Source of the DNA: Geosiphon pyriformis uo1
Taxonomy: Eukaryota; Fungi; Glomeromycota
NCBI GenBank assembly: GCA_016748015.1
Contig: JAAOMT010000096.1
Coordinates: 133,955 to 197,954, forward strand
Direction of reading: 5' to 3'
Length of the DNA stretch: 64,000 nucleotides
In this document: piece after piece, positions 1 through 64,000 of the stretch
Position numbering within the stretch: position 1 is the first letter of the stretch
Layout of the letters: every line of letters begins with the position of its first letter
The notes under the pieces: model-generated
Seen by the model: only the letters and a program-made list of their open reading frames with translations
The model's database searches: none
What the model was told of the DNA's origin: nothing
Program-made: the position numbers and the translations under genes

Positions 1-1637
1 ATTTTGAAAATTAATTATCGACTTAGTCATTGATTTGATTATGAATGCATTTAATCTGGTTGTTAACTTAATTGTTCAACTTTATTGTCTTTTTTTGATT
101 TTAAAAAAATAAACTTTTAATTTACTTGTAAAAATAATAATTATTAAAAAAAACTTAATTTATTTTGTTATAGAATTTTTTAATTTAATTTTTTAACAGT
201 TATTTTAAGTGTTAATAAATTATTTATTTTTAAAGCTTTTAATTATTATTGAAAATCATAAATAATTATTATTATTTGTGTTGTCCCAAATTTCTCAAAG
301 ATTTATTTTTTCGAAAAAGAAGTTTTTGTTCTTTTTGTTAAATATATTCATTATTTCTCAAGTTAATAATCCTTTTATAGTAAACTTGGTAGCTGTTTCA
401 AGCAGTATATGTTAAAGAAAAAGAGTTTTTTATAGTCTGGTTTTTTTTTTAGAAAAAGAAGATTCCTATTGGCAATGTTAAACACTCTGATAATAAGAAA
501 AATATGTCTTTGGTTAAACTTTTTGCTGAAATTAATATGTACTTTAACATAAATAGTAAGTTCAATAATAGTAAAAACAATATTGTTTTAACTAATAGTG
601 AAGTCTTAGCTAATATAAATAGTAAAAAATTTTTGGTTTAATAGTAATATTATTAAAGATTTTTTTATTCTTTTTTCAAGGTGTGAATATTATTTTGCTG
701 TTAATTTTGTTACTGTTGAAAGTTAATAAATCTTCAATAAGCTAAATTTTCTTTTAAAGTATTTTTTTATATTTTAAATTGTCTATATTATTGGTATTAT
801 AAGTAAATTTCTTAAGTAAAATTTAGTAATTTTTATAATCTGGTGCTTAGATTTGCCATAATATATTCTGAAAGTTTTTTAAAGATTTTGTATTAAAATT
901 TTTTGTATAATAAACAAAGATTTAATAAATAATAAATAATAATAAATTTGGATATTTTTTTAACTTAGTAATTGATTTATTTTAGTATTTGCACTCTTCT
1001 AATAAGCAATCTTAGTTTTTAACTATATTTATACTCTTTTTTAGTGTTTTTTATTAGACAGTTCTTAATGTTTTAATTTTAACACTTTTTCTATATTTTA
1101 ATTAGTAATTCAAAATAACTACAATAATAAAAAATAAAGTAATAATTAGTATTTTATTAATAATTATAATTAAAAACTATAGTTTTAGTATTATTAAATG
1201 ATTATAATAAATATAAATATTATTAATATAATAATAATATAAGTTTTAATACAATAATTTTAAATTTATTAATTAATTAATAAGATAAAAATTTTTATTA
1301 AATAATTTAAATAATTTGTAATTTGTTAATAAAAGTAAAAGTAATTAGACTAATATTAAAGTAAAATTGTTTGTTATTTTGTTTTTTTGGTTAAATTAAT
1401 ATTTTTTTAATTTTTGTTACTTTTGCTATATATATATAAATCTTTATAATACAAAATTTCTAAAATTTTTATAATTTCTTTAAGTTATTATTAAAATTTT
1501 TAATATTTGTAAAATTCTTAACATTTCTGTCAGTATTTCTGCAATTTTAGAAATTTTAGAAATTTTTACTAATATTTCTTAAATTTTTGGTATTATGTCT
1601 TTTAATAATTTTTTAATTTGTTATTGGCTATTTATAC

Positions 1638-2395
1638 TATTATAGTTGAAATTTATAGTTTTTATTAGTTATTACATGTATTAGCCACTAATGTAATATA
1701 ATTAGCCATCTATTTTAGATAATAATTATTAATCTAATTAATAACTTGATCATTGATTTGATAATTGATCTAATTAATAATCTGATTGTTGACTTGATCA
1801 ATAACTTAATTGTTAATCTGATTATTAATCTGATTATTAATTTAGTTATTGATCTGATTATTGATTACTTTTAATAGCTATATAAATAATAAATTTTTTA
1901 ACTGTAGAAAGTATTAATATAACAAATAATCAAAAATAAATAAAATAACAACTATTATATCAATTTTTTTTATATTACTTATTTTTTTTTCTTTATCTTT
2001 AAATATTTAAACATCTTGGAATAAAAAATTACTTGTTGATATTTACTTACTTTTTTTTAGGCTTATATAATTGTAGTTTTTGAAAATTATTAAATAAAAT
2101 ATAACAAAAAGTATATTTAATACCTAATATTAAATTCAAAAAGCATTAATATAAGACATAAAATTATATTAGTGTATTATTATTTGTTAACACCATAAAC
2201 TATTTTTTTACTTTTAGCTTCTTCAGTTATCTTTTGAAAAAGAGTAACTGAGATATTTTATAAGACTGATTTTGTATATTGAATCTATACTTATTCAATT
2301 TGCTTCTTAAAGTTGAATCTTTTTTAATTAATTTTATTATTCTACAATTCTGTTTTTTCTTGCTATTCATTAGCTTATTACTTTAATCTGTAATA
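1638..2395 (+). repeat. 5' LTR of Gypsy element 1
   Basis: Aligns along its length with 8714-9413. Termini TAT..ATA are TG..CA after transitions. Contains a degenerate ~12-bp tandem array (~1725-1870). Followed after 5 nt by TGGTGCT (PBS-like). Confidence 0.9.
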
Positions 2396-5300
2396 TAAAA
2401 ATGGTGCTTCTTATAAAATTGTCAAAATTCACTTATTTTCTTATTATATGAGTAATTATTTATACTTGTTACAATAATCAAAAGAATACTTTGCAGTACA
2501 TAACAGAAATAATCTAGATTCATTATACTCAATTTTTTGCTTTCTTGTTTAATCTGTTTCTTTTTTGAAAAACAATCCAGTTGACAATTTCAAGATTTCT
2601 GAAACTGGTTTCTAAATAAGCATTTAGCTGAAACCTATACAGTTTATATAACCTATTTTTTTAATTAAGCCTACTTTGAAAAAACTTCTGAAGAAAAAAA
2701 TAACAACATCAATTAGCTTTTATATTCAACAATTTTTGAAAAACAGTCTTCTAATTTCGAATATTTAAATTATCAAATCTATATCTGGTTTACTGCCTAT
2801 TAATTAGCTAAAACTTCTTTTAAAACAGAAGAAAAAAGCTATTAAACTGTTTTTGTTTTTAATTTTTTTTTAAATAAATCAAACTATTCTATTCAAACAG
2901 CTACTTTTGAACTAATGACTATTAATTTTATACAAACAAACATTCTGGCTGTTCTCCAAAGTATATAAACTGCTTTATGATAAAAAAACAACACTCTATT
3001 ATTATTATTCAAAAGTAATATAAAAAATTCAATTAAATAATTAGATAACTTTAAAAAAACTACCACAGTCAACCAATATAACATTATATACAAGTTTTAA
3101 ATTGTTGATAAATATCTTTAAGACTCTCTTGCTATTTGGTTTTCACAAAAAACCAATGCCAATATCTAGCAAAAAATTATTAAATAAATACCAGCAAATA
3201 CTAAAGAAAACAATACTTCTTTTACTATCCAATTTGAAAACAAATTTAGAACTTCAATTTTAATATTTAAATAACATATAAAATTAAAAAAAAAAATTCA
3301 AAATCCTAATGAAATTGTAACTGAATATGTCAAAACAATCAAAAAACTTATTAAATAAGTAAACATTAAAAGAAATTAAACAAAAGAACAAAAGATTCAT
3401 TTTTTTACAAAAAGATTGAAAACTGATTTTTTGTATGTTCTTTGGTTTTTCTTGGCTTTAAAAAATAATCTCATTATAAATATAACTATTGAATTTGCTC
3501 AAAAAATTAAAAATAACTAAAATATGTATTTGGAATCTATACTTCTAGTTTTTGTTTCTGCTCTTATTATGGCTTTTGTTTTTTAAATGACTGTTACTTT
3601 TTTTGTTGTTCAAACTTTAAATCTTAATAAACAACTGATAGATAGGCTCACAGCCAATTCTGTTTGGCTATTAAAGTCCTTAGTTCAAGCAGTCAAAGAA
3701 AATCAACAATCTTAAAAACTTAGATTTGAATCTTATTTTAATTAACTTTAACAGCTCTCTTATTAAAAACAGCAAAAGTATGATTTATCTATATGCTATT
3801 ATCATAAATTAATTGAACATTTTTTCAGAAATTGCAACAATTCTCTATTGTTTTCTCCAGTTTTTAGAAACAATAATATTTAGAGCAACAGATCTAACAA
3901 TAATAATATCTTTAACCAAAAACTTAATTATGCCAACATAAATTTCTTTGAAGAAAATTTTTTGGTTAAAGCTACTATTTATTAGTTTTTAAATTAATAA
4001 ATATACTTCTAAAGAGTAAAAATGCAAGCCAATTAAAAGAAAACCTCTTTTATGTTTTTAATTTAACTAATAATAACCATAATATAAACAAACTGGCAAT
4101 TAAACTCTTTGATTCAACAAGAAAAAAAAAAGCCAAAATTAATTTTACCTTAGACCTTAATAAAGCTTTTATATCAACTGTTAATAACAATAAGCCACCA
4201 AAAACTAAAGTTTTTAAGAATTTTTTAAAGTTGAAACTCTTAGAAATAGTACAAAAATCTGGTCCTTTTTCTATTGTTAAAGATTTTATAAAAACCTTAA
4301 TGCATATAATTTTTGGCCAATTAATAACTTATCTACAGTTTAGAAAAGATCTTTACAAATTTTTGGTCTCAAAGAAAAAGATACCAAAAACCAACAAATG
4401 TCTTTGCTAAACTAGACTTGTTGACAATAGCAATATTACTCCTTTAATTTGCAAAGCCCAAGTGGCTAATTACTTCATTAACTTAATCTTAGACAGTAAA
4501 TTATTTGTAAGTATTATTGCTAAATATTTTTTAAAAGCCATTGGTAGAAAAATTAATGAATCCTCAACTAAATTAATAACTAATATGCATGATAACAAAA
4601 AAAAAGGACTTGATATAATCAAAGCTATTTTTGTTTGCATTAATAGCATTAATATTGAAACTAACATAAAGATTTTTGAAGCTAAAAAATACACTATCAT
4701 TGTTGACAATGAATAATTTAAGAAAACAAAAATCTTACTTGACTATAAACTCTGTGAGTTAACCATTTAATGTAATAAAAAGTTTATTGTGATTAAATAT
4801 TATTATTGAACAATTCCTTTAGTATTTAAGTAAAGTCCAAAAGAAAAACAATCAGACAAATCAGATTATAAAGAAAGCAAAAAAAAAGAATAAAAAAGAA
4901 CAAAAAAAAACTGTTAAACTTGTTTATACTATTTTTATTAACAATAACAAATTATTAGACAATATTAAAGTTAACAAAAAAAATTATTGTAAATAGCAAG
5001 CTAATTTGTTGATCTTACTATGATATATTTAGAAAATTTTTTGATAAAAAGCCTGACAAAAAAGCCAAATACAGTTATTGATAACATAGTTCTTATGTCC
5101 AGTGTTAGTACAATAAACTATTGTATTCTCTTAGTAATAAATGCATACTTTGCCTAATTTATTACAAAGATTGGAAATCTATTAGCTTAATACTTAGAAA
5201 AAAAATAAAAAAAATACAAAAGTCTTTTAAAAATGAACTATTTAAAATCCAATTACCAGTAATAAAACACAAAAAACTCTTTTTTTAAAAAAAAAGATGG

Positions 5301-8300
5301 ACATTGAAAACCTACTGGCTAAAAACAGCCCAGTTATATTAAAAAAAATGTAATATTCCTAAACATATTTATATAATACAACATATTATTACCACCAAAA
5401 AAACTTGTCCTATCTATCTAAAGTCTTATCAGTTTAATCAACACAATAATGAGTTTATCAAAAAAGAAATAAACCAAATGAAAAACATTGAATTCATACA
5501 AAAACCAAGAATAAATAAGTCTTCTTAGTTATAGTAGTATTCAAAAAAGATAGAATTTTATATTTTTGTGTTAATTACTGCTAATTAAATGTTATTATTA
5601 AAAGAAACATGTATTTATTTCTTAAGATTGATACAATATTAAACAAATTCAATAGTGCTGTTTTCTTCTCAATTATTGACTTAACTGCTAAATTCTAACA
5701 AGTAGAGATGGATTCAGAAAGCAAAAAGAAAACTGTTTTTATTACTAAATATAATATTTACAAATTCACAATTATGTTTTTTGGTCTTATTAATATTCCT
5801 TCCATCTTTCAATGTTTGATGGACAAAATATTCGAATTAGTTAAAAAAAACTTTGTTTTAGTTTACTTAAACAATATAATAGTATACTTAAGAACTTGAG
5901 ATAAATATCTTAAACACTAATAAAAGGTTTTTGATCTCTTTAAAAATACTAGTCTTAAGATCAACCCAATCAAATCTTTTTTTGGACAACAATCTACACA
6001 GTTTTTCAGTTATTTTATTATAAAAGATAGAATGTTTTTTGACTCAACCAAGATTAAAAAAGTCCAAAATATCAACCAATTAATAAATATTTATAAACTA
6101 TGTTTTTTCTTTGATTTGGTCTTCTATTATTAAAAATTTGTCAAAAATTTCTCCAAAATTGTTTTTTCTTTTAATCAGCTACTTAAAAAAAATGTTAATT
6201 ATTACTAAAATATATATTAATAAAAAGCATTTGAAACTTTAAAGAAAAAATTAGTTACAAAACCTATTCTTATATAATCTAATCTAAATTAATTTTTATC
6301 TTTTATACTAATACATCTGACTATAAACTTGGTGCTGTTCTTTTATAAAAAGATAAAAAAAACAAAAAACATGTTATAGCATATGCCAATAAAACACTCT
6401 TACCAGCAAAACAAAACTATTTAGTTATTAAGCAGGAATGCTTAATAGTAGTTTGAACTACTAATTACTAAAATAAATATCTTTTTAGTGTAAAATTTTT
6501 GGTAGTAATAGATTACTAAGCTTTAATTTAACTATACAACAAAAAAAAGCTGGAACATAAATGAATAACTTGTTAAATATTCCGCTTAAATGAATTTGAC
6601 TATAATATTCAATATTACAAAGAAGCAAATTATCAAAACTTTAATGCTTTTTCTAAACTTACTACCTAATAATAGTACAATTTTTATAAACTAAATCAAT
6701 CTAATTATTAGTAATTTTCTTTTAATAAACACAATAATAGATTTGAACAACTACTTTGCATTAATAGAATTTTTGGGTAAAGAATAATATCCACTAAAAT
6801 ACAATTGACAGCAAAAAAAACATTTGCATAAACAATCAAAATTTTATTTAATCTGTCAGAACCAGTTATATAAAAAAAACAGAAAAAATTTTAACTGCTT
6901 TTAAAAAGTCATTAAATTTGAAAAAAAAGAAATTGTAATTTACAATATATATACTAATTTATTAGTTAGACACTTTAAAAAAACAAAAACAATTCAGAAA
7001 ATCTTAGCTTACTATTATTGGTCTATCTTAAAAAAAATATTGTTGAATATATTAAAATCTGTAATATTTGCCAAAAAAAAAACCCCAATTACAAAGAAAA
7101 CATCTATCTAATTTCTGTTAGTTAACTATTTAACAGAATTGGTATAAATGTTGTTAGAACTTTAATAATAACTTCTAATGACAACAGATATATTATTATA
7201 ATTATCAACTATTTTATAAAATAAGTAGAAGCAAGAGCCATTCTAGATCAAACAGCAGTCTTTATTGCCAATTTTATTTATAAAAATATAATTTGTTGCC
7301 ATAACTGTTCCAAAAAACTTTTATCTAATAAAAAAAGAGCTTTTTTAATACACTAATTGAAGAACTTTGTAGAAAAATGGAAATACATTATAAATTTTCT
7401 TCTTTTTATTACTTTTAGACAAATAATCTAGTAGAATATTTCAATAAAACACTATGTAAAACCTTAGCCAAAATCAATAAAATAACAAACTTATGAGACA
7501 AAATACTGTTTTTAGTCTTATTTGTTTATAGAACTGTAAATTATAACATAATAAGTTATAAATTTTTTATTTGCTCTATGAACAAATAGCAATTTTATCA
7601 ATAGAAATTAATATTGAAACAATATTTTTTGAAGAAATTACAATAAGAAATTACAAAGACATTTTATAAAAAAGACTTAATATTATTCTTGACTCCTTGG
7701 TAAAAGCATAAATAATTGTCTTTAAAAAGATAAAACAGTTCCAAGAAAAACTTAAGAAGAAAAAAACCTATAAAACACTTTCTTTAAGTATTGGTAACTT
7801 AGTTTTGAAATATCACTCAAACAAAAATAATATTTATAGTAATAAATTTTTTAATTGGTAGAAAGAACTTTTTATAGTCAACAAAGTTTTAAACAATAGT
7901 TCATATATCCTACAAAATTAATATAAAACAATCTTTAATGATTGTTTTGTTTATAGTATATAATTCAAAAAATATTATAAATAATCTTATTGGTTATTTG
8001 TTGTGGTAATATTGGTCTAAATAATCAATAAAAATCAGATATAAATAAATACATTATTTCCAAAACAGAGGTATTTTTAATCAACATAAACAATTATTTC
8101 CTGAATTAAAATATTCAAAATGCTTTTTATATTTTTTATAAGTATTGGATCAAAAATTATCTAAATACTACTCTGATCATTGGAAAACAGATTATCATAA
8201 CTGATAACAATAAAACACATGCTATTATTAGACCAAAAAAAAACAACTACCAAAAAAAAAAAAATTGGTAGCAAAATGGATAAATATTTGCTAGAAACTA

Positions 8301-8713
8301 TAACAGTAGTAATATCCTTATCTTCTATTACAATTAAAAAAACAATCCCAAAAATCTTGCTTATAAATAAAAATTTTTTATATAGAAGACAACTAAAGCT
8401 CTATGATTGCTTTAGTGAAATTATAAAAAACATAAAGCTCTTAAAAAACAACAACTTTAAAGATACAGGTGGAAATTTTGGGCATTATATAATTAGATGT
8501 TTCAAGAGTTTTAATCATTGCTAAAAGAGCTAAAATTCTTATACAAAGATTTGGTTTTTTAAATGCAAAATTTATTTTGCTTTAAATATTATATACTTTA
8601 TTTACAAAAGACTTCAACAAACTAGTTAGCTTTGAACTAAACAAAACTTTTTAAATAGATTACTTCATAAATAGCTTGATTTTATCAAAGCTTAATCTTT
8701 TTAAAAAGAATAA

Positions 8714-9413
8714 TATTATGGTTGAAACTTATAGTTTTTATTAATTATTATATGTATTAATCATTAATGTTATATAATTGGCCACTCTATTTTTAAATAG
8801 TAATTATTAATCTGATTAATAACTTAACTATTAACTTAATTATTGATTTAATTATTAATCTAGTTATTGATCTAATTATTGACCACTTTTAATAGCTATA
8901 TAAATAATGAGTCTTTTAGTTATAAAAAATATTAATATAACAAATGATTAAGAATAAATAAAATAACAACTATTATATTAATTCTTTTTATATTGCTTAT
9001 TTCCTTTTTTTTATTTTCAAGTATCTGAACATCTTAAAATAAAAAATTACTTATTGACATTTACCTACTTTTTTTCTGACTTGTATAACTATAATTTTTG
9101 AAAATTATTGAATAAAATATAATTAAACAGTACATTTGATACTTAATATCAAATTCTAAGAGCATTAATGTAAAGCATAGAATTATACCAGTATGTTATT
9201 ATTTGTTAACAGTACAAACCATCTCTTTATTTTCAAATTCTCCAGTTATTTTTTGAAAAATAGCAACTAAGATATTTTATAAGACTGATTTTACACATTG
9301 AATCTATACTCATTTAATTTGCTTCTTAAAATTGAATTTTTTTGATTAATTCTATTATTCTACAATTCTGTTCTCTCTTGCTATCTATTAGCTTGTTATT
9401 CCAATTTATAATA
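8714..9413 (+). repeat. 3' LTR of Gypsy element 1
   Basis: Direct repeat of 1638-2395. It is 58 bp shorter, mostly from fewer 12-bp units, and is followed by the TSD ATAC. Confidence 0.9.
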
Positions 9414-9417
9414 ATAC

Positions 9418-10275
9418 TATTGTTTTTGTGTTTTTCTTTATATAAATAATATTAAGCTTTTAATAAAATAATCAATTCTGTACTAATTATTTTATGTAGT
9501 TATTTTGTTATAAAAGTCATTTTTTTACCAAAAAATCTTATCTGTAAGCATTTTAATTGATATATAGTTATTTTGTTGTAAAAATCAATTTTTTACAAAA
9601 AATTTTGACTATAAACTACTTAATAATATAAAAAAAATAAAAAAATAAAAAAAAATAAACTAAAAAAATAATAAAAAATATGTATTAAGAAAATTATTTT
9701 AAATTTAGATCTAAAAATTATTAATAATTATTGAAATTAATAGTTAAGTAATTTCAAAAAATTAGTTTCAAAAAATTAATTTCAAGTAGTAATAATTTAA
9801 GAATTTAGGTTTTTTAAGATGATTTATTAAATTGATTTGTAAATACTATGTATTAATTCTAAGGCTAAATATATTTTCTTAAAAAAGCTTTTCTTTTATA
9901 TAATTTATTATAATATTCTTTTATAATTTAGCACTTTTTTTTTAATATTTTAATAAACTAAAAATATATTTCGTTAAATTACAAATTATTTCTATAAACT
10001 ATAAATTATTTTGATAAATTATTAAATATTTTATTGAATTTTTAGATATTTTAACGAATTTTAACTGTTATATAGTTTGATATATTACATAATTTAATTA
10101 TTATAATTTGATTATATTTGTGTTTTAGATAAATCAAATTATTATTTGAATAATAATTTGGATAATTTAATAAGATAATAAATAGTAATTTAAAATAATA
10201 ATATATATTAATTAATGATAAAAATTATAAAGATAATTTTATGTTAATTAATAACTTAATTTTTTGCTAATAATA
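9418..10275 (+). repeat. LTR family 2, copy 1 (probably interrupted by Gypsy element 1; its 5' part may be ~1486-1637)
   Basis: Colinear similarity to 17108-17900 and to the reverse complement of 20573-21330. Ends ..gctaataata, like copy 2 (..gctgataata). Confidence 0.7.
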
Positions 10276-10599
10276 TTAAAAACTACAACAATTTTAAACA
10301 ATAATTAGAAACTTTTACAACACTAAAAACTTGGTTTTTAAGTAAAAAACATTGATTAAAATATATTAAATTTTGTAATAATTATTAAAAAAAAAAACCA
10401 TGTTTTATAGAACTTTTAAATTTAATTAAATTAAAATATTAATTTAGTCAGACTATTATTTATTACAACTTAAATATATATACTAATGATAAAACTGTAA
10501 CAAAATTAAATCTTTTAGCATTTTTAAATATAATTAGGTTAAAGACTTAATTAAATAATTCGTTTAGTTTAGTTATAAATTTATTAACAATATTTAACA

Positions 10600-13450
10600 A
10601 TTTGGTTTTGGTTTTAAATATTTTTTTTTCTTAATTTTCTAATAATTAGTCTTATCTAAAAAAGTATTATGTATAATATTAAAAAAATAAAAAATTTTAT
10701 TAAGCAAACAGATATTATTTAATAATACAAAAAGATAAATAATTCTATTTTAATTATTACTAAAACAAATTAAAAGATAAAGTTTGATTATAGATTATGA
10801 ACAAGTTTAATAGTATTTAAGTCTTTATTTTAAATGCTAATTTCAATTATTTGAATTTTAATATTATTATAATTATAAATAATATTATAATTAAGCATAT
10901 TTACAAAGTTTTAAAAATAGCTAATTGGTTTTTGTTAATACATCTGCTATTTAGAAATTGTTTTTTAGTCTTTATTTTGAGTTTATATGCTGATACAACT
11001 TTGATAAAAAGACTAATTTAGTCTTATAATATTAATTTAATAATAGCTTAAGTTTTAAATAATAATATTTTTGTTGTTTTTGGTAGTAATTTTAATAAAA
11101 TTAATACTGGTTGCAATGTAAATTTCAGAAAATTCTTAAATGTAAATTTGTTTAACTTTCTTAATAGATTCTTTTTTTATAAGCTTCTTATATAATTCAA
11201 CTTAAGAAATATTAGTAAATATATAAACTTTGTTCTAATTAATAATGATTTTTATAATATGTTTTTTAATTAACTGATTTACTGTATTAATAAATTTTTT
11301 AATACTGATTATTTAATTGTTTTAATTAATATTAATTTAAAAAACCTTTTTAGTTTTTAATTCAATTTAGTATATAAACAGACTAACAAAGACAAATAAA
11401 AATACAAAATTAATAATATTAATAAAAAAATTTGAAACAAGTTTAAAAATTTGTTTTTGGTTGTTGTTTTAACTGTTGTCAATAACTTTAAAAATTGCAA
11501 AAAAAGAAATAATTTTAATAGAATATAGATGTTGCTTAGTTAGATAATATGTTTTATAGTTAATACTGTTTTTTAAAACTTGGTATTATAGTAATAATAT
11601 AACCAAATATATTATATTTTTTAGGTTTTACAAACTAAAATTGCTGGTATCTAAGATTTTAAAGACATTTAAATTAGAAAATTTAGATAGGTTTTAGGTA
11701 TTAAATTATATTAGATCCTAATTGTATTGTAAAAATCAAAAAATTTTTTAAGAGTAGTTATAATAAAGCTCTGATTGAACAATTATTGGCTTATTTCAAA
11801 AAAATTTATAAGTTCTACAAGATATTAAAATTTAAAGTTATTGAAAACTTTTATATTAAAATTATTATTACTAAATATATAAATGTTTTTGCTAATAGCA
11901 AAAATCAGATAATTAGAAATATATTAAAATAATCTTTTAGAAAAGTTACATTAAATTACTTGGTTAACAATAATAAACTGGTTTTAAAATTTGATTTAGT
12001 TAAAATAAAGTGAATTCTATTATAAAAAATTGGACTAAAAAGTATATGATTAAAGCTACTGTTTTATTTGTTAGCTAAACCAATTTGCATATTTAAATTA
12101 CATTAAAAATAGTGTATTTTTAAGTATTATAATGCAATTAATTTTAAAAAAATTTTGTTAGTGGTTAATAATTTTTTTGATAAGAAAACTGCTGGTTTAT
12201 TTAAAATCTTTTAGGGTTTTTTTTGTTTGTTTAACTTATATTTAATTAATAAATCGGTTTTTAATGTTTAAAAAAAGATTTGAATATTAATAATTACAAA
12301 ACCTTATAAATAAAAAAGTGTTCTAACAAATACCAAATCTATTGCTCTTATTAAAATAGCAAAAAAAGTTCTTTTAAAATTTTGTCTAATTAGATTTCTA
12401 AAGCTTATAGCAAATACAATATTTTAAAAAATAACAATTTTTTAATTTTAAAGAGCATTTTAACACAATCTTTAATTTTTGTTGTTAAAGATGCTTTGAA
12501 AAAAGGTAAAAAAATCTGGCTGGTACTTTAAAATATACACAAAGCATATAACTTAATAAACTAAATATATTTAAGTAACAGTTTAAAAAAAATCAAAATA
12601 TGTAATAAATTTATAAAATTTTTTGGTTATATTTATAATAATTATACAAATAAAATTATAATTAACTTTAATTTATTGAAAAATTATAGAATTCATAATG
12701 GTTTAAATTAAAGTAAAGTTTTTTTACTTCTTTATTAAAGAATTTTTTATGATTTTTTTTTGTGTAAAATAAAATTATACAAGTTTTTATTTGAATATTA
12801 TATAAATTTTAGATTTATTACTAAAATTAACAAAATTAAATTCAATACAAATTTGATTTTTTATTTAACTGCTTATGTTTTTGTAAATAATACAATTAGA
12901 ATTGGCAATTGTTATATAACAATACAGAATATTTTAAATATTGCTAACAAATTTTTTAATATAATAAATATTTTAATTAATACAAATAAAACAATGGCTA
13001 TTTCAATTAATTCTAAAGCCAGTAATAGTTTTTTGAATATAAATAGATCTTTGATTATAGTTATAAAAATTGACAAAACTTATTAATATCTAAATATATT
13101 TTTGTTAACAAAAAGTTTTTTGGGCCCAAGTTTAAAGAAAATAAATACAAATATAAAGTTTTTTTATCTATAATTTTGTGTAAAACTATATTAAATAAAC
13201 AATTTTTGTATTTAGTTTTAGTTGTATTGTAGTTTATTATTGAATACAAAATTTAATTTAGCTTTATTAAAAAGAGTATATTGTTATTCAAGTAAAAAAA
13301 CCAATTCAAAATTATTAAAAGAATGTAATTATCACATAATAACAAAAAAACAAGTAGTTTTAACAGATAAAATAAGAGCAAACAAGAATTAACTTAATAT
13401 TTTTATATTAACTTTAGTCTCAAAAAAATTTTCTTTTTTATCTTTTATAT
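10600..13450 (+). mobile_element. Decayed non-LTR (LINE-like) retrotransposon ORF2: AP endonuclease + reverse transcriptase
   Basis: Transition-eroded LINE motifs: VFGSNFN ~11076 (GGDFN), NTKSIALIKIAKK ~12329 (TRPIALIETARK), WLVL*NIHKAYN ~12517 (QDMRKAYD), LN*SKVF ~12703 (LDQGEVFSP), FVNNT ~12880 (FVDDT). Boundaries approximate. Confidence 0.75.
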
Positions 13451-13699
13451 ACTAAATTTATCAAATAAAATATTATTGTTTAATTTACAAATTTACAATT
13501 CTAAAACTTTTATTGTCAAAATTTAATTAATTGTTTTTATTTATTTTTGTTCTAAGCTAAATGTTATTAATATAAAATACTTTTGAAACTTTAATAACTT
13601 AGATTAATTGTTCTTAATTATAATAATTAAAAAAATACTAATTTATTTATTTTTTTTATTTTTTGTAAAGTAATAACATTAAAAATTAACTGTTTGAAA

Positions 13700-16600
13700 A
13701 TAGATTTCATGATAATTTAATAAAAAAAAAGTTTTTTTTAGATTTAAATATTAACTTTATCTTAATAGTTTATTAAAAGAGCAAAAAAACAATACTAAAC
13801 TCTAGTAATTGTACTCATTAGCTTAAAAAGAAACACAATAATAATTACATAATTAAAAAAACAATATTTCTATATCTTATAACAAAAAAACTCAACAAAT
13901 AAAACTTTAAACAGAAAATTTTTAAAGACTAATAACTTATAATACAATTAAAATTAATTTATCCAATTCTTATATGGCTTTTATTATTAAATTACAAACA
14001 TCAAACATTATAACTATATTTTATTAAGTTTATTTGTAATATTTAATGATTTTGTCAGATTATAAAATTCACAGAAACAAAGCATTCAAAAATTTACAAA
14101 ATAGTAATTATTAGAATAATCGAAAAAGTTTATTTGTTTTTTAAAAAACACTATATTAACACTTTTAAAAAGATTTAAAAATTCCAGAAAAAACATTTAT
14201 AGTCAAAAGTAATTTTTTCTACTATATATATATTAAATTAACTATTATTTAAGCAGAACAGCAAATACTAAAAAACTTGAAAAATAGATTTATTAAAACT
14301 TATTATTATATTTAACTACAAGAATAATTCCAACTTATAATAAGCAAAAAGTCAATATTCTTTTTATTAACAATACTCTCTTATTATTAAATCTTAAAAA
14401 ACAAAATTTTACTATATTAGTTATATAGTTTGCAGTCAAAAACTCCAAAAACTCCAAAAACTCTTGGAAATTTTTATTTCTAAAACTTCAACAAAAATTT
14501 TTAGACTAAATTATTAAAAAAATAGAGAACACTGTTTAAAAATCTTATGTTAGTGACAAATACTGCTTTCTAAAATATCTTTACTTGAAGACAAAAACAC
14601 TACAATCACTAACCAAATTAATAATTACTTTCTTAAAAAGAACATTATTATTTTAATTTATTACAGTAATCAACAAAAAAAAACAACTAGTCTTAAGTTT
14701 AATTAAACAACCAGATATATTTCTACCAATTTTTTTTTGTCAACAAATAAACAACTTTTTATTATTTTAATTATGGCTTATAAAAACATAACTAGATTAG
14801 AAAAATTTTTAATAAAAAAATACATATATATAGATTACAAAAGCCAAAAAAACAATTATAGCAAACAATTAAAATAATATTAGAACTATTTAAACATTAT
14901 TTTTTTTCTTAATAAGAACTGTTAACTCTTGGTACCAAAGTTTTACCAAAAAACTGATTGATTTTATGATGTTTAAACTTACTTTTCTACAATATTTCTG
15001 TAATCCAACAATATTATTAGACTATAAAATTAATTTAATATAATAAAACAAAAAAATTATAAAGCTGTAACCACTTATTTTAAAAAGTTTAATCAGATTT
15101 TTTACCAAATTCAAGCTATTAAACAAGACTATTATATATCCAACCAAATTCTGAATTAGTTTATTAAAAAATTAAAAAACAGTATTTTTTTGTTTTTTAG
15201 ATTTTATTATCTTAAAAATTTATAGAATACAGTAATATTTGCTTATAATTTTGTATTAATAAAACAAGAAACAAATTACATCCAAGCTATTAATTTGATT
15301 ATAAATAAAATCTCTAATATTAATATAAAATTTACTTAATTAAGAGAAAAATTAATTTAGAAAATTAAAATTTTTTGCAAAAAATTTAGAAACATATTAG
15401 TTTTTATAATATTAAAAAAACAATAATACTATAAAGTACCAATAACAATAACAACAAACTTAGAAACAAAATTTTTGTAGTTGTTACTATTGTCAGAAAT
15501 CCAGTTACATTGCAAGAAATTACTACAAAAAAATATTAGATTAAAATTATAAGAATTAATATTAATAATAACTAAAATATTTACAATCAACAAAATATTA
15601 TTATTTTTCATTTTTATATAAACAATTACAAGACTTACTTTAATCATCTTAAAAATATTATTAATATTCTTAAGTAATAATATAATTTTAATCAGTATTC
15701 AGCTTTGTAATATAGCAATTCAAGATTTTAAACTATTGATTATAATTAAAAATAATAAAATAAAATAAAAATTAAATTCAACTTAAGATAATAGATTATT
15801 ATAATTTATATTTTAAAATAATACTATAATAAGTATTATCAACAGACTATTTAAACTAAGTCTTATTTTTTGGTTTTATTAAGACTTTAAATTTTGATAA
15901 TACTATATCTTTAAAAGAAAAAGCTATAATTAAAATTATCAATTTTTTTTCTATTAAAAATGATTAAGTCATCTTTAATATAATTTCTTTAATCATAATT
16001 ACTAAAAATAAAATACTTATAGCCATATTTTTATTTAATATTAACTATTTAAATATCTTTAATTTCTTTAGTAAAATTATTATTAACCAAAACAAATTAA
16101 TTATAGCAATATACATTAATATTATAATAAAACAAATAAGCATTAAATCAATACTTAATAGTAAATTAATTAATTATGTAGCTAATATTAAAATTATTAT
16201 AACTAATAAAAATATTAAAATCTTAATAAAAAAAATCATCAATTTTTTTTTTGAATTAAATAAAATTATAATTTTTATTAAAGTTTTAATAATAAAAGCA
16301 ACTTAATACCAAGCTTTAATTAACAATAATTGGCTGATTAAAGCTCATGTTATTTTTGATTAAAATATACAAAAGCTTTAAATTTTGTTTAATAATTAAC
16401 ATATTTTAATTTCTATTATCTGTAAATATTTCAAAATAACTATTATTAAACAGTTTTTAATTAAATTTAAAAAGTCTATAGTATAGTCTATTTTAAAAAC
16501 CTATCAAATTTTTTGGACAATAAGTTTAAAACAAAATAACTATTACAACTTACTTGAAAAAAAAAAGCCAAAAAAAACTTACAAGTTTTAATTTCTGCTT

Positions 16601-16950
16601 ATGTTTTATAAAATTAATGCAATTAATTATACTACTTTCCAAAATTAATCTGTGTAAATTGTAGAAAGAAATTATTATTAATAAATGTATGTATAAAAAA
16701 TAATAAAATATGATTTATTGCTATTTAGTATTATTATTAATTCTGTATATTAAAACAATTTAAATATCTAAAATAACAAAACAAATAAGATAGTACATTC
16801 TGTTTTATTTGTAATAAAATTTTACTGGACAAAAAATTATAAAATAATATTTTTAACAGAGAAAAAACATGTAATGAATTATGTTAATATGCTATTTTAA
16901 TTACTAATTAGACCTACAAAAGAATCCTGTTTGCTGTTGTCTATAATCAA
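13700..16950 (+). mobile_element. Decayed LTR-retrotransposon gag + aspartic protease region
   Basis: Retrotransposon gag-like text FKLTFLQYF ~14972 and KQKNYKAVTTYF..FNQI ~15046. Protease ILNSK ~16151 (from ILDSG) and YQALINNNWL ~16307 (QALIGNDWL). Lies between LTR family-2 copies. Confidence 0.6.
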
Positions 16951-17900
16951 TATTATTGAAGATTTTTTACTTTTTTTTTAATATTGTTAATGTTATTTTA
17001 CTAGTAATTTTGCTATTAATAAAAATCAATGAATTTTTGATAAGCTTATTCTTTTTTTAAAGTATTTTTCTATATTTTAGACTATATATACTATTGAATT
17101 TAAAATAAAATAGCCAATTTTATGCCAATTATTTATATAGTTATTTTGTAGTAAAAGTTGAATTTTTATAAAAAAATCTTGTTTATAAGTTTTTTAAAAT
17201 ATGTGTAATTATTTTGCTATAAAAATCAATTTTTCTACAAAAAATCTCGACTATAAACTATCTAATAATATAAAAAAAATAAGAAACTATGTTAAAAAAG
17301 TTGTTTTAAATTCAAATTTAGAAGTTACTAATAATTTATTAAAATTGATAGTTAGTCAATTTCAAATTGTTAATATAGAATAGTTAATTTTGAACAGAAA
17401 TGATTAAGAATTTTTGTTTTTTAAAATGAGTTTTATTGAAATTGACTTGTAAAAAAAATATCTAATAAAAGATTAATTTTAATTAAAATATATTTTTTAA
17501 AGAGAAAATCTCTTCTTTTATACAACTTAATATGGTACTATTCTATAATTTAATACTTTTTTTTCCTAATATTTCGGTAAATTAAAGATACATTTTATCA
17601 AATTACAAGTTATTTTTGCAAACTATAAATTATTTTGGTAAATCATTAAATATTTTATTAAATTACTAAATATTTCAATAAATTTTAAATATTATATAGT
17701 TTAACATATTGTATAATTTGATTATTAGAATTTGATTGCATTTGTGTTTTGTACAAATTAAGTTATTAATTAAATAATAATTTAGATAATTTAATAAAAT
17801 AATAAGTAATAAATTAAAATAATAATATATGTTAATTAATAATAGTAATTAATAAAGATAATTTTATATTAAATAATATCTTAAATTTTAGCTGATAATA
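16951..17900 (+). repeat. LTR family 2, copy 2
   Basis: Starts tattattgaa and ends gataata. Matches the reverse complement of 20573-21475 over its whole length, and 9467-10275 directly. Confidence 0.75.
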
Positions 17901-19250
17901 TAATTTTTTTTTTAAAACTGAACTCTGTTAAAGTTCAAGTACTGTCTTTAATTTTCAAATAATAATTCAAGATTATTGAAAAAATTTGATCTAAAAATTG
18001 TTGAAATTTTAGTTTTATAAGCTTTTCAATATATTGAATTTTTAGAAATTGTAAAATTGGATTTTGTAAGACATTTTTACAAGTATAAAATAGATTATAG
18101 AATCTAAAAGCTGTTCTAAGTTTGTAATAAGTATTTGTTGGTTTGGCTGTTATCTTAAATTCATTATAGAGTTGTTTCTAAATAGCTTTAATTATAAAAT
18201 TTGCTGTTTCAAGCTTCAATCTTCTTTTATAAAGTATTTTTTTAATATAAAAATATTTATTGTATTGTTTGTTAAAACACTGTTGAAATTTTTGTTAAAT
18301 TGTGATATTTAATAAAATATTAATAAGAATGAATATTAAATTTTCTTTAAACTTTGCTTTAAAAGTTCTGGTAAGTAAATTCTAAATAATTTTTTGTGCT
18401 TCTTTTATAAGAGTAGTAATTTTGTGAATTTGTAATTAAAGATATAATTGATTTTATTTGAATGTAATTAATATGTTTTTTAGTAATTGTTATAAATAAT
18501 TTAGATAGTATTTTTAGGATTAATATTAATTTTTGGGATAATTGTTAAATATTTTAGAAAATATTTATAATAACTAATAAAAATGTGAATAAATAAAATT
18601 ATTTTTGGTATGTAGGGTTTTTATGTTATTTTTGTTTACTTTTTGCTTTGTTTTTTGTAAAATTGTTTTTAAAATATAAAAAATAACTATAGAAAAAATT
18701 TAAATTTATATGTTTAGGTTTAAAAGTTATTAAATAATAATTATTAGTGCAAAGTTTCAAAAAATATTTTTAAGGTTAACTAAAGAGAATTGTGTATTAA
18801 TTTGTAGAATAAAAAGTTTAGTATTGGTTCTGAAATAATAGTGTTTTAGTCTGTTAGTATATACAACTTTCTTTAAAATCTTATTATAAAATCTTAATTT
18901 ATATAATCTATTTTCTAAAATTATATATATATAAAATAGTTTATTTTATTTATAATTGAATTTTTTATTCTATTGTTTTTTAGTCTTAATTTTATATAAG
19001 ATAACTTTATTTTTAATTTTAAATTTGTTGATAGTTAATGGCAATTTATTGTTATATTATTTTTTTTATTAAACTTAGAAATGTTCTATATAAATAGTTG
19101 TAATTTATTATTTTTTTCTAATATACTAAAAAATATATAGGTTCTTTTTTATAGTGTTTTTTAAAAATTGTTTTTGGTAATTAATTAAACTAAATAAGAT
19201 TCCATTGTAAAATTAATTAGTAATATTGCTGTTTTTCTATAAATTAGATC
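17900..19250 (+). mobile_element. Decayed LINE-like fragment (RT C-terminus/RNase H region)
   Basis: Same hypermutated composition, with weak RNase H-like residues. Motifs are barely readable. Confidence 0.3.
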
Positions 19251-19299
19251 AAATAGTATGTGTTTTATTGTATTTTGTTTTAGTATTCTATATATTAAT

Positions 19300-21475
19300 A
19301 ACACTAATAGAATAAAAAGATTTTATTTTTGCTTAAAATTCATTAAAATTTTGGCTAATAATTTACAAAGTATTTTATTAAAATGTTTTATAAGACTATT
19401 TGTCTGTAGATTATAAGGCATAGATAAAAATTTTTTGATATTAATTATTCACAAATTTTTTGTATTAAATTGTTTACAAAATATGGTTTTTAATTAAATA
19501 AAAGTTTAATTAAATATTTATGTCTACAAATAATGTTTTTATAAATGAAATTTGCAATTAATTTTGCATTTGCTTATTAAATTACTTTTGTTTTAGATTA
19601 TTTGATAAGGTAATTTATTATAACTACAATATATTAATTTTCTTAAGTTGTAATAAATAGTAGTTTAATTAAATTAATACCAACTTAATTAAAAAATTGT
19701 TTAACTTTAATTGAATTTAGAGATTTTGTGAAATGTGTTCCTTCTTTTTTTTAACAATTATTACAGAATTCAATATATTGGTAAATATTTTTTTATTTAG
19801 TACCAAAAATAATGTTCTAATGTTTTTTAAATTGTGCTATCTTTTTTAAAATATGTTAATAAAAAATTTGAATACATATTATGTTTTTAATTACTTTAAA
19901 TAAATTGTATAGATTTTTGTAGTTTTAATAATAAATAAAATTGTTATACAGAAAATATTGTTTTTTTTGATATTGTAATTAATGTTTTTTACTTAAAAAC
20001 TAATTTTTTAGTATTGTAAATATTTCAAAGTATTGTTTAAGATTGTTGTAGTTTTAAAATTTATTGTTTGTTGTTTTGTTGCTGTTTTATTGATTGAATT
20101 GAATAGTAATTGTGATTTTTATTCTTGTTTTATTCTGAAAAACAATTAATATTTGTGTAAAGTTTTTCTGGTTTGTAATATACAGTGTATTTATAATTTA
20201 CAAAAAATCCAGTCTATTTAATTTGTTTGGTATTTAATTTTGAGTTTTATATTTTTCTATCAATTGTGATTTTTATTGGTGTTGTAGATTGCTAAATTAT
20301 TTGAAATAATTATTATAAAAATTTTAAAATTTTGTCTAAAAAATTTATGTTAAGAGTATTATTAACTTTTTTTTTATTTTTTTAGTATTTATATATTTAT
20401 TTTATGTAATTTAAATTGTTATATATAGATTTGTGTTTGATAATAATAATTGGTTTTAAATCTTATAATATATCTTCCAATTTAATTAATGAAATTTGTG
20501 TTTCTAGTTGAAATATAAATAACAATAATTCTTGTATTATATAATAAATTTTTAAATAATTTCTATATATAGTGTTATTAATAAAATTTTAGCCATTAAT
20601 TAACATAAAATTACCTTTATAATTTTTATCAAAATTAGGATAATTAAATTACACAATACTCTGAGCTATGTAATATTTAAAAATTTACCAAAATTGGTAA
20701 AAATTTATCAAAATAATTAATAATTTATTAAAATAGCTAATAGTTTATAGAAATAACTTGTAATTTGTTAAAATATATCATTAATTCATCAAAATTATAG
20801 CAAAAAGAAAAATTTAAATTCATAGACTAGTATTATAACAGTTATATAAAAAAAACTTCTCTTTTTAAGAAAATAGATCTTATCCTATTTATTTTATCTT
20901 ATAATTATCCTATTTAAAATTATCTTAATTGGAATAAATCATCTTTTTCACAAAGTAATAAAAATTGAAATATTTTAAAAACTCAAATCTCATAAAATTA
21001 TTTACATTTGAAATTTCCCAAAAACCAATTAATGTTTTAAAATTAATTAGCTATCAATTTTAGTAATTTATTAGTGATTTCAGGTCTGAATAAAAAATAA
21101 TTTCTTTAATTAAATTTTATTTCTTTTACATTTTTTTTATTTTTTTTATTTTCTTATTATAATTATTAAGATAGTTTACAGACAAAATTCCTGTAAAAGA
21201 GTTAATTTTTACAGCAAAGTAACTATATATTTTTAGTAAACTTCCAGATAAACAATTCTTGGAAAAAAGTTGATTTTTATTACAAAGTAATTACATATAG
21301 TAACTAGTATAGAATTGGCTATTCTACTTATAAGCCTAGCAGTTCAAATTATAGAAAATATTTTGAAGATAAATTTAATTATCAGAAAATTATTAGTTTT
21401 TAATAATTATAAATTGACAGTAAATTAATATTAACAATATTTAAAAAAAGAGACCAAAAACATTTAGTAACAATA
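19300..21475 (-). mobile_element. Inverted, internally deleted Gypsy element: family-2 LTR (20573-21475) plus gag and integrase remnants
   Basis: The LTR keeps an intact ..TAATAACA end on the minus strand (tgttatta at 20573). Minus-strand integrase text IANFIYKNIICRH ~19560-19520 and YNLQTNSL..FNK ~19415-19380. 19600-20070 matches 10275-10480 in reverse complement. Confidence 0.7.
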
Positions 21476-21479
21476 GCTT

Positions 21480-23200
21480 TTTTAAAATTTTGTTTTTCAA
21501 TTATAATTTATAAGTTTTATTGTCTAAAACTTTGTATATGTAAAATAATTTATCTTATTTTGGGTCAAATTTTTTATTTTATTGTTTCTTAATTTTAGTA
21601 CAATATAATAATACTTGGTTTTTAATCTTAAATTTAACTAGTTGGTCTGATAAACAATTATTATGTTTTTTTTTCTGTTATTTTTAAGAGTTATTAATAT
21701 TATTAGCTGCTGTTTTACGATTATTTTCTAATGTTTTTATGAGCTGGTATGTTTTTTAGTACAAAATAACTTCAAAGTTTTCTTTAATAATTGTTTTTGT
21801 CAAAAAAAAAGATATTTTTTGTTTAATAAATAATATGGCTTTTTTTATAGACTAGTTTGAATAGTGTAAACTAAATAGTATTTTGTTTTAATGTTTAGTA
21901 TACAAATAATATTAAGCATATAAATAATTTCTATTTTTACATATTTTCATAACTTATTTTTGCTAATACTTTACACAATATTTAATTAAATTGTTTTATT
22001 AGTCTGTTTATTTAAAAATAATATAATAATAATAATAGTTATTTTATTCTAAATTATTGGTTTAGTTTAGCAAATATATTATTAACAAAATAAGTTTTTT
22101 GGTTAGATAATAATTTTTTTGGACATTTATGTTGATAAATTAGATCTTAATATACAAATTTGGCTATTTTTTTGGTATCTACCACTTAAATAGCTTTAGC
22201 TTTAAGCCATTTGGTAAAGTATTTACAGTTATAACAATATAACAATTTTTTTTAAAAATAATTAAAAGAAATTTAACCAAATTAATTTCAATTCTATTAA
22301 ATAAATTAAAATAGTTTGTTATTCTAACTTCTTTTTTTCTTTGGCAAAAATTATAATTAAGAATGTATTTAAAGATATTTTTATATATTATTGGCTAATA
22401 ATATAAATTAATTGTTTTTTTAAAATAGCACTTTTGTTAAAATGTTCTACTGTTAGATTAGAATATATATTGAACAAAACAATTTCTTTTTTATTATCTT
22501 TTATAACTTATTATGGTGTAGTGTAGTTTTAATATTCTTAATAATATAATTAGTTATTATATAAGAAATAATTTTGAGCTTGTTTTTATATAGTATTTTG
22601 TTTTTGTTAAGATAATTTTTTCTTGAAATAAAATATTAACAGATATTAAAATAGTTTTTAATAGATGACTATTTATTAGTCAAAGATTAGATTTGAATTA
22701 TTTTTGATAAACTGTTAGCATTAGTGTTTTTAACTTTTTTTTTATAATATACTTTATATAAAATTGCTATAAGTAAATATTTTATCTTGTATACTTTTCT
22801 TTATATTGTGGTTTGCTAAGTAATTAAATAAATCTTTTGTAATTAATATATAAGTTAAATAGTTGATAAAAATAATATTTCCAATTTTATATAATTTAGT
22901 AAATAATAAGACATTCTAAATTAATAGTATTGTATATTTTTTTAATAACACTAGTACTATAACTGGTATAGACAATTAAATATTCTTAATTATTAAATTC
23001 AATTTGTAATAAAATAGTTTTTAGTGTATTTTTTGAAATGTTTATAGCTATAATAAAACACTTATTAAAGTTTAGATAAATCAAAATTAGTATTTTTATA
23101 AGTTATTGTTTAAAATAATTAAAAGCTTTTTGTTAACCAGTTTTTTATATGTTGTTATTCATAGAATATAAAAATTATATATATTAGTACATCAATTAGG
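21480..23200 (+). mobile_element. Decayed LINE-like fragment (ORF1 end/endonuclease region)
   Basis: Weak similarity to the endonuclease region at 10700-10950, and the same transition-saturated composition. Confidence 0.3.
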
Positions 23201-23899
23201 CAATTAGAATAAGACATAATAAAAGTGAAATTTCAGGATTTTTCTTAAAAGAATTGCAAAATTCCAGAATTACATAATTCTAGTATAAAGAATCACAGAA
23301 TTCCAGAATTTCAGAATTTTTTTTAAATAATTACAGTATTTCAAAATTTTCAGAATTCTTGGCTAGAGAATTGAAGAATTCAAAAAATCTTATATAACAA
23401 AATTTATGTATATATAACAATAGTATTAAAAGCAGAAAAGAATCCTTAATTTTAGTTTAAAATCTTTAGTTCTAACTCCATACTCATCTCTTTATATTAT
23501 AGTATTCTTACTTAAGCCAATTAAGATTATACTATATATTTATAAAAATATTAGTATTATTATTCAAATTAAAAATATGTAAATTTATTATGTAAATTAA
23601 AACTAATAATAAAGATCTTATTAATATTAAGTAAACAAATTATTTCATTTGAAAAACATTTGGTTAAATTATATATACTATATAAAACAAAAAAGTTATT
23701 ATTGATTAAACTACTTTTTTTATTATAGTTTTATATTTAAACTTATATAATTATATTTTTTTTCTATAATTTTTTATTAAGTAATAAACTAAAAAAACCA
23801 AATATATATTAATTAGTTTAATATTTTTGAATATTAAATTTTATTATATTAAATATTAAAAACAATATTTTTATATATATTAATATATATTAAATTATT

Positions 23900-26800
23900 T
23901 AAATTATAATTAAATAAATATAATATTAAAAATAACAAAAACAATATATTAAAAAAAATCCAAAATTTTAATAAGTTTTTAAGCAATTTTATGTAAATAT
24001 TAATATTTAACTTATATGTAAAAACATAATTTAAGAATTCAACTTTTTTATAATAAAAACATAATATTTCAAAGTATTTTTTATTATAAAAATATTTTTA
24101 AATAATAACAAAAAGCTATTTATAAACAGTTTTTATTAAATATATATACAAATTAATTATAAATTTATTAATAAAATCTGAACTTATTCAAAAATTTGAA
24201 TATTATATTATAAATATACAATATTAATTTATTTGTTATATTAGTATTAAAATTAATTTTTTACTTAAAACAATTAATTACTTAATATATTTTATAAACA
24301 AAATAATAAGTATTGTCTAAAACAATTATATTATTAATTTAAAAAAAGCTTTTATTAAAACTAGAAGAAAAAATAATAAGTAAGTAAGTAGTTTTATAAA
24401 CCAATTTATTAATAATATTATTATTTATAATATTTGAATAATTTTTTATTTTAAATTATATAATTAAAAATATTTTTATTATAAATAGAATTTAAAATCT
24501 GTTTTTTTTTAAATTTTAAATATCCAATAAAAGCAAACTAAGCTTTAATATACAAGTATTTAAGACTATTTAATTATTTAATTAATATTAATTATATTAA
24601 AGAAAAAAATATACTTAAGAATAAAAAAAATAGTTTATAATTTAATTAGTATTAATAATATTAAGCCAGAAATTTAAACAACATATATTTAAATTCAAAT
24701 TATCAAAATATGTGATAACACTATTGATAATATTACAAAATCTCAATTTTTTCAAAAAAATATTTATAAAAACATTAATAATTAACAAATTTGTTTCTAT
24801 TAATTATTTCTTAATTATTAATAAATTATAAAAACTGAAAACATTCTAATAGTCAAAACCAGAATAAAAAAATAAAACTGTTTTACAAAAAATTCTGTTT
24901 TGAAAAAACTTATTTATATTTAAATAATTTTAATAATTATAATAATTAATATTGATTATATTTTTAAAATTTAACAAATATGTTTGATAAAAACTTTTAA
25001 TAATTATAATTATTATTATTAATAATAAATATATAGTTTTTATATTAAAAAAATTTTATTTATATGAGAAAAAAATTTAATTTTATATATAACTAAAACA
25101 TATTTATTATAAAATTATTATATAAAATATAAATTATTTTTATATTTTACACATATATTTTTAATATATAAAATAATATTCTATATATATTTTATTTATT
25201 ATATGAAAATTTTATATATTTTATTATATTTTAATGTATAATTTTTTTAATAAGTAAGACTTAAATATTATTTAATACAATATATTAAACTAAATAATTT
25301 AAACTAAGTATAATTATATATTTTTTATATATAACTAATTATTTAAACCAATTAAAACAATATTATAAATTTATTTTAACAAAAATTTTATTATTAATAT
25401 CTGAAAAAAACAAACACAATTTATATAACTTAAAACAAATACTTAATTTTTTAGCAATTTTAAGTATTTTTATAATATTATTTAAAAACCAAAATAATAA
25501 ATCATAAATAATAGAAAGCATAAAATTATTATTAGATATTAAATTATTTTTTTTATAACTGTTTTGAATTTAGATTTAAATTATATACAAGTTCATAATC
25601 TTATTAATAATAATAATAGCATTTTTAAAAATAGAAAAAAATTCCAAATATTATTTTTTAAAAATAAAATATTTATTCAGAACAATATACAATATATTAT
25701 TAAATATACAAAAAAAAACAATTATAAAATACATAATAATAATTGGCATAAATTTAATATAAATTTAACAAATATTTATGAATTTCAAAATTTATTTTAC
25801 ATGAAAAAAAATGATCTGAAAATTTAATCTTATTATAATAAAAACATAAAATACTATAATATTTTTTATTATATAATTACTTTTAAATTATATTAAACAA
25901 ATAATAATATAAAGTTTTTATAAAATAAAAATACAAATTTACTATGAATTTACTTATATATAATTAAATATTATATATAAGTTAAAATATCAGATTAAAA
26001 AAATTTAAACTTAATTAATAATTTTAAACAAAATTTTTATTAATAATTTTAATTTTAAACTTAGTTTTTTAACAAATATAGTTAACAGTTTTAAAAATAT
26101 TAAAAATAAAATATTATGTATTTTTCAAAACAATTATATTACTAGTTTTAATATAGATTTATATAAACAATATTAAAAAAAAAATATTAACCAATTTATT
26201 AATCTTATTATTATTTAAAATATTTAAGTAGTTTTTAATTTTTAATTAAATAACACAAATATTTTTATATCTTATAATATTTTTAATATGATATCTTTTT
26301 AATTAAAAACAATTATAAAAATTAAATAATATTAAATTTAATTCAAATAATACATATTCAAAATAATCTAACTGTTTAAATTTATTACAATAAAATTAAA
26401 AGTAAAAACATATTTTAAAACTAAAACTATTATTTACAACTTTGTTAATATAAAAAAAATTAAACCATATATTCCAATACTAATAATTATATTTAAATTA
26501 ATAAAAAATACAGCAGCAGTATTTTTTATTTTAAATATATCTAAATTTTTTAAAAAACTATTTATATAAATATTAATAACATTTAGATTAATATTAAGTA
26601 AGCTTTTTTTTATTACAGCAAATTTATTAAAATTAAATATGTTAAAAAATTGAAAATTATTAACCAAAAATAAAATAGCATAATAAGAAATATTATTAAT
26701 TAAATAATTAGTTGTTAATTTAAATTAATTGAAAACTAAATTTTAAGAATTCAGTTTTTTTAATAACAAAAAATTTTTTAATTAAAGATAAACTTTTTTT

Positions 26801-27600
26801 TGGTATAAAATTGTTTAAAAAAAATAATATTAAATCTTTTAAATAAGTAAAAACACTAAAAAAAACTAAATTTTTCAAAACAAAAAACATTAAAATGTTA
26901 TCAAAAAAGTAAAATACAAAAAATAAATTATTTACAAAAGAAATATTACAACTTTAAAATATTTTTATAACTTTAATTAAAAAATTATTCATTAAATTAA
27001 TTTTTAATTAAACAGAAAACTGTAATAAATATTTGAAAAACTGATTCAAAATTTGTAAATTTAAAGACTTATAATTAAATAAATAATCAAGAATATTATT
27101 AATATTTAAAAAGTTTACTATTAAAATTATTTTATTTTTTGTTTGTATTTATTTAAACATTTTTAAATTATATAAAAACAGATAATAAACAATCTTATTC
27201 AGAAAATTTTTTAATAAATTAGATTTTGATTTCAACTTTTTTTAATTAAAGTATCTTATTTATTATACATAGTTTTAAAAATAAAATAAAATTATATCTT
27301 GTAATTAATAATAAGTTACAATATAACCAAAACCAAATAAAGAAACTGCTTGTTTAAAATATTTTTTTCAAGATTATATTAGCAAAAAACCTAATATTTA
27401 AGTATATTTTAGTCAAACTGAACTTAAAAAAATTATTTAATAATAAAAATATGTTAAAATACTTATAAAATTCATCTTTTTTTGCAATCAAAATTGGCAA
27501 ACTACTAATTAACAAAAAAAACTTTAAATTTTTGATTAATAAAAATAGTCACAGTCTTTTTATTGATAATTAAAATATTATTAAACAAAAAAAACTTATT
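23900..27600 (-). mobile_element. Decayed LINE-like RT/RNase H fragments (at least two RNase H copies)
   Basis: ORF 26434-26667 reads INIYINSFLKN...AAVFF...GIYGL..ILTKL, an eroded VYTDGSL...AAVFF...GLVSSTLAEL RNase H motif. 24398-24480 and 26189-26270 are related copies. Confidence 0.6.
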
Positions 27601-28374
27601 AAGAATATTTTAAATATATTGAGTCGCTATTTGGTTATTTACTATCTAAATTGTGTTATCAACAAATACACCAGTTGCAAAAAAAAAAATTTAAACCAGC
27701 CTGATTTTCAATTCTGCCTATTTTGGCAACAAACTTGGTGTTAATTCAATAACCACACAAACTCTTCTGCTTTTTTACTTTACACAAAAAAGAGTCATAA
27801 AAAATTCTCTATAAAAGTGAAGAAAAAACCTCTTCTTGATCCAAACTGTACATTTTACTGTATATAATTCTTAAATATATTTGCAATTACTAGTTGAATA
27901 AGGTAAAATTTTCCTAAGCAAAATTCAATTAAAAAACTATACAATTCCATATTTTATTTCATCTAAGTTTTAATCAAATTAGAAAAAAAAATAAACAGAT
28001 ATATTTATTAACTTATATATTCTTATAACCTTCTTTTGTCTATTTCTAAGCACAAAACTGAGGTCAAAAAGTTCTGGAAGTTCTTTGAGAAGAAAGAACA
28101 CTGAAAGAAGAGGAGATATGTAATATGTCTCGATCACAGAATAATGAAGAAGAGGAAAAGGAAAAGGAAAAAAAAGAAAAACTTGGTAATGAGAAAAAGG
28201 ATACTGAAGATGGGAATGTTGGAAAGAATGTGAACGAGAGTGAGGAGAGCAAAAGAAAGCATAAAAACGATGAAGTACATGTTGATCGAAAACCTCTTTT
28301 ATTCCTTAATTATCTAATTAATCTGCATTTTATAGAATGATAATGCCCAAATTCTCATTAAAAACCTTCTAGAT

Positions 28375-28613
28375 AAGTTGCAAGAATGCTCCGCGAATAT
28401 GATTAGTTTAATTTCAGCTTCCAGAAATATCGCCGCTTGGCTGGGTACATTATCAATTTCGACAACGTTTAATAGCAAAAGCAGAGGAATTAGAAGTTCA
28501 TGTTATTATCCAAAATGAAGCTTATACATCCAAGACTTGGAGTTGGTGTGGAAACATCCGAAATTTTCTGGAGATCATGCAGGAAATAGTAGCAATGCTT
28601 AGCATTATCTATT
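28375..28613 (+). pseudogene. TnpB/Fanzor (IS200/IS605/IS607 OrfB-like) nuclease relic, internally deleted
   Basis: The + frame from 28436 reads LGWVHYQFRQRLIAKAEELEVHVIIQNEAYTSKTWSWCGNI. This matches the W-x-HY-x-F-x-QRL helix, the RuvC-II glutamate motif (E at 28517, EAYTSKT) and the first zinc-ribbon pair (CxxCG, here WSWCG). An upstream fragment VARMLREYD (~28377) is in another frame. No start codon, and no RuvC-I or RuvC-III motif is visible. Confidence 0.8.
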
Positions 28614-29021
28614 ATTGATATATTACAATCCATCCGTTTAGCGTAATTTATGGCAGTTTCACAATTTTGAAAGCTGTGTTTTCCGAGTATATTACTTTTT
28701 CCTTCTTCGTATGGTATATCTTTCAGTGTATGCACACGAGACATAGGTGTTAATAGAATCCAGTACCAATTCTAATTAATATACTTATTTAAAAAAATGA
28801 TAATACAGAAACAATTTGCATAAGTTTAACTAAGGGGAAAATTGAATCGAGGATGGCGGCAAAGGGGAGAAGGTAAATACTTTTTTTTAAAACGAGAAGA
28901 AAAATGAGAGGTTATTTTTTATTTTTTTCAGATCAAGGGCGATGTCACGTGAAATTGGACATTAATTTCGAGAGCATACTATTTGAACAACCCTCACCTT
29001 TCAGTTTCTTGTGCGGGGCGA

Positions 29022-32000
29022 ATGGAATCTAAAATGAGGAGTTAGGCATTTGAATTTGTTAAGAGCGAAGAATCATAATTATCTTTCTTGCTTATTTCCA
29101 TTGATAATTAGACGAAGATAGCAAAAAAGATCAAGTTCTGTCCCATGTTCTCCAAACAATCAACGCTGTAAAAGAGAATGTAAAACTACCGGACGAGCTT
29201 GAGGAGATACTTGAGGTTTATAAACTAGTCATTTATTTGTATTTTTTTTATTAATAAATTACAATTTCAACAATAAATGAAACCTTTTCGGGAAAAATCT
29301 TAAAGTTGCCTCCTGGGTTGAAAAGACCTTTAACTCGTGAAGACGTCAAAAATGAGTTAGAAGCCCGTTTTTTAGTACCGCAACCCACCTTTCCAAAATC
29401 ATGGCTGCCAAAGTGCCAGCAGTAAGTCATCAACAGCATGGGACTCTTTTTTCGTTAGACCCTTAAATTTCTTATCCTACTTGATAGAAATTGGGAACGA
29501 GACCCCAACTACTTTTCGTTCCTTACTCTACAACCCTCGAAACCACGAACTACAATAGAACTCGTGCGGGACGGAGTCGATGGTGAATTGATCTCATATA
29601 AAGAGGTTTAGGCGAGGCTTAAAATTTGATGTAAAACCTCAAAGATGTGTATCAGAGCCATTTTGAGACAATTTAATTTTATGACAGGTTGTATTACCAG
29701 AAACAACACTGACAGCAAAGAATTCTACATCCTTGTTGCGAGAACCCAGTGCCCCTGGAGATTTTGTAAAAGGAAGGTCAAACTATTTTCCTTTTGCACC
29801 TGGTAATTTATTTGTTTCAAGATTTTTGGAGATGCATTATCACTCTCAATGATATAAGAATTTGTTTCCCATTGATCAAAAATCTACGTAATTGATTTTC
29901 GTTTGAACATAAAGGGGGCTTGGAATCTGAGGTTTTAATCCATACAGCAGAGGACGTCACCAAAGTTTTGGAAGAAAGCTTTAAACTAGAAGAAGGTTGG
30001 TAGGGGTTGTATTTCATTCATTCAGGTCACTGGAATTCAAAAGGCAAGAGACTATTTTCAAGAAACCTCGTAATTAAATCATTAATTTAAAGCTTCAAAC
30101 ATTTTATAAAATTTGAATACATCACAAATATACAAGATGGATTATTGACGATACCTCCAGGATTTGAACGTGGACTTTTATTTGAAGGTAAAGCCTTAAG
30201 AACTATAGGTGTTTCTTTTATTTTCTTTTATTTTTGATTTGACCGTTTCGCAGGCGAGGGGCTCAACACAGATGCTGGAACCGGAAATTTTGTGACCGGA
30301 CTTAATATCGCAGATATTTTGACGCATGATGAAGATTATCTCGAATTTCTTGAGCCGATTCAGATCAATGCCAGTCAGGAAAATATAATCGAGGTTCATC
30401 TTGTTGATGCAAACGATTATCTGAAAAGAGATCAATCATCCTTACATTCATTTCATTTTCAAAACTCCATAGTCAACGGATGTTGATGTTATATCAGAAA
30501 CCGTAATTATACAGCCCTCAATAACTGAAGCTGAAGCAACAATGGATAGCTTTCTTCCTACTCAGGTAAAGTTTAATAATGTTTCTGATATACTCTCTGT
30601 GATTCCTACAATCATTAAGAAGCTTTCAATAGGCCCCGCCACTTCTAGGTGCGAGCCTAGTAAAAAGATCAGCTGGCATCCCAAAAAAAAGAGAGTGGGC
30701 ACATATTGTAGATGTGAACACGGAGCTCTCTAATTTCAAAGAATTAGTTCCCGAAATGGCATTTCAGGTAATTCATCAAAATCTTTTCTCATAACCAAGT
30801 AGGATCTTGAAAATTAATATCATTATGACATTATTTGGTGCTGTAAATTGTTCCAAGTATCCATTCGAATTAGATACATTCCAAAAACAAGCAGTTTATC
30901 ATTTGGAAAATGGGGATTCGGTTTTTGTTGCTGCACATACATCAGCAGGAAAAACTGTGGTAGCCGAATATGCAATCGCATTAGCCAGCAAACACATGAC
31001 CAGGTTAGGAACACTTGAGATTCCATATAATATGATCTTTTGCTCGATATGATTTAATTAATGTTTTTCTTAATTTCCATAACAGAGCCATCTACACATC
31101 CCCAATCAAGGCTCTTTCTAACCAAAAATATCGTGATTTCAAAAAAACATTTAGTGGTGATGTTGGGATCTTAACCGGAGACGTCCAGATTTCTCCTGAA
31201 GCATCTTGTTTAATTATGACTACCGAAATTTTACGATCAATGCTTTATAAAGGAGCTGACTTGATAAGAGATGTGGAATTTGTCGTTTTCGACGAGGTTC
31301 ATTATGTAAACGATTCTGAGGTAAATTTTTAAATTGTTTATAGCGAGCAGATATTGACAGACATCTAATTATTTTTGAGATTGATGAACTTGATATCCAA
31401 TATTCAGATTTATGAGTTTGTTCTTAATAGCGTGGCGTAGTATGGGAAGAAGTCATTATCATGCTTCCAGCTCATGTCAATCTCATCCTCTTATCAGCGA
31501 CTGTTCCCAACACGCAGGAATTCGCTGATTGGGTAGGGTATGTGAGCCGATAGATTTATGTAATGCTGGTAATATCATCGATTCAATTAACTTTGATATT
31601 ACTTATAGACGAACGAAAAAGAAAGATATATATGTTATCAGCACAGCCAAGCGACCTGTACCTTTAGAACATTACCTCTATGCTGAGAAAGAGATCTACA
31701 AAATTGTCGATGCTAAAAATCAGTTTTTAAATACGGGGCAAGTTTCCCATCATAATATTTCACTTTTGAAGCTTGATTATTAAAAAATTTAAATTGTATA
31801 GCTGGAAACAAGCCAACGACGCGTTGACGAAAAAGGAGAAAGAGAGTAAGCCAGCTAACGTTCGTGGTGGGCGGGGAGCTACTGGTTCTCGTGGTGCTAG
31901 TCGAGGTGGACGTGGGGCTCCGTATCGAGGAGGTGGCAATGGGAGTTATAGAACCATGATACATCAGGTACATTTATTTCTTAAATCCTTGTTGAAACAT

Positions 32001-35000
32001 TCATTTCCATATACTATCATATTTTATTATCTTATAAGGATCGAAATCTATGGAGTCATCTTATCGGATTTTTGAATAAGAAAAAACTACTTCCTGTCGT
32101 AATTTTTACCTTCTCCAAAAAAAAGTGCGATGAATATGCCCATGGTTTAACAAACGTAGATCTAAATACGGCCACTGAAAAAAGTCAAATCCATATCTTC
32201 ATAGAAAAAAGTTTAACCCGATTAAAAGGTTTTTTATCACTAAATTTGGCAACGCGCTCAAGCATCGACAACGAGTTAAGCATTTTCTTTAAATTTAAGG
32301 AACCGATAAAGAGCTCCCTCAAGTTGTAAAAACTCGCGAACTATTGAGCAGAGGTATTGCTGTTCATCATGGCGGATTGCTGCCAATCATAAAAGAGGCA
32401 AGAAAAATGCTATTATCTAAAATTTGCTCATTGATTTTGTCAAATTTTGGGATCAATGTTTCTTATAATTTACCACCAGATGGTTGAAATATTGTTCGGC
32501 ATAGGGCTAGTTAAAGTGTTATTTGCAACAGAAACATTTGCCATGGTTTGTCTTTCGGATGTTTTATTTTTTTCTATTATCAATCAAAGATATAATTATT
32601 TTCAATTTGTTGCTCTAAATGGCTTGCAGGGGGTCAACATGCCGGCAAAAACTGTTGTATTCTCGAGCACCAGAAAACATGACGGAAAATCCTTTCGGGA
32701 ATTGCTTCCTGGTTAGTAAATTGATTTAATAAAAATTAGTATTTTATATAGATTCCTTCACGTTTCCATATCCCCTAAACTGGCAGGTGAGTACACTCAA
32801 ATGTCTGGTAGGGCTGGTCGTCGTGGACTGGACGCCACGGGAATGGTTATTATTGCATGTTCAGGCGAGCAGGCTCCTGATGTAAGAAAAGAAACACGGC
32901 TATCTACTGTGTTATTAAAATGATTTCTATTGAATCGTTTCTCTATTACAGACGCCCACTTTAGATAAGATGATTCGTGGTAAACCGACGAAATTGGAGT
33001 CACAATTCCGATTGACGTACAATATGATACTCAATTTATTGCGAGTTGAAGCCTTACGCGTCGAGGAAATGATCAAGCGCAGCTTCTCCGAGAACACGGG
33101 CCAAAAGATGCTTCCGGATTACCAAAAAATGTTTGCTGAGGTGAGAAATTATATTTCATATTCTTAATATTGTAAAATTTATTAAACACATGTAGAAAAA
33201 TCGCCTAAATATTATTTAATTATATCTAGAAAAAGAAAAGTCTTGATGCATTTCAAACTTTGGATTGCACCATTTGCAATATTGATATCAATCAATATTA
33301 TGATGTATCATTCAGAATTCTCGATTTGAATCGTGCATTATTAAGAAAAATTGTTTCAACTCCTACTGGTATCAAGGCAATTAGTCCTGGCAGAGTGGTC
33401 ATAATCAACAATGTGGTATGCTAATGTGCCTCAATTTCTCTAGGTTTTTGTTTGTGGAAATATATATTAAAATTTATTTATTATAGTTTTATAGGAATAC
33501 TCCTGCTATCATTTTGAAATCTTCCTCTACAGGGGCAAAACATGGTGTAGCTCCGGCTGCAGCTCTTGCTGGGGCCATGGTCGATTCAACTGATCGTAAA
33601 TTTTTTGTCTTGATATTGTTAGATAAAAGAATAAAAGTCCCCACTGAAGGTTAGTAACCATTTCGATTTGTTCAAAATTTAATAGTAATTCTCTTATATA
33701 TATATTTACAGATATAATCAACCTTGATGGAATGGCTCCACTCCCCGTGACACGGGTGAAGATTCCTGATCAAAGCTCCGCCATCCATTATATCACCGAT
33801 ATAAACTCAAATGATATCGCAATTGTGACCAAGACGACTATTAAAGTAAATGCAAATTAAATTCCTTAAGATGATTTCTTCGGTTTATACTGATTTATGT
33901 TTTAACCAAAAAAAAGTTCGACTTTGAATTAGTGTTTGAAAAGCGTGAGGAAGCGGAAATTCATAAAGTTGTCCAAAAATTGCTGCGATATGCTATAGAA
34001 ACACAGACAGGTAATTTTTTTGTTTTAGTCTCTGTTAAGTATCATAAAATTTATGAACAAGCTAAAAAATACACTTTTTGTTTTATTATTGCATTGCAGT
34101 TGGAATCATTGAAAACGATTGGTCCAAAATAAAAGAACTTGAATTTCAAACACAATGGAAAGAGAAAATAACTCTGATGAGCAAATTAGACCACTATCAA
34201 TGCACTAAATGTCCTGATTTGAATGAACATGTAATATTATTACCGCTTTAAGAATCTTCATTATCTTGATATTTCAATCATCTCACACGCATTGGATCAT
34301 CTTTTCTAGTATGGCATGATCCATGGAGAACGCCTTCTAAAATTAAAAGTAGAAGAATTAAGGCATACTATATCTGATCAGAATCTCGAATTGCTCCCTG
34401 ATTACGAGCAAAGAATGGCTGTTTTGCGACAGCTCAATTATATTGACCAGAACGGGACAGTGCAACTTAAAGGGCGTGTCGCATGTGAGGTATTTCAGTG
34501 CGATTCCGACAAAATGGTCGAGATTTTTGTTTCACGTAAGGCTCAATTCAAGTAATATCTTCCTATGATAGATTAATTCAGCGGATGAATTGATTATCAC
34601 CGAATTAATACTTGATAATATCTTGGGTGACTTCGAACCTGAGGAGATTGTGGCTTTGCTCTCTTGCTTTTTATTTCAAGAGAGAAAAATAAGCGAACCT
34701 ACCTTGACATCCCATTTGGAAAAGGTATGATGGTAGAATCAGGCACAATTAACCAGAAAAACTAAAATTAATATCTTTATCAGGGTAAGAAAATTATACT
34801 TGATGTTGCTCAACATGTTGGAGAAATACAGAGCAAATGTGGATTACCAATTGGATCCGAAGATTATGTTCGTGGACTCAATTTTGGGCTTGTGGAAGTA
34901 GTATATGAATGGGCTAGAGGAATGGTAAAATTATCATATTTACTCTTGGATTAATATCATATCTAATTAGATCATCTCTATAATACAACCTCCTCGAAAT

Positions 35001-35284
35001 TAAAGACCTTTAAAGATATTATGCAACTTACGGATGTTTTAGAGGGCTCAATAGTACGATGTATCACTCGACTTGACGAAACTTGCCGCGAAATAAGAAA
35101 TGCTGCTAGAATAATTGGTGATTCATCCTTATATAAAAAGATGGAAGATGCGCAAGGCTTGATCAAACGCGATATTGTATTTGCTGCTAGTTTGGTAAGC
35201 CAACTTTGTTTGAAGGAAATATTTATTTGTTTCATGATAATTTGACCCTATATATATATATAATGTTTTTTGTAGTATTTTTGA
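29022..35284 (+). CDS. SKI2: Ski2 (SKIV2L) DExH-box RNA helicase, cytoplasmic exosome cofactor; >20 short introns
   Basis: [31 protein letters not shown] (motif I), [17 protein letters not shown] (~31291), [10 protein letters not shown]-rich insert, [64 protein letters not shown] and C-terminal [17 protein letters not shown]. The long N-terminal extension and RG insert favour Ski2 over Mtr4. The ATG at 29022 and the 9-nt last exon (35276-35284) are inferred from splice signals. Confidence 0.93.
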
Positions 35285-37720
35285 AGAAAAATATATAATT
35301 TTTACTTGATACGGGACTTTCATGACAAATAATTTTCGTTTGAATGGCTTAACGTCATCAGGTATGGACTAGGCACCGCAATGTGTAGAGCCGACCTGTG
35401 GAATTAAGATAATAAAACATCATTGCTGTGCACCATCTGTCATGTGATATAGTAAAACACTAAATCTCTATCTGAAAAGTTGGCATAAACAATAGATGAA
35501 GCCATGATTGACTGTTAGTATAAGGTTATGTTAACCGAAAAAGTAATCTATGAAAGCAGACAACTAAAAAATTTTAATCATCGCAAATCACATATCAACA
35601 AATTCAATTTTCAAAATATCTCTTAGATATTACTTTCGCTCTCTGAATATGTTCCCAAGTGAAAATTCCCAGTCAATTTATTTGAAGCTGCTATATCAAA
35701 TAGAAGATTCTCGTCCATTATTAATATATACGAATTCTCTCGGCCAAAATCAAGGGTTCTTAGGGTTGAAGCTTGAATGCGGCAAATCCTTTTATACTTT
35801 TTATAATTTGAGAATTTTTATGAAAATTCCAGTTTTAATGTTGAGGAAACATGAATTGACGGTTGGTTTTATCTTTCGCATTTTGATTTTGAATTCACAG
35901 TGAGTTAATTAATTTATTTTGCATATAATAGTGGAAAATGTTAGCATCGATCCAAAGAATCCTAAAAATGAGTCTGAAAAGTAAAACAGAGAAATTGTTT
36001 TACTAATTAAGTTAAAAGATGAGCAATTTTTTTTTACATTCATCTCTTTGGCATCAGATAAATCAATGTAAAATTCTTAAATAAAATCTAACCTTTTCAA
36101 TGATAAAAAAATTGGGTTTGCAAAGAAAAGAATTTGGAAAATTATGTTAAGTAACGCAAAAATTTATTCTAAAAATTAAAAAGTATGTTTCATATTAACG
36201 ATACAGTGAACTTCAGAGCAGCGTTAAAAAATTACTTTTTGCTTAATTTCAAAGCATTACCACATGTATTAGGTATCTAGTTTTAATCTATAAATTATTT
36301 CTCAGGCTACTCGATCAAATAAGATCAATGATACAAGAGTCAGAGGTAGGCCTGTTGGACAAACCTATAAGTTTTGACAACCGTAATAATTATAATCAGT
36401 ATTAACTATATTTTTCAATTTTAACAAATATGTCAAAATGTCAAAACCTGTCAAAATGTCAATAATAAAAAATTCTTGACAATAGTTAAAATTGACAATA
36501 ATAGTTACAATTATTATTATTAGTTAAAACTATTGATAATAATAAAAATTTATAAAGTTATTATATTAAAAAAACTTTATACAAAAAATACATTAGAAAT
36601 TTTACATTATATGTAAGAAAAATTTGATTTAATATACAATTGGACGTATTTTTATACTGCTATTTATTGGAAATATTTTTAGTAAGCCATTTTTGAATCA
36701 AATAAGATTTAATATCTCAGGATATTATTGTTGAAAAATTAAAAAAAATTCCTTTTATATCAAAAAAACTTAAAATTAATTATGTTATTATAAAATCTCT
36801 AATTACCCAAATTAAATTAAAATATTGAATATTTATTATTATTATTATTATTTTATTTACAAAATAATAATATTTTAATTAGGCTGGTACTAAAACCTGT
36901 TAATTTATTACAGTCGCTTAAATTGAAATGACAAATTTTTTTAATGCTACGAAAATTAATAAAACAACAATAATCATCAATTAGTTTAAATATTTTTAAC
37001 AATTTAAAAATTACAAAAAGTATTTAGAATATTGTAAAAAAAATATATATTAGTTTGTTTTATTTAAAACTTTATTTATAAAATTTATAAATATTGTATT
37101 ACAATTGAGCAACTTTTCTAATTACCAAAATTAACTTAATATATAGTAAAAAAAATCAACTATTAAGAAATAAAAAGCTATTATTTATATTTATTTTAAA
37201 AAGAAATTTTTACATTATTGCAATTAATATTTTGACTGTAAAAAAAATTCTGATCTAGATAATATCATTCATAGATATTATAAAATAAAAGTTATTTTAC
37301 ATTTTTGAAAAGTTTTTTATGATTTAATAAATTAATATTTTGATAAATTTGGCATAAATCAAAAAAAAATTAAATATTTAAAATATGTTTATTTCTATTT
37401 TAAAAATAATATTAAATGCTAAACTTTTGTTCAAAATAATATTTTATATTTTAGTTATTGTATATATATATTTTTTTTTTATATATTTAACGAGTGAGGT
37501 CCAAACGCGACCTAGCGCTATACTATATATTTTGTGATAATCTTAGGGCCAAAATAATAAATAAAAAAGAAAAAACAATGGTTACACATTATTTTATAGC
37601 CAAAAAATTATTAAGAATATAAAAATAAAGTAATCATTATTACTATTGATAAAACTTTTTTCAACATAATTTATAAATTTATTTTTATTTTCGACAAAAA
37701 ATTAAGACATTTTTAATATA

Positions 37721-39516
37721 CAGTCAGACCTCTATAAAAGAAGACAGTTGGGACATGCAAATAATGTTCCATTATAGAGGTGTTCTATTATAGAGTTTTA
37801 TAATTAAATAAACTAAATTTATTTATTAAATAAAATCAATTATTATTATTATTATTATTATTAAAATATTGATTAATTTTTACCTGTTTTTTAGAATTTT
37901 CCTTCATTTTTTCGTATTCATATAATTTTTTTCTAAGTAAATTTTGGTTTTCTATACTAAAATTTTCTTCTGCTAATTGCTCTTCAAATCTAATTACCTT
38001 TTTTAATGCTTCATATGCTTCTGTAATTGTAATTATAGCAGGTGGAGATTCTTCTAATTCTTCTTCCGAGTCATTAATTGTNNNNNNNNNNNNNNNNNNN
38101 NNNNNNNNNNNNNNNATAATTCATCAACTGCTACAGTATAATCTTCGAGATTTTTGACCAATTATTGTGCATTTGATGGTAAATTGTTGAATATATCCAT
38201 AGCAATTGATGTTTCGGATTCTTGAATTTCTAATTCTTGATTATAGAAAAGAATATCCGTTTTTTGCCAACAGTTTTGAATTGTAACAGATATTACTTGA
38301 AATCATGATTGAACAACATAATCAATTGCTTGTTTTATGTTTAATTTATTTCTAAAAAATAAATTAATATTAGATAAAATTATATAATCTATAATGATAA
38401 TAATACTGTATATATTATATTACTTAACTGTTCAATATTAATTTTTTGTTCAAATTGATGTAAAATATGTTGACAATATAAGTGCTTATATTTGCCTTTG
38501 AAAGATTTGATAATGCCAGCATCCATTGGTTGAAGATGTGATGTAGTATTTGAAGGAAAATAGTGCAAAGTAATATTGGTTAATTGGAATGAATCTTTCC
38601 CGATTTGAGTATGATGAGAAGTTGCATTATCAACCAAAAGTAATATATGCCGATTTTGAATTCGAAACCCTTTATTTATATATTTGAGCCATGCTTTCCA
38701 TATATCTGAGCGCATCCATGCTTTGGAATTGAATTTGTAAATCACAGGTAGGTTGGAAGTATTAATTCCTTTAAAGCATCTTGGATTTTTTGCATGTCCA
38801 ATTACTAAAGGTTGCAATTTGTGAGATCCAGTTGAATTTGTAGCAAGAAGAATTGTAATCCAAGATTTATCCTATAAAAAACCCAATTAATTTAATATAA
38901 CAATAATATATAACGATAACAATTGGTAAATATAATATACCAATTTTTTTCCTGCATTTCGACATTTTGCAAGTGTTTGATTTGGTCCCATACGAAAAAA
39001 TAATCCTGTTTCATCAGCATTATATATGTCAGCAGGATCAAATTCGGATATAATGGTTTTTAATTTTCTTCATTCTTCTGGTAAACTTTTAGTTGATACA
39101 CTTCCTGCTTCACCATGAAATCGGTAAACACATAACTGGTTTCGTTTTTTGAATTTTTGAATCCATCCATTTGAGAATTGCATTTCATTTTCGTGCATAC
39201 CAAGAAATTTGGNNNNNNNNNNNNNNNNNNNNNNNNNNNNNNNNNNNNNNNNNNNNNNNNNNNNNNNNNNNNNNNNNNNNNNNNNNNNNNNNNNNNNNNN
39301 NNNNNNNNNNNNNNNNNNNNAACATCTAGCACATGATATTTGTTCTTATATGAAGGTAAATTTCGAATAAATATTTGATAAAATTATGTTCTTGTTCCTT
39401 TATAGATTGTTCTTATATAAAGCGAAAATTGTTAATTAATCAATTGGTTCTATAAAAAAATGTTCCTTGTAAGAGGTTGTTCTTTTATCGAGGGTTCTTT
39501 TATGGAGGTCTGATTG
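37721..39516 (-). mobile_element. pogo/Tigger-family (Tc1/mariner) DNA transposon
   Basis: 22-bp TIRs at 37721-37742 and 39495-39516 (2 mismatches), with TA on both sides. Subterminal GTTCTT(T/A)TAT-like repeats at 39340-39500. Contains two N-gaps. Confidence 0.88.
37850..39212 (-). pseudogene. DDE_1/CENP-B-like (Tigger) transposase with introns, probably inactive
   Basis: Minus strand: DIYNADETGLFFRMGP, LATNSTGSHKLQPLVIG, NSKAWM, LLVDNATSH, HLQPMDAGII. GT-AG introns at ~38940-38872 and ~38423-38352. In-frame TGA (W>stop) near 38303 and an apparent frameshift near 39170. The N-terminus falls in an assembly gap. Confidence 0.8.
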
Positions 39517-39804
39517 TAGTTTCAATTGCTTTGGAATTCTCCTGAATTAATTAAGAATATTTATTGATATATTAATCAATATACATTACAGGACATTAAT
39601 CTTTTCAAAATATTCATTTGACGCTTTCTAGAAAAACGAAAATAAATAAGTAAATAAATAAATTAATCATTTATTTATTTATTTATGGTTGCGATTGACA
39701 TTGTCAAAAATGGTATTCATGTGACTTTTTATGATCTATATTTTCTATGATAAAACTGTGGTAGTCTCAAATTTTTCAAGTAAAAAATTAAAAACTTTTA
39801 TATC

Positions 39805-40256
39805 ATGAAATATCAAAAGCTCACTCTCGGTTAAATAACATTAATTTTTATTGCCTGCCTTCTTGTTTTATCGACCGACGGTTTTGCATTTCCTGGTATG
39901 AGCAACTTTGTTGATTGATTGAGAATTAACCTGAAAAAAAATTTCCTTTGCGTTAATCACTCATGATACGGAATTTAAGAATCAATTTCTTTCATTTTTT
40001 TGTCAAGAAGATAAAAGAGAATGCGCACCAACACCCTGCAATAAAGCACTATGTACAGTTGTTCGTTGTGGATCCTCCAAAACAATGTGTATAGCGGTTC
40101 GTCCAAAGGGTTGCCCATGTCGCCAAGCTATTTGCGTGAATCCTGGTAAGTTAAGGGAAAACTTGATTTCAACAAATATATAGTAAGCCAGGATGATATA
40201 TCAAATTAATTACAGACGAAGAAATACCTAAAGGCTGGAAACCAAAAAAAAGCTAA
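39805..40256 (+). pseudogene. Secreted 8-Cys peptide gene A (3 exons), with in-frame TAA in the signal peptide
   Basis: Exons 39805-39895, 40008-40145 and 40216-40256 (GT-AG, phase 1) give MKYQKLTLG*ITLIFIACLLVLSTDGFAFPEDKR-ECAPTPCNKALCTVVRCGSSKTMCIAVRPKGCPCRQAICVNPDEEIPKGWKPKKS*. Stop at 39832-39834. Missed by the ORF track. Confidence 0.72.
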
Positions 40257-40323
40257 AGGCTGGAATATTGGGAGTTGGTAACAAACGGCTATGAATTTCC
40301 TGGTCGGCCTCAATAGTAGAAAG

Positions 40324-40328
<5 letters not shown>

Positions 40329-40416
<88 letters not shown>

Positions 40417-40417
40417 A
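40329..40417. repeat. (GA)n microsatellite with AA interruptions
   Basis: Directly visible. Confidence 0.95.
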
Positions 40418-40780
40418 AGTGGTTAGCTAAAGTGGTGCAAATTTTTTTTCTTTGATAATTCTAAAATTTACGATTGGTTAGTATCTATTGACTGGTTGAT
40501 TTCAAAAATAGATAAAAAAATTATTACGCAGCCCATTTTAAATAATCAAAAATAGCCCCTCAATCATATAAAAATCTATCGTAACGAGAAGAAAAAATCA
40601 GGGAAAAAAAATCCAAAAACTTCAATTTATTTTTCAAACCGAACAAAATTATATTCTACTTCTAGTAAGTTATAAATTTATCCCAGTTTATCATCTCACA
40701 AGAATCAATTGATAATATAAATGAATTAAATTAATTCAACACTTTGTCACTCTTTCTTAACTCTGTTCCTTTTTAAACAG

Positions 40781-41061
40781 GTCCTGCATGTATACAGTGT
40801 TTAATTGCTTCTATTTGTAAAGACTGCCCCGATGGCTGTTGTAAAGTGACTCACCCATGCAGTAGTTGTGTTAAGGTTCAATGTATTGCTTCAGGTGTTT
40901 GATAAAAATATTTTATTTTGAAATATTTTTAAAAGGATTTGAAATTCTTTTAATTATTATGAACTTAAATTAGGGTGGTAAAATGGGAATGGTAAAGGTT
41001 ACAGTCGGGAAAAAATAATAATAGCTGTGTAATAACCAGTACTAAAGATTTAGAGGTTTGA
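40781..41061 (+). pseudogene. Cys-rich peptide gene B (probable pseudogene)
   Basis: Exon 40781-40894 (AG/GT bounded) reads PACIQCLIASICKDCPDGCCKVTHPCSSCVKVQCIAS. The next exon from 40974 reads GW*NGNGKGYSREK.., a tail related to gene E but with an in-frame TAA. An upstream donor GTAAGT (~40664) and TATA (~40567) are present, but no ATG or signal peptide was found. Confidence 0.6.
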
Positions 41062-41893
41062 GTTAAAAAACAAAATACTTATACATTTACTTTTATTTAT
41101 TATGGTACTATGCCAAATTTGATAGATAACTACTGTACATTTAACATAATCTAAATTAGCCTTCACTGGGTTTAGAGATACTGTCATGAAAATTTTTGAT
41201 TATACTAAATAACACAATAAATTTCTCATCGTAACGTGACCACTCACAATATTAGTTTGAAATTTTACCAGCTCAAACCATTCGGGCCCACAGCATGACT
41301 AAATATGATCAGGTATAAAAATGAATGATTTGCTAGTAAAAAAATATGCTTCTTTTGAATAAAATTAAATTGCTAACTTAAAATTTAAAATTTTGAATGC
41401 TTTGGAATCCCATAGCTACTACTTCAATAATCTGCAGTTTCGATTGGGTGTTAAAAAGATTTTCTACTTATTTCAACTAAGGCTTAGACCGCAAGAATGG
41501 AGTAAGTTTTAGGAAAAATTAATTTTTGTTTCACCATTTTTTATGATGTTTTCTCGACCTCCAATTGTTTTGATTTGATCTTGCAAGATCATTAATGAAA
41601 ATACATGACAATTCTGAGGAATAATTTCAATTTTTCTTTTCGTAATCAATTCTTTACAAGCGATTCATAATTTTTAACCCTCCCCTCGAAATTGTATCAA
41701 TTAGCTTTTTTTTTTACACGTTTAGAACAATTTTCTAGGTAGAATTTGAACTAGCAATCGATTTGATGTTTCTTATTCTTTATTTATTCTATTTCATAAA
41801 GGTAACAGGTATATCTCAAATTTTTAAGATAGAACAAGTTTTACTTGATGGTCACAAAATAAAATGAATCTAAAATTCTTTTAGTGATTTAGT

Positions 41894-42368
41894 TCACATA
41901 TAGCTCCTCTTAGACGTTCCACGGATCCTACCACCCCTTCCTCCACCCCTTCCTCCACCTCTTCCTCCACCTCTTCCTCTCCAATTCGAATTACCCTGAT
42001 CTCTACACTCATAGCTTCCACAATCATTACAAGTTTTTGGAATATCTACGCAGGTTAGAGATGAAGAACACGGGTTAGATGAACAGTGGTCATATGTTGG
42101 ACATTCGGTGCACACGGCTATTTGGGGTAGTTTGGAGAAAAGCAAGAGGCAAAAAAATTTAAACATGAATTACAGCAAATCCTCTTATCGAGAATTTTAT
42201 TCAATGAAATTATAAGGGCAAGAATCAGAAAAAATTAAAAATTTTGTTACTTAATGGCTTTTGATCCAGCTCAGAAGTTGGATGGCTGTCGCAGACCAGG
42301 AAAATCAAGAGAAAAAACGAAAAGATTTTGAAAAGGAAGCTAAGCGTGATTTCATAAAATCCGTACAT
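41894..42368 (-). CDS. Secreted 8-Cys (Opy2-N-like) peptide C with RGG-repeat tail
   Basis: Exon 1 (42368-42251): MYGFYEITLSFLFKIFSFFLLIFLVCDSHPTSELDQKPL. Phase-1 GT-AG intron 42250-42118. Exon 2: TVCTECPTYDHCSSNPCSSSLTCVDIPKTCNDCGSYECRDQGNSNWRGRGGGRGGGRGGGRGGRIRGTSKRSYM*. Confidence 0.8.
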
Positions 42369-42869
42369 TTTTACAGAGAGAATTTCTTGTGAGTCTCAAA
42401 ATTTCAAAGGAACACTGATTAAATATCGTTAATGTGGAAAATTTTTTAATTAAAAGTTTGTCTTTGTTTGATGGTACATTTCTTTTGACCAAAGGATTTA
42501 TAGACTAATTAAGTCAAATATGAAGTACAACCTAATTGTTTTCTAGTTGAATTGCCATATAGAAACTATTTTCATATTATATATGATTCAAAACTCAATA
42601 TACCTTAAAGTCCCAAGAATAAGCAACCACTTAGATTAGGGAGTTGATTTTTTATTTTCAAAAATAGTAAACAAACAGAAGTACAAAATAAATAAATAAA
42701 CCCTATTCTAAAATTAAGTGTGTGTGATTCAAAACTTGATAAAAGATTATTTTATTATGATTATGATTAGGGAAACAATTTAACTTTGATTTTTTTATGA
42801 TATACAAACAATCAAATTATATAATTGAAAATCAAATATTTGTAGTTAGAAGACTAAAGGATAAAAATG

Positions 42870-42950
42870 TCCACCACTACCACCACCACCACTAATACCA
42901 CCACCACCACCACCACCACCAGCTACCATCAGCTACCACCAGCTACCACA
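42870..42950. repeat. (ACC)n-rich trinucleotide repeat
   Basis: Directly visible; produces the poly-Thr ORF at 42867. Confidence 0.85.
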
Positions 42951-43668
42951 ATAACACTCCTACTTCACGCAGCATCTCAGCACCAAATTGGCTCACCCAA
43001 GAAGCTTTTAGTATTAAATAATTCATTGCGGAACGATTCCCAACATGCAAGAAAATATACATTGATTACTTAATGCCTGTATTAACTCTTGTCATTAAAA
43101 AAGTATTCGTACGGTATGAAAAAATAATTATATGAAACTAATTAATTCCAAATAATGTCATCGGAATCATTTTGAAAAAAAAGAAAGGGTCATCACATTT
43201 TGGATAATTTGCCTAATATTATTTTTTTTAAACTAACCATTGTTTCTAATGAAATATTAATATATATATTAAATTTTTATTAAAAGTTATTTTTATACAG
43301 GTGGTATATTGAATTGTTAAGAGATTTAAAAGTAATGCTTTTTTTTTTTCTTTAAAAAATTTCAAAATGAAATCATTTATTAAATTTTTTGTCATAATGA
43401 AATCATCTATTAAATTTCAACTCTTGATTAGTTCAAATAAATAAATAAATAAATAAATAAATTTTTTTTTCCATGCATTTAAATGAATGAGAAGTTTACT
43501 AAATTTAATTTTCCGTTAGTACCACGTGTTTCAGAAGATTTTAAATAAGGTACCCATTATTCGATAAATTAGTGGTTTAAAAATTATTAAAAATTGTCAA
43601 ATTTTTCTTTTAATCAAACAAAACAGACGGATTTTCTAAAGGTTGAAAATAATAGGCTAATAATAGGC

Positions 43669-43703
<35 letters not shown>

Positions 43704-44914
43704 GTCTTATATCTTTATGTTTTAATAAGGTTTTAAATAATTAAGGGGATGAACAAATTGTTTTGAATTTCAGGGTTTAAATTGTATTACATAATGCTTC
43801 AATGAATGCCTTATATTGTGAATTTTGGGATTCGAAGATCTAGTCACGCAGCATGATTTCTTACACATGATATGATTTGCTTAGAATCTCAAACAAAGAT
43901 TGTTACACTAACGTAAAACTTACGAATTAAAAGCTTTAGGTATAAAATACAAGATCTGAAAAAAAGATTTAGATCAATAAAGAAAAAACTTTCATAACGG
44001 AGGATATTTTTATCATTGATTTGCTGCTTCAAGATTTTAGGTGACACATTTGATGGAAAATATGATAAAAAGCTTTAATTTCTAAATATAAATTAAATCT
44101 ATTCCAAAAAAAGAATTTTCTCGGAGCAGATTTCATACCTTTTAAGAAATAAGCGTTAAATAATAACGGATAAATAAGCATAAAAATTAACCGACATACT
44201 TTTATTTTGGGAACACCGTATTTAAGAAAGTATAACGGAAATGAGCTTTTTTAATTGTATTCGTTAATTTAAAATTTTTTAGAATTCATGGAAGCTTCTT
44301 TAAATTTTGTATAGGTTCAAATGGTATATTATTTTTTATCCAAAACATGAGATATTTGCTTTAAATTATTAATATAAAATTATTTTGTTATCTAATAAAG
44401 GAATAAAATCAACTTCTAAACTATTGATGAGAATATTGAGCATTAAAAAATAAATTTTTGGAAATCAAAGATTTCGAAACTTTTTCTATTTATAATCTTT
44501 ACCAAAAAATAATAATTTATTTTTCGAATTTTAATAGATCCAAAAAAGAATCAAATAATATAAAGAAAATTTTAAAAATAATTTTCTTATTTTAAACTGC
44601 ATTTTCACATAATTTTGATTCTTTCTTTTTAATTAAAAAATTAGGATTAAAACTAATTATAATTTTCTAAAGAAGAGTTACTCAATCACCAAACATTTTA
44701 TCTGTTCAAAATTAATCAATTTCAAGGTCTTTCTTTTTTAGGAAAAAATGGCTGATTGTGGCTTCTTTGTTGATCTAAAAAGCCATCAAAGTTTGACTTC
44801 CATCATCATGATGGTATTGTAAATTATAAATTGTTAAATATCCTGATTGAAAAAATTCGTGTCAAAAACAAATTTCTTTTATTTTTGATTCAAAATAATT
44901 TTTCAACTAAAATT

Positions 44915-45319
44915 ATGAAAATTCACAATTTATTCATTGAATTATATTTTAACATCGTAATAGTTATACTGTTATGTATATTTTTCATGGTAAACTACAC
45001 GCTATCAAATCGTTACAATCAACAATCAAAATTAGGTATAATTGATATTACAAAAAAAAATATACTTTTTAAAATCTCTAAATACTCAATTCACATTCTT
45101 ACCTTTTTTTTTTTTTTTTTTTTTTTTTTCTTAGTATCTCGTTGTCTATTACTCGACCCTTGCCCAAAGAATCCACCACAATGTGATCCTCACTGTGCAT
45201 CAGATGAATTATGCGTAATAGTAAATCCTTATTGCAGGTGTCGAACTTCTGAATGTCGAAAAATTGACACTATACCAAAAATAAAGCCATCATGGGAGCC
45301 TAAAAGATTAGATGAGTAA
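44915..45319 (+). CDS. Secreted 8-Cys peptide D
   Basis: ATG at 44915 with a hydrophobic leader. 99-nt GT-AG intron at 45036-45134 with a poly-T tract. Then VSRCLLLDPCPKNPPQCDPHCASDELCVIVNPYCRCRTSECRKIDTIPKIKPSWEPKRLDE*. Confidence 0.8.
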   Translation: MKIHNLFIELYFNIVIVILLCIFFMVNYTLSNRYNQQSKLGIIDITKKNILFKISKYSIHILTFFFFFFFFFLVSRCLLLDPCPKNPPQCDPHCASDELCVIVNPYCRCRTSECRKIDTIPKIKPSWEPKRLDE

Positions 45320-45975
45320 TAGTTGAATTATATCAATCTTTATCATGAGACTCAATGAGATAAGCTCTATAAAATTCTTTTGGTGAGAGGGGGGACGCAA
45401 ATGATTAGTTTCTTTGTTATAATTTTTAACCTTGAACTTTTAATAGCTTTTATTGATTTCTATAAATTCTTCTTTAAACAATCATACTTTTTCTGGAATA
45501 GTAATTAATTTTGGGACATTATTGACATTATTGACATTATTAAATTAAATATTTATATTAATTAAAGATGATTTTTATCTCGCAATCAAATTTGTTGTGA
45601 TAAACGTATTTCACAAGTTTAGCAAAAAAATCATGGAGATTGATTCCAAAAATATCTCTTTAGTACAAATATATAAATATTTATTCAATTAAAAAAATGC
45701 CTAGTATAGAAAGATACCTTGAAAACAAAAAATTAAATTCTTAAACACTTTATTACTTTATTACTTGACCAAACTAAATTTTTCTCATGAGAATTAATTT
45801 AATTTCTAAATATTTAATTTTATCCAAACAAACAATAAAAACTAGGTCCAATGTAATTAAAATTGCTTTCCTGGATAAAAAAATAAAAATAAAAAACCTA
45901 CTTGATCTTTAATGTTTATTTCTCAATTATTAAATGATGTGGAACATTACTTAATAGCAAGAAATTCTAAACCCT

Positions 45976-46014
<39 letters not shown>

Positions 46015-46502
46015 CTTTTTTTTTAAAATTAANNNNNNNNNNNNNNNNNNNNNNNNNNNNNNNNNNNNNNNNNNNNNNNNNNNNAGATAGGAGATTTTAC
46101 TATTTCAGTTTCATTAATTTTACAAGTTATTCTTTGTCTCACAGAAAACTCAGATTTCTTTCATTTATAATTAGTACAACCTCACCCCAAGATAACAATT
46201 GGCTTCCTCAAAGAGTTTTCCAGGAAATGTAGGAGGTTAGCAACTGTATGATCAAAAGAATGAAACATGCTTCAATAAACTAAACTAAACTAAACTAAAG
46301 TCAAATACATATGGTTATTAATAAATATTTTATTAAAGAAAAAGTTTCTTTTCATGACTTCTCATTAAGATTTGATTATAAAAGGAATTGTACTTCTTTG
46401 GTCAGCCAAGATTTTAGCCTTCCGTTGTCAAATTTACTGAGGTTTTAATTTTATCATCGTTCAAATTTTAAGAAATAAGAAAGCGTATTACCCCTTGAAA
46501 AA

Positions 46503-47087
46503 ATGAGATTAATTGTGGCAATTAGTTTCTTCTTTGTTCTTGTTCTCTTTGAAAGAACTTATTCAATAGCTTTAGAAGGGAATGATTGCGTAATCTGCAC
46601 CCAACAGGTCCCACAATGCCCAGCTACTTGTCCAATGAATCAAGAATGTACAATCATTGGGCAAACGTGCACTCAATGCTCACGAGCGGTCTGCCAAAAC
46701 TCATCTACCGATCCCCCCAAAGAAGAGCCTGATCATGTTGCTTGTGTAAATTGTTTGGTCGGATGTCCACCGAATTATTGTAAAGGGGGCTTGGTCTGTG
46801 TGGTTGTTGGCGCTGGTTGTAATAGTTGTGGGCAGGCTGTTTGTCAGCCACCAGGAGTGAGTATTATTATTATTATTATTATTATTATCCATCGTAAAAA
46901 TTTTGTTTTCAATTAATTAATTCAGCTTTAATTTATGTGTCTTTAGAATGATGGGAAAGGAAATGGTGGGAAAGGAAATGGTTGGAAAGGAAATGGTTGG
47001 AAAGGAAATAGTGGGAAAGGAAATGGTGGGAAAGGAAATGGTTGGAAAGGAAATGGTTGGAAAATAAATGGTTGGAAAAGGAAATAA
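46503..47087 (+). CDS. Secreted protein E: two 8-Cys Opy2-N-like modules + (NG[G/W]KG)9 tail, 164 aa
   Basis: Signal peptide MRLIVAISFFFVLVLFERTYS. Module 1 is CVICTQQVPQCPATCPMNQECTIIGQTCTQCSRAVC. Phase-0 intron at 46857-46946 (GTGAGT..TTAG). Exon 2 reads NDGKG NGGKG NGWKG NGWKG NSGKG NGGKG NGWKG NGWKI NGWKR K*. TATAAAA at ~46377. Confidence 0.85.
46947..47081 (+). repeat. 15-bp coding minisatellite, 9 units (AATGGT[G/T]GGAAAGGA)
   Basis: Directly visible; in frame with gene E after splicing. Confidence 0.92.
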
Positions 47088-50000
47088 AGTCACATTTAGC
47101 TGAGAATAATATAATTTTATATACTTATAGTATTTCGATACTAATTCCTGCTTATAGATTACTTTAAAATTCCTACCTGTTATAAATCTCCATATTGTAA
47201 AAAGGAGAAAAGAAAGTTTCAATTTTTTGTATCTAGATTATAAGATTAATATTGCTCAAAAGTTTTTGGAAAAGAAAATTTTGATCATTTGTCTAATTAT
47301 AAAATATTTTTAAATCCTTGAAATAATTCAAGTTTAATTATTTACATTATTAATGAAAATAAATAAAAATTTCAAGTTGTTTATCATTTGATAAATGTAA
47401 TTTACTTTAACTTTTTATCATTAAATTAAACAGGCTAAGTATGCTTATTTTAAGTTAATGATATTTTCTTTATATTTTTTTTAAAAATTTCTATTCAATC
47501 TTGTAAAATCAATCTTTGACTGGTTCAGAATTCGTGATGCGAATCAAAAATCATTTTTTTTTAGAAAAAACTAGCAATAAATTATCCTTAATTTGATTTT
47601 TATATTAAAAAAAAAACAAATTAGGACTTGAAAAATTTTCGATATAATCAAAATAACTCAAATAATGTGTGTGAAAACTTGACTGAAATTCTTGATTTGG
47701 ATAAATTAATTGTTTTTTTTTTAATTTCATTTTAGCTCAAAAAAATAAATCAATTTTGGTTACCTCAAAATAAAATTTCGTTATTTGATCGGAATTATTG
47801 AAAACTCAACCTTTAATATTATTTTAAATATATTGTTTAAACTACCATTTATTTTTAAATCAGATATTTTAAATTCCGAGTAATTAAGGAAGAAAGAAAA
47901 AACCAGTTATATAACTGAGGATGGGAGTAGGTGTATGTTTATATAGAAGATCTTTATTTAAACTATCAAAACTTTTCCTAATTAAAAACAACTATTAGTA
48001 CCATTAATTCTTTCTTAATAATTTACATCGAAATTTTTTAGATTGAATTTTTGCCATGTTTTAAAAGAAGCGATATACTATCATTTCGCATATTAAATAA
48101 CTGTTTATTACTTTTGATAGATTTTATAAGAGCTATATCTTATCGAAAAGATTCTTTTGCAAAAATTCGATTATCAAGTTGCTTCCAATTAATGTTTGGG
48201 TAAAACATAGTTTTCGGAATTGACATTTTTAATAAAAGATCTTGAAGACGAGCAAAAATATCTGATTGTATATATATATATATATGGAAATTGTGATATT
48301 CGAATTTCACTTTGTGTATGTCGTTATTTTTGATAGACTTTATGTATCAAATATATAAATTGACCAAATAATTAATCTCATTATTTAAAAAAAAATTAAA
48401 AAGAAAAGCAATTTTAAATTAACAAGTATTTTATTTGATCTTAAATATTTTAGTGCTTATTGTAAAATACTGAATGCAAATCAGTTTTATGCTTAAGAAA
48501 CTTATGATAATCTATTAAAAATATAATTAAGAGTAAAGTTAATTTGCTTAAAAACTTTTTTTCAAATACTATTTATTATTTAAGATTATATAAGATGAAA
48601 TTTTTTAATTAAACATGAAGCACAAACAAACTAACAGAAGTGCTAAAATGCATTAATAATAATAATAATAATAATAATATAAATAAATTGTTTTTGAACA
48701 AAGCTTTGGATTTGCAACTAAAGAAATAATTAATTAATAGTCTTTTTGTTAATATTCGTTAAACTAAGAGCAAATTTTGTTGAAATTTGATTGGTTCTAA
48801 TATTGGTTGTTAAATAGATATGCCATGTTTTTTAGTAAAATCTTGCCAAATTTAGTTTTTTTTTTTCAAGATTATGCATTGGTTTTAAAGAGTTTAATGA
48901 ATCTTGACCTTTAATAAACAAAAATTTGCTTAAAAAATTAGATAATAAAAGTAATATGAGTATATTATAGACATGTTTAAAAGATTGAAAAAATTAGACT
49001 TCAAAAGTGTCATGCCTGGTTTTTTTAACCATTTTATAAAATTTTTAGATAGTAAACATTGTCACTCAATAAATTGTTATTTATATCTGAATTAAACATT
49101 TAGTGTTTAAATAATGAGCAAATTTACATAATGGTTTAGTAATAAATTGGGTGACAATAATGTGTCGTATAAGGCTACAGTTTACTTTCAAGAGATTAAT
49201 AAAAAATTAAATGCCCCTTTAATAATATTGTTTTTCCACTTTTACTGAATTGAAAGATATTATCGTGGGTTTTTTATGTATTCCAAGAGGTTTTTGTTTT
49301 AATATATTGTTAAATACTCAAGCTATATTAGAAAAAAAAGAATAGAATTGACAAATCACATAATGTTGTTTTGGAAGATAGGGTCATGTTTAGGATAAAT
49401 CATTTGAATTATTTTCTGGTCAGACTAATTAAAGAACATATTAAATTAAAATATATTTTTACAATTGTTTATTTATTTTTTTATATTTCATAATTTTGTC
49501 TATTGCAAGTGGTTTTTCTTCAAGTTTTTAAGAAGCAAAGGGATAAGTTGGGACAGAATGGTGGATAAATAAAACGGATAGTACCGGGAATAAATCAGAA
49601 ATTTGGTGAAACTAGTGGTAAACAAGATTGACATTTATGCATTGGTTTTTTTTTTTGAAATTTGGAAACACAATAAATTTTGCATAAAAATATATTTGTT
49701 TTTGAAGAATTTTAAAGAAACCAGTTTAGATTATATAATTAAATAATACATAATTGAATACTAACATTATTAAAACTTATAAAAAATTTTATATTTTATT
49801 GTTTTTGATACATAATTTAGTTTTAAGTAATTTTCAATTTAAAAATAATTTATTTTTTGGAAATCAAATTTAAATGTGATTTGAACTAAGATTTATAAAT
49901 AAATTGAGTTAAAATTATACCTTTTAAGAAATCATTATTTAAAATCTTTATTTGATTCAAAATAAACTATATTTTAATACACTAATAATAAGTTTATTAA

Positions 50001-51029
50001 CATAATGCCTGTGTCAATAAAAAATATATTATCATGATAAAACTGCAAAATTTATGATTATTATATTACAAATTAATTCAAAATTAAAATTAAGAATTTT
50101 TTTTAAGTTTAAAAAAATGTTTAATGATCGAATTAAAAAATCAGACCCCAAATCAATTTAAGCGATATAAAATTGAGAAACTCACTTTATATTCTACTTA
50201 ATTATAAAATAATAACAACTATTATAGTAGTTATTCTTGGATTTCATGAGAGCGTTCAAAAAATATCAACGAAACTGTTAAAAGAGAATTTGGTATGGTT
50301 CATTGTGATTTACACTAGAACAACATCTTACATGAAAAAGAATACCCATTTATGATATATTAGTATTTATAATAAATTAATAAAACTATATATATTTTAA
50401 AAAACTCGAATATATTTTTTTGCTGATTTAAAATTATTAATTGATTGATTGATTGATTGCTTTTTTATGATTAAGAATGCTCATTTATTTAATTCTTTTC
50501 TTTGTCATGTGAGAACTGGGATTAGAGATAGATTTGCATGCATTTAATAAAAACAAAAAATCAAAGGTGTGGAGTTTTTTATTGTAGATATGTCCTTTTT
50601 TTTCGATACAATTTCAATACAAAGTGTTTTTCATTTTTCTTTTTGAACAGTTTTTTTTTTAAATGAAATGAAATGAAATTCAATATAAATAAATCATTGC
50701 TTAACTTTTCAAACTTTGAAATTTATTATCTTTTAAAAATATGAAAAAAAATACTTTTCAAATAAAATTATTTCAATATAAAAAATTATTATTCAATTTT
50801 TTTGTGTAATATCTCTTTAGTATTTTATTTAATACAATTGATTCAATAAAATCTTATACAAGTTATCTATAGTGAAATATTTAAATTTAATTCTTAGAAT
50901 AAAAATTTTAAAATGATGAAAATTCAAAATATTTTATGAAAAGATAAAAGCAAAAGCCTTGATATGCTTAAATAGTAAAAACCTTTATTCCCTTTATACT
51001 TCTTCAAAAAACGAAGTGTATGATAATAG

Positions 51030-51726
51030 CTATCCCAAACTGGTTTGAAAAAGTTTCTTTAATGTTTCATTCTCTTTCTTGAGTTTTTCTATTTCTTCTT
51101 TCAATTGTATAATGAAAAATAAAAGTGAGTTAATTCAATCAAAATTTTCTGCTTGGCCTTGACTGTTAATCCTCTGATCCGTTAAATTCAAATCGGGGAT
51201 AGATGTGAAGGATTGATTTTGTTTCAAGGTAATAAAAGCGGTTGATTATTTAGCGTGAAGATTCCTGGTGTATTATCTGTCACGATCAATTCATCAAGAA
51301 GTGGGTTCGTAATGTCTTCAAAATTTTGAGTATCCAAAGGATCAAAGGAGGAAAAGTCTCCTGAGAAAGATTCAAAAAAAGATTTTTCAAATGAAGCCTA
51401 GTTTGAATTTAAATCTTTCATTAAAAATATTTTTTGCATTTTGCATTCTTAACAGATTCTGGTTCTTCCTTCCATAATTGACCAGCAATTGATGAAACTT
51501 TTGACATGTCAATTGAAATTTTTTTGGCTTTAATCTGAAACGTGTAGTTCTTAAGGTAAAGAATAAAAGCATTCGCAGGTTTAGTTGGGGTTCTTCCTTT
51601 GCGCGTAACTCATGGAACTAGGTCATTAATAGTAAGAAGAGGTGGATAAGTTGGTTTGAATGAAATTTGAATTAGCCCATTTATTGTGTCTGAAGTGGCT
51701 TGAAGAGAATCATTTTGAGGTAACAT
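51030..51726 (-). pseudogene. MATA_HMG-type HMG-box transcription factor pseudogene
   Basis: MLPQND..KPTYPPLLTINDLVP*VTRKGRTPTKPANAFILYLKNY..(frameshift)..MSKVSSIAGQLWKEEPESVKN, then a C-terminal coiled coil QLKEEIEKLKKENETLK..LG*. Stop at 51610-51612. Confidence 0.8.
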
Positions 51727-52459
51727 ATTATTATTATTATTATTATTATTAAAAGGTTTTTTAAGTAAAGTGATTATTTCGATTCAAGCGATCTAATGAG
51801 TAAAATTTACGTGTTCAAGGTTGTTCGATTTTATAAGAATTTTCGTATAGAAGCGACGCATATATACTTTGCGCGACTGTGTAACGATTGGTGGGTGGCG
51901 CAAATCATTCAATGGTTGAGACAAAGCAACTTTTGTGTACGACGGGATTTTATTTTGATGGTAACTTTTGTAACCGGTAAAGAAATTAGCCCTCATAGGT
52001 CAGAATTTGGTTTTTAAATACTCAAAACTTTCAAGCGGCAAACTTGGTGTTTCCTTATTTTTGAAGTTTGTGGGTATTTGTCCATTTTTGAGCAACTCAA
52101 ACAAATCGTTTTTGGCTTTTCGAAAAACTTTTCCCACCATAATAAAGTTGATGATTCTTAACTAAACAATTAAATTAAAAGACGTTCACAATCACAAAAT
52201 AAAGTGCCGATCGACCTTTTAAACTAAAATTTATCTAATTTCCCCACTGTTATATATATATATATGACAAATTTTGGGGGCTGCTTCAGACTAAATAAAA
52301 TTCGTTCAAACGTGCCTGGTTTGCAGATAAAGATATTTTTATTATACAGTCAATTATTTTAAGAAAATATTTTAGTGCACGTGAATATCTAAGAAACGAG
52401 CGTTGTCAACCTCTAGTAATAATGTTATTCGGGCTAGTAAAAACGATCTCAAATTTTTA

Positions 52460-53735
52460 TGAATGGTATATTTTTTTCACAAAGAAATTAAATTAATTAA
52501 TTAAAATAGCATTAATAATTTCTCTTTTGTACAAAAGAGAAATAAACAAGAGTAGAGTTACAGAAATCCACATTACTAGACCAATCACTATCTGAATGGC
52601 TAGCATATTTTCCTGAGGTGACCGAAAATGTTGATTCACAATTGTGAAAAGATGTAAAATTGTTATTCCCTGAGTTAGTTCAAGAGCACTTTGAATAAAC
52701 CCTTCAAATGTGAGAATTAATAAAATTATATTTGCTGAACATGATCTTGGTGTGGAAGATTTTTACCTAAACATTTTTATATTTTTAGTAATAAAAAATA
52801 AACCTCAAATTATATTTTAGCTTTCAATAATAATATTTATTATTTGTTCAATATAATGGCATACGCTTCAATTGCTAGTTTTTAGTAGTAGGCAATTGAA
52901 ATGTATATATATAATCATACAAGAGAAACCTTGGCCTGAAAATTAATTTCGGCACAGTTAATCAGGATATCGTTACTTTTGTAGCTTCGAAAGTTGGGAA
53001 TAAGGAATTTTGGTGTAAGACTGAATAAAGTAATCTACCATTACCGAATCATCTATAGAAAATGGAGTGGAAAATTTTTGTATTGAAATATGGATCGAAC
53101 TATTAAACACATGTGATTATCCAAAGGATCAAAAGATATAGATATATTGTGATTGTGATTGTGATTACACTGAGCTTGAAACGGGGAAAACAAAGACAAA
53201 GCTGGATTGCTAGAATATATTCTGATGAGAATAAGGTTCAGCACACATTTATCCAGTTATGAAAAATTTTTATCTTAGAAAACTGAAAAATTTGTGATAT
53301 TTATTTTAGGAATGTTACTTTCCAGCATTCATAATATAGTTCAATGTGATTTTCTAATCACTTTTTTATATTTCTCTAATTTGATCATTAGACAATTGTG
53401 GTTCTATCAACATTTCAAAAAGTATTCTTTCTCTAGTTAGGTTTCAAAACATTATGCTCATGTGGTAATCTTGTTCCGATTTTCAACTGAGTGAACAACC
53501 AGAAAGAAAATCATGGATTTTGTTTTGACAGAACTCAGAGTAATGAAATTGTGTAGAAATGATAATGAAAAATTATTAAACAACAATTTTGAATATCTAC
53601 AGTTAGATTAGATGATGAAACGGGAATCTAAAAATCTTCTAAATAAAGATAACTACATTTTGATGAATGTACATAGGCCCAAAAATAAGAAATGTTTTAG
53701 ACTTTTGATACTTTTGGTATCAATTTTGGTCACAA
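52460..53735 (+). pseudogene. Possible decayed class-3 lipase-like gene
   Basis: Scattered fragments in plausible order: MAYASIA ~52856, NGVENF.IEIW ~53061, GNLVPIF ~53464, HGF ~53512, VH..GP / YF-GINFG ~53669-53730. The catalytic GHSxGG motif is not visible. Confidence 0.3.
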
Positions 53736-53968
53736 TCGTTTTATAAGTGTGGAGATATTTTTTAATTTAGCTAATATTGGAGCCTTTTCTTGTTGTATTT
53801 TTTCGAATACAAATGTAGCCTCAAATGTGCTTAATGTAAGTGTAATAGAGTCTTGATCTGTTTGAATAGCTAGTCACTCATGAGAAAATGTGTGATTCAT
53901 GTTTATTTTAGACATGTACATGTATTAGGCTAGTAAATTGTAAAAGGGCTACACTTATTAAGCATTTA

Positions 53969-54034
53969 CCGTATTTACTCGCTCCCATCTGATTTTTCAG
54001 TAAATTGGGAGTGCTTATTCCTGAGTAAATACGA
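53969..54034. mobile_element. 66-bp mini-MITE, Tc1/mariner(pogo)-like termini
   Basis: TA-CCGTATTTACTC...GAGTAAATACGA-TA (12-bp TIR, 1 mismatch), plus an internal CTCCCA/TGGGAG inverted pair. Confidence 0.6.
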
Positions 54035-54143
54035 TAAATAAATCAATAAAAAATTTAAATATATATAAATTTAAATCTTAAAAATTACAATTTTAAAATG
54101 AATTTTTAAACTTAACACTTATTTCCAATGAAATATTAATATA

Positions 54144-54582
54144 CAGTCTGGGACAAAAAAAATGGAAATCTAAATAGAATTTTTTAAAAAAAATTCTAAA
54201 TTATTTTATTAAATATTATCAAGTAAACTTATTTATTAGCTTCTCAATAATATACAATTAAATTTTTATTAAAGTCTAATAATTATTGATTATACAATTA
54301 ATAAAAATAATATGATGACTTTTTTACTTATAACTTTTTTTAAAAAAAAAATTACATTTTTTATTAATTATTTATATATAAAAAATTGAAAAAATACTTG
54401 TAATATATATTTTATAATTACTTTTTTTCATCTTTAAAAAATAGTTAAAAATAAACCCATTTATTTTTTATTAAAACTGTTTTAAATAAACTTATTCATT
54501 TAATATTAAACTATATTATTTGAATAGATCTTTATTAGATTATAATTAAAATAATAATTTCCATTTTTTTTGTCTAAAACTG
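54144..54582. mobile_element. Tc1/mariner-type MITE (439 bp)
   Basis: 26-bp TIRs at 54144-54169 and 54557-54582 (3 mismatches, all transitions), with TA flanks. The empty site is visible in the paralogue at ~43250-43285. Confidence 0.88.
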
Positions 54583-56476
54583 TATATATATGAAAATTTA
54601 TTAAAAGCTGTTTTGAATTTGTAACTAGTTAAAATTTTTGAAATTTCAAAATATTATTTTTATTTTTAATTAATTTAATTAATTTTATCAATTTTTGATA
54701 TTATAATAAAGTTTAATGTCATGTTTTTAAAATGCAAAAATCTTTTTTTTTGGTTGTATTTAATTTAATTGAATCCAATTAGTTGATTAAAGAAATTTAT
54801 ATAAAAAGTATTTACAATTGATTTGTTTTTCTTATAAAATAGGTGAAGTAAAAGTTTAAAAAAAATTGTTTTTTTATTGAAATAACTTAACAAAGATCCT
54901 TAAATAAAATTGCAGATTCTTGAAAAAAGAATGATTTACTTAACAAACAAAGCTAACATTTTATCAAATAAATAAAAGAAACTTGAAAATTTTTTTTAAG
55001 CACTCCTAAATAACTATTGAATAGAGATTAATCAATTGTTTTTTTTATGCAAGTGGTATATTGAATTGTTAAGAGACTCAAAAGTAATGGTTTTTTGTTT
55101 CTCTGAAAAATTTCAAATATCTAAAATTATCTAAATTATTTTTAAAAAATTAATATCGAAATTATGCGTTTTCTTTATCTTAATGAAATCATATATTAAA
55201 TTTCGACTTCTAAGTTTGATGGGTTTTTTTCTGCATTCAGTTAGTTCAAATGAACTTTCCTAGCAAAAAACCCTCATCGTAATTATAAAATATTTTTCTC
55301 CTGCTTTTGCTCGCCGCAATTAAATCAATTAAAAAGTTGCTAAATTAACTTCCCATTAGCACCGTGTATTAGCAACACAAATACGTAAATTTCTAGAATG
55401 TCTTAAATAAGATACCTATTATTCGACAAATTGGTGCTTTGAAAATAATTAAATAGATAGAAATAAATGTTTGCCATATTTGACTAAATCGTTTTTGAAA
55501 ATGGTTAACTCTTTTTTCAATCAAACAAAATAGACGGATTTTCTAATTAAAAATAATAGGCTAAACATATTCTTATTATTATTATTATTATTATTAGTCT
55601 TATATATTTATGTTTTAACAAGTTTTTAATTATTAGAGCGATGAACAAATTGTATTGAATTTCAGGGTTTAAATAAGTATTAGATGACGCTCCAATTTTA
55701 ATACAAACTTACATTTCATTAAGCCGCAAAAGATGCCTATTTTTAACTCTCGAATGTCTTATATTGTGATATTTTATGGTAGATTCAGTCATTTAGAAAA
55801 TATGATTAATAGCCTGTCTCAGAATGAATTAAGATTGATTTTTTATATATGGTATAATTCGCTTATTTTAGGTTAGAATCTCAAAATTATAAAAAATTAA
55901 AAGCTTTATGTATAAGACCGAACGAGATAGCTATAAATATAAAATTTTAAAAGATGAGATCAATGAATAAAGAACTTCACAACGGAGGATATTTTTACCC
56001 TTGATTTGCTGCTCTCGATTTTCGGTGACACATTGAGAGAAAAAAACGATAAAAGCTTTGATTTCTAAATACGAATTTAAATCTGTTCCAAAAATAAATT
56101 TTCTCGGAGCAGATTTCATACCCTTAAGCGCTAAATAATAACGGATAGATAAGCATAAAATTAACCGATATACTTCTCTTTCGAGAACAACACCGTATTG
56201 TGGTCACCCCGAGAAGATGACAATTGGCTGCCTGATAAAAGAATGAAAAAATGCTTCAATAAACTAAACTAAAGTCAAATACATATGGTTATTAATAAAT
56301 ATTTTATTAAAGAAAAAGTTTCTTTTCATGACTTCTCATTAAGATTTGATTATAAAAGGAATTGTACTTCTTTGGTCAGCCAAGATTTTAGCCTTCCGTT
56401 GTCAAATTTACTGAGGTTTTAATTTTATCATCGTTCAAATTTTAAGAAATAAGAAAGCGTATTACCCCTTGAAAAA

Positions 56477-56965
56477 ATGAGATTAATTGTGGCAATTAGT
56501 TTCTTCTTTGTTCTTGTTCTCTTTGAAAGAACTTATTCAATAGCTTTAGAAGGGAATGATTGCGTAATCTGCACCCAACAGGTCCCACAATGCCCAGCTA
56601 CTTGTCCAATGAATCAAGAATGTACAATCATTGGGCAAACGTGCACTCAATGCTCACGAGCGGTCTGCCAAAACTCATCTACCGATCCCCCCAAAGAAGA
56701 GCAATGTTTAGCTTGCTCAAAAATATATCGACCTTGCCCAAAATGTCGTAAAGGCCATATCTGCGTTCGTCATCCTCAAACTTGCAACAAGTGTGAAACG
56801 GTCACATGTGAGCCAGATGTTTCCCAGCCTGATCATGGTGCTTGTGTAAATTGTTTGGCTGAATGTCCGCCGGATTATTGTAAAGGGGGCTTGGTCTGTG
56901 TGGTTGTTGGCGCTAATTGTAATAGTTGTGGGCGGGCTGTTTGTCGGGCACCCAAGAGTGAGTAT

Positions 56966-57001
<36 letters not shown>

Positions 57002-57094
57002 TATCCCATCGTAAAAATCTTGTTTCAATTAATTAATGGAGCTTGAATTTATTTGTGAATTTCGTTTCTTTAAGAAGGTGGCAAAAGAAGTTGA
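56477..57094 (+). CDS. Secreted protein F: three 8-Cys Opy2-N-like modules + short basic tail
   Basis: ORF from 56477 with signal peptide and 24 Cys. The donor GTGAGT at 56958 (phase 1) and acceptor at 57074 give ..CRAPKKGGKRS*. The unspliced form would stop at 56968. Confidence 0.88.
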
Positions 57095-60000
57095 ACTAAA
57101 GTCTCATTTAGCTGAGAACAATGAAATTTTGCATATTTATCCAAGACTTGGAGCGAATAAAAGTATTTCGATACTAAAGAAAAGGTTTAATTCTCAATAT
57201 CTAAAGTATAATATTAAGGTTTGTTAAAAAAGAAATGTTCATTTTGTTTTAAATCCTTGAATAATTCAAGTTTTAGTTATTTACAAATAAACCAAGATTT
57301 CAAGTTGTTTACCATTTGATAAATGTAATTAGTATCATTACTTATTTTAAAGTTAATAACATTTCTTTATATTTTTAAAAAATATATTAGATTTTGAAAA
57401 TTTCAAACTTTAATTCATGAAGCTAATCAGAAATAGAGTTTGTTTACAGGAAAACTAACAATAACTTATAAAATAAAAATCTTAATCTGGTTTTCATATT
57501 AGAAAAAATAAATTTGGTCTTGAAAATTTTCGATATAATCAAAATAACTCAAAAAAGAGTTAAAATTCTTTATTTGGATATATGAATTATTTTTTAATTG
57601 GTTTTTAACTCAATCTTTCATATTATTTAAATCAACATATTTTAAATTCCAAATAATTAAGTAAGAAAAATAAAAACATTTGCATAAGCGATGATAAAAC
57701 TGTTGTTTACAGCTGAATTGACACTGATTGCGATTGTTTATGTAGAAAAAACAATACTGGTTGAAGACTCAAAAGTAGTGTTTTCAGTTTCAAAGTTCTT
57801 AAAAAAAACAAAATTGTTGCTTTTGGGAATACTATGAAGAAAAACTATTTTTGGTATTCCAAAGAAATTGGCTATTACTATTATAATAATTGCATTTGGT
57901 CATATCAAAGTAGTCATGATAGTAGTAGTAGTAGTTGTTGTTGCAGTGTGTTAAAAAAAACACTTTTATCTGACTGTTTTTACTACTAAAAAAAATTCTT
58001 GGTTGTTGCTTTCTTAATTATAATAACAAAAATAGTAATTGCTTTTTTTTTCTCTTTGTTTAAAATTAAAAGATAAGAAAATTATCATTTTTTGTTTAAA
58101 TTATTGCAAAATTAATAAAACAATATTTGAATCAATTTTTTCATTTAACATAGTAATTTATAATTAAGATAAAAGAAAAAGTAAATTAATTATTCGAAGA
58201 AATAATTTTATATATTTTAATACATTTTTATTTTGGTTTTAGCTGAAATTCTATCAGCTTATTTAATTATTATTATGACAATAATAATAATTGATGAATA
58301 ACTAGAAAAATGAATAATTAAAAAAAAATAATCAATGAAAAAATAATTAACTGAAAAATAAAATTTTTTGTAATGAAATAATTAAAAGTAACAATTAGCA
58401 ACATTTTGTAAATTAAAATAATTGAAATAAGAGAATAAATAATTATTAGAATTAATTTGATAGAAAAATAAATATACAATAAATATAATTTGTATTTTTC
58501 AGTTTTTAAATTTAACGATTTATGAATAATATAATTAAAATTGAATTACAAATTTATATTATATACATTATTTTAAAAATTATTATAAAATAACTTTTAC
58601 AATAAATTATTTGATATACTTAATACAAAAGCTATATTATTAAAACTAATCATAAATTTTGTAAAAAAAATTATTACAATTAATTACAAAATGATTTATT
58701 AAAAAATTAACTTTTTTATTTTTTTATTTAAATTTGAAATTAAAATAATTTTATCATTATTCAATATATATATACTGTTCTTTATTATAATAAATTTTTA
58801 TAGTTTTTAAGTTGTGACTTTGTTAATTTCAATTAACTATAGCTTTAAATAAAAAAATAAATTTATACCTATTTATTATATTTGTTACAGTTTATTTTGA
58901 AATAATATTTTGTCAAAAAAATAAAAATAAAAAATATAAACCACTTTTTTAAAATAAAAGTCTTATAGTTAAACTTTATTTTTTTGGCATCAAAACATTG
59001 TTTTCACTTCCTAAATTTTGTCGTCAATAACTTAGTCTATAGAGCAAGTATTTTGCTTCGTGTCCTTTAGAAGGGTCCCTATTTACTAAATTTGTTATAT
59101 TTCCTCATTACTGAACAATGTTACCGTGAAAATTCCATTCTCGATTTGGTACACAGCAGTCGCCATATCAATTATCCCATATTGGGTATTGCATCGGAGC
59201 ACGACTTAATTTAATAAATGAACAAAGCTGAGTTTTTTCAATTCAAGGGACGTTTTTCGAGCATAGTGGGCAAATAATAAAATTTCTTCAATTAAATAAC
59301 TATATCAGTATCGATTTATAAGGGTTTAATTTACTAAGTTTGTCAACTTGCTTTGCTTAAACACCCATCAAAAAACGAATATATCAATAAGAAAAGAGGA
59401 GAATGTTCGAATTTTGAGGTATAATACCTTTTATTTTCCCACCATAAATATGCAAGTTGCTAAAATTCAGGTTGTCCTCTAAACTTTTGGCTAGCAAATA
59501 AAATTTAATTATATAAAAATTGTGCAATTTCAAGTTTTTTGAACAATAGAAATACTTTAACCCTGTATTTTCCAAGAAAAACCAGTTTCTTAAAGAGAAC
59601 TAAAATATCATTATGGTTTTACCCACAAGTACATACATTTTTCATAGATGTACATAGATGTAATTACACATGTTAAAAATACTATTATTTTCGCAAGTAA
59701 ATGTGTCTATTATTTTCACCATCAAATTTACAGCGTAAATCAAATATTATAATATGTACAAAAATTTTTTCCAATCCTATTTTGAAGCTATTTCTGAAAA
59801 AGTCCAAATTGATTTTCAATTTTAACATTCAAAATAGTTTTATATTATGTTTGCTTACGAGAACAGTTTGCGCTAGAAATTTCTCTTATTTTATGCAACA
59901 TCCAATTTAGTAAATCTAAAAGCGACAAAATTTTAGATGTGAATACCAAAATTATTGTATCACTGTAAGAGAAGGATATGGGAAAACTTAATATCATTGA

Positions 60001-60222
60001 TTTTGTAAACAGGTATTTTATAAACAATCCTTCCATTGACAAATATTGTTGCAAAACAAGAAATGACTGTTTTAAGATCAGGTTAACAGGTTTTTATTTG
60101 AGCGAATCCTGTTTGTCAAAGAAAAAGATGAAGCCTATAATTACCTAACGTCGAAGTTCGAGCGAAAATAAAGAGGTTTTGGCACGCTATAATTTTTTTC
60201 AAAATTCGATTTTTCTGCCATA

Positions 60223-63200
60223 ATGCTCATTGTCAATCAATCTAAGGAAGAGATTGGTGAGTATTTGAAAAGTGAAAATATAGCGATAAAAGATCACAAA
60301 ACTTTTAAAGAGTTTAAAAATACTCAAAAATTCAGACCTAGCATCATAAATTTGATAAGATAGGCCATTTAATCAAAGAGCATCTTCTCATTCTGTTTGT
60401 AACCTAAAGTGCCTGATAAAAAAGAAGAAACTACATCAATTTTTCAATCGATTCTACATTCCGGTCTCGAAAAAAAATCCGATGTTAAGATACAATCAAG
60501 TTTATCCTTGGCCAATGTGGCTACAGCTTCCTCCTTATATTCAACGGAAGAAACTTTTACGAAAGGTATGACGAAAACAATCACTATTTCTCCAATCGCA
60601 GTGTAGGATGCAACTTTTGACAAAAGTGTTTGATAAAGACCAGAGACCTATTGATATCGACTCTCCATGGGAAAACCATGAAGGGGATGTCATTGATGAG
60701 ATGGATATCGACCCTCTTCAAGAAACAAATCAAATTGATACCGAGAGCGCTATCAGTCGTGATCTCTGTGAATCGATTCCCGGGCTTTATCGTCTGCTAG
60801 ACCTATGCAAAGACGAAGGATCAAATGGTCTTGGTATGTGATTGGTTTCTGAGATTCTTTATTATTAAGCTTGGTTCTAATTGAAACGTTATTTTACTTT
60901 GCTCTTAACTTTCAATAATTTCTAGTCGATAAAATTATTATTTCCCAACAGTTCGTAAAAAAGCTTTGTAACGAGATCGTACCAAACAGTTTTAAATCAA
61001 TTTCAAAAGTCAATTATAAAAAGCTAAATTCCAAGGCGATTTCCCTTGTTGGAGTTTATGGTCGAAACGAAATGATTGCAAACTTTCTTTTGCACCAAAA
61101 CATAATTAACCATTCAATGTAAATTTCGGGTTTTCCCGGTCAAGTTTTTTCTTGATTTAATGGGATGAACTTTTTACGCTCATAATTCCTTCAATCTTCT
61201 ATTCTTAGTCATGGATCGCTCCTTAACAAAACTTCCCAAACAATAAATCAAGGGGGATCTGATGAGGAGCTCGATACCCTGCGACCTGGAATCTATCTTT
61301 TACGCACCCCTTTCAGATCCAGTGATTCCAATCCTGCTAAACTTCAATTTTTAGTTGTACATTGGGGCGAAGAAGGCTGTTATGAAGATTTGGCATCTTC
61401 TCATCGAAAGAAAAACTTGACCAATATGCATCGGTATGTTTTGTCAAAGTTCATGGCATTCTCTTTAATTTTCAGCTTAACTAGTATCCAGTGCTAATGT
61501 ATTTTTATTATCAAAAGTTATCTTACCAAACTGACGGAACATCAAATTTGCTTGATGAGTGAAAGAGATTTGGAAAATATTAATTGGCAGATTTTCGGCA
61601 AGGAATTTGACGACGATGAAAAGGAGTCTGATGAGGAAGATCAAAGTGACGAGGATATCTGCTACGATTTTGAGGTTACAAAGAGACAAGAACAAAAAGA
61701 AGATTTTGAGCTTTTTCCTGGATTTGAGGTGTTTAATTTTTCTTTTTTTTCTATCCTAAAGAAACTAAGGTCCCTAATAGATTTAGCTCATTCCAAAATT
61801 GATTCGCCTTTTGAAATATACAAACCTTTATTAGATGCAATTGCCGAAAAATATGACTCGTGAATATATTCATCAGAACGAGCAATCTGGAAACCTTGGT
61901 CTGGATTCTCTCATCGTTGAATCTGTTACAAATCAAACTTTTTTAACTCGAGAGATTGTCCCAGCAACTAAAAAAATTGAAAGAGGAATCATAACTCTAG
62001 AATCGGAAAGCTATTTCCGCGAATATTTCAAGAGCAAACTTGAAAAGCAAAAGTGTGCCCTTTTTCTAAGTCGTCAACTAAAAATGCGAGAATTGGAGAT
62101 TATTGTCAAGGATGGATTGAAGCTGAATGATCTTTTCACACCTTTAGAGGATGAATTGAAAGTTTTGGAGAAGGAAAAAAAAGAGATCAAGATAAAGCAA
62201 AAAGCAAGTTTAAAAGAAGATGCGGCACTCGTCGAAAAATTTGGACGGCGTTCTTTAAAATACGCCTACAGGTAACAAATCTGAATGAAACTCCTCTGAG
62301 TGAACTTAGTTTCAAATATTAATCATACCTATTTTCACAGTTTTTTCGAATCACTCTTGCAAGAGGATAAGGAAAAGATGCCCGAATCTGGTATATTCAA
62401 TTTTCATAGCTCGTTAAACCTTTCTTTGATCTGTTGAAAAGGCAAATAACTCCTGAATCAACACATCTCGAACTTCAATCAAGGTACAAAACTTGGCCAA
62501 AATGAAGGACAAACTGACGGTCAAGGGGGATTCAATGAGTCACTATCATCTGGTTCGAGCAAAGAAAAAATAGAAAGCGAGACTGCAGCAGATGAAATTA
62601 GTAAGAAAATTTGCTTTTGAAATTTTATAAATGAAACTATATCTTCTAAATTTAAACCATATTATGCATCTTTAAAATTATAACTTAGTGGCTGAATATA
62701 TAAAAGACAATTACCCAGATATTATACCAAAATTTGAAGAAGCTATTACTGCTATAAACTATAGACCATGGTTTGATATGAAATGCCGTTTAACCTTTGC
62801 AAGACATATTGGTTTGTCCTCAGATATTCCTTCCACCCCAACAAATAATTCGGACAGAGCGGCCGATGAACCAGCTTTCACTGTATCACAAATATTTTTG
62901 GATAAAGAGAAGAACCTCTTTAATTTAGTAAAAAAATATACCAGACAGCCCGATGAAACTGGGGCAAAAGCGGTTCTGAGCTTCTTCGTTGGAGGTAATA
63001 TGCAGTATAGGCAAAATATTATTGACAAAGTAATTGAAGAAGCCAAAAACCTTGGAGATATTGACTTCGTCCGTCAAAAGTTAAGCCAGGAAGATGAGGA
63101 TATTGTCTTTGCATTTTTTGAAGAATATAAGCGTTGGCGAAAACAAGTTTTTCCGAGTAATTTGAAAAATGTCATCCAAAAGATCGATTCAAATTTAAAC

Positions 63201-64000
63201 CTTTCCAAGCTTCATAGCAAGATTGATACTGAATTTCAACAAAAGGAACAAGCCTTGTCAAAACGACATTTAGAAAGGATTTGTACTGAGGTCGAACTCA
63301 GATATCCCACCGGAGAAAAGCTAATTATTTTAAACCTGGAAGGTAATAGTAAAATAATTATACATATTTTTTGTCCTTTTCGAAAAATTTTAATCACTGA
63401 ATTCATTCCTCATTTACAAATATAGCAAATTCACCATACTCATACCGTCGTCATTTTAAAATGCTTCGTGAATTCGAAGTTGTTCGGCCTGCTTTGCTTC
63501 GCTTCACAATTTATACGACTCAATTGAGTGCAGAGGATAATATGCAACTCGATAAAGATCATTACTTTATACCACAACCGCGCTTGCATTTTTTTGGAAG
63601 AAATTTGGAAACTTCATTTGAGCTTGATCCTGAGGCATATGAACTGAGGTTGCTTTGGCTTGAATTTTGTTTTCGAAGTTTTATCACCAACTCACTTGAT
63701 TATTTTTTTAGACACATAGCACAATTAGAAAATAAAAAGTTCCTAGTATTTCTTTGGCATAAATCGACCCACAGGCTTGAGATTTACTTTGATACAATTC
63801 AACGGCTGCCTAAGACTATTCACGATCAATCTCCGTTGAAAAAACTCAATACGGGTGAACACTTCCTTTTAGCGGTTAATGAACCTAAAGGTTTAATAGC
63901 CATATATAACACTGAGAGGGCTGTGGTATGCATAGGTCACTTTTGAGTCGTCTGTAAAAATTATTACCTGCATGAAATTAACCCGTTATCTTATTGTTTT
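60223..64000 (+). CDS. 5' part of a very large multi-exon fungal protein (family recalled as carrying C-terminal P-loop GTPase-like and vWA domains; those parts lie outside the window)
   Basis: Long coding exons with GT-AG introns. N-terminal signature SIPGLYRLLDLCKDEGSNGLVDKIII..SFKSISKVNY..LVGVYG, LRPGIYLL, VVHWGEEGCY..RKKNLTNMHRYLTKL. The start ATG at 60223 is inferred; the gene is truncated by the window end. Confidence 0.75.

What the first reader, a model, noticed from the sequence alone, without database searches (positions are those of the whole stretch)
39805..57094. Cluster of six secreted 8-Cys (Opy2-N-like) peptide genes with interchangeable cationic tails
Seen: genes A-F share a module of about C-x2/5-C-x4/6-C-x2/4-C-x4/6-C-x6/7-C-x1/2-C-x4-C in 1, 1, 1, 1, 2 and 3 copies (B has a ninth Cys). 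All but B have a signal-peptide-like leader, none has a downstream transmembrane helix, and each has a different basic, Gly- or Trp-containing tail. A and B are absent from the ORF track and the others are mis-bounded by introns. Knowledge: the spacing matches the extracellular Cys-rich domain of fungal Opy2, which in yeast is membrane-anchored and binds the signalling mucins Hkr1/Msb2 in the HOG pathway. Inference: this is a birth-and-death family of soluble Opy2-like modules that may act as effectors, antimicrobial peptides or mucin-binding decoys. It is the best candidate in the window for an undescribed system.
Basis: partly seen in the sequence, partly recalled or inferred. Interest (0 to 1): 0.85.

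Follow-up and report, generated by a model that had tools for sequence, protein, structure and literature searches.

The report
Secreted Opy2-domain peptide gene cluster, Geosiphon
The cyanobacterium-hosting fungus Geosiphon pyriformis has copied a small cysteine-stapled domain, known from a yeast membrane sensor, into a fast-changing family of secreted peptides; this stretch holds four intact genes and two dead copies, one gene appears as a spliced transcript, and what the peptides bind is untested.

Summary
The nine eight-Cys modules are real (none in shuffles). The genome is Geosiphon pyriformis. The E and F modules are Pfam Opy2 (PF09463) members; B, C and D are divergent relatives; A is doubtful. 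A and B are pseudogenes (early stop and frameshift; deleted start and leader). The tails are not interchangeable: they are subfamily-specific and change by local repeat growth. A-B-C is a three-gene cassette copied to at least five other contigs, and different copies have lost different members, so birth-and-death is supported. A run that behaves as RNA holds E spliced exactly as predicted, ending after its Gly/Lys/Trp tail with no anchor exon. Module exons diverge about 2.4 times faster than leader exons and at least as fast as introns. The genome keeps one membrane Opy2. Anchor-less Opy2 proteins also occur in Rozella, Syncephalis, Basidiobolus, chytrids and Mycena, so the architecture is not unique. 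Best reading: secreted, diversifying surface-binding peptides, probably aimed at microbes; not shown. The gap is intergenic, unbridged by contigs, but colinear with the F duplicate. The scan noted similar genes elsewhere in this genome.

The parts
39805..40281 (+). Gene A, pseudogene: leader exon 39805-39895 with in-frame stop at 39832-39834; module exon 40008-40145; tail exon from 40216, frameshifted (stop at 40256; relic of the paralogues' frame ends at 40281)
   Evidence: intact paralogues on C385 and C617
40600..41032 (+). Gene B, pseudogene: 72-nt deletion at about 40658/40659 removes start codon and most of the leader; module exon 40781-40894 (nine Cys); tail exon from 40974 with a stop at 40979-40981
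   Evidence: intact paralogues on C385, C727, C404, C644
41894..42368 (-). Gene C, intact: leader exon 42368-42251, intron, exon 42117-41894 with one module and an Arg-Gly-Gly repeat tail
   Evidence: exon 1 covered at low depth by run X2; intact paralogue on C617
44915..45319 (+). Gene D, open reading frame: leader exon 44915-45035, exon 45135-45319 with one divergent module and a short, weakly basic tail; single copy; lies in about 2 kb present upstream of E but absent upstream of F
   Evidence: no transcript seen
46033..46084 (.). Assembly gap, intergenic between D and E
   Evidence: not bridged by a listed contig; flanks colinear with the F unit
46503..47087 (+). Gene E, intact and seen spliced: exon 46503-46856 (leader and two Opy2 modules), intron 46857-46946, exon 46947-47087 (tail of about nine 15-nt units, 11 Lys/Arg, 5 Trp, 18 Gly)
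56477..57094 (+). Gene F, intact: exon 56477-56957 (leader and three Opy2 modules), predicted intron, short basic tail exon 57075-57094; if unspliced it ends at 56968
   Evidence: outside the stretch on which reads were laid
46286..46728 (+). 443-nt tract identical to 56260-56702 (promoter, leader, first module) inside a duplication otherwise 68-88% identical; probable gene conversion
   Evidence: E-specific junction present in a run X2 contig with no mismatch
43286..47922 (+). Left copy of the duplicated E/F unit
55038..57695 (+). Right copy of the duplicated E/F unit

Best explanation
These are members and relics of an expanded Geosiphon pyriformis family of small secreted proteins: leader, one to three disulfide-stapled Opy2-type modules, and a short low-complexity tail, with no membrane anchor. 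Shown: the gene structures, the splicing and end of E, spread by segmental and tandem duplication, loss of different members in different copies, and fast change of the module between fixed cysteines. Inferred: they are secreted and folded by four disulfides; the module is a binding surface for an outside partner that itself varies; the Gly/Lys/Arg/Trp tail adds electrostatic and aromatic attachment to anionic surfaces. The most likely partners are microbial surfaces (soil bacteria or the Nostoc partner), so they would work like defence or recognition peptides rather than like the yeast signalling anchor.
For: Conserved leader with variable cysteine framework: module exons 17.1% diverged against leaders 7.2% (p 2e-5) and introns 12.8% (p 0.04) in four intact paralogue pairs. 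Pooled pN is about equal to pS, with dN/dS 1.5-1.9 in two of five pairs. This pattern is typical of defensin-like families (own knowledge). Cassette duplication with reciprocal loss. E spliced without an anchor. Basic Gly/Trp tails in C, E, F and in intact A types, and a Trp-rich basic module pair elsewhere in the genome. The canonical membrane Opy2 is kept separately.
Against: No activity, localisation or partner is shown. The pooled dN/dS near 1 also fits relaxed constraint, and module divergence equals that of all non-coding flanks pooled (p 0.73). Whole mature products are only mildly basic, and some paralogues have neutral or acidic tails. No solved antimicrobial fold matches (best a WAP domain at Z 2.0). 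Soluble Opy2 proteins occur in fungi with no cyanobacterial partner.
Confidence: 0.42

Rival explanations
1. They are components of the fungus's own wall, spore or bladder surface: the module binds wall proteins or glycans and the basic tail anchors to acidic wall polymers.
For: Anchor-less and GPI-type Opy2 repeat proteins occur across early-diverging fungi. A conserved, syntenic anchor-less pair is kept in very gene-dense eukaryotic contigs beside housekeeping genes, which suggests an old housekeeping role outside the cell.
Against: Frequent pseudogenes and fast module change fit a structural protein poorly.
Confidence: 0.27
2. They are soluble decoys or modulators that bind the HMH/SEA region of Msb2/Hkr1-type mucins, in Geosiphon or in competing fungi, and tune HOG or filamentation MAPK signalling.
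For: This is the only known ligand class of the domain (PMC13233613; 10.64898/2026.05.06.723240). Several carriers are parasites or grazers of fungi (Syncephalis, Rozella, Planoprotostelium; lifestyles from own knowledge).
Against: No Msb2/Hkr1 homologue was tested for in Geosiphon. The modules are far from the genome's own membrane Opy2 and from each other. The tails are not explained.
Confidence: 0.15
3. The family is mostly passenger DNA: small genes carried along by segmental duplication in a repeat-rich genome and drifting, with only a few functional copies.
For: Two of six genes here are dead, and at least four more in other cassette copies. A DDE transposase relic lies just upstream. 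Pooled dN/dS is near 1.
Against: Cysteines, splice sites and phases are kept while other codons change, leaders are conserved above intron level, and E is spliced.
Confidence: 0.11
4. They are small protease inhibitors with a WAP-like four-disulfide core.
For: The only structural row reported is half of SLPI bound to trypsin; Opy2 repeats are inserted in an aspartyl-protease-fold protein of Cutaneotrichosporon.
Against: Z 2.0 is noise level, and only 1 of 59 modules touches Pfam WAP, at E 0.81.
Confidence: 0.05

Closest known systems
Opy2 extracellular eight-cysteine (CR) domain, Pfam PF09463; yeast Opy2
   Same: Eight-Cys spacing; Pfam score over cut-off for E and F; predicted fold like the Atlas Opy2 cluster (TM 0.75)
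   Different: No transmembrane helix, no cytoplasmic Ste50-binding tail, one to three modules, many paralogues; the true orthologue is a separate gene on C669
Uncharacterised anchor-less Opy2-domain proteins of other fungi and protists (e.g. KAI8056026.1 Syncephalis, EPZ32938.1 Rozella, KAJ7195207.1 Mycena pura, KAK9693758.1 Basidiobolus) and Geosiphon KAG9291968.1, KAG9291976.1
   Same: Leader plus one to several Opy2 modules, no anchor; 34-54% identity to F
   Different: Most lack Gly/Lys/Trp tails. The two contexts checked in Mycena and Rozella show single genes and Syncephalis a pair, not a multi-gene cassette copied around the genome
Host cysteine-rich symbiosis and defence peptides (legume NCR, aphid BCR, defensins, crustins); functional analogy from own knowledge
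   Same: Conserved leader, variable cysteine framework, clusters, pseudogenes, cationic Gly-rich extensions
   Different: Different cysteine pattern and no sequence or structure match; no activity shown here
CFEM domain proteins
   Same: Fungal extracellular eight-Cys module found in both anchored and secreted forms; a resemblance to Opy2 is stated in 10.64898/2026.05.06.723240
   Different: No CFEM Pfam hit in any module; the module is about 35 residues with a beta-hairpin, not helical

Membership tests
Opy2 domain PF09463 | Score over the curated cut-off (22.1 bits) | tested here: met
   E 36.4 and F 54.1 bits; B-type paralogue on C404 27.2 bits
Opy2 domain PF09463 | Cut-off reached by modules A, B, C, D of the window | tested here: not met
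   C 11.1, D 14.3, A and B no hit
Opy2 domain PF09463 | Remote homology of divergent types beyond cysteine spacing | tested here: inconclusive
   hhalign probability: B type 97%, C type 84%, D 84%, A type 49%. With cysteines held fixed, D, E, F and intact B types beat all 300 shuffles; intact A types beat 95-98%; window A, B and C do not clearly
Opy2 domain PF09463 | Same fold | tested here: met
   F module 1 model pLDDT 90, best Atlas row the Opy2 cluster at TM 0.75; both are predictions. The A-type model was too poor to use (pLDDT 61)
Opy2 domain PF09463 | Four intramolecular disulfides | not testable with these tools
   Eight conserved cysteines only
Opy2 membrane anchor proteins | Single transmembrane helix after the module | tested here: not met
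   No anchor exon; E transcript runs from module into tail; present only in L001
Opy2 membrane anchor proteins | Cytoplasmic Ste50-binding tail | tested here: not met
   Products end 5-46 residues after the last module
Opy2 membrane anchor proteins | Binding to the Hkr1/Msb2 HMH domain | not testable with these tools
   Known for yeast (PMC13233613)
NCR/defensin-like antimicrobial or symbiosis peptides | Family cysteine pattern or fold | tested here: not met
   No Pfam, PDB sequence or PDB fold match
NCR/defensin-like antimicrobial or symbiosis peptides | Conserved leader with fast-changing mature region | tested here: met
NCR/defensin-like antimicrobial or symbiosis peptides | Activity on bacteria or symbiosis-specific expression | not testable with these tools
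   One RNA-like run only, stage not given
WAP four-disulfide core / CFEM | Profile or structure match | tested here: not met
   WAP E 0.81 in 1 of 59 and Z 2.0; no CFEM hit

The most novel reading that the evidence does not exclude
Geosiphon turned the mucin-binding domain of a fungal stress sensor into a family of host peptides that recognise, restrain or reshape its intracellular Nostoc partner, a fungal parallel to legume NCR and aphid BCR peptides.
Probability: 0.13. Interest if true: 0.82.

Novelty: new variant of a known kind. Interest (0 to 1): 0.4.

Why it matters
The Opy2 domain is described only as part of a membrane sensor; my paper searches found no account of secreted forms. Here it is shown to be a portable secreted scaffold across fungi, expanded to some thirty loci in the one fungus known to engulf cyanobacteria, for which no recognition or control molecules are known (own knowledge). 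E is a small, transcribed, easily made candidate for testing. Without a function it remains one more secreted cysteine-rich family in a repeat-rich fungal genome.

Tried and rejected
Six functional genes: rejected, A and B carry several lesions each. An A-to-B spliced two-module gene was considered because the phases match, but the only leader (A exon 1) has an early stop, and paralogues show A and B as separate genes with their own leaders. E as an assembly chimera of F: rejected, a run X2 contig crosses the E-specific junction without mismatch. Tail shuffling: rejected, no tail is shared between subfamilies. A hidden anchor exon: rejected for E by the contig; not excluded by reads for C, D, F. 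PDB sequence search, Foldseek, VIA second look and the Atlas feature search gave nothing usable. The module tree was unresolved (9 of 49 branches supported) and cannot show whether the family came from the genome's own Opy2. A word-based search with the membrane Opy2 found nothing. Yamamoto 2016 was not held. All searches were exon by exon by reference; searches and folds of joined spliced products were left out, and breaks were read as X. SignalP and DeepTMHMM were not available; leaders were judged by eye from their hydrophobic cores.
Full report
Observation. Spacings vary: the modules of C, E and F begin C-x2-C and end C-x6-C-x2-C-x4-C, while A and D have x4 or x5 at the start and x1 near the end. 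Every predicted intron has GT..AG ends and the phases of neighbouring exons agree.

Organism. Two proteins named Geosiphon pyriformis (KAG9291976.1, KAG9291968.1) have exons that occur letter for letter on contig C549 of this genome. The genome is 128.3 Mb in 792 contigs against 129 Mb in 795 scaffolds published for G. pyriformis (PMC9453076). That this fungus houses Nostoc in bladder cells is own knowledge.

Domain identity. E and F pass the Pfam Opy2 cut-off (36.4 and 54.1 bits against 22.1); C and D score 11 and 14 bits; A and B have no hit. Against a profile made only of non-Geosiphon soluble modules plus the genome's membrane Opy2, hhalign gives 97% for the B type, 84% for the C type and D, and 49% for the A type. 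With cysteines held fixed and other residues shuffled, D, E, F and all intact B types beat every shuffle, the C617 C type beats 99%, intact A types 95-98%, and the window's A and B are no better than chance. The AlphaFold model of F's first module is confident (pLDDT 90, one beta-hairpin) and its best Atlas match is the Opy2 cluster (TM 0.75). No solved structure matches.

Two genes are dead. A, B and C form a cassette (A and B on one strand, C opposite) found again in whole or part on C385, C617, C727, C644, C404, C700 and C635. Against these copies, window A has an in-frame stop at codon 10 and two deletions in the tail exon, one shifting the frame. Window B has lost 72 nt that hold the start codon and most of the leader, and stops at the second full codon of its tail. 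Other copies have lost other members: C is frameshifted on C385 and C727, B is truncated on C617, A is broken on C644. Intact A and B types keep the same three-exon, phase 1/1 structure. This is direct evidence for birth and death.

E, F, D and the gap. E and F lie in a duplicated unit (43286-47922 and 55038-57695, mostly 68-88% identical) with a 443-nt tract of full identity covering promoter, leader and first module; E lacks F's middle module by a 126-nt deletion. The gap at 46033-46084 is intergenic. No listed contig bridges it and the DNA-like run has no depth at 45914-46287, so continuity is not shown by reads. The two sides do match consecutive parts of the unbroken sequence upstream of F (43962-44222 to 55949-56199, and 46249 onward to 56233 onward), with about 2 kb extra that carries D. 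One contig (44000-45093) ties D's first exon to the left side. No reading frame depends on the gap.

Expression. No run is on record as RNA, but X2 behaves as one: it covers only exons and untranslated ends, and its 461-nt contig 10 lies on 46431-46852 and 46947-46981 with four letters between. Since 46431-46856 is 426 nt and 426 plus 35 is 461, the predicted intron 46857-46946 is removed exactly. The contig has no mismatch across the E-specific module junction and a second contig continues through the tail. This is my reading of the piece table; the joint table did not list it because rows at repeats were dropped. E is therefore a real spliced gene that passes from module to tail without an anchor, and not a chimera of F. 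C's first exon is covered at depth about 9; D is not covered, which proves nothing. A, B and F were outside the stretch laid. X2 holds 0.28 of the words of the F region, about what the shared tract alone explains.

Tails. E's tail is about nine copies of a 15-nt unit, homologous to the five-codon tail of F and found nowhere else in the genome. C-type tails are Arg-Gly rich in both intact copies, A-type tails repeat a Pro-Lys-Gly-Trp-Lys motif, and B-type tails start Gly-Trp but range from basic to acidic. So the tails share a composition and change quickly by local expansion and indels, but are not exchanged between subfamilies.

Evolution. In four intact pairs, module exons differ at 17.1% of sites, leader exons at 7.2%, introns at 12.8%, all non-coding flanks at 16.5%. 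dN/dS per pair is 0.3-1.9, pooled near 1 even with eight fixed cysteines. This fits diversifying selection on the residues between cysteines but does not exclude relaxed constraint.

Wider family. The genome has one membrane Opy2 (module, transmembrane helix, long tail; C669) and roughly 25 further module-bearing loci outside the window, a lower bound and not all modelled. Anchor-less proteins with a leader and one to six modules occur in Syncephalis, Rozella, Basidiobolus, Clydaea, Blastocladiella, Mycena and the amoeba Planoprotostelium, and as a syntenic pair in gene-dense eukaryotic contigs of unknown organism. No named hit came from another arbuscular mycorrhizal fungus, but many hits are unnamed and the searches are not exhaustive. 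Paper searches found no description of secreted Opy2-domain proteins; the yeast domain binds the HMH/SEA region of Hkr1 and Msb2 (PMC13233613; 10.64898/2026.05.06.723240).

Mechanism. Shown: gene anatomy, duplication and loss, splicing of E, fast change of modules. Inferred: secretion, four disulfides, a variable binding face, and a tail that sticks to anionic surfaces. I put microbe-directed binding or defence at 0.42 (of which a Nostoc-specific role 0.13), own wall or surface component at 0.27, mucin decoy at 0.15, passenger DNA at 0.11, protease inhibitor at 0.05.

Limits. Searches were made exon by exon by reference; searches and folds of joined spliced products were left out. Broken genes were read with X at the break.

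Verdict. A real, partly expressed, fast-evolving secreted family on a known domain in a new architecture and context; function open; interest 0.40.

Noticed in passing
window 51424-51609 (-): HMG-box exon (PF00505, E 1e-8) between E and F, of the MATA-HMG-like kind common in these fungi; the reading frame looks interrupted after it.
   Followed up: partly
window 38200-39200 (-): DDE_1 (pogo/Tigger-like) transposase relic directly upstream of gene A (E 4e-31), next to gaps at 38082-38115 and 39213-39320.
   Followed up: partly
window about 30800-35900 (+): Intron-rich DEAD/DEAH helicase gene that looks like SKI2.
   Followed up: no
window about 59500-64000 (+): Long multi-exon gene with no clear Pfam match in the exon tested.
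   Followed up: no
L054 (C597:261822) and L058 (C643:278055): Pair of single-exon secreted proteins, 131 and 135 residues, with an acidic spacer and a very Trp-rich, basic Opy2-like module; dN/dS 0.40. Best antimicrobial-like candidates in the family.
   Followed up: partly
P0011 and P0004: Aspartyl-protease-fold, GPI-type proteins (Cutaneotrichosporon and an unnamed relative) with three Opy2 modules inserted and apparently no catalytic motif; yapsins cut Msb2 in yeast, so the module may bring them to mucins.
   Followed up: partly
L083/L084 10001-10976 and L082 2872-3237: Conserved anchor-less, basic Opy2-domain genes in fixed synteny with Evr1, a WD40 gene and MFAP1 in very gene-dense eukaryotic contigs (microsporidia-like density; organism not determined).
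   Followed up: partly
window 42868-42935 (-): Run of Gly codons (GGT repeats) in a GC-richer patch between C and D; possibly a relic of another Gly-rich tail or a simple repeat.
   Followed up: no
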